Shown here: positions 1 to 32,000 of the stretch, piece after piece | Layout: every line of letters begins with the position of its first letter | Numbering within the stretch: the stretch's first letter is position 1 | Assembly: GCA_934691225.1 (NCBI GenBank) | Contig: CAKUSQ010000001.1 | Location: 660,001 to 692,000 of the forward strand | Length of the DNA stretch: 32,000 nucleotides | From: an uncultured Opitutales bacterium | GTDB lineage: Bacteria > Verrucomicrobiota > Verrucomicrobiia > Opitutales > UBA9783 | Direction: 5' to 3' | Notes under the pieces: generated by a model | Database searches by the model: none | Told to the model about the DNA's origin: nothing | What the model saw: the letters and a program-made list of their open reading frames with translations, nothing else | Program-made: the position numbers and the translations under genes

Positions 1-227
1 CAATGCATATGTCAATGAAGGTTATTCAAGCACAAAATAGGTATAAAGAGTTTGAAATTGAAAATTTGGCCTATAACAAAATGCAAGAAAAAGCTGAAAA
101 AGATACTGAAATGAAAAAATACTTAAATGAAGGTATCGGGAGTATGGATAATGATATAATAGAACGTCGTTCTCGTATAATACAGGAGGAACGTAACCAA
201 GAATTACGGCGTACTCAGCAAGAATAG
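1..227 (+). CDS. 3' end of a hypothetical protein with a charged, coiled-coil-like tail. The ORF may continue left of the window.
   Basis: Frame-3 ORF is open from nt 3 to the TAG at 225-227. The tail is K/E/R/Q-rich (IIERRSRIIQEERNQELRRTQQE). No family motif was recognised. It lies 47 nt upstream of a T3SS-chaperone-like gene. Confidence 0.4.
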   Translation, partial: MHMSMKVIQAQNRYKEFEIENLAYNKMQEKAEKDTEMKKYLNEGIGSMDNDIIERRSRIIQEERNQELRRTQQE

Positions 228-274
228 ATTTAAATTGAAATAACATCTAAAAAAACCTTTTATTATTTTATATT

Positions 275-733
275 ATGATTGAATTTTCAAATTACCTTTT
301 AAATTATGGTAAAGAAATTGGACTTCCGGATTTGAATTTTAATGAAAAAGGTATTTGTTCGTTGAGTTTCGATTCAAAAATAAATATAGACATTGTTTAT
401 CGTAAGGAACAAGATCAATGCATTTTTGCGGCTCCTATAGGAGATGTGCTCGCAAGTGGGCAAGAGAATTTTTTTAAGCGATTGCTAATTGCAAATGCAT
501 TTGGAATAGAAAATGCAGGTGCTATTATTGGTATCGATGAAGAAAAAAATAGTGTAGTTTTGAGTTACACATTTATTGCAAGTACATTTTCATTTGATTT
601 ATTTAAGGTGGTTTTGAATAACTTTGTCAATATGGTAGAAGAATGGCAGGATAAACTAGTCAGTATTGAATCTGAAGAGAGCTCTTCAGGTGCTGGCAGT
701 GCACCACAACCTTTTGAATACATGTGTGTTTGA
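275..733 (+). CDS. Type III secretion chaperone, CesT/Tir-chaperone-like (class I)
   Basis: 152 aa, small and acidic. The layout matches chlamydial Scc1/Slc1-type chaperones: N-terminal helix (FSNYLLNYGKEIGL), then 'ICSLSFDSKINIDIVY...QCIFAAPIG' beta strands, then 'FFKRLLIANAFG' and 'NSVVLSYTF'. An acidic, Ser-rich tail follows. Confidence 0.7.
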   Translation: MIEFSNYLLNYGKEIGLPDLNFNEKGICSLSFDSKINIDIVYRKEQDQCIFAAPIGDVLASGQENFFKRLLIANAFGIENAGAIIGIDEEKNSVVLSYTFIASTFSFDLFKVVLNNFVNMVEEWQDKLVSIESEESSSGAGSAPQPFEYMCV

Positions 734-774
734 GGTAAAATTGAAAATTCTAAAAATATAAAAAATAAGTCTGT

Positions 775-800
775 TCTCCTGTATTTGCAGGAGATCTTTT
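775..800. terminator. Bidirectional rho-independent terminator between the convergent chaperone gene and uhpC
   Basis: Perfect 7-bp stem TCTCCTG (775-781) / CAGGAGA (788-794) with a 6-nt loop. TCTTTT follows on the + strand and a T-run follows a few nt downstream on the - strand. Confidence 0.5.
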
Positions 801-2148
801 ATTTGGTAGGATGTTTTTTGTTACATAAAGTAAGCGCAAAAAATGTTCCACCAATGAAAGAAGAAACCACAAACGTTAGGAAAACGGAATTCCAACCCCA
901 ATGTTTGGCTAACACTGCGAGTCCGATACCGCTTACAGATGAAGCTAAATAACCTACTGTACCGGTTAATCCAGCAGCAGCGGCAGCAGCTTTTTTAGAA
1001 CCAAATTCAGCACCCGACAAACCTCCTAAAGTCTGAGGACCATAGACGAGGAATCCGACGCAAGCCCAAAAGAAGTAATCTACCACAGGTCTTTTGAATA
1101 TGGAAAGCCATAGTGGATCTTGAACGAGTGTGTTGAGCATCCAATATAGTGCAATAACAATTCCAAGAATAATCATCATGTAAGCGCCACAAATACCGCG
1201 ACGTTTAGGCATGAATTTATCTGTGAACCAACCTACAAAGAGACCACCCACTAATCCACCTGCTTCGATGCCAGCAACTTTGCACCCGGCTTCCATAATC
1301 GTGCATTTTTGTGTCTGAATGATGAGAACGGGTCCCCAGCAGGCTAATCCATTACGAACAAAGTAGACAAAAAAGTTAGCAATACAAACCATCCATAGAC
1401 GGTAGTTAAACAGTATGTGTTCCTTAAATACCTGTTTAAAAGATTCTTTAGGTTGGTCAGGTGTAAGAACATCTTTTTGTTCTTGCATAAGGCCTTCATG
1501 TACTTCTAAAGAAGGGAGTCCAATGGATTCAGGCGTATCTCGTAAACGTTCCCAAAGCCACAGTGATAGGACAAGGCAAATGCAAGAAGGGACAATAAAG
1601 AGATAACGCCAGCTATAATGTTCCAGGAGCCATGCTCCTCCAATAATAATAGCAATAGACCCGATTTGGTGTGAACTGTTTACGATTCCCCAGCGTGTTC
1701 CAATTTGTCTTGGTCCAAACCATTGGGTAAGTGTTCGTGATACAGAAGGCCAGCCCATCGATTGAAATCCGGCGCTAATGGCGTAAAGCAATCCAAATAA
1801 TACTACAGAGTTAGTGCAACCGGCAACGAAACTGCAAATGGACGCACAGGCTAATCCTGCAGGCATAAAAAAACGAGAACTGGATCGGTCACAAGCAGCT
1901 CCTGTTATGAATTTAAAGATACCATAGATGATAGAGAAAGCTGAAAAAGCCCAACCAATAGCTTCCATGCTGAAAGGACATTTGTCGGATGTTCGGATAA
2001 TGGTAAAATTTTGGCGGACAATGTAATAAGCAGCGTATCCTACAATTAGTGTATAAGTTAAACGTAAGCGCCAATAGTTATAACGAAGGCGTACGGATTT
2101 TGCTGTTTCGTAAGCACTTGTGTTTGTTTCTACGGTACTTTGTGACAT
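799..2148 (-). CDS. uhpC: MFS organophosphate:Pi antiporter, hexose-phosphate transporter UhpC-like
   Basis: 449 aa with about 12 predicted TM segments. It carries the MFS loop motif GAACDRSSSRFF (G-x-x-x-D-R-x-x-x-R) and the UhpC/GlpT-like N-terminus RLRYNYWRLRLTYTLIVGYAAYYIVRQNF. Confidence 0.85.
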   Translation of the reverse strand: MSQSTVETNTSAYETAKSVRLRYNYWRLRLTYTLIVGYAAYYIVRQNFTIIRTSDKCPFSMEAIGWAFSAFSIIYGIFKFITGAACDRSSSRFFMPAGLACASICSFVAGCTNSVVLFGLLYAISAGFQSMGWPSVSRTLTQWFGPRQIGTRWGIVNSSHQIGSIAIIIGGAWLLEHYSWRYLFIVPSCICLVLSLWLWERLRDTPESIGLPSLEVHEGLMQEQKDVLTPDQPKESFKQVFKEHILFNYRLWMVCIANFFVYFVRNGLACWGPVLIIQTQKCTIMEAGCKVAGIEAGGLVGGLFVGWFTDKFMPKRRGICGAYMMIILGIVIALYWMLNTLVQDPLWLSIFKRPVVDYFFWACVGFLVYGPQTLGGLSGAEFGSKKAAAAAAGLTGTVGYLASSVSGIGLAVLAKHWGWNSVFLTFVVSSFIGGTFFALTLCNKKHPTK

Positions 2149-2221
2149 CTCTTTTCCTCTTAAACTTAAAATTTTAATTTACGCCCATTATGATGTTTTT
2201 ATATGTTTTGCCAACCTTTTT

Positions 2222-3034
2222 TTACTCAAAAGTGAAATTGAGAAAGGTATGTGGAAAAAACATGTAAATTATTGCAGCGATAGTTAAAAATGGTCCAAAA
2301 GGAATACATTTATTTTTTAATGATACGTAATTTTTAGAAACTATTTTTTTGTATAAGCCGTAAAGTATCAATAAAAATGATCCTAAAATAGCTCCAAAAA
2401 ATAAACTGAACATGCAACCTTCCAGGCCTAAGAAAGCACCGATACAACCAATTAATTTTACATCACCAAGGCCCATAGCTTCTTTTTTTAAAAAAAATTC
2501 AGCAAAACAAATAAAGCAAAATAAACCACCCATCCCTAAACAAGTGCATTTAATACTTTCTAACATTCCTGTGAATGCATTTGTTTGGTGATGCATTTGA
2601 GGGAAAAAATAGCTAATCAATACACCAGTTGTAATTCCTAACAGTGAAATTTCATCTGGAATAAGCAAGGTATTAAGGTCGGTAAAAAATGCAACCCATA
2701 AAAAACAAAACAAAAGAAAATGTGGAAGTGCCAATTGTTTAAAGTATAAATAAATAGTTATAGCACCTATACCGACCCCAATTTCAGATAGGAAATACCG
2801 AAAAGGTATAGTATTTTGGCAGCATTTGGTTTGCCCTTTAAGGTACAGCCAACTTAACAAAGGAATATTTAGGTACCAAGGAATAGGTTTTTGGCAGTAA
2901 GGACAGTGTGAACCTGGATGTACAATGGATTCACCTTTAGGTAATCGATCAATACAAACATTGAGAAAGCTTCCTAAACATATTCCAAATATAAATACAA
3001 TAATTATTTGGATACTGATCGGTAATTGCACCAT
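2222..3034 (-). CDS. Prepilin (type IV / T2SS pseudopilin) leader peptidase, peptidase family A24
   Basis: 270 aa polytopic membrane protein. It has the N-terminal Cys cluster HCPYCQKPIPWYLNIPLLSWLYLKGQTKCC. Both catalytic Asp motifs are present: FFTDLNTLLIPDE and MGLGDVKLIG. Confidence 0.85.
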   Translation of the reverse strand: MVQLPISIQIIIVFIFGICLGSFLNVCIDRLPKGESIVHPGSHCPYCQKPIPWYLNIPLLSWLYLKGQTKCCQNTIPFRYFLSEIGVGIGAITIYLYFKQLALPHFLLFCFLWVAFFTDLNTLLIPDEISLLGITTGVLISYFFPQMHHQTNAFTGMLESIKCTCLGMGGLFCFICFAEFFLKKEAMGLGDVKLIGCIGAFLGLEGCMFSLFFGAILGSFLLILYGLYKKIVSKNYVSLKNKCIPFGPFLTIAAIIYMFFPHTFLNFTFE

Positions 3035-3145
3035 GCCTATTATTTTTTAATAATTAAGGGTGAATAGCAAGCAAAAAGTATTTGTGTAAGCAGCTATTTG
3101 TGCAGTTTGTCTTGACAGTACGAATCTATGTGACATTTTGAGCCT

Positions 3146-3484
3146 ATGCATTACACACCTATCTTTTTATTGTTTATTTCAAATATTTTTATGACATTTG
3201 CTTGGTATGGTCACCTTAAATTTAAATCAGCATCGCTTTGGGTTATCATTTTAGTAAGTTGGGGAATTGCATTTTTTGAATATTGTTTTCAGGTACCTGC
3301 AAATCGTATAGGGCACACTTATTTTTCAGCGGCACAGTTAAAGGTAATGCAGGAAGTGATTACATTATTGGTATTTTCTTTGTTTTCTGTTTTTTATTTG
3401 AAAGAGAAGTTTAAATGGAATTATGGGGTTGGTTTTGTATGCATCTTGTTGGCGGTTTTCTTTGTGTTTAAAAAGTGGGATTGA
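3146..3484 (+). CDS. Small DMT-superfamily membrane protein (DUF486 family)
   Basis: 112 aa with 4 TM segments. The signature SNIFMTFAWYGHLKF ... WGIAFFEYCFQVPANRIGH ... AQLKVMQEVITL matches the conserved DUF486/DMT family as I remember it. Confidence 0.7.
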   Translation: MHYTPIFLLFISNIFMTFAWYGHLKFKSASLWVIILVSWGIAFFEYCFQVPANRIGHTYFSAAQLKVMQEVITLLVFSLFSVFYLKEKFKWNYGVGFVCILLAVFFVFKKWD

Positions 3485-3562
3485 TAAGCGGCGACAAATT
3501 TGATTTTCTTTTTAAAAAACATTGACATGGGTTGGTATTTTTTTTCTTATAAAATCACCGAT

Positions 3563-3638
3563 GGGGTTGTAGCTCAGTTGGAAGAGCATCACAATGGCAT
3601 TGTGGGGGTCGTCGGTTCGAACCCGATCAACTCCACCA
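3563..3638 (+). tRNA. tRNA-Ala, anticodon GGC, with genomically encoded 3' CCA
   Basis: Cloverleaf folded by hand. Acceptor stem is GGGGTTG/CAACTCC and includes the Ala identity pair G3:U70. D arm is GCTC/GAGC. Anticodon stem is TCACA/TGTGG with loop AT-GGC-AT. T arm is GTCGG-TTCGAAC-CCGAT, discriminator A, CCA at 3636-3638. Confidence 0.95.
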
Positions 3639-3661
3639 TTGATTTTTTATTTTGAACCTAC

Positions 3662-3747
3662 GCTGAAGTGGTGAAATGGCAGACACGCATGATTCAGGTT
3701 CATGTGCTCATTGGGGCATGGGGGTTCAAGTCCCCCTTTCAGCACCA
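3662..3747 (+). tRNA. tRNA-Leu, anticodon CAG, class II long variable arm, with encoded 3' CCA
   Basis: Acceptor stem is GCTGAAG/TTTCAGC. Anticodon stem is CATGA/TCATG with loop TT-CAG-GT. A long variable arm (TGCTCATTGGGGCAT) is present. T arm is GGGGG-TTCAAGT-CCCCC, discriminator A, CCA at 3745-3747. Confidence 0.95.
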
Positions 3748-3809
3748 AAGTGTTCGTTAATAATTCTTGACTTATTGCTTTTTTATCTAAAGGATATTTA
3801 TATTTATCC

Positions 3810-4100
3810 ATGGAAGAATCTATAGAAATAGAAGGAACTGTTGTTGCCGTTTTACCGGGTACGTCGTTTCGAGTACGTCTTGATAATAATCATGAGTTGC
3901 TAGCTCATATCTCTGGACGTTTACGTAAAAATTTTATAAAAATAGGCGTAGGAGATCGTGTAAAAATGGAAATGAGTCCTTACGATTTAAATCAAGCTCG
4001 TATTTGTTATCGTTTAAAGCAAACGGTAGTTCAATCGCAACCACCTAAACGTAGTTTTGGACCGCGTCGTAACACTTCTTCAGCTTCTCGAAAAATCTAA
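3810..4100 (+). CDS. infA: Translation initiation factor IF-1 with an unusual ~24-aa basic C-terminal extension
   Basis: Residues 1-72 ([66 protein letters not shown]) match the S1-like IF-1 fold along its length. The tail [26 protein letters not shown] is extra. Confidence 0.9.
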
Positions 4101-4120
4101 GTTTAGAGTGTATGTTAGGT

Positions 4121-4140
4121 AAAACACACAAATGTGTTTT
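4121..4140. terminator. Possible bidirectional terminator hairpin between convergent infA and the nucleotidyltransferase gene
   Basis: AAAACACA (4121-4128), loop CAAA, TGTGTTTT (4133-4140). The stem is A/T-rich and therefore weak, with the U-run embedded in the stem. Confidence 0.35.
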
Positions 4141-4163
4141 AGTTACAATAATTTTAATAGCGA

Positions 4164-4895
4164 CTAGATATCAATATCCCAATGTATTTCTTTTAAAAAA
4201 TCCTTACATAAGGGGTTGAATGGTGAGTGCTGCAAGCAGCGTTGCGTATGTTTTATATGAGAATAACTTAGTGATGTAGGCGACATTTGACGAGCAAAGC
4301 AAATCAGCTCATACGTGGGAGAAAATCCAAAGCGTGCAATAAATTGAACAGCACGAAGGATACGATAAGCATCTTCCATAAAATGGGGAGAGATAGGACG
4401 CAAAACTTTCTTTAAAAGATCATGATAACCTTTATAGGGATCAAAAAACTCTGAAGATAATGGGTCAAATCCCATTGCATTGATAGTAAAGTCGCGGCGT
4501 TTTGCCGCAAGTCTAAAATCGAGGTCTGGGCATAATGTTATTTGAAAATCATTGTATTTTTGACCGGTACATACTTCTTGTCTAGGCAAGGAAATATCTA
4601 TATTGTTTTGTAGTTTTAAAACACCAAATTTAGGGTATTGTGCAACGATTTTGTCTTTAAATAGATTTTGTAACTGTTTGTAATTCAAATGGTATACTTC
4701 CAAATCAATATCAGGATTTTCAGAGATATTTAGTTGTGTATCACGTACCCAACCTCCTACAATTAATGCCTTACCACCTAGATGTTTTATTTGTTGACAA
4801 AGTGCAATAATGGTTGAATTGGGTAGAGATTTAATTTGAAAATTCACAGGATTTAAGCACCACAGCCGTAGAAATAATCTTCTAGCATTAAACAC
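4164..4895 (-). CDS. tRNA nucleotidyltransferase / poly(A) polymerase family protein (class II), unusually short with head and neck only
   Basis: Motif A is GGKALIVGGWVRD...DIDLEV, motif B is RRDFTINAM and motif D is EDAYRILRAVQFIARFGF. The ORF is only 243 aa, whereas bacterial CCA-adding enzymes are usually about 400 aa. The ATG at 4895 overlaps gmhA by 43 nt. An in-frame GTG at 4845-4847, 5 nt after the gmhA stop, is a plausible alternative start. Confidence 0.75.
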   Translation of the reverse strand: MFNARRLFLRLWCLNPVNFQIKSLPNSTIIALCQQIKHLGGKALIVGGWVRDTQLNISENPDIDLEVYHLNYKQLQNLFKDKIVAQYPKFGVLKLQNNIDISLPRQEVCTGQKYNDFQITLCPDLDFRLAAKRRDFTINAMGFDPLSSEFFDPYKGYHDLLKKVLRPISPHFMEDAYRILRAVQFIARFGFSPTYELICFARQMSPTSLSYSHIKHTQRCLQHSPFNPLCKDFLKEIHWDIDI

Positions 4896-5470
4896 AGAGT
4901 ATGATAAATAGGCAAATGAAGTTCTTGGATTTTGAAGGTTACAACTTCAGGAACACAGATGCAAACATCGCACAAATTTTTTAATTCTCCTCCATCGTGA
5001 CCAGACAAACCTAAAACACTTATGTTTAAATCACGCGCTGTTTTAGCAGCATTGAGGATATTTTTTGAATTACCTGAGGTGCTGATAACTAACAAACAAT
5101 CTTGAGGTTGTCCTAAAGCATATGTTAATTGCGCGAAGCACCATTCAGGTTCACAGTCGTTACTGAAAGCAGAAAGGAATCCATGGAAATTCGCTAGTGG
5201 GATGGCGGGAAGTGCGTGCTGCAAATGACTTGAAATGGTCGGATGTACATGGCTAGTTGTTAGGTCTTTTTTGATGAAAAAAGCTTTTAAAAGTTCTCCT
5301 GAAATGTGGTCGGCATCTGAAGCACTTCCTCCATTGCCTGCAATAAGCAGCTTATGCTTTGATGAAAATGTTTTACATAAAAGATCAAAACTAGCCAAAA
5401 TTGAATCTTTACAGAAATCAAGTTGAGGATAACGTTGCAATAAATCTGTAAAAATACGGTTATTTTGCAT
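4853..5470 (-). CDS. gmhA: SIS-domain phosphoheptose isomerase (D-sedoheptulose-7-phosphate isomerase GmhA/DiaA family)
   Basis: 205 aa. Motifs are IAGNGGSASDADHISGELL, VISTSGNSKNILNAAKTAR, LSGHDGGEL and IQELHLPIYHTLC, which are typical GmhA blocks. Confidence 0.8.
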   Translation of the reverse strand: MQNNRIFTDLLQRYPQLDFCKDSILASFDLLCKTFSSKHKLLIAGNGGSASDADHISGELLKAFFIKKDLTTSHVHPTISSHLQHALPAIPLANFHGFLSAFSNDCEPEWCFAQLTYALGQPQDCLLVISTSGNSKNILNAAKTARDLNISVLGLSGHDGGELKNLCDVCICVPEVVTFKIQELHLPIYHTLCLMLEDYFYGCGA

Positions 5471-5780
5471 GAGTATTTATTTTTTCAATAAGGTCTTGCT
5501 CTGAGATAGTTCCCACATGTGATTCTACACATAGGCCATGTTTAAAAAATAAAAGAGTTGGAATGCTACGAACCTGATATTTTTGAACAAAATTCTGAGA
5601 ATCTTCATCCTCTATGCTCATTTTACCAATAAGAACATTTTGTTCTTGAGCTACTTTGTCAAGCGTGGGCGCTAAAGCTCTACAAGGGCCACACCAAGGA
5701 GCCCAAAAATCTACGATAGCCAAGGGAGCTTGTATAAAATTTTCAAAATTATCTTTGGTTAATAAGGTAACATTTCCCAT
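5460..5780 (-). CDS. trxA: Thioredoxin
   Basis: 106 aa with the active site WAPWCGPCRALAP and the cis-Pro region RSIPTLLFFKHG. Confidence 0.92.
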   Translation of the reverse strand: MGNVTLLTKDNFENFIQAPLAIVDFWAPWCGPCRALAPTLDKVAQEQNVLIGKMSIEDEDSQNFVQKYQVRSIPTLLFFKHGLCVESHVGTISEQDLIEKINTHAK

Positions 5781-5791
5781 GATTGTAAAAT

Positions 5792-5968
5792 TTAAGCATT
5801 GTTTTCTTCAGATTCAACATCGTCTACAGGTTCTTCGTTGATACATGTATCATCTGGGCATACAGAATCGCTTAATTTAATAGTTTCAACTGCATTTTCA
5901 GTAATTTCATCTGCATGTATGAATGCATTAAAATTTAGCAACATAGAAGCGAATATTATAGCTTTCAT
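5792..5968 (-). CDS. Small (58 aa) putative secreted acidic protein, below the length cutoff of the ORF track
   Basis: Hand translation of the - strand gives MKAIIFASMLLNFNAFIHADEITENAVETIKLSDSVCPDDTCINEEPVDDVESEENNA*. It has a signal-peptide-like N-terminus, two Cys and an acidic tail. It exactly fills the trxA-rpiB gap on the same strand as both neighbours. Confidence 0.4.
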   Translation of the reverse strand: MKAIIFASMLLNFNAFIHADEITENAVETIKLSDSVCPDDTCINEEPVDDVESEENNA

Positions 5969-5997
5969 AATTAATATTTGTAAGAATATTGAAAAAA

Positions 5998-6447
5998 TTA
6001 ATCAACAAAATTTTTTGATTCAAAATCCAAAATTTCTTGTCGTCGCCGTATATGTCGTTCAGCTGTATCTATCGAGGTGGTTAAAAATACATGCAATAAT
6101 TGGAAAGCGACAGATGCCTCTAAGGTGCCTGGTAAACACAGTAAATTTATACCATTATGCTGTCGTGCTTGTTTGACTCCTTGAAGCGAGGTGATAGGTG
6201 CTGCATAAATGCCTTTGAATTTATTGGCCGTGATGGCCATACCAATACCCGATGTGCAAATAAGTAACCCTCGATGTTCTTTATCAGATTGTACCTTTAA
6301 AGCTACTTTTTGAGCTATAATTGGGTAATCGCATGCCATTGTTGATGTGGTTCCTAAATCTTGGAATTTAATATCTGTTTTTTTCAAAGCAGTTATTAAA
6401 TCTGTTTTCAGTGAAAATCCACCGTGATCTGATCCTATGTAAAGCAT
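5998..6447 (-). CDS. rpiB: Ribose-5-phosphate isomerase B (RpiB/LacA/LacB family)
   Basis: 149 aa. Motifs are IGSDHGGFSLK, CDYP, GLLICTSGIGMAITANKFKGIYAA and ERHIRR. Confidence 0.9.
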   Translation of the reverse strand: MLYIGSDHGGFSLKTDLITALKKTDIKFQDLGTTSTMACDYPIIAQKVALKVQSDKEHRGLLICTSGIGMAITANKFKGIYAAPITSLQGVKQARQHNGINLLCLPGTLEASVAFQLLHVFLTTSIDTAERHIRRRQEILDFESKNFVD

Positions 6448-9275
6448 TATTTTTGTGACTTATCAGGTTTAATTTGAACACAAATGGCAGAATTTCTTTG
6501 TAAATAAGATTTGGCTACAGCTTCTACTTCAGTTTTAGAAATGCTTTCATAAGCTTTTACATCATTTAGAGCCCAGTTGATTTTTTGCGGCTGACTTTGC
6601 CAATTAGCTAGCCAATGGATCCAAAATTTATTCGTACCGATTTTTTTCTCCAAGGAGGTTATGATAGGTTTGATAGCACGATTTAGTTCATCTTGTGATA
6701 TACCATTTTTGGCTATATCATCAGCAATGGACATCGTTTTATCGGCAATAACGTCAAGTTTTGATGGAGCAACCGTGAGGTATGCGCTTATAAAACCACG
6801 ATCAAAAACAGAATTTTGTTTTTGAGCAACTTGTGGGCTATAAGTATCTCCTAAAATCTGCCTAATTTCTTGCAATAATCGGTTTTGTAAAACAGAACGT
6901 AAAATGTTTAAATTTCGAAGTGTTTTTGCATCATTGGTTGCTTTGGTAGGCCATACAATGTACAAAGTGGCTTTATCAAGTTCTGTATGACATGCAAAGA
7001 TTTTTGTTTGTGCTTCAGGCCATGGTAATGTTTGGGCTTCATGGTTGCAATTTTTTTGCATTTCGCGATCCTGTAACTTACCAAAAGTGGCTAATAGTTG
7101 ATTGATAATAGCTGTTCTATCAAAATCACCAACGATAGAAATTTCTAGGTATTGTTTATCAAATATAGGTGTTAAAAGTTTTTTTGCTTCGTCAAAATTT
7201 CGTTGCAATAGGATAGATTGTTCTGGATACCCAAAACGATTATCGTTGCTGCTCATGAAATTGACAACTTTTGATATAAAAATTCCTTCAATAGTTTTAT
7301 CAAAATAATCGTACCATGGTGGAATGTTTTTTTTGAAATCATCTAAACCTTCAGGGCGATATCCAGGTTCGATTAAGTAAGCGCCAATCAATTGTAATTG
7401 TTCCATTAAACACTTTCGATCCGTTACGCACTTAAACGCAAAACAATCATCTTCTACATCAAAATCTAGATTGATCATTTTACCATCAAAAATGCGGTTT
7501 AAAGTATTTCGATCACATTGTTTTAATCCCCCTGCGATAAAAGATGAATCTAACAGCAAATGAATGCCAGGATAGGAGGTGTTTTTTAACGATAAAAGCC
7601 CTGAGCCGACGCCAACATGAATTAAAATTCTATCTTTATCGAAATCCGTTTGTTTTAAATTAATGCGTACTTGATTGCTCAAGCGTAAGCTTTCAATTTG
7701 AAGTTTTTCATTAAAACTTCTGTCAATGATTTTTGCTTGAGCATCTCCTCCATAAGGAGATAAAAATTCATGTTTTTTTAGTGTTTCTGGTAGCTTTAGG
7801 ACGGTTTTCTGGCTTTCTAAAAATATTTTTTTAATACTTTCTGCGGTAACATCGTCAGGTAGGGGACCGCTAACAAAAAGGAAGCTTCCGTCATTCCATA
7901 AATTATTCCATAGACTTGCGCAGTATTCAGGTGTGATGTACGGAAGGACTGCATGCAAGTAAGTTTCGTGTTGTTGCGGAGATAAGAATATAGAATTCCA
8001 CATTAATTCATCTACAATGCTATCTGCAACAGTGCTCGAAGATGTGTTTTTCCATTCCGTGGATGTGTTTAAGGCGCGTCCAGTGAGAATTGTTTTAGCT
8101 CCTTCAAGTTCTTGTTGGGAAAACCCGAACGTTGTTACGTTTCGATGAAACTTTTCAAATTCTTGTATAAGTGTTGTTAGGTTATCTTTATTACCCGAAA
8201 AAGAAAGACGGCACCTGTCTATAGATTGAAAGCTTTTGTCGCGATTAACTTGAAAATCGTTGATACAGGTTTTGTTTTTTAATTCAGCTAAACGTTGTTT
8301 TAAAATGATTTCTATGAGTTCCCAAGCAACGGATTCTTTGAGGTCATTTAAGATGAGATGAGAGCGAGGTGTCAAATATCGTTGCGCTTGTAAATAAAGT
8401 GTTGTTTCAGGTAATTCTTTATTGGAAAAAATGCTAACTTCTAATTTGTCTTTAGGCGATGAAATAGGCCCAAAATCAGGATTAGATAATGTTAATGCAT
8501 TATTTTTTTCTTTTTGTGGAGTAGCAAATGTAGCTTTAATGTGTTTTAATACATCACGTTTATTTAGGTCTCCTGTTACGATGATAGACATTCTGTGTGG
8601 TTTATACCATTGATTATAAAAATCAAAAAAATGCTTGGATGTGAAACTATTTATAGTGTCTTCCACACCTATAATAAATCGTTTTGAAAGTAAGGAATCA
8701 GGATATAAAAATTTAGACATTGCTTTGTAAGATCTGTAGAGAATGGAATCGTGTGTTCGCATTTCGGATAATATAACACCGCGTTCACGTTCAATTTCTT
8801 CCGGTAAAAATAAGCAACCGAAAGCTTGATCCCATAAAACTTTCAGACCTTTAATAAGGTCGGCATTATCATTGTGAGGAAGGTCAATTTGGTAGCAGGT
8901 ATAAAGGTAATGTGTAAAAGCATTAGTGTCGTTACCAAACCCCATACCGTTATCTTGAAAGTAATGAATTAAAGTTCCAGGTTTGAAATTTTTGGTTCCA
9001 TTGAATGTCATATGTTCAATAAAATGAGCAATACCATCATTGGTCTCATTTTCCATGGCCGCACCTGCATTGACCATTAAGCGTAAACTGATAAAACCTT
9101 TGGGGGAAGCGTGAGGATAGATGTAGTAATGCATACCATTAGGCAGTACTCCATGCGTTAATTCAGGTGCTTGTTTGAGGGGTGCATTCCATTCAGGTGA
9201 TTTTTTACTAAAAAGCCCTGGCAAGCAGGTAAAAATGATGAAATAAAGTAGGATGTTTTTATAAATGCGTATCAT
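6447..9275 (-). CDS. M16 (insulinase/pitrilysin) family zinc peptidase, secreted, large two-unit form
   Basis: 942 aa. Signal peptide is MIRIYKNILLYFIIFTCLPGLFS. The inverted zinc motif HFIEHMTFNGT (HxxEH) and the downstream ERERGVILSEM Glu are present. Its start overlaps the stop of the upstream M16 gene (ATGA). Confidence 0.85.
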   Translation of the reverse strand: MIRIYKNILLYFIIFTCLPGLFSKKSPEWNAPLKQAPELTHGVLPNGMHYYIYPHASPKGFISLRLMVNAGAAMENETNDGIAHFIEHMTFNGTKNFKPGTLIHYFQDNGMGFGNDTNAFTHYLYTCYQIDLPHNDNADLIKGLKVLWDQAFGCLFLPEEIERERGVILSEMRTHDSILYRSYKAMSKFLYPDSLLSKRFIIGVEDTINSFTSKHFFDFYNQWYKPHRMSIIVTGDLNKRDVLKHIKATFATPQKEKNNALTLSNPDFGPISSPKDKLEVSIFSNKELPETTLYLQAQRYLTPRSHLILNDLKESVAWELIEIILKQRLAELKNKTCINDFQVNRDKSFQSIDRCRLSFSGNKDNLTTLIQEFEKFHRNVTTFGFSQQELEGAKTILTGRALNTSTEWKNTSSSTVADSIVDELMWNSIFLSPQQHETYLHAVLPYITPEYCASLWNNLWNDGSFLFVSGPLPDDVTAESIKKIFLESQKTVLKLPETLKKHEFLSPYGGDAQAKIIDRSFNEKLQIESLRLSNQVRINLKQTDFDKDRILIHVGVGSGLLSLKNTSYPGIHLLLDSSFIAGGLKQCDRNTLNRIFDGKMINLDFDVEDDCFAFKCVTDRKCLMEQLQLIGAYLIEPGYRPEGLDDFKKNIPPWYDYFDKTIEGIFISKVVNFMSSNDNRFGYPEQSILLQRNFDEAKKLLTPIFDKQYLEISIVGDFDRTAIINQLLATFGKLQDREMQKNCNHEAQTLPWPEAQTKIFACHTELDKATLYIVWPTKATNDAKTLRNLNILRSVLQNRLLQEIRQILGDTYSPQVAQKQNSVFDRGFISAYLTVAPSKLDVIADKTMSIADDIAKNGISQDELNRAIKPIITSLEKKIGTNKFWIHWLANWQSQPQKINWALNDVKAYESISKTEVEAVAKSYLQRNSAICVQIKPDKSQK

Positions 9276-11884
9276 AAGTTACAAAGTTTAGGGGTTATGA
9301 GTAAAGTGCATGCGTTAGAGGGTGATAACCATTGTCGGCAATTTTCAAAGAATTCATCTAAGGTTATAGAATTGATATGTTGTTCATAAGCATTCCATTG
9401 TTCTAGTGGTAAACCTAGAAGGCAATGATAACCTACTTGAAAAGCTTTGCGTCCTATGGTTTGTAAGCGCAATTGATGGTTAACGTTTAAACAGGTTCGG
9501 CAAATTTCAAATTCTTGACGTGTAATTTTTTGATCTAATACGCGTTTAATGCATTTAAACATTTCCTGTTCAACCGTGTTTATAGCTTCCCTTTGTGTAC
9601 CTGCAAATAAGCAAAACATACCTGTTTGCAGGCCTAACAATCGGGTGGCTCCAACTGTGTATGCAAGCCCTCGCTTTTCACGAACTTCTTCTACAAAAAA
9701 GCTGGATAATCCATTAAATAATTCCTCTAAAAATTCGCTTGCGTAAAAGTTTTTACCTATCATGCCATCGATAGGATACGCTTGAAAAACCATAGCTTGT
9801 TCTTTGTTCAGTTGCAAAGTTGAATGGGGTAGCGGTTTAAATGAAAGATTGTCTTTTAAAGGTAAAAAATCGCGGTTGTACTTCAATGCTTGGCACAAAG
9901 GACTTAAGTAGTTCGTGATTTCTTCTTGCGATAAAGAGGTAGAAACAGAAAGAATGCAGTTGTTTTTGCATACAAGTTGTTTGTAAAGTTGTATGCAGTC
10001 TTCAAGATTTATGTTCGGGATGCTAGATTCGCAACCTAATTGTCCTATGCAATAGGGATGTTGCTGGAAAAATTGCTGGCGAATTTTTTGAAAACCTACA
10101 TAGAATACATCATCTTGCATTTCTTGCAGTTCGGCTAATTGAGCATTTTTTTCAGTTGTAAATGTATCGGGTAAAAAAGCAGGTTCGGTAAGCGCATTTT
10201 TTAAAATATGACATGCAAGTTCAATATCTTTTGATAGAACTTCAACCGATAAACCAAAGTGATTATTACCTGAAAAACTATTAAATTGCCCACCTATGCG
10301 TTCAATGGATTCGGCTATTTCTAACGTTGATTGGTGTTGAGTGTCTTTGGTTAGTAAGGTTGCTAACAATTGTGTTAATCCGCGCTTATCGTTGGTTTCA
10401 TAGAGTGATCCAGCTGCAAAAAGTGCTTGAATATTTGTTTTAGGAAAATGATCGCAATGCTGTACAAGAACACGAACACCTTCAATCGTAATTTCTTGAA
10501 TGCCTAATGAAACGGTTTTAGATGTACGTTGAAAATGCTTGTCATTAGAACAGCCATAAGGATCTAAAGAGACATGCGTGCAAGAAACTTCTTTAAAATA
10601 TTTACCAATAATACTTTTTACTGCATCCGGTGTTAAATTCCGTAATTCTTCTAAATAATGTTTTGTATAATTTTCATCGCCTAAACAGACGTTAGCCCAT
10701 CCAATGTGATGCGCCTGACCTGAAACCGTTTTTTGTGTATCTAACTCAGAAATGATAGCTTGATTATAAGCTTTTTGAATGGTTTGTTCTGATATATGAT
10801 CGTAAGATAACTTCGCTAAATTTGTTTGTAAATAAGACTCAACTTGAGCTTTTTTATGACTATCACAGGTATATTGTATCCAAAATAATCCTTGTCCGTC
10901 GGCCATCCAAGAAGAGGCATCAATGTTATATATGATGTGCAATTCTTCACGAAGTTTTTGATATAATAGAGAACTTTCACCACTGCCTAACACACTTGCA
11001 AGTACTTGCAATTTAGCGCTATCTTTGTGACCAATCCCTGGGATTTTATACGCAATGGTACCGCGCGATAATTGATAATCTCCGTGGTCTTGAGCGTTTC
11101 GCTGTGCTAATTGAAAGGGTTCTTGTGGAATAAATATTGGGGCAACGCTTCTAGGCAGATAATTGCCTAGATAATGTTGTACTTTGTCTTTTACCTCTGA
11201 AAGCTCTAAATTGCCTGCAATAACCAAGGTCATGTTATTGATAGCGTAGCGTTCTTTCCAGTAAGCTAGTAAATCATCGCATGTTAATTTTTTAAATATG
11301 TTGCGAATGCCAATGATAGGATAATGGTAGGGGTGTTTTTGAAAGGCATTTTTGAAAAGAATTTGGCTTAAGCGATCATCTGGATCATCGTTGCACATGT
11401 CAATTTCTCGCAGGATAACATCGCGTTCCTTATTGAGTTCATTTTCATCAAAAATTGAACATTGAAGCATGTCACCTAAAATATCTAAACCCGTATCTAA
11501 CGATTGCGTGCAACCATCATAGGTATAAACTGTCCTGTCAAATGAGGTATAAGCATTTATTTTTGCCCCTTGCGCTTGTGTTTCTTTGAAAATTTGACCA
11601 TAGGTTCTTTTTTCAGTCCCTTTAAACACCATGTGTTCAACAAAATGAGAAATGCCGGATCCTAAAAATCGACCTTCATGAATGCTGCCTGTTTTAACCC
11701 ACATTTGAAGTGCAAGCACATCCGTGTTTTGTACAGGAAGGAATAAAATAGATAGTCCATTATCAAGTTGAAAATGTATAGATTTTTGCGATAAAAAAGA
11801 TATTTCTTCCTGCGAAACCATAGACATTTTTATTATTGTTTTATAGGTTTGAGTTGTAAAGACTAAAATTGATAAATAGTTCAC
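9272..11884 (-). CDS. M16 (insulinase) family zinc peptidase, with no obvious signal peptide
   Basis: It carries HFVEHMVFKGT (HxxEH) and NKERDVILREI. The track start at 11884 is a GTG. The ATG at 11825-11827 (MSMVSQEE...) is the more likely start. It is translationally coupled to the downstream M16 gene. Confidence 0.85.
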   Translation of the reverse strand: MNYLSILVFTTQTYKTIIKMSMVSQEEISFLSQKSIHFQLDNGLSILFLPVQNTDVLALQMWVKTGSIHEGRFLGSGISHFVEHMVFKGTEKRTYGQIFKETQAQGAKINAYTSFDRTVYTYDGCTQSLDTGLDILGDMLQCSIFDENELNKERDVILREIDMCNDDPDDRLSQILFKNAFQKHPYHYPIIGIRNIFKKLTCDDLLAYWKERYAINNMTLVIAGNLELSEVKDKVQHYLGNYLPRSVAPIFIPQEPFQLAQRNAQDHGDYQLSRGTIAYKIPGIGHKDSAKLQVLASVLGSGESSLLYQKLREELHIIYNIDASSWMADGQGLFWIQYTCDSHKKAQVESYLQTNLAKLSYDHISEQTIQKAYNQAIISELDTQKTVSGQAHHIGWANVCLGDENYTKHYLEELRNLTPDAVKSIIGKYFKEVSCTHVSLDPYGCSNDKHFQRTSKTVSLGIQEITIEGVRVLVQHCDHFPKTNIQALFAAGSLYETNDKRGLTQLLATLLTKDTQHQSTLEIAESIERIGGQFNSFSGNNHFGLSVEVLSKDIELACHILKNALTEPAFLPDTFTTEKNAQLAELQEMQDDVFYVGFQKIRQQFFQQHPYCIGQLGCESSIPNINLEDCIQLYKQLVCKNNCILSVSTSLSQEEITNYLSPLCQALKYNRDFLPLKDNLSFKPLPHSTLQLNKEQAMVFQAYPIDGMIGKNFYASEFLEELFNGLSSFFVEEVREKRGLAYTVGATRLLGLQTGMFCLFAGTQREAINTVEQEMFKCIKRVLDQKITRQEFEICRTCLNVNHQLRLQTIGRKAFQVGYHCLLGLPLEQWNAYEQHINSITLDEFFENCRQWLSPSNACTLLITPKLCNL

Positions 11885-12021
11885 AGCAAATGCCTAGTTT
11901 TAGTAGAATGCTGAGGTTATGAACGAATGCATTATTAAAATTGACATAATTTTTATTTTTGTCAAAATGTGTACCTATGTGGATCTCTAAGTGTTTCTGA
12001 TGCAATTCTAGAATAATTAAT

Positions 12022-13416
12022 GTGAGGAGAATATTCATATTTTTTTTTGCAAAAGTAGCTGTATGTATGGCTATCATCGTAAGTTCGATTGGCTATGCTT
12101 ATCCTAGGTTTTTTGAAACAAAATTAACGGAAGATAAAGAAGTCGTATTGTTTAGGCCTTTTGTAGCTAGGTATAAATATAATTTGCATGGAAATTATCG
12201 TGAAGAAAATTATTTGCTGTATCCATTAGGTCGAGAGTATCGTCAGAAAGGCCATTTATACTGGAGTACTTTGTTGGGTTTGTTTAATTATGAACTCAGG
12301 GAAACCGATCGTAGGTTGCAAGAGGGGGCGTTTTATCCTTTTTATTTTTTTAAGAAGGGATTTAGTAAAGAAGCTGATTATGCTGCTATTTGGCCATTAG
12401 GAGGAACGGTTAAAAATTTTTTAGGTAAAGATCAATCCGATTGGTTTTTATGGCCGTTGTGGGTAAAAACAAAGAATAACGGAACAATTAATTACTGGTT
12501 TCCATGGCCATTTTTAAATAAATGTACAGGAAATGCAGATGGTTTTGGATTTTGGCCATTGGGAGGACATTTTTTTCAAAAAGATGTGTATGATAAGCGT
12601 TATGTGCTTTGGCCTTTGTTTTATCATCATGCGTATTTTCAGGATAACACAATTAAGAAAGGTTTTTTGCCATTTTATGCGTACGAATATAGTCCTAATG
12701 TTAAAGATTTATCCATTTTTTGGCCTATTTGGGGGCATCGTTGGGAAAAAACACCGCGCTACGAAGAGCATCGTATTTTGTGGCCATTATGGGTTCAAGG
12801 ACGAGGGGTAGAACGCAATGTGAATCGTTGGGCCCCTTTTTACACACATTCGGAAAATAAACGTTTAAAGCATGAAAAGACGTGGTATCTATGGCCTTTG
12901 ATTAAACATCAACGTTGGGAAGAGCGTGGAGTTGATGTCCAACAAGAACAGTTTATGTACTTTATTTTTTGGCATCAGGAACAAAAAGATTGTAAAACGA
13001 AAAAATTTTTGGCAAGGAAAACACATTTTTGGCCGTTTTATAGTTATTGGGAGAATAATCAAGGCTGCAAACAATTACAAATGTTGAGTCCTTTTGAAGT
13101 TTTTTTTCAAGGTAATAAAGTGATTCAGGATGTTTATACACCTTTGTTTAGTTTGTATCGTTACAATGAAAATAGCTATGGTGTTGAACAGAGTTTTTTG
13201 TTCAATATGTTTCGTGAAAAAAGGACGATGAATGATGAAGTAACAATGAATTTTAGTTTTTTGTTGGATTATAAAAATACGCAGCAAGAAAAATCAATTT
13301 CGTTATTGAAAGGTTTGTTTGAATATAAGAAAATTAACAATGAAAAATCCTTGAAATTATTTTGGATGAGATTGAAAAAAAATCAGACAAGCAAAAAGGA
13401 TTGTAAAGTTTTATGA
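12022..13416 (+). CDS. Secreted aromatic-Pro (WP) repeat protein of unknown function, first gene of the mla-type array
   Basis: 464 aa from a GTG start. Signal-peptide-like N-terminus is MRRIFIFFFAKVAVCMAIIVSSIGYA. About 15-20 tandem units of 19-22 aa are each headed by [FLIW]-[WYLA]-P-[LFI], for example IWPLGG, LWPLWV, FWPLGG, LWPLFY, FWPIWG, LWPLWV, LWPLIK and FWPFYS. Its stop overlaps the mlaE start (ATGA at 13413-13416). Confidence 0.7.
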   Translation: MRRIFIFFFAKVAVCMAIIVSSIGYAYPRFFETKLTEDKEVVLFRPFVARYKYNLHGNYREENYLLYPLGREYRQKGHLYWSTLLGLFNYELRETDRRLQEGAFYPFYFFKKGFSKEADYAAIWPLGGTVKNFLGKDQSDWFLWPLWVKTKNNGTINYWFPWPFLNKCTGNADGFGFWPLGGHFFQKDVYDKRYVLWPLFYHHAYFQDNTIKKGFLPFYAYEYSPNVKDLSIFWPIWGHRWEKTPRYEEHRILWPLWVQGRGVERNVNRWAPFYTHSENKRLKHEKTWYLWPLIKHQRWEERGVDVQQEQFMYFIFWHQEQKDCKTKKFLARKTHFWPFYSYWENNQGCKQLQMLSPFEVFFQGNKVIQDVYTPLFSLYRYNENSYGVEQSFLFNMFREKRTMNDEVTMNFSFLLDYKNTQQEKSISLLKGLFEYKKINNEKSLKLFWMRLKKNQTSKKDCKVL

Positions 13417-14156
13417 GAATTTTAAAAGATTGGCAATATGCGTTTAGTTTGCTGGTGGGTTCCTTGAAAGAATTGAGGTACCTGATGCGTCAGCTGCCAC
13501 GTTGCATTGCACATAGTTGCAATATTGGTTATAAAACATTACCGATTGTTGCCATTTTAAGTTTGTTTATGGGAGGAATTTTAGCCCTGCAAACCGGGTA
13601 TAGTTTAAGTAAATTACCCGGAGCACAATCGTTTTTGGGAAGCATTGTTGGATTATCTATGTGTCGAGAATTGGGGCCTTTAATGACGGCTTTTTTGTTA
13701 ACCGGGCGCGTGGGATCAGCTATTACAGCAGAATTAGCTTCGATGTCCGTTTATCAAGAAATTGATGCATTACGAACGATGAATTTGTCGCCAGTTCGTT
13801 TATTGGTGATGCCACGATTGTTAGGAGGATTATTAATGATGCCATTTTTAACCATGTTTTCAAATGTTTTGGGATGGTTAGGTGGATGGCTAATTGTAAA
13901 AATGGTAGATATAATTTCCATTGATGGAAGCATTTATTGGCGCAGTTTGAAACAGTATGTGGATGTGGAAAGCATTTGTGATGGTTTGATAAAAGCTGAA
14001 TCTTTTGCATTAACCATCATACTTATGAGTTGTTCAATCGGGCTCAGGACGCGTGGAGGGCCACGAGAGATAGGTGCTTCCGTAACTAGCACCTTGGTAC
14101 AAACGATGGTAGCTATTTTGGTACTAGATTACTTTTTAACCAATTTGCTTATTTAA
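13413..14156 (+). CDS. mlaE: MlaE-family ABC transporter permease (phospholipid/lipid maintenance)
   Basis: 247 aa polytopic protein. Motifs are GYSLSKLPGAQSFLGSIVGLSMCRELGPLMTAFLLTGRVGSAITAELASM..YQEIDALRTM, the characteristic MlaE/YrbE block. Confidence 0.85.
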   Translation: MRILKDWQYAFSLLVGSLKELRYLMRQLPRCIAHSCNIGYKTLPIVAILSLFMGGILALQTGYSLSKLPGAQSFLGSIVGLSMCRELGPLMTAFLLTGRVGSAITAELASMSVYQEIDALRTMNLSPVRLLVMPRLLGGLLMMPFLTMFSNVLGWLGGWLIVKMVDIISIDGSIYWRSLKQYVDVESICDGLIKAESFALTIILMSCSIGLRTRGGPREIGASVTSTLVQTMVAILVLDYFLTNLLI

Positions 14157-14159
14157 ATT

Positions 14160-14945
14160 ATGTCTATTTTTAATTCGAAAACAAAAACAGCTGTTTCTAT
14201 CAAAGTAGAAGAGGTAAGCAAAACCTTTGGTTCACATACGGTTTTAGAGAAATTAAATCTGTCGGTATCACCAGGTGAAGTTTTTGTTTTAATGGGACCA
14301 AGTGGTACAGGTAAAAGTGTTTTTTTAAAGTTGCTTTCAGGGTTGGATCAGCCTACTTCCGGTAAAATTGAAATCAATCATACGCCATTGAAAGAAGTTC
14401 GGGCGACACAAAAGTACGTATTAGGACTTGTTTTTCAAGCAGGTGCCTTATTCAATTCGATGAATGTATTTGATAATTTGGCACTGTACTTTCGCGAGCA
14501 TGCTCTATTTAGCGAAGCTGAAATAGAAAAACGTATTGGGCAAGTTTTGCATCTTTTAAACTTGAGGGATGCAGCCTTATTGATGCCAGCTGATTTGTCT
14601 GGAGGTATGAAAAAACGTGTAGCGTTGGCTCGTGGATTGCTTATGGAACCTGATGTTTTATTGTTTGATGAGCCTACTTCAGAACTTGATCCGATGACGG
14701 CCGCTTCCATCATAGAATTAATTGGCTATGTCAATAAGAATTTAGGCATTACTACCGTTATTGCTTCACACGATATTGCTTTAGCCAGAAGTATAGGGCA
14801 CCACATTGGCGTTTTACAGAATGGTAAAATTGAGGAGATTTATACCCCAGAAACGCTTATACAATCCAGCAATGTTTTTGTTAAGAATTTTTTAAATCCA
14901 ACCGTTAATATAGAACATCCTAAATTTGTATCTTTTTTATCATGA
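14160..14945 (+). CDS. mlaF: MlaF-like ABC transporter ATP-binding protein
   Basis: Walker A is GPSGTGKS, the Q-loop is VFQAGALF, the ABC signature is LSGGMKKRVALAR, Walker B is LLFDEPTSELD and the H-loop is ASHD. Confidence 0.9.
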   Translation: MSIFNSKTKTAVSIKVEEVSKTFGSHTVLEKLNLSVSPGEVFVLMGPSGTGKSVFLKLLSGLDQPTSGKIEINHTPLKEVRATQKYVLGLVFQAGALFNSMNVFDNLALYFREHALFSEAEIEKRIGQVLHLLNLRDAALLMPADLSGGMKKRVALARGLLMEPDVLLFDEPTSELDPMTAASIIELIGYVNKNLGITTVIASHDIALARSIGHHIGVLQNGKIEEIYTPETLIQSSNVFVKNFLNPTVNIEHPKFVSFLS

Positions 14946-15934
14946 AAACAAAGTATGAAAGTATTCGCGTAATTCTGTTTGCCGTATTTGGGTTATTCCT
15001 AATGTATGTTGTTTATTCAGCGTTGAATAACTTATCTGTTTCGCGACATGACAGTTACAATATTAAAGCACTTTTTACCGATTTAAAACAATTGCAAATC
15101 GGCGATGATGTTAGGATTGCGGGTGTTCGTGTAGGAAGCGTTACCCATACTTATCTTAATAAGGGTTTGGCTGTAGCTGTATTGAGCATAGAAAAAAAAT
15201 ACGCTATACCTGAAGATTCTGTCGCTACTATTTTAATGGCTGGATTGTTGGGAGCGAATTATATTTCTATTGTTCCAGGAATCTCAACAAATATGATGGA
15301 TGAATCAGGTTTTTTAGAAACGCAAAAAGTTTCGGATGTTTCTTCAGTGATTCAAAAATTTAGTTCTATCGGTGATCGATTGAATCGAATTTTGTCAGGA
15401 TTTGATGGAAGCGATGAAGGTGATGCCTCAGGAAGGCCTAATTTGTTTCAGGAATTGGGTGATTTCTTCCACAATAATAAAGATAAATTAGAAAAAATTG
15501 TGGACAATATTTCAGAGATTACCGGAAAGATTTCAGAAGGGCAGGGGACTTTGGGCCGACTTATCAATGAGGATCAAGCTTACAATGATTTGTTAGATAC
15601 CATGCAGTCTATAAAAACAGCTGCACTTAAGGTGGATTCTATATTGAAAAATTTTGATGATATTTCCAAAAACATAAAAGATGGTGACGGATTGCTGTGC
15701 AAATTAATTTCAGACGAAAAAACAGCGCAATCCTTTGAAGAAATCTTAAACAATATTAAGTCGTTTTCAAATAAGTTAAATAGTGAAAATAGCACTTTGG
15801 GACGTATCATTTCAAATGATGATTTGTATAAGCAGGCAGAAGCAACTTTAGGAAAAGTCGAAAAAGCTGTGGATAGCGTTTCAAATTCAGGCCCTATCAC
15901 TGCTGTTGGAGCCGCTGCAAGTGCATTATTTTAA
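14942..15934 (+). CDS. mlaD: MlaD/MCE-domain protein with a long helical C-terminal extension
   Basis: It has one N-terminal TM segment (VILFAVFGLFLMYVVY). The MCE domain reads IKALFTDLKQLQIGDDVRIAGVRVGSVT...AGLLGANYISIVPG. About 190 aa of helical, coiled-coil-like sequence follow. Its start overlaps the mlaF stop. Confidence 0.8.
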   Translation: MKTKYESIRVILFAVFGLFLMYVVYSALNNLSVSRHDSYNIKALFTDLKQLQIGDDVRIAGVRVGSVTHTYLNKGLAVAVLSIEKKYAIPEDSVATILMAGLLGANYISIVPGISTNMMDESGFLETQKVSDVSSVIQKFSSIGDRLNRILSGFDGSDEGDASGRPNLFQELGDFFHNNKDKLEKIVDNISEITGKISEGQGTLGRLINEDQAYNDLLDTMQSIKTAALKVDSILKNFDDISKNIKDGDGLLCKLISDEKTAQSFEEILNNIKSFSNKLNSENSTLGRIISNDDLYKQAEATLGKVEKAVDSVSNSGPITAVGAAASALF

Positions 15935-15941
15935 TACAAAG

Positions 15942-17111
15942 ATGCATTTTAATTTAACTAAATCTTCTTTTGAAAAATGTTGTAAGTATTATGAAGAGAT
16001 AGCAGAGGTAGAAAAACGTTTTGATCGTATCCAAGCACAAAATTTGCATCCATTGGATAAAATTTATATCCTTTTGCAAACATGTAAATTAGGTACACTT
16101 AATTTTTCACATTTGGCACGTTGTGGTTTCATTGCTAGTTCGTTTTTAAAATCATTTGTAACAAAAGGTATTATTTCTGAGGAAGAAAAGACGGCACTTA
16201 TAAATAATATTCAAACGATTACAGGACAATTTTTTGAAAAAACGCAAGAAGCTATAATGGGTAATATTTCAAAAGAAGATTGCATTCAAACCTATGGCCA
16301 TTTGCGTCCTGGTACGTATGATATTACTTCCCCAACTTACCGTTCAGATCCAGATAAATATTTATTTGCTAATACTTCCGTAAAGGAAAAATCTAAAACA
16401 GCTAAAACGGTATTTGGTAGCACTAAATTGGAATCAAGTTTAAAAGAATTGTTTGATATTTCTTTGGATGATTTTAAGAAATTTTTATCACAAGCTATTG
16501 CAGGACGAGAGTATTCTAAGTTTGTTTTTACACGTTATGTTTCACTTGTGTTAGATCTTATTAAAGAGATGGGTCAGTCTTACGGTTTTAGTGCGGACGA
16601 CATGTCTCATTTGCCTGTCACTGTATTTGAAGATGTTAGAAATGGGTTATATTCTGTAAAAGATGTAAAAAATTTGTTTAAATCTATCATTGAACCAGGT
16701 AAAGAGTACGATCGAGTTATACAAAGTATAGAATTGCCACCATTGATAAAGCAAACAGAGGATTTTTATTCATTTTTTGTTCCAAAAACATTGCCTAATT
16801 TTATTGGGGATAAGTGTATAGAAACGGAATTGATTTATTTAAAAAATTCAATGCATACAGATGGAGTTTGCTTAAAAAATAAGATTGTTTTAATTGAAAA
16901 AGCAGATCCAGGTTTTGATTGGATTTTTAATTACGGAATTGCTGGACTTATTACAGCTTATGGGGGTCCTAATTCTCATATGGCGATTCGAGCAGCTGAA
17001 TTTCATTTGCCTGCTAGTATTGGTGTGGGGTCATCATTGTTCGATAAGTTAAAAACTGCACAATTTGTTCAATTAGACTGTTCAGCTCATAGGCTTAATG
17101 TTATTCGGTGA
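15942..17111 (+). CDS. PEP-utilising-enzyme family protein, central domain plus C-terminal phosphohistidine swivel domain. It resembles the C-terminal half of a Cj1418-type L-glutamine kinase and has no ATP-grasp domain.
   Basis: The C-terminal motif GLITAYGGPNSHMAIRAAEFHLPASIGVG is the PEP-utilising mobile-domain signature, with the His codon at 16977-16979. The track start at 15906 is a TTG inside mlaD. The first ATG is at 15942, 7 nt after the mlaD stop. No nucleotide-binding domain is encoded upstream. Confidence 0.65.
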   Translation: MHFNLTKSSFEKCCKYYEEIAEVEKRFDRIQAQNLHPLDKIYILLQTCKLGTLNFSHLARCGFIASSFLKSFVTKGIISEEEKTALINNIQTITGQFFEKTQEAIMGNISKEDCIQTYGHLRPGTYDITSPTYRSDPDKYLFANTSVKEKSKTAKTVFGSTKLESSLKELFDISLDDFKKFLSQAIAGREYSKFVFTRYVSLVLDLIKEMGQSYGFSADDMSHLPVTVFEDVRNGLYSVKDVKNLFKSIIEPGKEYDRVIQSIELPPLIKQTEDFYSFFVPKTLPNFIGDKCIETELIYLKNSMHTDGVCLKNKIVLIEKADPGFDWIFNYGIAGLITAYGGPNSHMAIRAAEFHLPASIGVGSSLFDKLKTAQFVQLDCSAHRLNVIR

Positions 17112-17115
17112 TATT

Positions 17116-17712
17116 ATGTTAAAAGTTGGTATTACTCAACGTGTTGATTACATTGAATCCATAGGAGAAACGCGTGATGTTTTAGACCAGCGTTGGGTAG
17201 AACTACTGAAAAATAATGGGATAATTTTGATCCCTATACCTAATAAGTGTTTTGTTCAAAGCTTTATTGATGTGGTTAAGTTGAATGGAATTATTGTAAG
17301 TGGTGGAAATGATCATGCATCTCGTTTAGCTTGTGAAACGGATTGCGTTGATTACTGTTTAAAACATCAACTGCCTTTATTAGGTGTGTGTCATGGGATG
17401 CAGTTTATAGGACAATTTTTTGGTTCCCATTTGGTACGTATTGAGGAGCATGTTGGAAATTGTCATGATGTAAATATAAGAGATAATCGTTATGGAATTC
17501 CAAGAGGTAATTTTAAAGTTAACTCTTTTCATAATTTTACATTGGATAAGGTACCGAGTGTGTTTTTTGTTTTGGCAACCGATAACGCAGGACATTGTGA
17601 AGCTATGTTTCACAAAAATTTACCAGTAGTAACCTTTATGTGGCATCCTGAGCGTCCACCATTTTTGAATTGGTTTAATCATTTTATAAAGAATTTTTAT
17701 GAAGAATACTAA
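17116..17712 (+). CDS. Class I glutamine amidotransferase-like hydrolase, peptidase C26 family (gamma-glutamyl hydrolase type, Cj1417-like)
   Basis: The nucleophile elbow is LLGVCHGMQFIG, with the Cys codon at 17389-17391. The His/Glu pair is in MWHPER. Length of about 198-204 aa is typical. An alternative ATG at 17098 overlaps the upstream gene. Confidence 0.8.
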   Translation: MLKVGITQRVDYIESIGETRDVLDQRWVELLKNNGIILIPIPNKCFVQSFIDVVKLNGIIVSGGNDHASRLACETDCVDYCLKHQLPLLGVCHGMQFIGQFFGSHLVRIEEHVGNCHDVNIRDNRYGIPRGNFKVNSFHNFTLDKVPSVFFVLATDNAGHCEAMFHKNLPVVTFMWHPERPPFLNWFNHFIKNFYEEY

Positions 17713-18439
17713 GATTTTTGTTCTTTGTGCCGGTGAAGGGAAACGTTTGCGTCCGTATACAGAAGATAAACCTAAGTGTATGGTACCTTATAAAAACAAA
17801 CCATTATTGCAGTATCAGTTAGAGGTTTTTGAAAAATTTCATTTAAATGATATCACGCTTATCGGCGGGTACCACTATGAAGCTTTACCGAAAGACTTGT
17901 ACCCTGTGGTTGTTAATCATGATTTTTCAACTACCAACATGCTTTTTAGCTTGTTTTGTGCCGAAAATGATATGCCAGAAGACCACGATATAATTATAAG
18001 CTATGGAGATATTATTTACAATGCTTCTGTTTTAGAATCTTTATTAAAAGCTAACGATGCTTGCAGTATAATTACGGATATTGATTGGCGAACTTATTGG
18101 AATAATCGTATGGAAGATCCACTGAAAGATGCTGAAACATTTCGTTGGAATGTAGAAACGCGTCGTATTTTCGAGTTAGGTAAGAAGCCAAAAACACTAG
18201 ATGATATTCAAGGGCAGTATATCGGTTTATTTAAAATTGCAGCTCCATTTGTTAAAAAATTCAAGCAAATGTACGAAACATTTAAACGCACCTATCCGAA
18301 CTATAAAGATGCGTACATGACAGATTTTTTACAGTTTCTCATTAATAAAGATTTCCCAACGTTTGGTGTTCCTATACATAATAAATGGGCAGAATTTGAT
18401 ACCGTTAATGATTTAAATCTAGATATTCATTGGTTATGA
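17699..18439 (+). CDS. Nucleotidyltransferase, LicC/Cj1416-like cytidylyltransferase fold
   Basis: 246 aa. The N-terminal signature is IFVLCAGEGKRLRPYTEDKPKCMV (G-x-G-x-R-L...K-P-K), followed by YGDIIY. It overlaps the upstream gene by 14 nt and the downstream gene by ATGA. Confidence 0.8.
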   Translation: MKNTKIFVLCAGEGKRLRPYTEDKPKCMVPYKNKPLLQYQLEVFEKFHLNDITLIGGYHYEALPKDLYPVVVNHDFSTTNMLFSLFCAENDMPEDHDIIISYGDIIYNASVLESLLKANDACSIITDIDWRTYWNNRMEDPLKDAETFRWNVETRRIFELGKKPKTLDDIQGQYIGLFKIAAPFVKKFKQMYETFKRTYPNYKDAYMTDFLQFLINKDFPTFGVPIHNKWAEFDTVNDLNLDIHWL

Positions 18440-19749
18440 AAGATTTTTTAAAAAATTCGTTGTTTAACTGTTTATTACCTTGGGCATTTATTTGTTTTCG
18501 GTATAATCAATGTCATGGATATTTTGCTGAAAGCTACGAAGTTTTATTCGCTTTTTTAGGACTTATATGGCTTGTTAACATTTTTTTGTCATTTATAAAG
18601 TTACCGATTAACTTTATTGTATCTTTGTGGGTTGTCCTTATTTTACCTAATTTGTCTGGTAGCTTAATAAAGGATATTATTTATAAGATTTTTTTCGTTT
18701 TAGGGTGTACTTCTGTTATAAAGAAATCATCTACAAATCCGATTAAAATTTTACTTTCAATTATTATTGGATTTAACCTTTTTCAAATTGTTCAAAGAGA
18801 TTATTGTGCAAGAAAAACAGCTAATAAATTGATAAAAAATGTTTCTATAAATAAAAATTTTTCATGCAATGAAAACATTTATTGGATTGTCTGCGATGCT
18901 TACACAAGTTTGGATGGTTTGAAGGATTATTACCACTTTGATAATACAAAATTTTATCAAGATTTAAACGATTTAGGATTCTTAACACCTGATGGACAAG
19001 TGCCATATAAGAAAGTAAATCAATTTCCAACGTTAAAAGCACTAAATTTTTATACCAATTTTAATCATTTTGATGTTACAAAAGAAAATTCTTTGACATT
19101 ACATTATGGGTTAAAATATAACATTTTTTTTAATACTTTAGTTGCAAAAGGTTATTCATTGTGGGCAACTTATTCTAGAGCCCCGTTTTTATACAAATTA
19201 CAAAATGTGAGTTCGTTAGGGAACAAAGGTGTTTCAGTAGCTTTGCAATTTTTTTATCATTGTTTTAACCATAATAAGTTTTTAGCAAAAATAGTTTCGA
19301 AAAAACTTAATGAGCAACTGTATATTCACCAAAAGGATGTTTTTAAGTTTTTACGTTATAATTTTAAAACAACTAATAAATGTTTTTATTATATTCATAT
19401 AGATTCTCCACATGCTCCTTTTGTTAGAGGTCAAAACAATGAATTTGTAAATGATCAAAAAAGTGTCGTTTGGGGAGAAAATGAGGTTGGAACAAATGCA
19501 TATAAATTTAAAGATTACCGAAAAGGATATATAAAACAATTACAGGGATTAAATAAGAAAGTTTTGGAATTGATTAAGTTGATTTGCCAAAAGGATCCTC
19601 ATGGAGTTATCATTTTGCAAGGTGATCATGGAACATTTACAACCGATGATTTACGAGAACATCAGTCATTTTTGTTTGCTATAAAAACAAATATTGCGTA
19701 CAAATATCTTCAAACAGAACAATTTTTCAAACAGTTTATTTATGAATAG
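18436..19749 (+). CDS. Membrane-anchored alkaline-phosphatase-superfamily enzyme with the architecture of a phospho-group transferase or phosphodiesterase (EptA/LtaS/NPP-like)
   Basis: About 5 N-terminal TM segments precede a soluble domain. That domain carries the motif set IYWIVCDAY (metal Asp), NQFPTLKAL (candidate Thr nucleophile, compare the fPT.T motif of NPPs), YYIHIDSPHAPF (D-x-x-H) and ILQGDHGT (DHG). The ATG at 18436 overlaps the upstream stop. The track start at 18430 is a TTG. Confidence 0.6.
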   Translation: MKDFLKNSLFNCLLPWAFICFRYNQCHGYFAESYEVLFAFLGLIWLVNIFLSFIKLPINFIVSLWVVLILPNLSGSLIKDIIYKIFFVLGCTSVIKKSSTNPIKILLSIIIGFNLFQIVQRDYCARKTANKLIKNVSINKNFSCNENIYWIVCDAYTSLDGLKDYYHFDNTKFYQDLNDLGFLTPDGQVPYKKVNQFPTLKALNFYTNFNHFDVTKENSLTLHYGLKYNIFFNTLVAKGYSLWATYSRAPFLYKLQNVSSLGNKGVSVALQFFYHCFNHNKFLAKIVSKKLNEQLYIHQKDVFKFLRYNFKTTNKCFYYIHIDSPHAPFVRGQNNEFVNDQKSVVWGENEVGTNAYKFKDYRKGYIKQLQGLNKKVLELIKLICQKDPHGVIILQGDHGTFTTDDLREHQSFLFAIKTNIAYKYLQTEQFFKQFIYE

Positions 19750-20962
19750 TATGAGAATTATGATTTTTATATTTATTTTGTTTCTTGTAATAGAACATTT
19801 TTTAAAAAAATATTTAATTAAAACAGGGTTGTTCCTTAAAGAATTTCCTAACATTGATAAGAGGATAATAAATCGTTATAAGACATTTGATAAAGTATTG
19901 GGTTGGAAACCTATACCTACTCTAAATCATCCGGACAATACAGGATCGTACATAGGTATAAATTCAGGAAGTTTTTTTTCTATAAATGAATTCGGTAGTA
20001 GATTTTTTAAAAATTCTTTTTCTTCAAAATACATAGCGACATTTGGAGATTCTTTTTGTATGTGTAGGGAAGTAAACGATGATTGTACATTTCAATATTT
20101 TTTATCACAACAAACTAATTCTTTCGTTTTTAATTATGGAGTTGGTAATTATGGATTAGATCAAGCACTTTTAAGATTCGAAACAACTAAATTGCCTCCT
20201 TCGGTAAAACATGTGATAATGGTAATAACCCCTTGGACAATAGAGAGAATTATCAGTATTTGGAAACACTACTGCGAACCAGGTAATTTGTTAGCTGCAA
20301 AACCAAGATTTGTATTGGAAAATAAAAAATTAAAGTTAATCGATAATTTTATTAAGAATACTAGTGATTTTTTAAATTTAAAAAAATATAAGGATTTTTT
20401 ACATAACTATGACGGTAATTATTGTTTTTTTTATCAACAATTAAAAACATTTCCAAAAACAGCATTAGGATATTTATTTTCCAATCCAGATGCTATAAAA
20501 TATATTTTAGCTGTAAGTAAAATAAAAAGCATAAAACTTGAAGAAAAAAATAGAAAGGAAGCTATAGGAAGCTTTTTAAAGCAATCAGAACCATTTTTAT
20601 TAAAAAAGTTTTATCAAGAAAATCAATATTTACAATCCTTATATGATAAACAAAAGGAGTTATTAAAAAATATATTGAAAAGGTTTGTAGAGTCTTGTGT
20701 TAACGATGATAAGGTACCGTATTTAGTATTTTTACCATCATATTCGCATGTAAAATTTATAAAACAAGGAAATCCTTTGTATAGAAATATAGTAAATCCC
20801 ATATGTGAAGGGATTGGATTGAATTTTATAGATGGATTTAATTTTTGGAAAACGTTTGATGAAGACGAATTAAAAAATTGTTACATAGATACTTATGGCC
20901 ATCATTCAAAAATTGGGAATAAGTATATAGCTGATTTGATTTATAAAACGTGGTTTATTTAA
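19742..20962 (+). CDS. Signal-anchored SGNH/GDSL-like hydrolase or acyltransferase, family assignment tentative
   Basis: N-terminal anchor is MNSMRIMIFIFILFLVIEHF. Block I is IATFGDSFCMC, a Gly/Asn block is NYGVGNYGLDQ, and the C-terminal D..H block is YIDTYGHHS. The track start at 19694 is a TTG. The ATG at 19742 overlaps the upstream stop by 8 nt. Confidence 0.55.
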   Translation: MNSMRIMIFIFILFLVIEHFLKKYLIKTGLFLKEFPNIDKRIINRYKTFDKVLGWKPIPTLNHPDNTGSYIGINSGSFFSINEFGSRFFKNSFSSKYIATFGDSFCMCREVNDDCTFQYFLSQQTNSFVFNYGVGNYGLDQALLRFETTKLPPSVKHVIMVITPWTIERIISIWKHYCEPGNLLAAKPRFVLENKKLKLIDNFIKNTSDFLNLKKYKDFLHNYDGNYCFFYQQLKTFPKTALGYLFSNPDAIKYILAVSKIKSIKLEEKNRKEAIGSFLKQSEPFLLKKFYQENQYLQSLYDKQKELLKNILKRFVESCVNDDKVPYLVFLPSYSHVKFIKQGNPLYRNIVNPICEGIGLNFIDGFNFWKTFDEDELKNCYIDTYGHHSKIGNKYIADLIYKTWFI

Positions 20963-20972
20963 AACTTTTATA

Positions 20973-21998
20973 TCAATAAAGTAACCAGAATTTTCTTTGA
21001 TTAAAGAAATTGTAATTAACTTGTGTCTATCTTGCATTTATACGAGCGATAGAATCATCAGTTAAAAGACCGGAAGCCAAAAGTTGAGCAATTTTCATCT
21101 CCAATAATGGTTCTAGCGACGGATAAATACTCAGATAATCTTTGATTATCGTTTTGTGCATATGGATATGAAATTGCCATGCAGAAAAAAAGCTATTGTA
21201 CAACTATACCCAAATACACTTTCAAAGCAAGGAATGTTGAGTGAAGGGGGCATGCCGCGTGAAACCTGGCTGTTTTTCTTGCTAACTCCATAACTTATCT
21301 GGTTTGTAATTCTCCATTTTTATAATTTGTAAGGGACATTTAGACGTGCCTAAATTCTTGACTATTGAACCTGGAATGTTTAAAACAGAAAAGTTAACGT
21401 GTGGTTGGTAGTTTTTTATTAACATTGTAGCTAAGTTATCCATGTAAAAATTGAATAATAAAGCCACCTGTATAGCTTTGTAGTTGAGGTTCCAGTAAAG
21501 CTCCAGATAGAGGATTAGGACGCTTTAAAATGAAAACCTTTTTTTTAAATGTAAGCAGGTTTCTAAAGTATAACGCATACAAGTTATGTATGTGTAACAT
21601 CAAACACTTACATCCACTAGATCTATTACTAAAGTATCAATGTTGTCAAATATAGCAGATTCTATTTTTTTTGTATTATTTTTATATAAAGAATTTTTAT
21701 AAGTGTCATCTTTTACAGCTTCTCCAGCTTTTGCACAGCCCGTAAGTCTATGTTCTGGAGAAAAAAAGCAGCTTACGCGACTGAATAGATTTCCTTGTTA
21801 ATCTTGATTGGCATCTGCAAAAATATCACTTGTAGGAATATTTTTGGAACTTGTAGCGGACACATGTGTTAAAACACCTATTTTTCTCCCACAGTTTTTT
21901 AAGTCATTAAAATTACGCTCTATGAGGCAATTTACCTCCAATTTCAGTGGCTCTGCATATAAAACTGATGTGAGCGTAAAACAGAAAATTATTACCAT
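20973..21998 (-). pseudogene. Degraded DUF1343 / NamZ-like (exo-beta-N-acetylmuramidase family) gene
   Basis: Hand translation across frames recovers the family blocks in order. These are signal peptide plus LKNCGRKIGVLTHVS, FFSPEHRLTG, IDTLVIDLVDVSV*CYTYI, VFILKRPNPLSG, SYTGGF..LHG and a C-terminal QRKFWLLY*. Disruptions are a stop at 21798-21800, an in-frame TGA at 21600-21602 where the family has Arg, and at least two frameshifts. Confidence 0.75.
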
Positions 21999-22285
21999 GA
22001 CTGATTTTGCTTGTAATTTATGCGATGTTATTTTGCAAAAATGGTAACTGCCGAAAATATCGATGAATATGAACAGCGGATGTTGGAAAATTTAAAAACA
22101 TTTGAAATAAAAGAACATTACCCTCATATAGATTCTTTAGAGGATTTAATTCAGCAAAATGCCAAAATAAGTAAGTACTAGATCAAGTAAGAAGTTAGAT
22201 CAAACTGCTTATTACACCCTTACAATTCTCGAGAACAAATTTTCACTGATTGGAATGAACATATAAGTTCATTCTGCAATAAAAG

Positions 22286-22804
22286 CTACTTACGATTGTT
22301 CAACGCTCTCAATGCTTTATCCATTTTACTTACATGTTCTTCTGAAGTTTCAAAATCATCTGAATCTGGATTACTCCAGGGAAAAAACCTATACAACTTA
22401 ATATCATTTAAATCTGGGTCTAAAATTGTATGCAATTTATCATCTGAGAGATTATAGTGGTCTTTCAATTTTTCCCAGATCATGTTATTTATGACATCCC
22501 ATTGCTTTGAATATTTACTACAATCTTTTCTTAGCGCTATGATTGAATAAAATTTATCCAACAAAGAACGATTAGGTTCAGTTTTCAATAGGAAATACGA
22601 ATATAAGAGTCTTGCTTTTTCATACGCTATACAACTAAACAAGAACTGTTCTAAAATCTCAACATTTGCCTCAGAAGCCTCAATTTTAATAGAGCTTAAT
22701 TCTTCTCCATTATAATTTTTCATAAGGATTTCAACATCGTTTGTATTTCCAAAACACATTTGCATTTCCAACAACCCTAATATCAATAAGCACATTTTTT
22801 TCAT
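22286..22804 (-). CDS. Hypothetical secreted protein (orphan)
   Basis: The ATG at 22802-22804 gives the signal peptide MKKMCLLILGLLEMQMCFG. The track start at 22840 is a TTG. No family motif was recognised. It is divergently paired with the 347-aa secreted protein. Confidence 0.5.
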   Translation of the reverse strand: MKKMCLLILGLLEMQMCFGNTNDVEILMKNYNGEELSSIKIEASEANVEILEQFLFSCIAYEKARLLYSYFLLKTEPNRSLLDKFYSIIALRKDCSKYSKQWDVINNMIWEKLKDHYNLSDDKLHTILDPDLNDIKLYRFFPWSNPDSDDFETSEEHVSKMDKALRALNNRK

Positions 22805-22888
22805 AGAAAAAATGCTAAATAATAAAGACGTAGAGATCAAGGCTATTTTTATAAAATTGGTGTATTTATTGCTTTAAAACAAAAATGT

Positions 22889-23932
22889 ATGTATCAAAAA
22901 TTAATACGTAAAATTATTATTGGTTTATTTTTAACCATATCTTCGCATGTTTTTGGCATAAAATTTGAAGATTTATCTTCTTTGCAGAAGCAAATACATG
23001 CGCTTTTATTCCAAATTGCTCGACAGGAAACACAAGATAAGGAAAATCATTTTGCGGTTGCTCTAGAAATCGTTACGAACACACCAGAAAAAACATACGT
23101 ATTTTTATTGAAAAATATAAGACACAGGATTTCGTTTATTTCAGAAGGTACAAGTGAGATAGGAAAAGATAGGAAAAGGGTACACAATAACCTTTATGGA
23201 AAAGAACGTGATGATTTTGATAAAAAAGATTGTAAAGTTCCTAATGGAAGACGTTGCAAATACGTTAATGCAATAACTAAAGAATGTGGTTGTTGGGGAT
23301 ATGAAAGACAAGAATCATGTTATTGTTATAGAAAAGGATTTTTTGATAGTGAATTTGCATGTATTGCTTTTTTAGAAAATAATAAAGAATGCATCGCTGA
23401 TTTTATTAATAAGCAAATAAAGGGTAAAGTCACAAAAATTTCCTTGCATGGATTTACGACGCGAGATACATGCAGTGCATGTTTTCAACATTTAAAGTCT
23501 TATTGCAGAAATGCTAATCGTGAGTTTCATGACAGAAAGGATTTTAAAATTAAGTGTACAGAAAACATTCCGGAGAATAAAGAAACTTTCTGGAAAAAAC
23601 TAAAAAGTACATTGGGGGAAAAAGTAAAAAATTTGTCAGTTCCTGTCGATTTTTATATTTCTTCAAGGATTTATTTTAGTGGAAGCAGACGGTTAGTAAG
23701 ACCTATGGTGGATGACAAAAATATAGACAATCCTATGAAAATGCTTGTTTTGAGGAAGGAATTTGTCAAAGGACAAGAAGAAATAACAGACGCATTCACA
23801 TGTAATTTAGATGGAGATTTTTGTAGTTATTTGAATGAACAAGAACAGCATTTAAAAGCTATAAATGACCAAATAAATAAGGACCGCACAGACGTAGGCG
23901 TAATAGACATAAGCGATCAGATAAATAAGTAA
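22889..23932 (+). CDS. Hypothetical secreted Cys-rich protein with a weak deaminase-fold-like motif pair
   Basis: 347 aa with signal peptide MYQKLIRKIIIGLFLTISSHVFG. The Cys-rich core is CKVPNGRRCKYVNAITKECGCWGYERQESCYCY. It is followed by FDSEFACIAFLE, 39 aa of spacer, then TRDTCSACFQHL. A strong terminator follows the gene. Confidence 0.6.
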   Translation: MYQKLIRKIIIGLFLTISSHVFGIKFEDLSSLQKQIHALLFQIARQETQDKENHFAVALEIVTNTPEKTYVFLLKNIRHRISFISEGTSEIGKDRKRVHNNLYGKERDDFDKKDCKVPNGRRCKYVNAITKECGCWGYERQESCYCYRKGFFDSEFACIAFLENNKECIADFINKQIKGKVTKISLHGFTTRDTCSACFQHLKSYCRNANREFHDRKDFKIKCTENIPENKETFWKKLKSTLGEKVKNLSVPVDFYISSRIYFSGSRRLVRPMVDDKNIDNPMKMLVLRKEFVKGQEEITDAFTCNLDGDFCSYLNEQEQHLKAINDQINKDRTDVGVIDISDQINK

Positions 23933-23965
23933 ACAATTCCATTGAAGCAAAATCAAAATGAACTA

Positions 23966-23999
23966 AGTGAATCTATATTAGATTCACTATAATTTTTTA
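23966..23999 (+). terminator. Rho-independent terminator
   Basis: Perfect 10-bp stem AGTGAATCTA (23966-23975) / TAGATTCACT (23979-23988) with a 3-nt loop, followed by ATAATTTTTT. Confidence 0.6.
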
Positions 24000-24045
24000 A
24001 ATTAAATAGTAACGAGCATAATTGATAGTTGAAAGAAAAGTATAA

Positions 24046-24300
24046 GTGTTTCTTATATATTGTTTAGACAGGCATGTATTAGCGGATAATGGTTCTCGAG
24101 TTGCATTTTATTGGGAAAATGAAAAAGGCAATTGTCGCATCATTACTTATAAGGATATGTACGATGAAGTTAATCGTTTAGCTAATTATTATAAATCTAT
24201 TGGCTTAAAAAAAGAGATCGTATCGCTATTTATATGCCTGGCTATGTTAGCGGTCGAGCAGATGAAATGGTATCATTAGCAGATAAAGTATCGATGAAAG
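24046..24300 (+). pseudogene. acs: Remnant of acetyl-CoA synthetase (AMP-forming), N-terminal ~85 codons only, frameshifted
   Basis: CLDRHVLADNGSRVAFYWENEKGNCRIITYKDMYDEVNRLANYYKSIGLKKE, then a frameshift to (R)IAIYMPG. This matches the conserved Acs N-terminal block (NCLDRH..NGD..AIIWEG....ITY.EL...V.RFAN.L...G.KKGD.VAIYMP). The remaining ~550 codons are absent. Confidence 0.7.
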
Positions 24301-24479
24301 TGGAATCTACGTTGTGTTTCAGTGGTATCTTTTATTGGTATACGAACTTTGACAATCAAAATAAAAAATGCAGTTTCTTTAACATCAAATATTTAAAGCC
24401 TGTAGCATTTTCAAAATTAATTATTTTTTCAGGAATTCACTGTGTTATGTGCTAATATCTATGGAACAGTTAAAGAGAT

Positions 24480-24929
24480 TCATGATAATAGATTACAGTA
24501 CTTCTTAGAAATAGTAGATGCAATCATTAACAGCACAATAGATACCCATAATTTGCTAGGATAAAATCTTAGTTTATAAGTAAGTGAAAAAACAGCACAA
24601 TACATTCCCATTATAAAAAGTGGGGAAGTACACGGTTGCTTAGCTATAAAAGCTGACAAAGATTTCCATAAATAAAACATCGTAAAATTGAAAGGAACAA
24701 GCAATAAAAGGTACAGCAAATAAAACGGAGCATTCTCAAAACAACAAAAAACAAGCCCAATAAAAGCATTAATAAAAGAAACAAAATTTACTGAAATACT
24801 TTTTTGTAGTATCAAATGAGGCCAAAATCTAAACCAATGAAATAAACAGAGTGCTAAGAACAAATATTTGTAAGAAACGTAAAAAAATAACAATAAAAAC
24901 AATAATAACGATGTAATTTTATTAAACAT
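24480..24929 (-). CDS. Hypothetical polytopic membrane protein
   Basis: 149 aa with 4-5 hydrophobic segments. Its ATG overlaps the end of the upstream oxidoreductase remnant. No family motif was recognised. Confidence 0.5.
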   Translation of the reverse strand: MFNKITSLLLFLLLFFYVSYKYLFLALCLFHWFRFWPHLILQKSISVNFVSFINAFIGLVFCCFENAPFYLLYLLLLVPFNFTMFYLWKSLSAFIAKQPCTSPLFIMGMYCAVFSLTYKLRFYPSKLWVSIVLLMIASTISKKYCNLLS

Positions 24930-25313
24930 AATCTACAAAATTATCTACTTTAAACATACCACCATCATTCAACGTTAAAACAAAGACATTGTGTATTTTC
25001 TTGTGTGTTTTTAACAATTTATATGAAAACTCACTAGATCTAAAACAAGCAATAGCAATTATGGTTGCCAGAGAAGTATGTCCGCCTAACAAATAGCCAA
25101 ATTGCTCCGTCGGTGAATAGCAAATACTTTCTTTTAAAATACCATCTCAGAGAATATATCAACACCATAAGTGTTGCTTACATTATCCAAAGCGTCTTGT
25201 CTGGTATCGTACAAATAAACAATCATCTCCTGTTTATTGCATTGATGGAAATAATTTAATGCTTTCAAGTAACGTTGACCTGCAAAACCTGCCCCGAATA
25301 ATGCTACTTCCAT
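24922..25313 (-). pseudogene. Remnant of a Gfo/Idh/MocA-type NAD(P)-dependent oxidoreductase, truncated and frameshifted
   Basis: An ATG at 25311-25313 overlaps the upstream stop (TAATG). It opens MEVALFGAGFAGQRYLKALNYF...IVYLYDTRQDALDNVSNTYGV, a Rossmann GxGxxG N-terminus, and stops after 59 codons. A second frame continues to 24922. Total length of about 130 codons compares with about 330 for the family. Confidence 0.5.
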
Positions 25314-25819
25314 TATAATTGCTCCAGTAAATTTTTATCTTCGTTTAATTGTGTTTTATTCACAAAAAAACTTGGGATTTGATTCATGAGATAGAAGTGA
25401 TACCGTCTAACGATACTATCCTTGGGATGTTGTTGAAGCAATTTATCAAATACTCGCAAGCTTTGTTCCATATAGACTAATTTTTGAGATAGATTAGGTT
25501 CAATATTAGATTTCAATGCTAAACAGTAAGCTTCACAAATAGAACGTTGCAAATCCGTGAGTTGCAAGTTTTTTATTTGTTTTTCTGTATAATTAAGTCC
25601 AATATAGCCGCCTTGTAGCGCATTGTTAGATAAAATTTTTAAAACTTCATCTAATGGTTCTACATTAGAAACATCTTGAAAATGCATTTCACCATTTGTT
25701 TTTTTTAAACGATTTACATTATGCGGATTGTTTTGCAAATAAAAAGCAACACCACATGCAACTATGAACAACACAAATATTATATTCCCGACTTTTAATA
25801 TAAACGTTTTATTGATCAT
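25313..25819 (-). CDS. Hypothetical protein with a single N-terminal TM anchor
   Basis: 168 aa. The anchor is VGNIIFVLFIVACGVAFYL and the rest is helical and soluble. It lies in an operon position between the FabZ-like gene and the oxidoreductase remnant. Confidence 0.55.
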   Translation of the reverse strand: MINKTFILKVGNIIFVLFIVACGVAFYLQNNPHNVNRLKKTNGEMHFQDVSNVEPLDEVLKILSNNALQGGYIGLNYTEKQIKNLQLTDLQRSICEAYCLALKSNIEPNLSQKLVYMEQSLRVFDKLLQQHPKDSIVRRYHFYLMNQIPSFFVNKTQLNEDKNLLEQL

Positions 25820-25825
25820 GTCGTT

Positions 25826-26251
25826 TTAGCGAAAGCTTATAATAATTTCTCCTCCTGCCACGAGTGTTTCGTTTTTATAAGCAGCGACTTTTGCTTTACA
25901 AAAATCTTCATATAAACCTAAACAAGTTGCTTCTGTTGTTAAAACAACACCTGGTTTAATCTTTTCAAAAAATTTTACATTACATTTTGCCATATATCCA
26001 AGGTCGGATTTAAGGACTTTTTCAGTTTTTGAATAAAGCATAATTCCAATCGTTTGTGCCATCATTTCTATTATTATATTACCTGGCAAAACCGGATTAT
26101 TAGGAAAATGCCCTTGAAAGAACCATTCGTTATAAGTAATCGCCTTAGATGCTTTTGCAAACTTTAAATAGTCACACGAGATGATCTTATCTATAAATAA
26201 AAATGGATATCTCTGAGGAAGACACTGAATAACATCTAAACTATCCATCAA
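25826..26251 (-). CDS. Hotdog-fold 3-hydroxyacyl-ACP dehydratase, FabZ-like
   Basis: 141 aa. Motifs are LPQRYPFLFIDKI and WFFQGHFPNNPVLPGNIIIEMMAQ, which include the catalytic His and Glu blocks of FabZ/FabA. Confidence 0.8.
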   Translation of the reverse strand: MMDSLDVIQCLPQRYPFLFIDKIISCDYLKFAKASKAITYNEWFFQGHFPNNPVLPGNIIIEMMAQTIGIMLYSKTEKVLKSDLGYMAKCNVKFFEKIKPGVVLTTEATCLGLYEDFCKAKVAAYKNETLVAGGEIIISFR

Positions 26252-26510
26252 TTTTATTATCTATCAAGTAATCTACAATATTATCTATCGTTCTCAACTT
26301 CCAATAATCTTCAATTTTAATGTGGAAAGTTTCTTCAATTTGTGAGACCAATTCCACAACATCTATGGACTCCAATCCTAATCCATCAGAAAATAATGAA
26401 ACGTCTGTTTTTATTTCATCTTTTCTAAAACCATCCGGGTCAATAATTTCCCGAACTATATTAGTAACAGCCTCTTTGTAATGCTGCTTTAATTCCAATT
26501 TATTCATCAT
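26241..26510 (-). CDS. Acyl carrier protein (phosphopantetheine attachment site)
   Basis: 89 aa and acidic. The motif DGLGLESIDVVELVSQIEETF is a (D/G)LG(L/F)(D/E)S-type Ser attachment motif. It overlaps the FabZ-like gene by 11 nt. Confidence 0.8.
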   Translation of the reverse strand: MMNKLELKQHYKEAVTNIVREIIDPDGFRKDEIKTDVSLFSDGLGLESIDVVELVSQIEETFHIKIEDYWKLRTIDNIVDYLIDNKIDG

Positions 26511-26696
26511 ATCTTAATAAAGAACAAAACAAACTTGCATCTTAAGTAAATCATATTAAAATAAATTGCAATACATTTTTAATATTTTGGCATAAATTTA
26601 CACTACCCCTTTTATTAATTTTCCTAAAGAATACTATAAATCTTGTAATTTTATTGTGTAAAAATATTTCCCAACAACCCAATAACGTTTTTAATC

Positions 26697-27961
26697 CTAA
26701 CTTTTAACAACTTTGCATTTCGGTTTGTAATTTGCTATACAATTGCGGGTGTCCACAATACATTTTGCATTTTTAGCAATCATTTCGTAGGGTACACTAT
26801 TATGCGATGTAAGCATCAAGCAAACATCATAGCTTTTTATCGTATTTTTAGACAAATTGATACATTTTTTACCTGTTAATTGTGAAAAATTACGAGTGTT
26901 TGGAATTTCAGGTACATAAGGATCATAATAGTCAAAATTTATCCCTAATTGTTGTAGTCTTTTAATGATAGGAAATGCTGGCGATTCTCTTAGGTCGCAA
27001 ATATTCGCCTTATAAGCCAAACCAAATACTAAAACACTGGAACCTTTGGCAGATTTTTATTGATCGTTTAACGCATTAACAACTTTTTCAACCACAAACT
27101 GATGCACTTTAAAATTGATTTCACCTGCAAGCTCAATGAATCGTGTATGCATTTCATATTCTTTTGCTTTCCAAGTTAAGTAAAATGGATCTACAGGGAT
27201 ACAATGTCCACCAATTCCAGGTCCTGGATAAAATGGCATAAATCCATAAGGTTTTGTTTTGGCGGCATCAATTACTTCCCAAACATCAATTGCCATGCGA
27301 TCACAAATCATCTTTAATTCGTTAATTGCAGAAATATTGATGGCTCTAAACGTGTTTTCCCAAATTTTTACCATTTCCGCAGTTGAACAAGTAGAAACAG
27401 GAACAAGTTGTTCTACAAATTTAGAATATAAAACCATTGCCTTGCTTTTACAAGCTTCTGTTACTCCACTAATAATTTTGGGAACATTATCAAAGTTCGA
27501 CAAAGGATTCCCTTGATCTTCACGTTCTGGAGAATATCCCAGGTAAAAATCAACACCAACTTTGCCGAAAGCTTTTTCCAAAACAGGTAACATTACTTCT
27601 ATTGTTGTTCCTGGATATGTCGTAGATTCAAGCATAACCAAAACACCTTTAGAAGCATTTTCAGCAATGGATTTTACACTCGATTCGATATAAGATAAAT
27701 CTGGCGTATGTTGTTTAGTTAGTGGTGTTGGTAAACAAATGATACCAGCTTCAGCTTCTTTTAGTATCGTAAAGGAAGAGGATAATTTTAACTTTCCAAC
27801 CTCTATACAATTAGGAAAGTTGGAAACATCCAGTATGGAAATTTTATTGATACCTTTAGATAAATCTTCAATTCGATCCCTATCGCAGTCAATCCCTTTT
27901 CCAAGCAACGCTTCAATAAAGAACAACCGACATAGCCTAATCCTATAACTGCTACGTTCAT
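26697..27961 (-). pseudogene. Nucleotide-sugar dehydrogenase (UDP-glucose/GDP-mannose dehydrogenase family, WecC/TviB-like), disrupted by one frameshift and one in-frame TAA
   Basis: The ATG at 27959-27961 gives MNVAVIGLGYVG (Rossmann) in one frame. The frame shifts near 27870-27880 to ...RIEDLSKGINKI...ICLPTPL...LESTTYPGTT...YSPERE...GGHCIPVDP (catalytic Cys). TAA at 27057-27059 is in frame with the C-terminal domain ...SSVLVFGLAYKANICDLRESPA...YYDPY. Confidence 0.8.
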
Positions 27962-29294
27962 TTCTAAAATGTTACGTTTAAGATCTGTACTTTTTATCCT
28001 TTAAATCAAAATACATCCCAAACAAAAAACTTATATCTGTACCATAAGTATATGCACTTTTTTCTTAAAGCAAGAAAAATTTTCATTAGCGACAATTTTA
28101 AAAAATGTAACATCATGAAACCGTTAGGATAATTTGAAACAAAAACCAACAAAACCACCCCACCAAAGTGTAAAATAATTGGGCTTGGATCGGGGCTTTT
28201 AATAGAGTACCCCTACCATCAAATTGGATTTTGTAATTATTGCGTAAGCGAATTGTGGAGTTTACAGAAATATAATACGATAAAGGAACCTGGAATTAAG
28301 ATTTGCCTTCAAGGTTTTTTTGACCTTCGTTGGGCAGTAAATTTAAGGAAATTAGATTACTGTTACAGAAATATAAATATCACCAATAATATTACTATTG
28401 CTTTTTCGATTTCCTTAAATTTCTGGTTCGTTTTCAGCTAGCGCATTAAAATTTAAATTCAGCCCTATTACGATTAACAATAATTTCTTAAAATTCATAA
28501 ACATAATATATATCTTTTCATAGCTCAAACGGATTAAATTACCTGTCTGAGTCAAGATTAATTATAAAAAAATTCACAAAAAAGTAAATATCTTTTTGAA
28601 AAATAGCAAAAATTTTATTTGACGGATGTTTTTTAAATTAAAAAATCTGCCGGAATACGAAAAAATTACAGAAACCTTCTAAAAATTTTGCTAACCAAAT
28701 TTAATTTACCAAAAGAAGCCAAAACTCATCTAGCCAAAGCCCTGAAGAGCATAACATGCTCAGGTTTCTTTCGATATAATGCACTAACAAACATCGATCA
28801 CTATTTTATCACACAAAATTGCTTGCATTTGGTCTTTTGGCCTCAAGTTCTCAAAAATTTCCAACCTAAGCATTTCGTAATCCAGCGATTCTTCATTTGA
28901 AATGTTCTTCAAGCAGTTTTTTGTGAAAATCTCATGCTTTGTGGCATTTAAAGCCGATTTAGCTTTTCCTAATTCTGTCTGCAGCTTCGTTGATAACTAC
29001 GTATTTTTCCGATTTGCCGATAATTTTTGTAATGATAATGTTACTATACCTGTTATTATCGGAGAAAAGAAGAGAAAATGAAAAAAATATTCGAGGTTTT
29101 TAGCAATTTATGAGCCAATCGAATACATTGATTTGCTTAATGCCGTCGTAATTGAATGTGCCATAGTTGCGTGTTAGAAAGAATTTGGGATAATGATCCA
29201 AAATGTTATTTAAAGGAGCCAATTTTGGCAGTAAAGGAGAAGTTTAACTGTTTTTTGATAAATTTCTTTACAAAAATATTATATTAGTTTACTG

Positions 29295-30437
29295 ATGTTT
29301 TTTAATATTGATATTATGAATATTCCATATTTTCGTTATGATTTTTTATACAACGAATTTAAAGAAGATGTAGATGCAGCTCTTCAAAATGTCTTAAATA
29401 GAGGCACATTTATCATGCAGCAAGAGCTCAAAGATTTTGAACAAGCAATGGCAAAATTTACAGGGGTGAAATATGCCATAGGAGTTGGAAATGGAACTGA
29501 TAGCCTTATTCTAATGATGAAAGCCTGCGGCATCAAGGTTGGGGATGAAGTCATTATGTCCTCGCATACCTTTATTGCAACTGCTACTGCTGCCGGTTGG
29601 TTAGGTGCAGTTCCTGTTTTGGTAGATTGTGGTGATGATCATTTGATGAATGTCGATAAGGTAGAAGCTGCGATAACATCAAAGACAAAAGCCATTATGC
29701 CAACCCAATTAAATGGGCGTACTTGCGAAATGGATAAATTGCAAAAAATCGCTGATAAACATGGTTTGATTATTTTAGAAGATGCAGCTCAAGCATTAGG
29801 TTCGAAATATTTGGACCGTTGTGCAGGTACATGGGGAAAAGCAGGTTCTATTAGCTTTTATCCAGCAAAAGTTTTAGGATGTTTCGGTGATGGTGGAATT
29901 GTTTTAACAGACGATGATAAAATCGCTCATGATATTTTTTGTATGCGCAACCATGGCCGTGATCCAGAAACAAACCAAGTTTGTATGTGGGGTATTGGTA
30001 CGCGTTTAGATAACTTACAAGCTGCTGTTCTATTAGCCAAATTTAAACATTACGAAAAAACGATGCAACGTCGTCGCGAAATTGCCCAACGGTATTGTGA
30101 TCAATTATCAAAAATTTCTGAAATTACGCTTCCTCCAGCACCTAGTGATCACGATAAAAAACACTATGACGTTTGCCAAAACTTTGAAGTTGAAGCAGAA
30201 AATCGTGATGCTTTGCGTAATTATTTAAAAGAAAATGGCATAGGAACAATTATTCAGTGGGGTGGTAGAGCATTGCATCAAATTACAGAATTAAAGGATA
30301 ACATGCGTTTCGATATAAATAATCTACAACGTACCGAATTACTATTCAAACGTTGCTTTATGCTTCCTTTAAACACTTCGGTTACGGATGATGAGGTAGA
30401 TTATATTTGTGAAAAGATTGAAAAATTTTATAGGTAA
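29295..30437 (+). CDS. DegT/DnrJ/EryC1/StrS-family PLP-dependent sugar aminotransferase
   Basis: 380 aa. Motifs are GVGNGTDSL, DEVIMSSHTFIATA, LEDAAQALGS and SFYPAKVLGCFGDGG (PLP Lys). The likely true start is the ATG at 29316 (MNIPYF...). Confidence 0.9.
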   Translation: MFFNIDIMNIPYFRYDFLYNEFKEDVDAALQNVLNRGTFIMQQELKDFEQAMAKFTGVKYAIGVGNGTDSLILMMKACGIKVGDEVIMSSHTFIATATAAGWLGAVPVLVDCGDDHLMNVDKVEAAITSKTKAIMPTQLNGRTCEMDKLQKIADKHGLIILEDAAQALGSKYLDRCAGTWGKAGSISFYPAKVLGCFGDGGIVLTDDDKIAHDIFCMRNHGRDPETNQVCMWGIGTRLDNLQAAVLLAKFKHYEKTMQRRREIAQRYCDQLSKISEITLPPAPSDHDKKHYDVCQNFEVEAENRDALRNYLKENGIGTIIQWGGRALHQITELKDNMRFDINNLQRTELLFKRCFMLPLNTSVTDDEVDYICEKIEKFYR

Positions 30438-30442
30438 TTGGT

Positions 30443-31219
30443 ATGCCATGTAGTAATTCGGAGTTAACTAAATCTATTGAAAAAGACTGGTATGCGCAAA
30501 AAGCCAACATTCGTAGGAAGTATATCAGTTGGGTAGATTTTTGTCCTGATTATCTGAAATCTCCATATAAAAAATATATAGGATATTTTCGACAATTTGC
30601 AGATAAAGCTCCACGTATTTTAGAGCTTTGTTGTGGGATGGGAGAATTTTCTTTCGATATCGAGCGTTTAAGCAATGGAGATGTTTTTTGTTTAGATATT
30701 TCAAAAGAAAGCATCGATATTTGCAATCATCATCTTAAAGAGTTAGGCAGACGTAATTTACGATTTGAAACAGCAGATGTAGAATCTATTGAATTGCCCG
30801 AACACGAATTTGATGTTATCTGTATGTCGGGCAGTTTATCATATCTAAATTTGGATGTCTTTTTGGCTAACATAAAAAAATGGTTGAAACCTGATGGATG
30901 CCTCATAGTCGTTGATACCTATGGATATTCGCCTTTTTTTAATTTAAAACGAAAGTTAAATTATTTGTTTGGGAAAACAACGAAACAGACGGTTTTAGGC
31001 ATTCCCAAAAAAGAAACGATAGATGCAATAAAGAATTGTTTTGAATATTCTGAGATAAATTTTTATGGAGTGTTTGCATTTATAGGACCATTCCTTCGAT
31101 ATGTAGTCGGAGATAAAATGACAACGAAAATTGTTGATTTTTTGGATAAAACCTTCCCTAACTTGAGTAAGTATGCATTTAAATTTGTATTTAAGGGAGA
31201 TATTATAAAAAATGATTGA
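30443..31219 (+). CDS. Class I SAM-dependent methyltransferase
   Basis: 258 aa. Motif I is RILELCCGMGEFS, the post-I acidic residue is in FCLDIS, and motifs II/III are FDVICMSGSLSYL and LKPDGCLIVVD. Confidence 0.8.
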   Translation: MPCSNSELTKSIEKDWYAQKANIRRKYISWVDFCPDYLKSPYKKYIGYFRQFADKAPRILELCCGMGEFSFDIERLSNGDVFCLDISKESIDICNHHLKELGRRNLRFETADVESIELPEHEFDVICMSGSLSYLNLDVFLANIKKWLKPDGCLIVVDTYGYSPFFNLKRKLNYLFGKTTKQTVLGIPKKETIDAIKNCFEYSEINFYGVFAFIGPFLRYVVGDKMTTKIVDFLDKTFPNLSKYAFKFVFKGDIIKND

Positions 31220-31970
31220 AAAAATTAAAAATTTAGAAGGAGGTTTGAGGACTCCTGCTGAGGCCGATGAAGGTCGTAGAGTAAAAGAATGTTTTGATAA
31301 AAATTGTTGTTCTTGGGAGAAAAAAATGGAAAATTTCCCCAAATATGTGCGACGACAAAATCTGACACGATTTTTAGCCTTATACGAATTATTTAAAAAA
31401 ATTCTTCCATTAAAAGGGTCTATCGTTTAATGTGGCGTGTTTCAAGGTTTTGGGATAATGTCATGGCTTAAATTTTCGGCTATTTTGGAACCTGTAAACT
31501 TGACACGTCGAATTTATGGTTTTGATTCGTTTTCTGGTTTTCCATCAGTTTCAGAAGCTGATAAGACTGTTGTTTCTAACCAGGTAGCAGAAGGTGGTTT
31601 ATACGCTAACAGTAAAGAAGAATTGGAAGAATTAATTTCTATTACCGACAAAACAAGGTTTTTGGGGCATGTCAATAAAGTAGAATTAATCCAAGGTGAT
31701 GCCTGTAAATCTATTCCTGATTTTATGAATAAAAAGAAACACCTCTTAATAAGTTTATTATTCATGGATTTTGATTTATATGAACCAACTAAAATTGCTC
31801 TTGAAAATTTTTTACCACGTATGCCGAAAGGTTCAATTTTAGCATTTGATGAATTAGATAATCCATTATGGCCCGGTGAAACACTTGCAATGATTGAAAA
31901 GTTTTCTAATAAGATTCCTAAAATTCAAAGGTTTGATTTTGATCCTTACATAGGTTATATTGAAATTTAG
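31212..31970 (+). pseudogene. TylF/MycF (macrocin-O-methyltransferase) family methyltransferase interrupted by a single in-frame TAA
   Basis: ORFs 31212-31430 and 31437-31970 are in the same frame. The junction reads LKGSIV-TAA-CGVFQGFG. The family SAM-binding motif there is G.ivE.GV..G, so TAA replaces the conserved Glu (GAA). Downstream motifs are YGFDSFSGFP, LLFMDFDLYEPT and AFDE. Confidence 0.75.
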
Positions 31971-32000
31971 AATATGAAAAGTGACCCCAAAACTTTAGCA

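Follow-up and report, generated by a model that had tools for sequence, protein, structure and literature searches.

An exported WP-hairpin-repeat protein linked to needle-type MlaFED transporters is a candidate outer-membrane-end dock

The window analyzed here, a 32,000-nucleotide stretch of DNA from an uncultured Opitutales bacterium, contains an operon in which the genes of a Mla-type transporter are preceded by a gene for a protein rich in Trp-Pro (WP) motifs. This arrangement raises the question of what such a protein contributes to the transporter. The original prediction, made without database searches, described it as a secreted aromatic-proline repeat protein and a possible partner of the Mla-type system.

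The WP-hairpin-repeat gene (12022..13416, + strand) is the first of the operon, begins with GTG and encodes 464 aa. Its stop codon forms an ATGA overlap with the start of mlaE (13413..13416, +; ...GTT TTA TGA), and the ATG of mlaE was verified at 13413, as had been predicted. On the same strand follow a mlaE-type permease gene (13413..14156, 247 aa; PF02405, E 1.6e-67; TIGR00056, 3.3e-61), a mlaF-type ABC ATPase gene (14160..14945, 261 aa; PF00005, 5.8e-32; NF008809, 1.6e-48, which is below the curated cut-off) and a gene for a single-MCE MlaD-type protein (14942..15934, 330 aa; PF02470, 1.5e-16), in which the MCE domain covers residues 38-113 and a putative helical region residues ~130-310. 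PF02405, PF00005 and PF02470, by which an Mla/MCE ABC transporter operon is recognized, are thus encoded by consecutive genes. Promoter and terminator scans gave signals at chance level. As anticipated for MlaA, MlaB and MlaC, no Pfam match to MlaA, MlaB/STAS, MlaC or a PqiC-like protein was found in 25 of the 27 ORFs of at least 120 aa in the window; the scan covered all of these but 31437-31970 and 5799-6176, the latter opposite 5998-6447 on the complementary strand and overlapping it. Genes for MlaA, MlaC and PqiC-like proteins were also absent from the listed linked operons.

Residues 1-26 (12022..12099, +) read as a Sec-type signal peptide. The N-terminus, MRRIFIFFFAKVAVCMAIIVSSIGYA followed by YP, comprises a basic n-region, a 19-aa hydrophobic core and a small-x-small site, with cleavage predicted between GYA and YP. 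In the AF2 model, this region contains a helix at residues 2-22 at low pLDDT. Canonical signal peptides were present family-wide among the homologues, e.g., MFSRRLVWPLCAALLAAAALRA followed by EEQNGWP. No canonical lipobox was found on reading the sequence of the WP-repeat protein; a lipobox is absent from most of its homologues, and most members are of the signal-peptidase-I type. The ORF is real, and its product carries the export signal expected of a secreted 464-aa protein.

The protein is characterized by a repeated motif of the form [hydrophobic][W/F/Y]P[L/F]. Nine WP dipeptides (residues 124, 144, 162, 178, 197, 234, 254, 291, and 337) were counted, compared with 0.94 expected and a maximum of 6 in 20,000 shuffles, and the looser motif [WYFLA]P[LFIW] was observed 13 times against 1.8 expected. 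Among 94 homologues sharing 33-68% identity, the proline and tryptophan at the motif sites were invariant or nearly so. Both the excess of motifs and their conservation support the nine WP units and additional looser units first described. Autocorrelation of the family profile peaked at lags 19-20, 37, 57, 73, 92-93, 111, and 129, and the measured repeat period was ~18.5 aa (16-20) rather than the 19-22 aa of the original prediction. A three-hairpin super-repeat was weakly supported, with an autocorrelation of 0.137 at lag 57 versus 0.11-0.12 at other multiples. The original prediction had ~20 units extending nearly throughout the protein. In the structure, 22 hairpins were counted, and the proline motif marks ~15-17 units between residues 26 and 378; the final ~85 residues form hairpins without the WP motif.

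AF2 modeled the full-length protein with confidence (pLDDT 93.1, pTM 0.80) as a single continuous meander of 44 short strands, and a fragment comprising residues 101-301 reached a pLDDT of 96 when modeled alone. Individual strands span 4-8 residues and have two polar faces, with ~10.5 residues per strand once turns are counted. Covariation was computed by a kernelized pseudo-likelihood run, and the results of a GREMLIN-type run that had partly converged were in agreement with it; in mean-field DCA, gap artefacts prevailed. The covariation recovered strand pairing across both the WP turns and the tight turns, confirming the beta-hairpin repeats that had been proposed. The continuous hairpin meander argues against the beta-arcs of a beta-solenoid, which had also been suggested. 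A three-bladed hairpin solenoid was rejected because the strands flanking the WP turns covary as true hairpins, and no periodic rim-to-tight-turn covariation signal was found for a coiled ribbon with contacts from rim to opposite rim.

An array of 17 beta-hairpins (34 strands) occupies residues 27-354 (12100..13083, +), as judged by motif statistics, invariant Pro and Trp columns, the strand map and covariation. The WP motifs fill alternate turns of the AF2 ribbon, and one edge of the ribbon is therefore aromatic and greasy. Consistent with this, hydrophobicity was limited to offsets -4, -2, -1, +1, and +2 around each motif proline. Mean Wimley-White interfacial values were -0.5 to -1.1 kcal/mol at offsets -2, -1, +1, and +2 and positive elsewhere, and the strand centers and the opposite ribbon edge were charged or polar on both faces.

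The array is followed by the most conserved segment of the protein, residues 355-378 (13084..13155, +; consensus LSPFEVFFPxNxxVRQLYTPLF), in which S356, P357, E359, V360, F361, F362, N365, R369, Y372, P374, and L375 are invariant or nearly so. It forms a short helical insert, with helices at residues 366-376 in the AF2 model, between two paired strands (350-354 and 379-383) that covary with a z of 6.9. The insert itself covaries with the hairpin at residues 304-323 (z of 4.9 and 3.1). The strand map places the C-terminal hairpins that lack the WP motif at residues 379-451 (13156..13374, +), and these covary with residues 108-123 (z of 3.0-3.3). Long-range covariation was detected between residues 247-252 and 350-354 and between residues 108-123 and 441-452. 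This suggests some long-range packing, by which part of the greasy edge could be buried.

A total of 716 homologues of the WP-repeat protein were found, and the family comprises 1,984 clusters at 50% identity. Searches of Pfam and NCBIfam identified no family for the protein at E up to 0.1, Pfam searches of 16 relatives, including longer ones, found neither a family nor domain fusions, and neither the sequence alone nor a profile of 94 sequences gave any match to PDB sequences at E up to 10. The original failure to place the protein in a named family thus stood up to profile searches, and no characterized family unrelated to lipid transport was matched in Pfam, NCBIfam or PDB. An exported Mla partner of this kind was not found described in the literature.

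Foldseek searches with the full-length model returned only E-value-ranked repeat matches with a TM of at most 0.21, which say little about global shape; the fragment of residues 101-301 was therefore modeled and searched separately. Its best analogues were the CPAP/SAS-4 TCP10 domain (G-box), engineered OspA and MORN repeats (MORN1), at a Foldseek probability of 0.98-1.00 but with a TM of only 0.26-0.34 and an rmsd of 11-15 A. The structure prediction and fold search that had been proposed as a check thus yielded a confident model but only weak, single-layer-sheet analogues (TM of at most 0.34). Like the WP-repeat array, the CPAP G-box, OspA and MORN proteins are continuous antiparallel meanders with largely solvent-exposed faces, and MORN repeats are likewise hairpin repeats of ~20 aa, rich in aromatic residues and glycine. 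The WP-repeat family differs in its W-P-L turn motif and in having a greasy edge on one side, both of which are particular to it. Assignment to MORN or TCP10 was rejected, as no Pfam match was found at E up to 0.1 and, compared with MORN (profile YxGxWxxGKxxGxG, ~23 aa), the ~18.5-aa period and a TM of 0.34 amount to a likeness of structural class only. Choline-binding and YD/RHS repeats were also rejected: no Pfam match was found, and covariation across the WP turns indicates in-plane hairpins rather than solenoid arcs. Matches to the teneurin YD-shell had a TM of at most 0.27.

The association of the gene with mla genes was then compared across loci. mlaE was directly downstream in 80 of the 82 loci with enough downstream DNA, and mlaE, mlaF and mlaD followed the WP-repeat gene in this order in 68 of 73 loci, while the genes flanking the block differed between loci. 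A Deltaproteobacteria MAG, Candidatus Methylomirabilis and one third lineage share this four-gene order, and the ATGA overlap with mlaE recurred in Oleiharenicola and Methylomirabilis loci. Linkage was also kept in two rearranged contigs (mlaE-PHP-mlaF-X-mlaD and mlaD-X). Two of the 82 loci (L025 and L032) had no adjacent mla genes. Persistence of the linkage across phyla and despite rearrangement supports the original prediction of a partner of a Mla-type system whose homologues are linked to mla genes in other genomes.

The MlaD protein of the window has coiled-coil-type Pfam matches over residues 114-308, and its PDB relatives are MlaD and Mce1 subunits. Its orthologues in linked loci carry the precomputed annotation PF28544 (Helical_needle), which suggests that the linked MlaD is of the needle type, a class defined by one MCE domain with a helical stretch of ~180 aa behind it. 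The protein ends in a hydrophobic tail of 14 residues (15890..15931, +; GPITAVGAAASALF-COOH), of which the last is Phe. The pattern [GA]P[ILV][TS]A[VI]G....[LF]F was kept in all ~70 linked loci with a complete MlaD, with variant tails in four loci from other phyla (L086, L087, L089, and L090). This conservation makes the tail a candidate docking element.

Known outer-membrane-side partners of MlaFED-type transporters include MlaA-OmpC/F of Escherichia coli and chloroplast TGD4, the partner of TGD1-3. In Pfam, the WP-repeat protein matches neither MlaA, which is a lipoprotein of alpha-helical fold, nor TGD4, which is of the barrel type. An identity as MlaA (VacJ) was rejected given the absence of a Pfam or NCBIfam match at E up to 0.1 and of a canonical lipobox, as was an identity as MlaC/Ttg2D, which also had no match in these databases and has a mixed alpha/beta pocket fold rather than an all-beta one. 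PqiC-like outer-membrane lipoproteins (ABC_trans_aux) are ring-forming alpha/beta proteins of ~190 aa with a lipobox cysteine. An identity of this kind was rejected as well: no Pfam match was found, and most members of the WP-repeat family have signal peptides of the signal-peptidase-I type. The structures of PqiC and PA3214 were absent from the Foldseek lists for both the full-length protein and the fragment.

The closest organizational parallels are Pseudomonas aeruginosa PA3211-PA3214 and the Brucella Mpc ("chimeric Mla-Pqi") transporters, whose operons encode, besides an ABC ATPase and a permease like MlaE, a single-MCE protein with C-terminal helices that build a needle across the periplasm, and a further exported subunit (PMC13631591, PMC12436622). 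The PA3213 needle is a rod of ~170 A extending to a ring of outer-membrane lipoprotein, and its C-terminal peptide docks into this extra subunit and is held there (PMC13631591). The window MlaD, with 330 aa and orthologues carrying PF28544, compares with 312 aa for PA3213. However, the extra subunit in PA3211-14 and Mpc is a PqiC-like lipoprotein assembling into a ring of eight, whereas that of the window is a non-lipidated 44-strand hairpin-repeat protein, without sequence or fold similarity to it and usually encoded upstream of mlaE. Veillonella parvula likewise has a minimal MlaEFD without MlaA or MlaC, and its elongated MlaD has been proposed to bridge both membranes (PMC10665443). There, a 10-strand outer-membrane barrel is fused to MlaD, whereas the window MlaD ends in the 14-residue tail and is accompanied by a separate, co-encoded beta-protein.

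The hand-over of lipids between MCE/Mla systems and the outer membrane is an acknowledged gap. Outer-membrane partners are reported to be unknown for several MCE systems (PMC13631591). The MlaD of the PVC group is reported to lack the outer-membrane barrel known from elsewhere, and the same paper invokes "as yet unidentified proteins" (PMC10665443). The WP-repeat family, which is large, unnamed, confidently foldable and, in three phyla or more, tied genetically to mlaFED of the needle type, provides a concrete candidate. Our preferred reading, to which we give about an even chance, is that the protein is a dedicated Sec-exported subunit of needle-type MlaFED and probably serves as a dock at its outer-membrane end. 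The data directly establish the gene and its export signal, the repeat, the secondary structure with its amphipathic edge, the size of the family and the linkage to mlaE, mlaF and mlaD across phyla; that the protein lies at the outer membrane, touches the tip of MlaD and takes part in lipid transfer is what we infer from them. Under this model, the mature protein would be a single antiparallel ribbon of ~22 beta-hairpins, with one long edge forming a belt of ~80 membrane-interface-loving side chains, and the helical insert and the motif-free C-terminal hairpin module would pack back onto the array. The helical needle of the MlaD hexamer would span the periplasm alone. [quoted passage not shown] The ribbon would thus provide a lipid entry or exit site, as MlaA, the PqiC-like lipoprotein ring or the MlaD C-terminal barrel does elsewhere. 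The protein has neither a lipid anchor nor membrane-spanning strands, which counts against such a dock. More tentatively, and with the balance of probability against it, the family may constitute a fourth structural class of MCE outer-membrane-end component, one that captures MlaD tails and forms the lipid portal in Verrucomicrobiota (Opitutia), Methylomirabilota, some "Deltaproteobacteria" and other lineages without MlaA, MlaC, PqiC or an MlaD barrel. Beyond transport, the architecture, in which a long sheet of a single layer is aromatic along one edge, is distinctive and of interest to the structural biology of membrane proteins and repeat proteins, and culturable hosts exist, such as Oleiharenicola.

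The synteny that supports an outer-membrane dock would equally support an accessory on the inner-membrane side, which would surround the MlaE/MCE ring and bind the cytoplasmic membrane at its periplasmic leaflet, or a sheath that wraps the needle, in either case stabilizing or gating the complex. Either membrane would be bound by an aromatic belt of interfacial type. The gene also opens the operon, with translational coupling to that of the permease, and a fully extended ribbon of 44 strands at ~4.8 A each would measure ~20 nm, comparable to the needle. Nonetheless, known MCE accessories at the inner membrane are membrane-anchored or cytoplasmic, whereas the WP-repeat protein has only a cleavable signal peptide, and the pTM together with the long-range covariation argues against a fully extended sheath; we consider this reading unlikely. 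It is quite improbable that the protein works in soluble form in the periplasm as a lipid carrier or lipid-binding chaperone, taking the part of MlaC, with lipids ferried or buffered along the hydrophobic edge. Such a role would suit an exported, anchor-free protein with an amphipathic edge in a window where MlaC was not found by the Pfam scan, but the fold is not of the pocket type, neither Pfam nor Foldseek showed a resemblance to MlaC or LolA, and a long MlaD of the needle type is reported to need no shuttle (PMC10665443, PMC13631591).

An integral outer-membrane beta-barrel or a beta-propeller, both raised in the original prediction, would also account for an all-beta protein that has a signal peptide and 44 strands in sequence, and WD40 and YWTD propellers head the full-length Foldseek list by E-value. 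These propellers matched with a TM of only 0.11-0.20, however, and were rejected because the period corresponds to one hairpin rather than four strands and the strand centers are polar. A membrane barrel fits poorly with strands of 4-8 residues that are polar on both faces and with a polar tail after the last strand in place of a terminal aromatic beta-signal, and no barrel was among the 50 listed Foldseek matches of either search. A closed barrel or ring was rejected since the first and last strands show no covariation signal, and the array tolerates expansion to ~85 hairpins in relatives. We therefore regard a barrel or propeller as highly improbable. Finally, we assign a very slight chance to a functionally unrelated envelope protein, such as a cell-wall- or glycan-binding protein, that merely shares the mlaFED promoter. 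Choline-binding and MORN repeats are aromatic-rich hairpin repeats of ~20 aa that bind small ligands. Further, the gene lies away from mla genes in the two exceptional loci and in the giant relative P0227 (1,767 aa), which, like the giant P0234 (1,402 aa), ends in a similar C-terminal module; as P0227 stands alone, a hairpin array of this kind has no intrinsic tie to Mla. However, the linkage is kept across phyla and in three gene orders while the flanking genes vary, which is hard to explain without a shared function.

The WP-repeat gene (window 12022..13416, + strand) is a GTG-initiated ORF encoding 464 amino acids. Its product carries nine WP dipeptides, compared with 0.94 expected and a maximum of 6 in 20,000 shuffles, and 13 [WYFLA]P[LFIW] motifs, compared with 1.8 expected, confirming the repeat with nine WP units that had been read by eye. 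Alignment of 94 homologues (33-68% identity) revealed invariant prolines at positions 46, 68, 106, 125, 145, 163, 179, 217, 235, 272, 292, and 338 and invariant tryptophans at 197, 234, 254, 291, and 337, with prolines 198 and 255 retained in at least 90% of the sequences. The family-profile autocorrelation peaked at 19-20, 37, 57, 73, 92-93, 111, and 129 residues, indicating a period of ~18.5 amino acids rather than the 19-22 of the original prediction. The motif is carried by ~15-17 units; however, the C-terminal ~85 residues lack it, so the view that the protein consists almost wholly of motif units holds only in part.

The N-terminus has a Sec signal peptide layout, MRRIFIFFFAKVAVCMAIIVSSIGYA followed by YP at a cleavage site read from the sequence. 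The putative signal peptide is clearer in homologues (e.g., MFSRRLVWPLCAALLAAAALRA before EEQNGWP), in line with the signal-peptide-like N-terminus first noted, and comparison of N-termini detected no lipobox in most homologues.

AlphaFold2 modelling of the protein with the 94-sequence alignment (mean pLDDT, 93.1; pTM, 0.80) predicted a low-confidence N-terminal helix, corresponding to the signal peptide, and then 44 short strands of 4-8 residues, with turns of 2-5 residues linking every strand to its sequence neighbours. Two small helices at residues 366-376 are the only break in this meander. On the strand map, W-P-L itself formed the turn and took every second turn, so that all WP motifs line the same edge of the ribbon; tight G/N/D/K turns make up the opposite edge. 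Relative to the proline, family-mean Wimley-White interfacial values (kcal/mol) were -0.54 at offset -2, -1.08 at -1, -0.73 at +1, and -0.62 at +2; they were close to zero at -4 and -3 and ranged from about zero to positive, i.e., unfavourable, over the remaining hairpin. Strand centres are polar on both faces (e.g., KHQRWEER, VDVQQEQF, and THSENK), while each of roughly 16 junctions contributes ~5 hydrophobic residues. The predicted ribbon thus has a hydrophilic body and far edge and a single edge that is aromatic and greasy. A fragment spanning residues 101-301 was predicted to form the same strands when modelled alone (pLDDT, 96; pTM, 0.80). Thus, the hairpin array appears self-sufficient, in agreement with the existence of relatives expanded to ~85 hairpins.

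Covariation was analysed by pseudo-likelihood on a 327-sequence alignment built from three homologue sets (effective number, ~245). The top covarying pairs were hairpin ladders in the AlphaFold2 register, spanning both the tight turns (200-215, 241-248, 259-268, and 318-332) and the WP turns (138-151, 229-240, 62-73, 158-167, and 249-258), which points to a continuous meander within one plane. The pairs across the WP turns ruled out a solenoid whose proline turns would be arcs joining different sheets. Comparison of secondary-structure elements over 903 non-adjacent pairs gave a few long-range signals above z = 3 and no covariation between the first and last strands. Residues 350-354 covaried with 379-383 (z, 6.9), making the helical segment an insert between two paired strands. 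Additional signals linked residues 304-311 and 316-323 with 357-366 (z, 4.9 and 3.1, respectively), 247-252 with 350-354 (z, 4.5), and 108-123 with 441-452 (z, 3.0-3.3). The chain thus departs from a plain straight rod, and the conserved insert and C-terminal module appear to pack back onto the hairpin array.

No sequence relative of the WP-repeat protein was found in the PDB by single sequence or profile, and Foldseek returned no match above TM 0.21 for the full model. With the fragment, the top matches were the CPAP/SAS-4 TCP10 G-box (probability, 1.0; TM, 0.27-0.32), engineered OspA single-layer sheets (TM, 0.26-0.32), Toxoplasma MORN1 (TM, 0.34), and the teneurin YD shell (TM, 0.24-0.27). 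These matches place the protein in the class of long single-layer antiparallel sheets of hairpin repeats, although its predicted geometry and motif are without a close solved analogue. The barrel, solenoid, or propeller fold originally proposed was not supported: no membrane barrel was among the matches listed for the fragment, propellers scored below TM 0.2, and covariation argued against a solenoid. A true barrel or propeller is therefore highly improbable.

Directly downstream on the + strand lie genes for the mlaE permease (PF02405, 1.6e-67), an ABC ATPase, and an MlaD/MCE protein whose C-terminal half is long and helical (PF02470, 1.5e-16). The WP-repeat stop overlaps the mlaE start, as first noted, in an ATGA. 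Also as first noted, no MlaA, MlaB, or MlaC was detected by Pfam in 25 of the 27 window ORFs of at least 120 amino acids (all except 5799-6176 and 31437-31970), nor was a PqiC-like family. The proposed co-occurrence with mla genes extended to other genomes: mlaE was the next gene downstream on the same strand in 80 of the 82 loci that had 900 nt or more of downstream sequence, and mlaE-mlaF-mlaD then followed in order in 68 of 73, while the flanking genes varied. The gene also precedes mlaE-mlaF-mlaD in the loci of relatives P0204 (a Deltaproteobacteria MAG), P0185/P0263 (a Candidatus Methylomirabilis cluster), and P0208, with the overlap present in the first two. Linkage is kept in rearranged loci in which the gene lies between mlaF and mlaD (mlaE-PHP-mlaF-X-mlaD, X being the WP-repeat gene; L091) or after mlaD (mlaD-X; L090). 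Of the evidence gathered, this neighbourhood, kept across phyla and gene orders, argues most strongly for a shared function. In the two exceptions the neighbours are unrelated: in L025 the gene lies between mutS and pheS, and in L032 an unannotated ORF of 396 aa and an aldose epimerase come after it. That the protein is an unrelated neighbour of mlaFED, as these two loci might be read, has only the slimmest chance given the linkage elsewhere.

In orthologues of the window MlaD, the precomputed Pfam annotation includes PF28544, "Helical_needle." The last 14 residues of MlaD (15890-15931, + strand) form a hydrophobic tail, GPITAVGAAASALF-COOH. The pattern [GA]P[ILV][TS]A[VI]G....[LF]F was kept in all ~70 complete linked MlaDs; in the window and loci L001-L090 it reads GP[IV]TAVG..A.ALF-COOH, in which the terminal Phe is invariant-like, and the tail is recognisable in loci of other phyla (APLNTLGAAFGILTLF, GPLSIIGIGIQALGAF, and APLSAIGVVSGFLF). 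It resembles an OMP beta-signal, or the tip strands from which Mce1 builds a six-stranded barrel. In P. aeruginosa, PA3211-PA3214 encode an MlaE-like permease, an ATPase, a 312-aa single-MCE needle protein, and a PqiC-like lipoprotein; the needle, a rod ~170 A long, extends to an octameric ring of outer-membrane lipoprotein, in which its C-terminal peptide is lodged (PMC13631591). The outer-membrane partners known for MCE systems comprise a porin-like barrel and lipoproteins resembling MlaA or PqiC, and several systems have no known outer-membrane component (PMC13631591). Grasekamp et al. reported that PVC and FCB MlaDs wholly lack the outer-membrane barrel fused to Veillonella MlaD and raised the possibility of unidentified proteins (PMC10665443).

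Collectively, these data identify the WP-repeat protein as an exported protein of hairpin repeats, with a confidently predicted fold and one amphipathic edge, and as a conserved operon partner of mlaFED of a probable needle type. Physically, it is probably a subunit of the transporter. Judged by the PA3214/PqiC analogy and by how interfacial the W-P-L belt is, its place would be the outer-membrane end of the system, where it would lie edge-on in that membrane's inner leaflet and receive the hydrophobic MlaD tails. This fuller reading, a transporter subunit whose envelope-docking role leans towards the outer membrane, we consider evenly balanced. An accessory on the inner-membrane side or sheathing the needle would share the operon linkage but not this placement, and is unlikely; a soluble lipid carrier is very unlikely. 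The transporter type is already known. Pfam, NCBIfam, the PDB, and the literature searched contain no description of the partner family, of its motif, or of the architecture predicted for it.

The family is large, without a name, and spread beyond one phylum. The 716 homologues in a 90%-clustered database were all labelled "hypothetical" and all devoid of Pfam domains. Profile search of 1.84 billion representatives yielded 1,984 clusters at E <=1e-3, 718 of them at 1e-30 or better, and most of the 150 matches listed were full-length proteins of ~450-560 aa. Among species-representative genomes, tblastn confirmed 455 stretches encoding a relative; the best 80 of these were all from Verrucomicrobiota, and every one classified below phylum belonged to class Opitutia (Opitutales, Puniceicoccales, Oleiharenicola, and Lacunisphaera). 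Two giant relatives, P0227 (1,767 aa) and P0234 (1,402 aa), consist of ~85 [FL][FL]P[FLIV][VYF]W hairpins in a five-hairpin super-repeat of ~92 aa, with a C-terminal module resembling that of the WP-repeat protein. P0227 adjoins glycoside hydrolase and TonB genes, not mla, and appears Bacteroidota-like in composition.

Elsewhere in the window, two very large, tandem, overlapping M16 (insulinase-like) peptidase genes (6447-11884, - strand; 942 and 870 aa), each with duplicated M16 and M16_C halves, diverge from the operon. A 401-aa ORF (15906-17712, + strand) with only a C-terminal PEP-utilising mobile domain (PF00391) overlaps the mlaD end by 29 nt. Genes for a class-I glutamine amidotransferase and a MobA-like nucleotidyltransferase come next, and together the group resembles an unusual cassette for modifying sugars or phosphonates. 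The region 18000-25000 has a GC content of 25-31%, compared with ~35% elsewhere, and is probably a surface-glycan island: several 350-440-aa ORFs without a Pfam match (18430-19749, 19694-20962, and 22889-23932) sit among nucleotidyltransferase, UDP-glucose dehydrogenase, DegT aminotransferase, and methyltransferase genes. The CesT/Tir type III secretion chaperone family (PF05932; E, 7.6e-19) is matched by an ORF at 275-733 (+ strand), which in an Opitutales-like genome is an unexpected neighbour of MFS transporter and prepilin peptidase genes. Tandem tRNA-Ala(GGC) and tRNA-Leu(CAG) genes lie at 3563-3747 (+ strand).

Follow-up and report, generated by a model that had tools for sequence, protein, structure and literature searches.

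Gene organization of the locus

The window, i.e., the whole 32-kb stretch of DNA analysed here, contains three co-directional, close-packed open reading frames at positions 15942–17111, 17098/17116–17712, and 17699–18439. All three were recovered in the same direction by the ORF listing, as a preliminary description of the locus had it, and the motifs quoted there were all located: GGPNSHMAIRAAE (16962–17000, + strand), GVCHGMQ (17383–17403), WHPER (17641–17655), and CAGEGKRLRP (17726–17755). The domain content claimed for the trio also stands, with Pfam matches to PEP-utilizers, GATase/Peptidase_C26, and NTP_transf_3 in ORFs 1, 2, and 3, respectively. The first ORF (K'; 15942–17111, + strand) is the 389-aa 3' remnant of a kinase gene and covers positions 410–788 of NCBIfam model NF004508. 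The GGPNSHMAIRAAE motif lies in its swivel domain (Pfam PF00391, residues 313–381), contains the presumed phospho-accepting histidine, and is nearly invariant across the kinase family alignment. The second ORF (H; 17116–17712, + strand) encodes a Cj1417-like class I amidotransferase/C26-type gamma-glutamyl hydrolase of 198 aa (NF045546); translation of the 204-aa ORF probably begins at Met7, and the homologs are all 198 aa long. The third (N; 17699–18439, + strand; Pfam NTP_transf_3) encodes a Cj1416-like LicC/PntC-like cytidylyltransferase of 246 aa.

Two further genes follow on the same strand. P4 (18436–19749) encodes a 437-aa membrane protein with no match in Pfam, NCBIfam or PDB, and its start overlaps the stop of N. 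Homologs of P4 are found immediately 3' of N in the related Opitutales loci L099, L018, L016, and L089, and just P4 remnants lie downstream of N in L007 and L017. P5 (19742–20962) encodes a 406-aa membrane-anchored protein with no Pfam match; homologs 60–62% identical come after N in L010 and L014, and weaker ones adjoin the cassette in Legionella (L024), L071, L084, and L091. Upstream of K' lies an MlaE/MlaF/MlaD operon (13413–15934, + strand; Pfam MlaD), annotated as MlaE/ABC_tran/MlaD in L001 and L099, the 3' end of which now abuts the kinase remnant. Judged from this layout, K', H, N, P4, and P5, close-packed behind MlaEFD, could all be expressed. The window also encodes a CesT-type chaperone and an MFS transporter.

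Positions 12000–21000 of the window are 100% identical to human-gut metagenome contigs, one of them from a Hadza sample. Contigs L001–L004 come from several samples and match the window with 100% identity; L005 and L006 differ from it solely at runs of N. Among named genomes, the nearest are gut MAGs of Opitutales, Puniceicoccales, and Verrucomicrobia, and a single Chlamydiales MAG (37% identity) occurs among the best 80 loci of the survey described below. The Chlamydiae-like context proposed earlier is thus not borne out; the host is an Opitutales-like member of the Verrucomicrobiota from the human gut.

The kinase gene is a 3' remnant

ORF1 represents only the C-terminal 39% of a kinase of about 990 aa, a point that had been missed. 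It reaches 395 bits against NF004508 (cutoff 501) and aligns to residues 604–992 of full-length orthologs, with 70% identity to the kinase of L010. The latter, a full-length kinase from the same clade, scores 884.6 bits against NF004508/PRK05849, above the cutoff of 501. Homologs that JGI names "glutamine kinase" are 57% identical. K' retains its central and phosphohistidine swivel domains but has neither the NTase-like nor the ATP-grasp domain of the N-terminus. A full-length enzyme of the L-glutamine kinase type, with ATP-grasp, central domain, and swivel histidine, is present in L099 and L010 and absent from the window. What is left is a clean 389-codon ORF in which every family-invariant motif and residue of the C-terminal half is kept. 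No PPDK_N/ATP-grasp half was found elsewhere in the 32-kb window (tblastn, E <= 1), nor was any TagF-like or APS-kinase-like sequence (E <= 1).

The swivel histidine domain (PF00391) is shared with PEP synthase, PPDK, and rifampicin phosphotransferase, as is PPDK_N in full-length orthologs, and catalysis by the kinase would presumably proceed through phospho-histidine as in the PEP synthase/PPDK superfamily. Identity as a PEP synthase or PPDK was rejected. A full-length match including the TIM barrel fails; the models reach only the swivel domain of about 70 aa (14–30 bits against cutoffs of 600–1000; E 2e-7 to 1e-2), PDB 2ols aligns with ORF1 across about 90 residues only, the central domain is PRK05849-specific, and the ATP-grasp is absent.

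An intact allele and independent lesions

A genome of the same species (L099; GCA_944389485.1), 96% identical at the nucleotide level, has an intact locus with identical flanks. The gene order is SAM-methyltransferase, TagF-like phosphotransferase, 990-aa kinase, hydrolase, cytidylyltransferase, and two membrane proteins. As in the window, the locus is bounded by M16-M16-449aa-MlaEFD and by H-N-P4-P5, and the interval between these flanks holds the methyltransferase, the Glyphos_transf gene, and the 990-aa kinase gene. The window is collinear with L099 at 96.6% nucleotide identity up to position 15939. There the blastn alignment stops (L099 position 8011), to restart at window position 15933 (L099 position 11793), which leaves a single gap of 3,788 bp with nucleotide identities of 96.6% and 96.0% on its two sides. 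The deletion junction (15933–15939) carries an imperfect 7-nt microhomology, AAT(G/A)CAA. The deleted segment comprised the methyltransferase gene, the transferase gene, and kinase codons 1 to about 598, and K' corresponds to codons ~598–990 of the L099 kinase; the SAM methyltransferase and phosphoramidate transferase associated with the trio are thus both missing from the window. A 2-nt difference just past the junction places an ATG in frame.

The 389-aa protein falls in one 90% cluster with versions of 990 and 965 aa, and a frameshift allele (675 + 348 aa) is present in the same cluster. L099 itself has a split methyltransferase (84 + 191 aa) and an undamaged TagF-like gene (PF04464). No other allele is as frequent in public assemblies as the deletion allele (16 contigs), which is therefore not obviously costly. 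Between K' and L099 the dN/dS is 0.07. Such a low value together with an intact ORF is expected if the deletion is recent, but a still-functional protein would show the same.

Each of L007, L017, L020, and L096 carries a different lesion in the cassette: L017 retains the N-terminal half of the kinase and has lost the C-terminal half and the hydrolase, and L007 has a kinase reduced to about 130 aa. In these sister lineages the cassette has decayed independently.

Hydrolase and cytidylyltransferase

The best NCBIfam match of the hydrolase is NF045546, gamma-glutamyl-CDP-amidate hydrolase (3e-33; 115.5 bits, below the cutoff of 250), ahead of the next match (2.8e-17) by 16 orders of magnitude; hydrolases of intact cassettes in other phyla likewise score 114–134 bits. 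The catalytic Cys-His-Glu triad (Cys92, His177, Glu179) is invariant, and homologs 35–40% identical carry the JGI name "N5-(cytidine 5'-diphosphoramidyl)-L-glutamine hydrolase." The cytidylyltransferase keeps the invariant G12, G14, R16, and K26 of the G-x-G-x-R...K signature, and homologs 44–61% identical are named "L-glutamine-phosphate cytidylyltransferase" by JGI. It has no specific curated model, its NCBIfam matches being GlmU/RmlA-type and confined to the N-terminus, and NCBI places its relatives in the "phosphocholine cytidylyltransferase family."

AF2 models of the two proteins have pLDDT values of 95.7 and 96.4. Among PDB structures the hydrolase is closest in fold to PuuD/SpuA (TM 0.84) and the cytidylyltransferase to PntC, LicC, and inositol-1-P cytidylyltransferase (TM 0.73–0.81), at a sequence identity of just 16–27%. 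The catalytic signatures of these best solved folds are present in H and N, but the PuuD, LicC, and PntC systems have no genomic partnership with a PRK05849 kinase. LicC phosphocholine identity was tried for N and rejected: 1jyk aligns well only over residues 4–96, no choline kinase or transporter is adjacent, and the partners are the kinase and the hydrolase.

Distribution of the cassette

Loci were surveyed as the best 80 of at least 577 matching stretches in species-representative genomes. Kinase, hydrolase, and nucleotidyltransferase genes are contiguous and in the same order in 64 of these 80 loci, and the phyla with the ordered module include Proteobacteria, Actinobacteria, Chloroflexi, Planctomycetes, Verrucomicrobia, and others. 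Co-location of the trio in related genomes, which the preliminary description had proposed to survey, is therefore the rule among the best 80 loci, and its view of the chemistry as confined to Campylobacter is not upheld. PF04464 partners occur in about 45 of the best 80 loci and clusters with a SAM-methyltransferase-like protein in up to about 37, as against only five with an APS-kinase-type gene (PF01583). Two loci (L092 and L093) have a Campylobacter-like layout in which a kinase of 785–790 aa is accompanied by an APS kinase and by methyltransferase(s); L092 additionally has a Glyphos_transf gene. With the neighbour from L093 as tblastn query, no Cj1415-type (APS-kinase family) sequence was found in the window or in L099 (E <= 1). 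There were no C. jejuni loci among the best 80 of the at least 577 stretches, and no Cj1416–1418 chains in the PDB search. Kinase homologs of about 390 aa on long contigs lie in fragmented assemblies or pseudogenes and are not natural splits, and remnants of the C-terminal half alone were found in further lineages (L096/P0001 and P0005).

Discussion

In Campylobacter jejuni the MeOPN locus comprises cj1418/mpnA (glutamine kinase, 779 aa), cj1417/mpnB (200 aa), cj1416/mpnC (253 aa), and cj1415/mpnD (170 aa) along with the methyltransferase genes cj1419/1420 and the transferase genes cj1421/1422 (pathway and gene sizes: PMC11800397, PMC7901785). At the family level, homology of the trio to cj1418/1417/1416, with the same order, is supported by NF004508/PRK05849, the best match to NF045546, and the JGI names, in line with this part of the earlier proposal. 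The hydrolases (198 versus 200 aa) and cytidylyltransferases (246 versus 253 aa) are similar in length, the intact allele in L099 likewise includes genes for a SAM methyltransferase and a putative transferase, polysaccharide genes surround the cassette, and its within-species on/off variation recalls the phase-variable MeOPN transferases. On the other hand, only 389 C-terminal residues of the kinase are left in the window, intact relatives have an NTase-like N-terminal domain of about 200 aa in addition to what is found in Cj1418 (779 aa), and the window hydrolase reaches 115 bits on NF045546 against a cutoff of 250. The candidate transferase is a TagF-like protein (PF04464) of about 372 aa instead of the ~610–640 aa of the MeOPN transferases, and inactivation is by deletion or frameshift and not by poly-G slippage. 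Since a Cj1415-type APS-kinase homolog is absent even from intact alleles, the end product of the intact cassette can only be predicted.

It is likely that the window trio is what remains of a five-gene, MeOPN-homologous glycan-decoration cassette after a recent deletion, and that the pathway is off in this strain. The intact cassette, found in L099 and in many other bacteria, encodes a kinase of about 990 aa (NTase-like domain, ATP-grasp, central domain, swivel histidine), a gamma-glutamyl hydrolase, and a LicC-like cytidylyltransferase; the genes for the SAM methyltransferase and the TagF-like CDP-X phosphotransferase are transcribed divergently. By homology with Cj1418, Cj1416, and Cj1417, respectively, ATP and L-glutamine would give N-phospho-glutamine, which with CTP would give CDP-glutamine, hydrolysis of which would release CDP-amidate. 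The TagF-like enzyme would then move a (methyl)phosphoramidate onto a glycan. There is precedent for a TagF-like enzyme that moves phospho-X from CDP-X together with a SAM methyltransferase that acts on CDP-X (bioRxiv 10.64898/2026.02.12.704994, PMC10714395). The closest demonstrated precedent for the transfer is C. difficile FtaD, which uses CDP-N-methylthreonine. In that system (ftaABCD, cd0241–cd0244) a LicC-like cytidylyltransferase likewise yields a CDP-activated small molecule on which a SAM methyltransferase acts before TagF-like transfer to a glycan, here the Type A glycan of flagellin. However, the donor is CDP-(N-methyl)threonine made from phosphothreonine, neither a PPDK-type kinase nor a gamma-glutamyl hydrolase is present, and the bond is P-O and not P-N.

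One 3,788-bp deletion between short microhomologies fused the 3' part of the kinase gene behind MlaEFD. As the ATP-grasp domain is gone the swivel histidine presumably cannot be charged from ATP, and as the transferase is gone any product would have no outlet; together these losses should turn the pathway off. K', the hydrolase, and the cytidylyltransferase would still be intact only because the deletion is recent, and the identity of contigs L001–L006 to the window, apart from runs of N, speaks for such recency. The window copy is thus probably a naturally occurring knockout rather than a sign of new envelope chemistry.

A wider proposal, which we put forward only tentatively, is that the intact five-gene cassette without a Cj1415-type kinase constitutes a complete, uncharacterised route leading directly from CDP-amidate to (methyl)phosphoramidate on surface glycans. 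It would occur in hundreds of species of many phyla and be an on/off trait in human-gut Opitutales, with the window as an "off" allele by deletion, perhaps under selection by phages or immunity as is the case with MeOPN in C. jejuni. Carriers would include cultured Marinobacter, Legionella septentrionalis, Rheinheimera, and Halomonas.

Alternatively, H and N together with P4 and P5 may have a kinase-independent job, e.g., the cytidylylation of another phospho-compound for envelope decoration (possibly phosphocholine, aminoethylphosphonate, or a phospho-amino acid), and be retained by selection after loss of kinase and transferase. The closest solved folds of N, PntC and LicC, and the NCBI family name of its relatives would fit, as would the intact state of H and N in three kinase-less lineages (window, L007, and L020) and the dN/dS between window and L007 (0.12 for the hydrolase, 0.07 for the cytidylyltransferase). 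This dN/dS covers mostly time before the loss, however, and chance spares small genes longer (1.3 kb for H and N against 4.1 kb for kinase and TagF-like genes). Moreover, the hydrolase is lost in L017, a LicC-type route has no role for a gamma-glutamyl hydrolase, and H and N are nearly always joined to the kinase (64 of the best 80 loci), which argues for one pathway. We regard this alternative as rather unlikely.

It is also unlikely that K' still works, i.e., that the 389-aa protein is charged in trans by a PPDK_N/ATP-grasp protein encoded elsewhere and the CDP-amidate is used by another transferase, e.g., P4. In favour of this reading, the ORF is unbroken, keeps all invariant residues, and has a dN/dS of 0.07, the sequence past the junction gained an in-frame ATG, and the genes that follow (H, N, P4, and P5) are undamaged and arranged like an operon. 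The deletion allele, on 16 contigs, is also common, and remnants of the C-terminal half recur (L096/P0001 and P0005). But the deletion-allele contigs have zero diversity, so that the constraint signal stems mostly from pre-deletion time. The different losses in sister lineages (C-terminal half and hydrolase in L017, all but about 130 aa of the kinase in L007) speak for decay rather than a selected split, the ~390-aa homologs on long contigs lie in fragmented assemblies or pseudogenes, and ATP-grasp sequence is absent from the 32 kb.

That generic PEP-synthase, PuuD, and LicC/GlmU-type genes unrelated to MeOPN became adjacent by chance is very unlikely. The hydrolase is under the NF045546 cutoff and N has only N-terminal GlmU/RmlA-type NCBIfam matches in place of a specific curated model, but PEP-synthase models reach only the ~70-aa swivel (E ~1e-7 versus 5e-118 for PRK05849), the full-length ortholog is above the PRK05849 equivalog cutoff, the trio and its order are conserved across phyla far beyond chance, and close homologs of all three genes bear JGI pathway names. 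The original reading, in which an intracellular bacterium of Chlamydiae-like type runs a working CDP-amidate pathway that implies a new P-N modification of its envelope, has the match to cj1418–1416 in domains and order behind it and could appeal to the CesT-type chaperone and MFS transporter in the window, but is hardly credible given a kinase without its ATP-binding half, the deletion of the TagF-like transferase and the methyltransferase, and nearest genomes that are Opitutales and Puniceicoccales, with a lone Chlamydiales MAG (37% identity) in the best 80 loci.

The window thus corrects an attractive but wrong inference: it probably holds a recently disabled copy in a gut Verrucomicrobium and does not signal new P-N chemistry in a Chlamydia-like cell. 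The module is order-conserved across phyla, in most cases together with genes for a TagF-like transferase and a methyltransferase, whereas in the literature searched MeOPN and glutamine kinase have been presented as Campylobacter-specific (PMC6429109, PMC9561416). The intact cassette elsewhere is worth biochemical study: it points to culturable organisms in which phosphoramidate glycans could be sought and to a transferase family that could be tested as a candidate. One gut species harbours intact, frameshifted, and deleted alleles side by side, which suggests that the decoration is under fluctuating selection.

Identity of the Three Genes

Three tightly spaced, co-directional ORFs lie on the plus strand at 15942–18439, as the preliminary description had reported, and all the motifs quoted there are found in the sequence. 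ORF1 (15942–17111, 389 aa counted from the ATG) carries a Pfam PEP-utilizers domain at residues 313–381, ORF2 (17098–17712, 204 aa) a GATase/Peptidase_C26 domain and ORF3 (17699–18439, 246 aa) an NTP_transf_3 domain, and the descriptive part of that account is correct. The true start of ORF2 is probably 17116, 4 nt past the ORF1 stop, because its homologs are all 198 aa long. ORF2 and ORF3 share 14 nt, the start codon of the gene that comes next overlaps the ORF3 stop, and the upstream neighbour of ORF1 is the gene for MlaD, ending at 15934. The earlier observation is real, yet incomplete. In an NCBIfam profile search ORF1 matches model NF004508 (PRK05849, 789 positions) at E = 5e-118, over model positions 410–788 only and at 395 bits, below the cutoff of 501 bits. 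ORF1 is a fragment of a kinase gene. Its full-length relatives are 990–1012 aa long; they begin with a ~200-aa NTase-like domain, continue with a PPDK_N/ATP-grasp region and end in the part matching ORF1, which aligns to residues 604–992 of the kinase in the related locus L010 with 70% identity. The N-half motifs MPDWNPAEIVG, GYKDVRP and GHPYVDVRAS are missing from ORF1, and tblastn found no trace of the missing half across the whole 32 kb. A TagF-like (PF04464) transferase gene, an APS kinase and a cassette-type methyltransferase were also sought throughout the 32 kb and none was seen.

Homology of the trio to the Campylobacter genes cj1418 (mpnA), cj1417 (mpnB) and cj1416 (mpnC) is supported at family level. 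A full-length ortholog of ORF1 scores 884.6 bits against PRK05849, above the equivalog cutoff, its residues 209–991 covering model positions 5–788; PEP-synthase models match ORF1 in the swivel domain only, and a homolog at 57% identity bears the JGI label "glutamine kinase". The best NCBIfam model for the hydrolase, ORF2, is the gamma-glutamyl-CDP-amidate hydrolase NF045546 (3e-33, against 2.8e-17 for the runner-up), at a score below its cutoff of 250 bits; hydrolases from intact cassettes of Legionella, Marinobacter and a Chlamydiales MAG fall in the same range (114–134 bits). These hydrolases probably form a sister group of Cj1417 and are not Campylobacter-type equivalogs. Its Cys-His-Glu triad is invariant in the family alignment, and the nearest folds to its AF2 model (pLDDT 95.7) are the gamma-glutamyl-amide hydrolases PuuD and SpuA. 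For the cytidylyltransferase, ORF3, no specific curated model was among the NCBIfam matches; the nearest folds to its AF2 model (pLDDT 96.4) are PntC, LicC and inositol-1-phosphate cytidylyltransferase, and homologs 44–61% identical to it are labelled "L-glutamine-phosphate cytidylyltransferase" by JGI. In size the proteins match mpnC, mpnB and mpnA of Campylobacter, which have 253, 200 and 779 aa (PMC7901785). Cj1416–Cj1418 are without PDB entries.

Most kinase relatives (L010:5019–5648 and most of L014–L091) carry the extra N-terminal NTase-like domain of ~200 aa, which Cj1418 (779 aa) lacks. The domain gives a weak NTP_transf_3 match, with GAGKSKQF in place of G-x-G-x-R, and is weakly similar to the separate cytidylyltransferase. 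The ~390-aa homologs P0120 and P0071, found on long contigs, were considered as naturally split kinases and rejected, their loci being full of short fragmented ORFs; the overlap of kinase N-part and C-part in locus L095 indicates frameshifted assemblies or pseudogenes. On this metagenome contig (L095:4272–7185) a 590-aa protein combines APS_kinase with the PPDK_N of the kinase N-part. Such a fusion would unite the functions of Cj1415-like and Cj1418-like enzymes, on an assembly that looks prone to frameshifts.

Distribution and Proposed Chemistry of the Cassette

Kinase relatives occur in at least 577 genome stretches in a scan of one genome per species, and the best 80 of these are skewed to the fused ~1000-aa architecture because the query itself is fused. 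Kinase, hydrolase and cytidylyltransferase genes are contiguous, co-directional and in the same order in 64 of the best 80 loci, and all three are nearby in 12 more. The hosts are Gamma-, Alpha- and Betaproteobacteria, Actinomycetota, Chloroflexota, Planctomycetota, Verrucomicrobiota and Bdellovibrionota, and further SAR86, Pelagibacteraceae and a single MAG each of Chlamydiales and Rickettsiales; C. jejuni is not represented in the best 80. Among cultured bacteria the intact cassette is carried, for instance, by Marinobacter zhanjiangensis KCTC 22280, Legionella septentrionalis km711, Rheinheimera maricola MA-13 and Halomonas faecis JSM 104105. In the literature searched O-methyl phosphoramidate (MeOPN) is described as known from Campylobacter only and the kinase as specific to C. 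jejuni (PMC6429109; PMC9561416), with the exceptions of a phosphoramide group reported in Xanthomonas campestris LOS (PMC8042644) and a bioinformatic annotation of the pathway on Borg elements. The preliminary description had likewise tied this chemistry to Campylobacter capsule loci alone, an exclusivity that is not supported, given the trio order kept across many phyla. The MeOPN of C. jejuni gives a 31P NMR signal near 14 ppm (PMC7901785).

Among the best 80 loci a TagF-like PF04464 partner is found in ~45, and clusters of a ~272-aa class I SAM methyltransferase in up to ~37. One methyltransferase cluster was first read as a formyltransferase, which was rejected since its core is a class I SAM methyltransferase, occasionally fused with a formyltransferase-like domain. 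Other partners are polysaccharide genes (GT1, DegT, dehydratases, UDP-Glc dehydrogenase, ABC transporter and sulfatase-family membrane proteins), and an APS-kinase (Cj1415-like) neighbour is present in only 5 of the 80. A Campylobacter-like layout, with an unfused 785–790-aa kinase, methyltransferase(s) and APS kinase, is seen in two of these five, from Lachnospiraceae (L092) and Rhodospirillaceae (L093), the former with an additional PF04464 protein at the place held by MeOPN transferases in Campylobacter.

By analogy with the C. jejuni pathway (PMC11800397) the kinase of an intact cassette would phosphorylate the amide nitrogen of glutamine, the cytidylyltransferase would make CDP-glutamine and the hydrolase would release glutamate to leave CDP-amidate. 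The TagF-like enzyme would then move the phosphoramidate onto a glycan hydroxyl with release of CMP, and the methyltransferase would methylate before or after transfer. C. difficile FtaC/FtaD are the nearest demonstrated analogue of the steps after CDP activation. Because the cassette is without a Cj1415-type kinase, it is suggested that the donor is CDP-amidate itself and not its 3'-phosphate.

A Deletion Separates the Window from an Intact Allele

At 90% identity the 389-aa protein clusters with 990-aa and 965-aa versions and with a frameshift version that has a 675/624-aa N-part ending in ...DKIYVPFANM and a 348-aa C-part, as expected if one base was inserted behind GTCC at codon ~645. The 990-aa version is located in GCA_944389485.1 (L099), the intact allele of the same species. 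The left flank of L099 reads M16, M16, a 449-aa protein, MlaE, MlaF and MlaD, followed on the minus strand by the methyltransferase, in two calls of 84 and 191 aa, and by a Glyphos_transf protein of 372 aa, and on the plus strand by the kinase (990 aa), hydrolase (198 aa), cytidylyltransferase (246 aa) and the membrane proteins P4 (437 aa) and P5 (406 aa). Window and L099 are collinear up to 15939 (96.6% identity over 8,011 bp without gaps) and again from 15933 on (96.0% identity), and apart from one gap of 3,788 bp, bordered by AAT(G/A)CAA, no large difference separates them. As this is a single gap in an otherwise collinear alignment, one deletion accounts for the loss of kinase codons 1–~598 together with the methyltransferase and TagF-like genes. 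Right after the junction (window 15940–15960, GCATTTTAATTT, against L099:11800–11822, GCATTGCTTAATTT) the window has lost 2 nt, which ends the old reading frame and allows the kinase remnant to be read from the ATG at 15942. No left-flank synteny of the window was seen with the related loci L007, L010 and L014; both flanks are common to L099 only.

The deletion allele was found on 16 contigs. L001–L004 come from several samples and match the window with 100% identity, and L005 and L006 depart from it at runs of N only; apparent frameshifts in L005 (ORF1) and L006 (P4) were rejected as 10-N scaffold gaps and are no mutations. Since its contigs are identical, the deletion allele is a young clone. 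Even in the "intact" L099 allele the methyltransferase forms two overlapping ORFs (L099:8032–8827, minus strand), which jointly align to single ~272-aa proteins of L015, L041 and L083; the split may be either a frameshift or an assembly error.

Host and Neighbouring Genes

The closest named genomes among the best 80 loci are MAGs of uncultured Opitutales, Puniceicoccales and Verrucomicrobia, whose sources include Hadza stool, horse faeces and yak rumen; this speaks against the Chlamydiae-like context first proposed. That impression may have come from the genes for a type III secretion chaperone of the CesT family (275–733), an MFS transporter (799–2148) and a prepilin peptidase (2222–3034), together with the membership of Opitutales, as Verrucomicrobiota, in the PVC group.

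P4 and P5 (18436–20962) travel with the cassette in the Opitutales clade and have no Pfam, NCBIfam or PDB match. By eye, the motifs DSPHAPF and GDHG of P4 recall alkaline-phosphatase/sulfatase-superfamily transferases, and the pattern GDS...GxNYG...DxxGHH of P5 recalls SGNH hydrolases; a P4 homolog at L018:14290–15444 has an internal stop. Two genes interspersed with the glycan genes downstream of the cassette (25826–26510, minus strand) encode a FabA/ApeP-like dehydratase of 141 aa and an 89-aa acyl-carrier protein, and may hint at a product of the acylated or aryl-polyene type. A UDP-glucose/GDP-mannose dehydrogenase-family gene (26697–27961, minus strand) lies in three ORFs, a 52-aa GxGxxG start (27803–27961), a 289-aa middle (27057–27926) and a 107-aa C-terminal domain (26697–27020); it looks like a pseudogene and suggests a wider decay of glycan genes here. 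At 4164–5470 (minus strand) a 243-aa PolyA_pol/CCA-adding "head domain only" ORF overlaps the start of a SIS-domain ORF and may be another truncated gene.

Cassette Decay and Use of the Remnant

Among related loci the cassette is intact in L010, L012, L015, L016, L018, L019, L041 and L089. L014 has lost ~70 aa of the NTase-like domain in frame. In L007–9 the kinase is reduced to codons 1–24 and 864–992, and the TagF-like gene stops short after its first 99 codons. L017 has the TagF-like gene in three frames, kinase residues 134–827 only, and a deletion of the hydrolase and half of the cytidylyltransferase. L020 has lost the 5' ends of the TagF-like gene and of the kinase, which is also frameshifted, and L096, closely related to L012, has its kinase C-half joined to a 5'-3' exonuclease fragment. 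Such lesions across the clade, together with the three alleles within the species of the window, show that the cassette has been inactivated repeatedly and independently. In decayed loci the kinase and the TagF-like gene, the two largest and with a divergent promoter in common, are usually struck first. In L096 (3287–5260, P0001) the kinase C-half is in frame with the N-terminal domain of the exonuclease, and the hydrolase gene comes next; the genes upstream (DUF723 and others) have a phage- or mobile-element-like look.

No relaxed constraint was seen in the kinase remnant by its share of the NJ terminal branch (0.086, with 0.083 for the hydrolase and 0.089 for the cytidylyltransferase) or by dN/dS between window and L099 (0.07, with 0.29 for the hydrolase, 0.19 for the cytidylyltransferase, 0.23 for P4, 0.12 for P5 and 0.03–0.11 for flanking genes). 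As the deletion allele is without diversity, most of this divergence is older than the deletion, and both tests fit a recent loss and a remnant still under selection alike. In the PPDK, PEPS and rifampicin-phosphotransferase family, and in glutamine kinase, the swivel histidine is charged from ATP bound in the ATP-grasp domain. Rescue of the remnant by trans-complementation is less likely. Because the ATP-grasp domain and the transferase are both gone, we infer that the CDP-amidate pathway is off in the window strain, and the new P-N envelope modification envisaged for this genome is not supported. The window probably holds a natural knockout, of recent origin, of a MeOPN-like cassette that is itself widespread.

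What the first reader, a model, noticed from the sequence alone, without database searches (positions are those of the whole stretch)
18436..20962. A membrane alkaline-phosphatase-superfamily transferase plus an SGNH-like protein replace the Campylobacter transferases downstream of the CDP-amidate genes
Two genes follow the nucleotidyltransferase directly through overlapping ATGA and ATGAATAG junctions.
- The first is a 5-TM protein. Its soluble domain has the AP-superfamily metal and nucleophile motif set: VCDAY, FPTLKAL, IDSPHAPF and QGDHG. This is the architecture of EptA, LtaS and OpgB phospho-group transferases.
- The second is a signal-anchored protein with GDS and D..HH blocks, which is SGNH-like.

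In C. jejuni, phosphoramidate transfer is attributed to unrelated proteins (Cj1421 and Cj1422). Translational coupling here suggests a different, undescribed delivery module. One possibility is transfer of a phospho-substituent to lipid A, LOS or another envelope acceptor, with an accompanying esterase or O-acyltransferase.

A caveat applies. Known AP-type transferases use lipid donors on the periplasmic face, not CDP-linked donors, so the biochemical link is unresolved.
Basis: inference. Interest (0 to 1): 0.7.

Follow-up and report, generated by a model that had tools for sequence, protein, structure and literature searches.

The report
Orphaned tail of a phosphoramidate-decoration operon
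Two intact genes, a membrane alkaline-phosphatase-type enzyme and an SGNH-type enzyme, are the surviving tail of a sugar-decorating (phosphoramidate) operon that a 3.8-kb deletion has broken in this gut bacterium, and relatives of both turn up beside the same pathway genes in many other bacteria, which makes them candidates for its unsolved transfer step.

Summary
Both ORFs, both overlapping junctions and the motifs are real. Structure prediction and fold search place gene 1 in the EptA/LtaS/sulfatase branch of the alkaline-phosphatase (AP) superfamily and gene 2 in the SGNH fold. Neither matches Pfam or NCBIfam.

- **Not a replacement.** An intact sister strain carries a TagF-like CDP-dependent phosphotransferase and a methyltransferase just upstream. 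This window lost both, plus the ATP-grasp half of the glutamine kinase, in a 3,781-bp deletion found in at least 14 human-gut assemblies. The pathway is therefore probably dead here.
- **The link to the CDP-amidate genes is real.** Of 28 metagenome loci with enough flank around an SGNH-like gene, 26 carry at least two of the three pathway genes (glutamine kinase, hydrolase, cytidylyltransferase).
- **AP-type enzymes alternate with a kinase.** AP-superfamily proteins and the Cj1415-type kinase are mutually exclusive in those clusters (23 vs 19 loci, never both).
- **Membrane AP-like proteins pair with TagF-like enzymes** in both phosphoramidate and aminoethylphosphonate clusters.
- **The SGNH domain looks cytoplasmic**, not signal-anchored.

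I could not test homology to Cj1421/Cj1422. Best model, by inference: cytoplasmic installation, then AP-type transfer through a Thr199 intermediate.

The parts
15933..15941 (.). Junction of a 3,781-bp deletion relative to the intact sister locus L003 (L003 positions 2409-6189), at an AAT[A/G]CAA microhomology. It removed the methyltransferase, the TagF-like transferase and roughly codons 1-597 of the kinase.
   Evidence: blastn of L003 against the window, plus reading the junction sequence. The same genotype occurs in L087 plus 13 similar places, and in L088 and L090.
15942..17111 (+). Remnant of the Cj1418-type L-glutamine kinase. It is 389 aa from a new in-frame ATG created next to the junction by a 2-bp difference. 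It keeps the central region and the PEP-utilizers phosphohistidine domain, and lacks the PPDK_N ATP-grasp domain and the N-terminal extension.
   Evidence: NF004508 matches only profile positions 409-788, at 395 bits against a cut-off of 501. PF00391 hits residues 325-393. The full-length L003 protein (990 aa) scores 886.6 bits. The remnant is further frameshifted in L088.
17116..17712 (+). Class-I glutamine-amidotransferase-type hydrolase. Its best family match is gamma-glutamyl-CDP-amidate hydrolase (Cj1417 type). An alternative upstream ATG lies at 17098.
   Evidence: NF045546 E=3e-33, 115.5 bits (below the cut-off of 250); PF00117 and PF07722. dN/dS against L003 is 0.29.
17699..18439 (+). 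Nucleotidyltransferase in the Cj1416 position of the trio. The closest solved relative is LicC, the CTP:phosphocholine cytidylyltransferase.
   Evidence: PF12804 and PF00483; PDB 1JYK E=3.8e-14. It is 57-62% identical to the gene in the same position in the Puniceicoccales/Opitutales loci.
18436..19749 (+). AP-like membrane protein, 437 aa. Five N-terminal helices (residues 2-133) precede an alkaline-phosphatase-superfamily domain. The proposed nucleophile is T199 and the proposed metal/phosphate ligands are D154, H321/H326 and D397-H398.
   Evidence: AF2 pLDDT 91.0, pTM 0.89. Foldseek PDB hits: EptC 1.4e-06, EptA 2.3e-06, MCR-1, LtaP/LtaS, YejM and sulfatases, 90 hits at E<=1e-3. Invariant columns. 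dN/dS is 0.23. The identical protein occurs on 20 contigs.
19742..20962 (+). SGNH-like membrane-tethered protein, 406 aa. It has one N-terminal hydrophobic helix and an SGNH core with a helical insertion (about residues 207-321). Conserved residues are S104 (GDS), G135-N136, D364 and H387, plus invariant or near-invariant (>=95%) basic residues R87, R109, R145, R169, K175, H176 and K187.
   Evidence: AF2 pLDDT 94.1, pTM 0.92. Foldseek PDB hits: CgnD 4.7e-05, GDSL proteins, PatB and DltD. Conservation over 122 sequences. dN/dS is 0.12. The family is linked to the trio.

Best explanation
**What it is**
- The two genes are real and intact. They form the tail of an operon that decorates a surface glycan or lipid with a phosphoramidate-type head group. 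This is the chemistry known from the O-methyl phosphoramidate (MeOPN) of the Campylobacter jejuni capsule.
- In the intact form, seen in a sister strain and in Puniceicoccales/Opitutales genomes, the locus reads as follows:
  - On the minus strand: a methyltransferase and a TagF-like CDP-dependent phosphotransferase.
  - On the plus strand: a 990-aa glutamine kinase, a gamma-glutamyl-CDP-amidate hydrolase, a cytidylyltransferase and the AP-like membrane enzyme. The last position holds either the SGNH-like enzyme or a small ORF plus a formyltransferase-like gene.

**How it most likely works (inferred)**
- The kinase, cytidylyltransferase and hydrolase make CDP-amidate in the cytoplasm.
- Enzymes on the inner face of the membrane install the head group on a membrane-bound intermediate. 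These are the TagF-like transferase and the cytoplasm-facing SGNH-like protein.
- The AP-like enzyme then moves the head group to its final envelope acceptor on the outer face. Like EptA, LtaS and OpgB, it would do this through a covalent Thr199-phospho intermediate at a metal site formed by D154, H326, D397 and H398.

**State in this window (shown)**
- A 3,781-bp deletion removed the methyltransferase, the TagF-like transferase and the ATP-binding half of the kinase.
- CDP-amidate can therefore probably no longer be made. The AP-like/SGNH pair is a recently orphaned remnant, or it serves some other donor.
For: **Folds and residues**

**Locus structure and decay**
- The intact locus is L003. 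Its Pfam and NCBIfam content: PF04464, methyltransferase domains, and NF004508 at 886.6 bits.
- The deletion is mapped to the base and recurs in at least 14 assemblies of human-gut metagenomes.
- The kinase gene is hit independently in sister strains. L001 carries an 853-bp internal deletion, and L088 carries a 7-bp indel on top of the 3.78-kb deletion.

**AP-like gene**
- In six Puniceicoccales/Opitutales loci (L007-L010, L042, L093), besides the window's own strains, the AP-like gene lies at or directly after the end of the cytidylyltransferase gene. In those loci the trio genes are 44-62% identical to the window's and the AP-like gene is about 39% identical.
- A 29%-identical member sits in a Flavobacteriaceae cluster with the trio, a TagF-like gene and a formyltransferase-like gene.
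- TagF-like relatives (37-46% identical) lie in CMP-aminoethylphosphonate clusters in 3 of 4 sampled loci. Each of the three has a membrane AP-superfamily neighbour.

**SGNH-like gene**
- Of 28 metagenome loci with at least 4 kb on both sides, 26 carry at least two trio genes.
- LicD::SGNH fusions lie next to the trio.
- A Rhodospirillales operon reads trio, sulfatase-family gene, APS kinase, SGNH.

**AP-type versus kinase**
- Among 46 loci with the full trio, AP-superfamily proteins (23 loci) and the Cj1415-type APS kinase (19 loci) never co-occur.

**Topology**
- The first five charge segments of the AP-like protein alternate as expected for N-in with five TM helices.
- The SGNH family averages 0.2 K+R on the N-side of the helix and 2.4 on the C-side. 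Some members have two TM helices or none.

**Selection**
- dN/dS against L003 is 0.23 for the AP-like gene and 0.12 for the SGNH gene. Neither looks like an old pseudogene.
Against: - No experiment or residue-level structural superposition supports the relay. Donor, acceptor and product are all inferred.
- The topology of the AP-like protein is ambiguous. The segment after TM5 is strongly basic (4.9 K+R in 22 residues) and TM1 is weakly hydrophobic, so a 4-TM model with a cytoplasmic domain scores about as well.
- Soluble AP-superfamily homologues without a signal peptide or TM segment sit in many trio clusters. This shows that AP-type chemistry can occur in the cytoplasm in this pathway.
- The AP-like gene stays intact in two lineages that have lost the trio or the kinase: L004-L006 and this window. 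That fits a trio-independent function.
- 72 of 80 loci of the broader AP-like family lack the trio.
- The SGNH survey was anchored on SGNH genes. It shows that SGNH implies the trio, not the reverse. Several trio loci lack SGNH (L007, L009, L042, L021).
- The trio's identity as CDP-amidate genes rests on family matches. Two of these are below curated cut-offs or generic.
Confidence: 0.5

Rival explanations
1. The AP-like and/or SGNH-like enzyme is itself the phosphoramidate transferase. It takes the head group directly from CDP-amidate through a covalent Thr199 or Ser104 phosphoramidyl intermediate, in place of the Campylobacter Cj1421/Cj1422 enzymes.
For: - In 23 of 46 trio+SGNH loci the only other recurrent pathway-specific proteins are soluble Thr-type AP-superfamily enzymes. 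Those loci have no APS kinase and no TagF-like gene in the flanks, and methyltransferases cluster with the APS-kinase type.
- Eleven further loci have trio + APS kinase + SGNH, usually with a methyltransferase, and no TagF-like gene in the flanks.
- The SGNH family has seven invariant or near-invariant (>=95%) basic residues beyond the catalytic set, as expected for a nucleotide-diphosphate ligand.
- Its catalytic domain is predicted to be cytoplasmic, where CDP-amidate is made.
- Nucleotide pyrophosphatases show that AP-fold enzymes with a Thr nucleophile can attack nucleotide-linked phosphates (established knowledge).
- The transfer step is still uncharacterised in vitro in C. jejuni (PMC12409886, PMC11800397).
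Against: - In this lineage a TagF-like CDP-dependent transferase is part of the intact locus.
- In two SGNH loci a LicD phosphotransferase domain is fused to the SGNH domain. In one of them the SGNH serine is replaced (GDG), so Ser104 chemistry is dispensable there.
- The AP-like protein most resembles periplasm-facing EptA/LtaS enzymes.
- Sister strains swap the SGNH gene for a formyltransferase-like pair.
Confidence: 0.25
2. The AP-like protein is an ordinary EptA/LtaS/OpgB-type enzyme that uses a common phospholipid donor (PE or PG) to decorate LPS, glucans or another envelope polymer. It sits in a glycan-modification island but is biochemically independent of CDP-amidate. The SGNH-like protein is a separate accessory esterase or acyltransferase.
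For: - The AP-like gene is kept intact, with the identical sequence on 20 contigs, after the kinase, TagF-like gene and methyltransferase were deleted.
- It is also kept in L004-L006, which have no trio within the 10-kb flanks read.
- 72 of 80 loci of the wider family lack the trio.
- The fold matches lipid-donor transferases best.
- The surrounding window carries other surface-polysaccharide genes, such as UDP-glucose dehydrogenase and a DegT aminotransferase.
Against: - The gene follows the cytidylyltransferase gene directly in the window lineage and in six Puniceicoccales/Opitutales loci. It lies in the same cluster as the trio in a Flavobacteriaceae genome.
- In Anaerolineae the wider family directly follows a different cytidylyltransferase (PF02348) in a repeated operon.
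- Membrane AP-superfamily proteins recur with TagF-like genes in CMP-aminoethylphosphonate clusters.
- For the SGNH-like protein, independence is contradicted by the 26 of 28 loci with trio genes.
Confidence: 0.2
3. In this genome both genes are functionless leftovers on the way to decay. Their intact reading frames only reflect how recent the deletion is.
For: - The locus is eroding in several ways among strains with at least 95% nucleotide identity. These include the 3.78-kb deletion, an 853-bp kinase deletion and a TagF frameshift in L001, a split methyltransferase in L003, and a 7-bp indel in the L088 remnant.
- dN/dS is higher for the GATase, cytidylyltransferase and AP-like genes (0.19-0.29) than for the neighbouring mla genes (0.03-0.04).
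- Other genes in the window look truncated.
Against: - dN/dS stays well below 1.
- Both ORFs are full length in every assembly of this genotype that covers them.
- A 2-bp change creates an in-frame ATG for the kinase remnant right after mlaD. This could mean the operon is still expressed.
Confidence: 0.3

Closest known systems
Campylobacter jejuni O-methyl phosphoramidate (MeOPN) capsule-modification cluster, Cj1415-Cj1422
   Same: - The same enzyme families appear for head-group synthesis. These are a PPDK_N + PEP-utilizers glutamine-kinase type (NF004508), a class-I amidotransferase whose best match is gamma-glutamyl-CDP-amidate hydrolase (NF045546), and a nucleotidyltransferase.
- Intact relatives also carry a SAM methyltransferase.
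- The kinase, hydrolase and cytidylyltransferase genes are adjacent, and the locus lies among surface-polysaccharide genes.
   Different: - No Cj1415-type APS kinase lies in this window or in the sister and Verrucomicrobial loci read.
- The kinase carries an extra N-terminal extension of about 208 aa with a weak NTP_transf_3 match.
- The locus adds an AP-superfamily membrane protein, a TagF-like transferase, and an SGNH-like or formyltransferase-like cassette.
- In this window the kinase is truncated.
- Whether Cj1421/Cj1422 are homologous to the SGNH-like or the TagF-like protein could not be tested.
EptA / MCR-1 / EptC phosphoethanolamine transferases, and LtaS / OpgB phosphoglycerol transferases (AP superfamily, sulfatase branch)
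   Same: - These are the best structural matches.
- The architecture is shared: a multi-helix N-terminal membrane domain followed by the catalytic domain.
- A conserved Asp sits at the end of strand 1, and a Thr at the start of a helix.
- There is an H-x-P motif and a D-H pair after the last core strand.
   Different: - Identity is about 10-14%, TM-scores are only 0.30-0.47, and there is no PF00884 or NCBIfam hit.
- The protein is much shorter (437 aa) and has a conserved YNQxHGYFAE loop between helices 1 and 2.
- The gene directly follows a cytidylyltransferase gene. Donor, acceptor and even the side of the membrane are unknown.
Membrane-tethered SGNH-fold transferases and esterases of the envelope (PatB, the OatA C-terminal domain, DltD), and the SGNH-like biosynthetic protein CgnD
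   Same: - The SGNH core fold is shared, with a conserved GDS serine, a Gly/Asn oxyanion pair and a C-terminal histidine.
- There is a single N-terminal membrane helix, as in DltD.
   Different: - The charge distribution predicts a cytoplasmic rather than an extracytoplasmic domain.
- There is a large helical insertion.
- The Asp of the DxxH block is not conserved.
- There are many extra invariant or near-invariant basic residues.
- The family is almost always encoded beside glutamine-kinase / CDP-amidate genes and is sometimes fused to LicD.
Cytidylyl-activated head-group tailoring of cell surfaces: LicC/LicD phosphocholine, TagD/TagF glycerol phosphate, PntC aminoethylphosphonate
   Same: - The logic is shared: a cytidylyltransferase activates a small phospho(no) head group and a LicD- or TagF-type enzyme transfers it.
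- The TagF-like subfamily of the intact locus is also found in CMP-AEP clusters.
- The window's cytidylyltransferase is closest to LicC among solved structures.
   Different: - A membrane AP-superfamily partner in such clusters is not mentioned in the paper I read (PMC6697681 names only LicD-like phosphotransferases and glycosyltransferases).
- The head group here is presumed to be a phosphoramidate.

Membership tests
Alkaline-phosphatase superfamily, sulfatase/EptA/LtaS branch (gene 1) | Core alpha/beta fold superimposable on solved members | tested here: met
   The AF2 model has pLDDT 91. Foldseek against the PDB gives 90 hits at E<=1e-3, all AP-superfamily proteins among the 50 listed. EptC scores 1.4e-06 and EptA 2.3e-06, with probability 1.00, but TM-scores are only 0.30-0.47.
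Alkaline-phosphatase superfamily, sulfatase/EptA/LtaS branch (gene 1) | Metal-ligand Asp after strand 1, a nucleophile (Thr/Ser/formylglycine) at a helix N-terminus, and a late Asp-His metal pair | tested here: met
   D154, T199, H321, H326, D397 and H398 are invariant in 27 sequences. They sit at the expected secondary-structure elements: strand 148-153, helix 198-207, strand 316-322 and strand 391-396. The three-dimensional geometry of the site was not inspected.
Alkaline-phosphatase superfamily, sulfatase/EptA/LtaS branch (gene 1) | Sequence membership in Pfam Sulfatase (PF00884) or an NCBIfam Ept/LtaS model | tested here: not met
   The window protein has no hit at E<=1. A profile search against PDB sequences is only marginal (E about 1, sulfatases). 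More distant relatives do reach PF00884: P0021, P0031 and P0033, and L021 and L179.
EptA/LtaS-type lipid-donor transferases (gene 1) | Five TM helices with the catalytic domain on the periplasmic side | tested here: inconclusive
   There are five N-terminal helices. The charge pattern of the first five segments fits N-in/C-out. However, the segment after TM5 is strongly basic and TM1 is weakly hydrophobic.
EptA/LtaS-type lipid-donor transferases (gene 1) | Uses a phospholipid head group (PE or PG) as donor | not testable with these tools
   This needs biochemistry.
SGNH/GDSL hydrolase superfamily (gene 2) | SGNH fold | tested here: met
   The AF2 model has pLDDT 94. Foldseek against the PDB returns CgnD at 4.7e-05, GDSL protein 4RSH at 1.4e-04, then PatB, DltD, TesA and acetyl-xylan esterases.
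SGNH/GDSL hydrolase superfamily (gene 2) | Block I GDS serine, and oxyanion Gly and Asn (blocks II and III) | tested here: met
   G102, D103 and S104 are conserved, with S104 present in 121 of 122 sequences. G135 and N136 are invariant. Assigning these to blocks II and III rests on position in the sequence, not on superposition.
SGNH/GDSL hydrolase superfamily (gene 2) | Block V DxxH (catalytic Asp three residues before His) | tested here: inconclusive
   H387 is invariant, but no Asp is conserved at position -3. D364 (98%) is the nearest conserved acid.
SGNH/GDSL hydrolase superfamily (gene 2) | Sequence membership in Pfam PF13472/PF00657 | tested here: not met
   The window protein has no Pfam or NCBIfam hit. 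A minority of relatives carry a precomputed PF13472 hit.
C. jejuni-type CDP-amidate pathway (upstream genes) | Full-length L-glutamine kinase (ATP-grasp + substrate + phosphohistidine domains; NF004508 above cut-off) | tested here: not met
   In the window only profile positions 409-788 match, at 395 bits against 501. The feature is met in the sister locus L003 (886.6 bits) and in L094 (838 bits).
C. jejuni-type CDP-amidate pathway (upstream genes) | gamma-Glutamyl-CDP-amidate hydrolase (NF045546) and CTP:phosphoglutamine cytidylyltransferase | tested here: inconclusive
   NF045546 is the top hit for the hydrolase but falls below its cut-off (115.5 vs 250 bits). The transferase matches only generic NTP_transferase models and LicC in the PDB.
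C. jejuni-type CDP-amidate pathway (upstream genes) | Cytidine diphosphoramidate 3'-kinase (Cj1415, APS-kinase family) | tested here: not met
   tblastn finds no match in the window or in L001, L003, L004, L007-L010, L021, L042 or L093. The kinase is present in 19 of 46 trio+SGNH metagenome loci and in L094.
C. jejuni MeOPN transferases Cj1421/Cj1422 | Homology of gene 1, gene 2 or the TagF-like protein to Cj1421/Cj1422 | not testable with these tools
   No Campylobacter sequence could be fetched. None appears among the 120 best hits to the SGNH-like protein or the TagF-like protein, or among the eight named-cluster look-ups. The papers I read do not give the fold.

The most novel reading that the evidence does not exclude
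The SGNH-like family (about 900 clusters at 50% identity, no Pfam model) and the Thr-type AP-superfamily proteins that alternate with the Cj1415 kinase are the missing enzymes that pass phosphoramidate from CDP-amidate to cell-surface acceptors.
- One of them would work through a covalent phosphoramidyl-Ser104 or phosphoramidyl-Thr199 intermediate. That would be a donor class not known for either superfamily.
- P-N decorations of the MeOPN type would then be widespread in environmental and gut bacteria and archaea, rather than a Campylobacter speciality.
Probability: 0.25. Interest if true: 0.85.

Novelty: new variant of a known kind. Interest (0 to 1): 0.6.

Why it matters
- **The transfer step is open.** O-methyl phosphoramidate is a rare P-N surface decoration. 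A 2019 review says it had so far been identified only in Campylobacter (PMC6429109). There it shapes phage recognition and interaction with the host (PMC3907429, PMC3417653). The four enzymes that make the activated donor are known. The transfer and methylation steps had still not been reconstituted in vitro in 2025 (PMC11800397, PMC12409886).
- **New candidates for that step.** The same donor-making genes occur widely, about 900 SGNH-family clusters at 50% identity. They come with two unannotated partners, an SGNH-fold family and AP-superfamily proteins, in a pattern that suggests alternative routes. AP-type proteins and the 3'-kinase are mutually exclusive. This gives concrete proteins for in vitro assays.
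- **A possible wider rule.** Membrane AP-type enzymes may work together with TagF-like transferases on cytidylyl-activated head groups, including aminoethylphosphonate.
- **This genome.** The practical message is a caution. The locus is broken by a deletion, and the kinase gene is hit repeatedly in sister strains. This resembles the on/off switching of MeOPN in Campylobacter. The five-gene block should not be expected to produce the modification.

Tried and rejected
**Cj1421/Cj1422 sequence or fold, not obtained**
- Literature searches and reads gave function but no fold.
- The last large homology search, with the TagF-like protein, listed no Campylobacter entry among its 120 best of 1,362 hits.
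- Cluster-name look-ups returned only 'hypothetical protein'.

**Libraries that were unavailable**

**Searches that were uninformative**
- A profile of the AP-like family against PDB sequences gave only marginal sulfatase matches.
- PDB sequence searches for the trio found no Cj1416-Cj1418 structures. They returned only LicC and GMP-synthase-type relatives, and nothing for the kinase.
- tblastn of the SGNH-like protein against plasmids found one archaeal 'hypothetical protein' with no trio nearby.
- Promoter and terminator scans were at chance level.

**Ideas rejected**
- That L001 and L004 carry a frameshifted SGNH gene after the AP-like gene. Their 129/131-aa plus 291/284-aa ORFs are a different, conserved pair, the larger one formyltransferase-like.
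- That the two genes are pseudogenes. dN/dS is 0.12-0.23 and the frames are intact on all contigs.
- That gene 2 has a cleavable signal peptide. The hydrophobic stretch starts at residue 1 with almost no positive N-region across the family.

Full report
**1. Observation**

The two ORFs are as described.
- Gene 1 runs from ATG 18436 to TAG 19749 (437 aa). Gene 2 runs from ATG 19742 to TAA 20962 (406 aa).
- The upstream nucleotidyltransferase ends in TGA at 18437-18439, inside ATGA. Gene 1 ends in TAG at 19747-19749, inside ATGAATAG.
- Neither protein matches any Pfam or NCBIfam model at E<=1.
- G+C falls to 25-29% over 18-21 kb, against 32-37% in the preceding 10 kb.

**2. Folds**

*Gene 1*
- It has a small family of close relatives (34 hits). 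A few distant ones reach Pfam Sulfatase PF00884.
- In an alignment of 27 sequences down to 18% identity the invariant residues are Y149, D154, L177, F182, T199, H321, P325, H326, P328, Y365, Q368, Q395, D397, H398 and G399.
- AlphaFold2 on that alignment gives pLDDT 91.0 and pTM 0.89. The model has five helices (residues 2-133) followed by an alpha/beta domain. In that domain D154 ends strand 148-153, T199 opens helix 198-207, H326 follows strand 316-322, and D397-H398 follow strand 391-396.
- Foldseek against the PDB returns AP-superfamily proteins for all 50 listed matches, out of 90 at E<=1e-3. They include EptC, EptA, MCR-1, LtaP/LtaS, ICR, YejM/PbgA and sulfatases. Probability is 1.00, but TM-scores are modest (0.30-0.47) and identity is 8-14%.
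- A sequence profile against PDB sequences is only marginal.
- Gene 1 is therefore a divergent member of the AP superfamily with a threonine-type active site.

*Gene 2*
- It models at pLDDT 94.1. It matches SGNH/GDSL structures: CgnD, 4RSH, PatB, DltD, TesA and acetyl-xylan esterases.
- Over 122 family members the conserved residues include G102-D103-S104 (Ser in 121 of 122), G135-N136, D364 and H387. There is also an unusual set of invariant or near-invariant (>=95%) basic residues: R87, R109, R145, R169, K175, H176 and K187.

**3. The locus is a deletion remnant**

*The intact form*
- The first gene of the 'trio' matches only positions 409-788 of the 789-position model NF004508, the PPDK_N + PEP-utilizers kinase family. 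It scores 395 bits against a cut-off of 501.
- A sister strain shares 96-97% nucleotide identity over the regions in common with the window (L003, GCA_944389485.1). Its locus reads: mlaE-mlaF-mlaD; a methyltransferase (minus strand, itself split); a TagF-like PF04464 protein of 372 aa (minus strand); a 990-aa kinase (NF004508, 886.6 bits); the hydrolase; the nucleotidyltransferase; the AP-like gene; and the SGNH-like gene.

*The deletion*
- The window equals L003 minus positions 2409-6189 (3,781 bp). The ends join at an AAT[A/G]CAA microhomology directly after the mlaD stop.
- A 2-bp difference beside the junction puts an ATG (15942) in frame with the kinase remnant.
- This genotype is not an assembly error. 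The identical AP-like protein lies on 20 contigs, and the deletion layout is seen in L087 plus 13 similar places and in L090. These come from human-gut samples, including Hadza.

*Other damage in sister strains*
- L001/L002 carry an independent 853-bp internal deletion that removes the kinase's phosphohistidine domain. They also carry a frameshift in the TagF-like gene.
- L088 adds a 7-bp indel to the remnant.
- The 32-kb window contains no APS kinase, TagF-like, methyltransferase or formyltransferase-like homologue of the locus type.
- Without the ATP-grasp domain the kinase cannot be expected to phosphorylate glutamine. That inference follows from the domain logic of PEP-synthase-type enzymes. 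The pathway is therefore probably off in this genome.

*Selection on what remains.* dN/dS against L003:

| Genes | dN/dS |
|---|---|
| mlaF, mlaD | 0.03-0.04 |
| kinase remnant | 0.07 |
| SGNH-like | 0.12 |
| nucleotidyltransferase | 0.19 |
| AP-like | 0.23 |
| hydrolase | 0.29 |

The remaining genes are not old pseudogenes.

**4. Where the AP-like family occurs**

A scan of species-representative genomes gave 80 loci.
- **Puniceicoccales/Opitutales MAGs.** Members 38-40% identical to gene 1 lie in these MAGs. There the gene again lies at or directly after the end of the nucleotidyltransferase gene. The kinase, hydrolase, TagF-like gene and methyltransferase are conserved at 44-74% identity (also L093).
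- **Flavobacteriaceae (L021).** A 29%-identical member sits in one co-oriented block. The block reads kinase, hydrolase, nucleotidyltransferase, small ORF, formyltransferase-like gene, TagF-like gene, AP. Here the AP domain is fused to a YidC-type 60KD_IMP membrane domain.
- **Loci without the trio.** In L004-L006 (41% identity, widespread) no trio is seen within the 10-kb flanks. Only a methyltransferase fragment, the AP-like gene and the small ORF + formyltransferase-like pair remain.
- **Wider family (20-30% identity).** The trio is absent in 72 of 80 loci.
  - One recurrent context is an Anaerolineae operon, seen in part or in full in about 19 loci. It reads PF02348 cytidylyltransferase, AP, (AP), 2-hydroxyacid dehydrogenase, AP, SDR, MptE-like gene, GT2.
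  - The other is a pairing with an unannotated protein of about 466 aa, seen in 19 loci.
- **TagF-like relatives.** Those 37-46% identical to the L003 protein lie in CMP-aminoethylphosphonate clusters (PEP mutase, Ppd, PntC-aminotransferase) in 3 of 4 sampled loci. Each of the three has a membrane-anchored AP-superfamily neighbour.

**5. Where the SGNH-like family occurs**

This was the unexpected result.
- The family is large. It has 909 representatives at E<=1e-30 among 50%-identity clusters.
- Distant members (about 30% identity) sit beside the same trio in other phyla:
  - A Rhodospirillales MAG reads kinase, hydrolase, nucleotidyltransferase, sulfatase-family protein, APS kinase, SGNH.
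  - Halorhodospira halophila has the trio followed by a LicD::SGNH fusion and a sulfotransferase-like gene.
  - One metagenome contig has only the trio and a LicD::SGNH fusion.
- In 80 metagenome loci found with the SGNH alignment, 53 carry at least two trio genes. Among the 28 loci with at least 4 kb on both sides, 26 do.
- I clustered all ORFs of these loci. Among the 46 loci with the full trio, two types emerge, and four loci fit neither:

| Type | Loci | Contents |
|---|---|---|
| I | 19 | APS kinase (Cj1415 family), usually a methyltransferase, sometimes a TagF-like gene |
| II | 23 | One to four soluble AP-superfamily proteins (PF00884, conserved Thr in an 'apyT' motif, DHG, no TM or signal peptide); four of these also carry a membrane AP-like protein of the window's family |

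- No locus has both an APS kinase and an AP-type protein.
- The survey was anchored on SGNH genes. It therefore shows that SGNH implies the trio, not the converse. L007, L009, L042 and L021 have the trio without SGNH.
- In the window's own clade the SGNH gene alternates with the small ORF + formyltransferase-like pair. Fragments of that pair remain downstream of SGNH in L008 and L093.

**6. Topology**

*AP-like protein* (mean K+R, or D+E, per segment across the close family):

| Segment | Mean K+R | Mean D+E |
|---|---|---|
| N-terminus | 2.1 | 0.27 |
| loop 1-2 | 0.45 | 1.5 |
| loop 2-3 | 0.8 | 0 |
| loop 3-4 | 0.2 | 1.1 |
| loop 4-5 | 3.3 | 0 |
| 22 residues after TM5 | 4.9 | 1.9 |

- The first five segments alternate as expected for N-in with five TM helices and an outside domain.
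- However, the segment after TM5 is strongly basic and TM1 is weakly hydrophobic.
- I favour a periplasmic domain, by analogy with EptA/LtaS and because membrane and soluble AP proteins co-occur in four loci. The question is not settled.

*SGNH family*
- The hydrophobic helix starts at residue 1. It has a mean of 0.2 K+R before it and 2.4 after it.
- Some members have two helices, and the LicD or TPR fusions have none.
- This predicts a cytoplasmic catalytic domain tethered to the inner face of the membrane, not a signal-anchored periplasmic esterase.

**7. Mechanism**

*Shown*
- The folds, the conserved residues, the gene neighbourhoods and the deletion.

*Inferred*
- The trio makes CDP-amidate, as established for Cj1416-Cj1418 (PMC11800397).
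- A CDP-dependent enzyme transfers the head group at the cytoplasmic face. In this lineage that enzyme is the TagF-like protein, in some others LicD, and possibly it is the SGNH-like protein.
- The membrane AP-like enzyme then relocates the head group outside through a Thr199 covalent intermediate. This is how EptA, LtaS and OpgB handle head groups that were first installed on lipids by CDP-dependent chemistry.

*Alternatives*
- AP-type or SGNH enzymes use CDP-amidate directly. The type II clusters favour this.
- The AP-like enzyme is independent of the pathway. Its retention without the trio favours this.
- These remain open and are scored separately as rival explanations.

**8. Comparison with known systems**
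- The closest known system is the C. jejuni MeOPN cluster. The donor-making families are shared, but the 3'-kinase is absent in this lineage.
- The kinase has an extra N-terminal domain with a weak NTP_transf_3 match.
- The partners differ.
- Whether Cj1421/Cj1422 belong to the SGNH-like or the TagF-like family is the single most important untested point. I could not obtain their sequences.
- Gene 1 resembles EptA/LtaS in fold and motifs but fails sequence-family membership. Gene 2 is SGNH by fold and by three of the four blocks.

**9. Verdict**
- The instance in this window is a decaying remnant.
- The families it points to are unannotated, widespread and tightly linked to an incompletely solved pathway.
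- I rate it a new variant of a known kind, with interest 0.6.

Noticed in passing
L001 11307-12564; L004 11283-12529; L007, L009 and L042 downstream of the AP-like gene; L021 6734-7767: A conserved pair occupies the SGNH position in sister strains, Puniceicoccales and a Flavobacteriaceae trio cluster. It is a small ORF of about 130 aa plus a protein of about 290 aa with a formyltransferase N-domain motif (VHPGFLPYTRG; PF00551 9.6e-05, TIGR00460 1.3e-05). It may point to an N-acylated or otherwise different head group.
   Followed up: partly
Metagenome loci L099-L177: Among 46 loci with the full trio and SGNH, the Cj1415-type APS kinase (19 loci, usually with a methyltransferase) and soluble Thr-type AP-superfamily proteins (23 loci) never co-occur. 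This suggests two alternative routes downstream of CDP-amidate.
   Followed up: partly
L021 8966-11143 (Flavobacteriaceae MAG): The AP-like protein is fused to an N-terminal YidC/Oxa1-type 60KD_IMP domain (PF02096, 3.8e-25) ahead of the Sulfatase domain. JGI also names many TagF-like relatives 'YidC/Oxa1 family membrane protein insertase'.
   Followed up: no
L096 2698-10630 (Halorhodospira halophila CP000544): The cluster reads AAA_33-type kinase, 1,022-aa glutamine-kinase homologue, hydrolase, cytidylyltransferase, LicD::SGNH fusion, then a Sulfotransfer_3-like protein (5.7e-05). In the fusion the SGNH serine is replaced (GDG). A sulfotransferase fold would suit a 3'-phospho-nucleotide donor.
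   Followed up: no
L003 4398-5030, and kinases of about 1,000 aa in L093, L096, L100, L103 and L181: Long-form glutamine-kinase homologues carry an N-terminal extension of about 208 aa. In L003 it has a weak MobA-like NTP_transf_3 match (E=0.0027). The extension is missing from the 780-800-aa forms.
   Followed up: no
L094 1-1651, L180 4391-6028, L182 9190-10788: PEP-mutase::NTP_transf_3 fusions (phosphonate biosynthesis) lie beside phosphoramidate-type or TagF-like/AP-type genes. The phosphonate and phosphoramidate tailoring clusters share parts. A Borg preprint reports a similar mix (10.1101/2024.11.05.622173).
   Followed up: partly
L023, L030, L041, L050, L072 (Anaerolineae): Operons carry two to five paralogous AP-like membrane proteins. 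These are interleaved with a PF02348 cytidylyltransferase, a 2-hydroxyacid dehydrogenase and, in most of them, an SDR, an MptE-like protein and a GT2. The product is unknown.
   Followed up: partly
window 4164-4895, 27057-27926, 21000-22280 and 24000-29000: Several genes look truncated. There is a PolyA_pol head domain only (243 aa) and a UDP-glucose dehydrogenase lacking its C-terminal domain (289 aa). Long stretches have few ORFs of at least 100 aa. Only short pieces of a 953-aa AMP-binding gene of the sister strain L001 match the window, and other L001 genes just downstream have no match. This suggests ongoing genome erosion.
   Followed up: no
window 12022-13416 and 22889-23932: Two sizeable ORFs have no Pfam match. 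One is a 464-aa protein rich in W-P-L repeats just upstream of mlaE. The other is a 347-aa Cys-rich protein with an N-terminal hydrophobic segment. Both are conserved in the sister strains.
   Followed up: no
window 3563-3747: tRNA-Ala(GGC) and tRNA-Leu(CAG) genes sit side by side.
   Followed up: no
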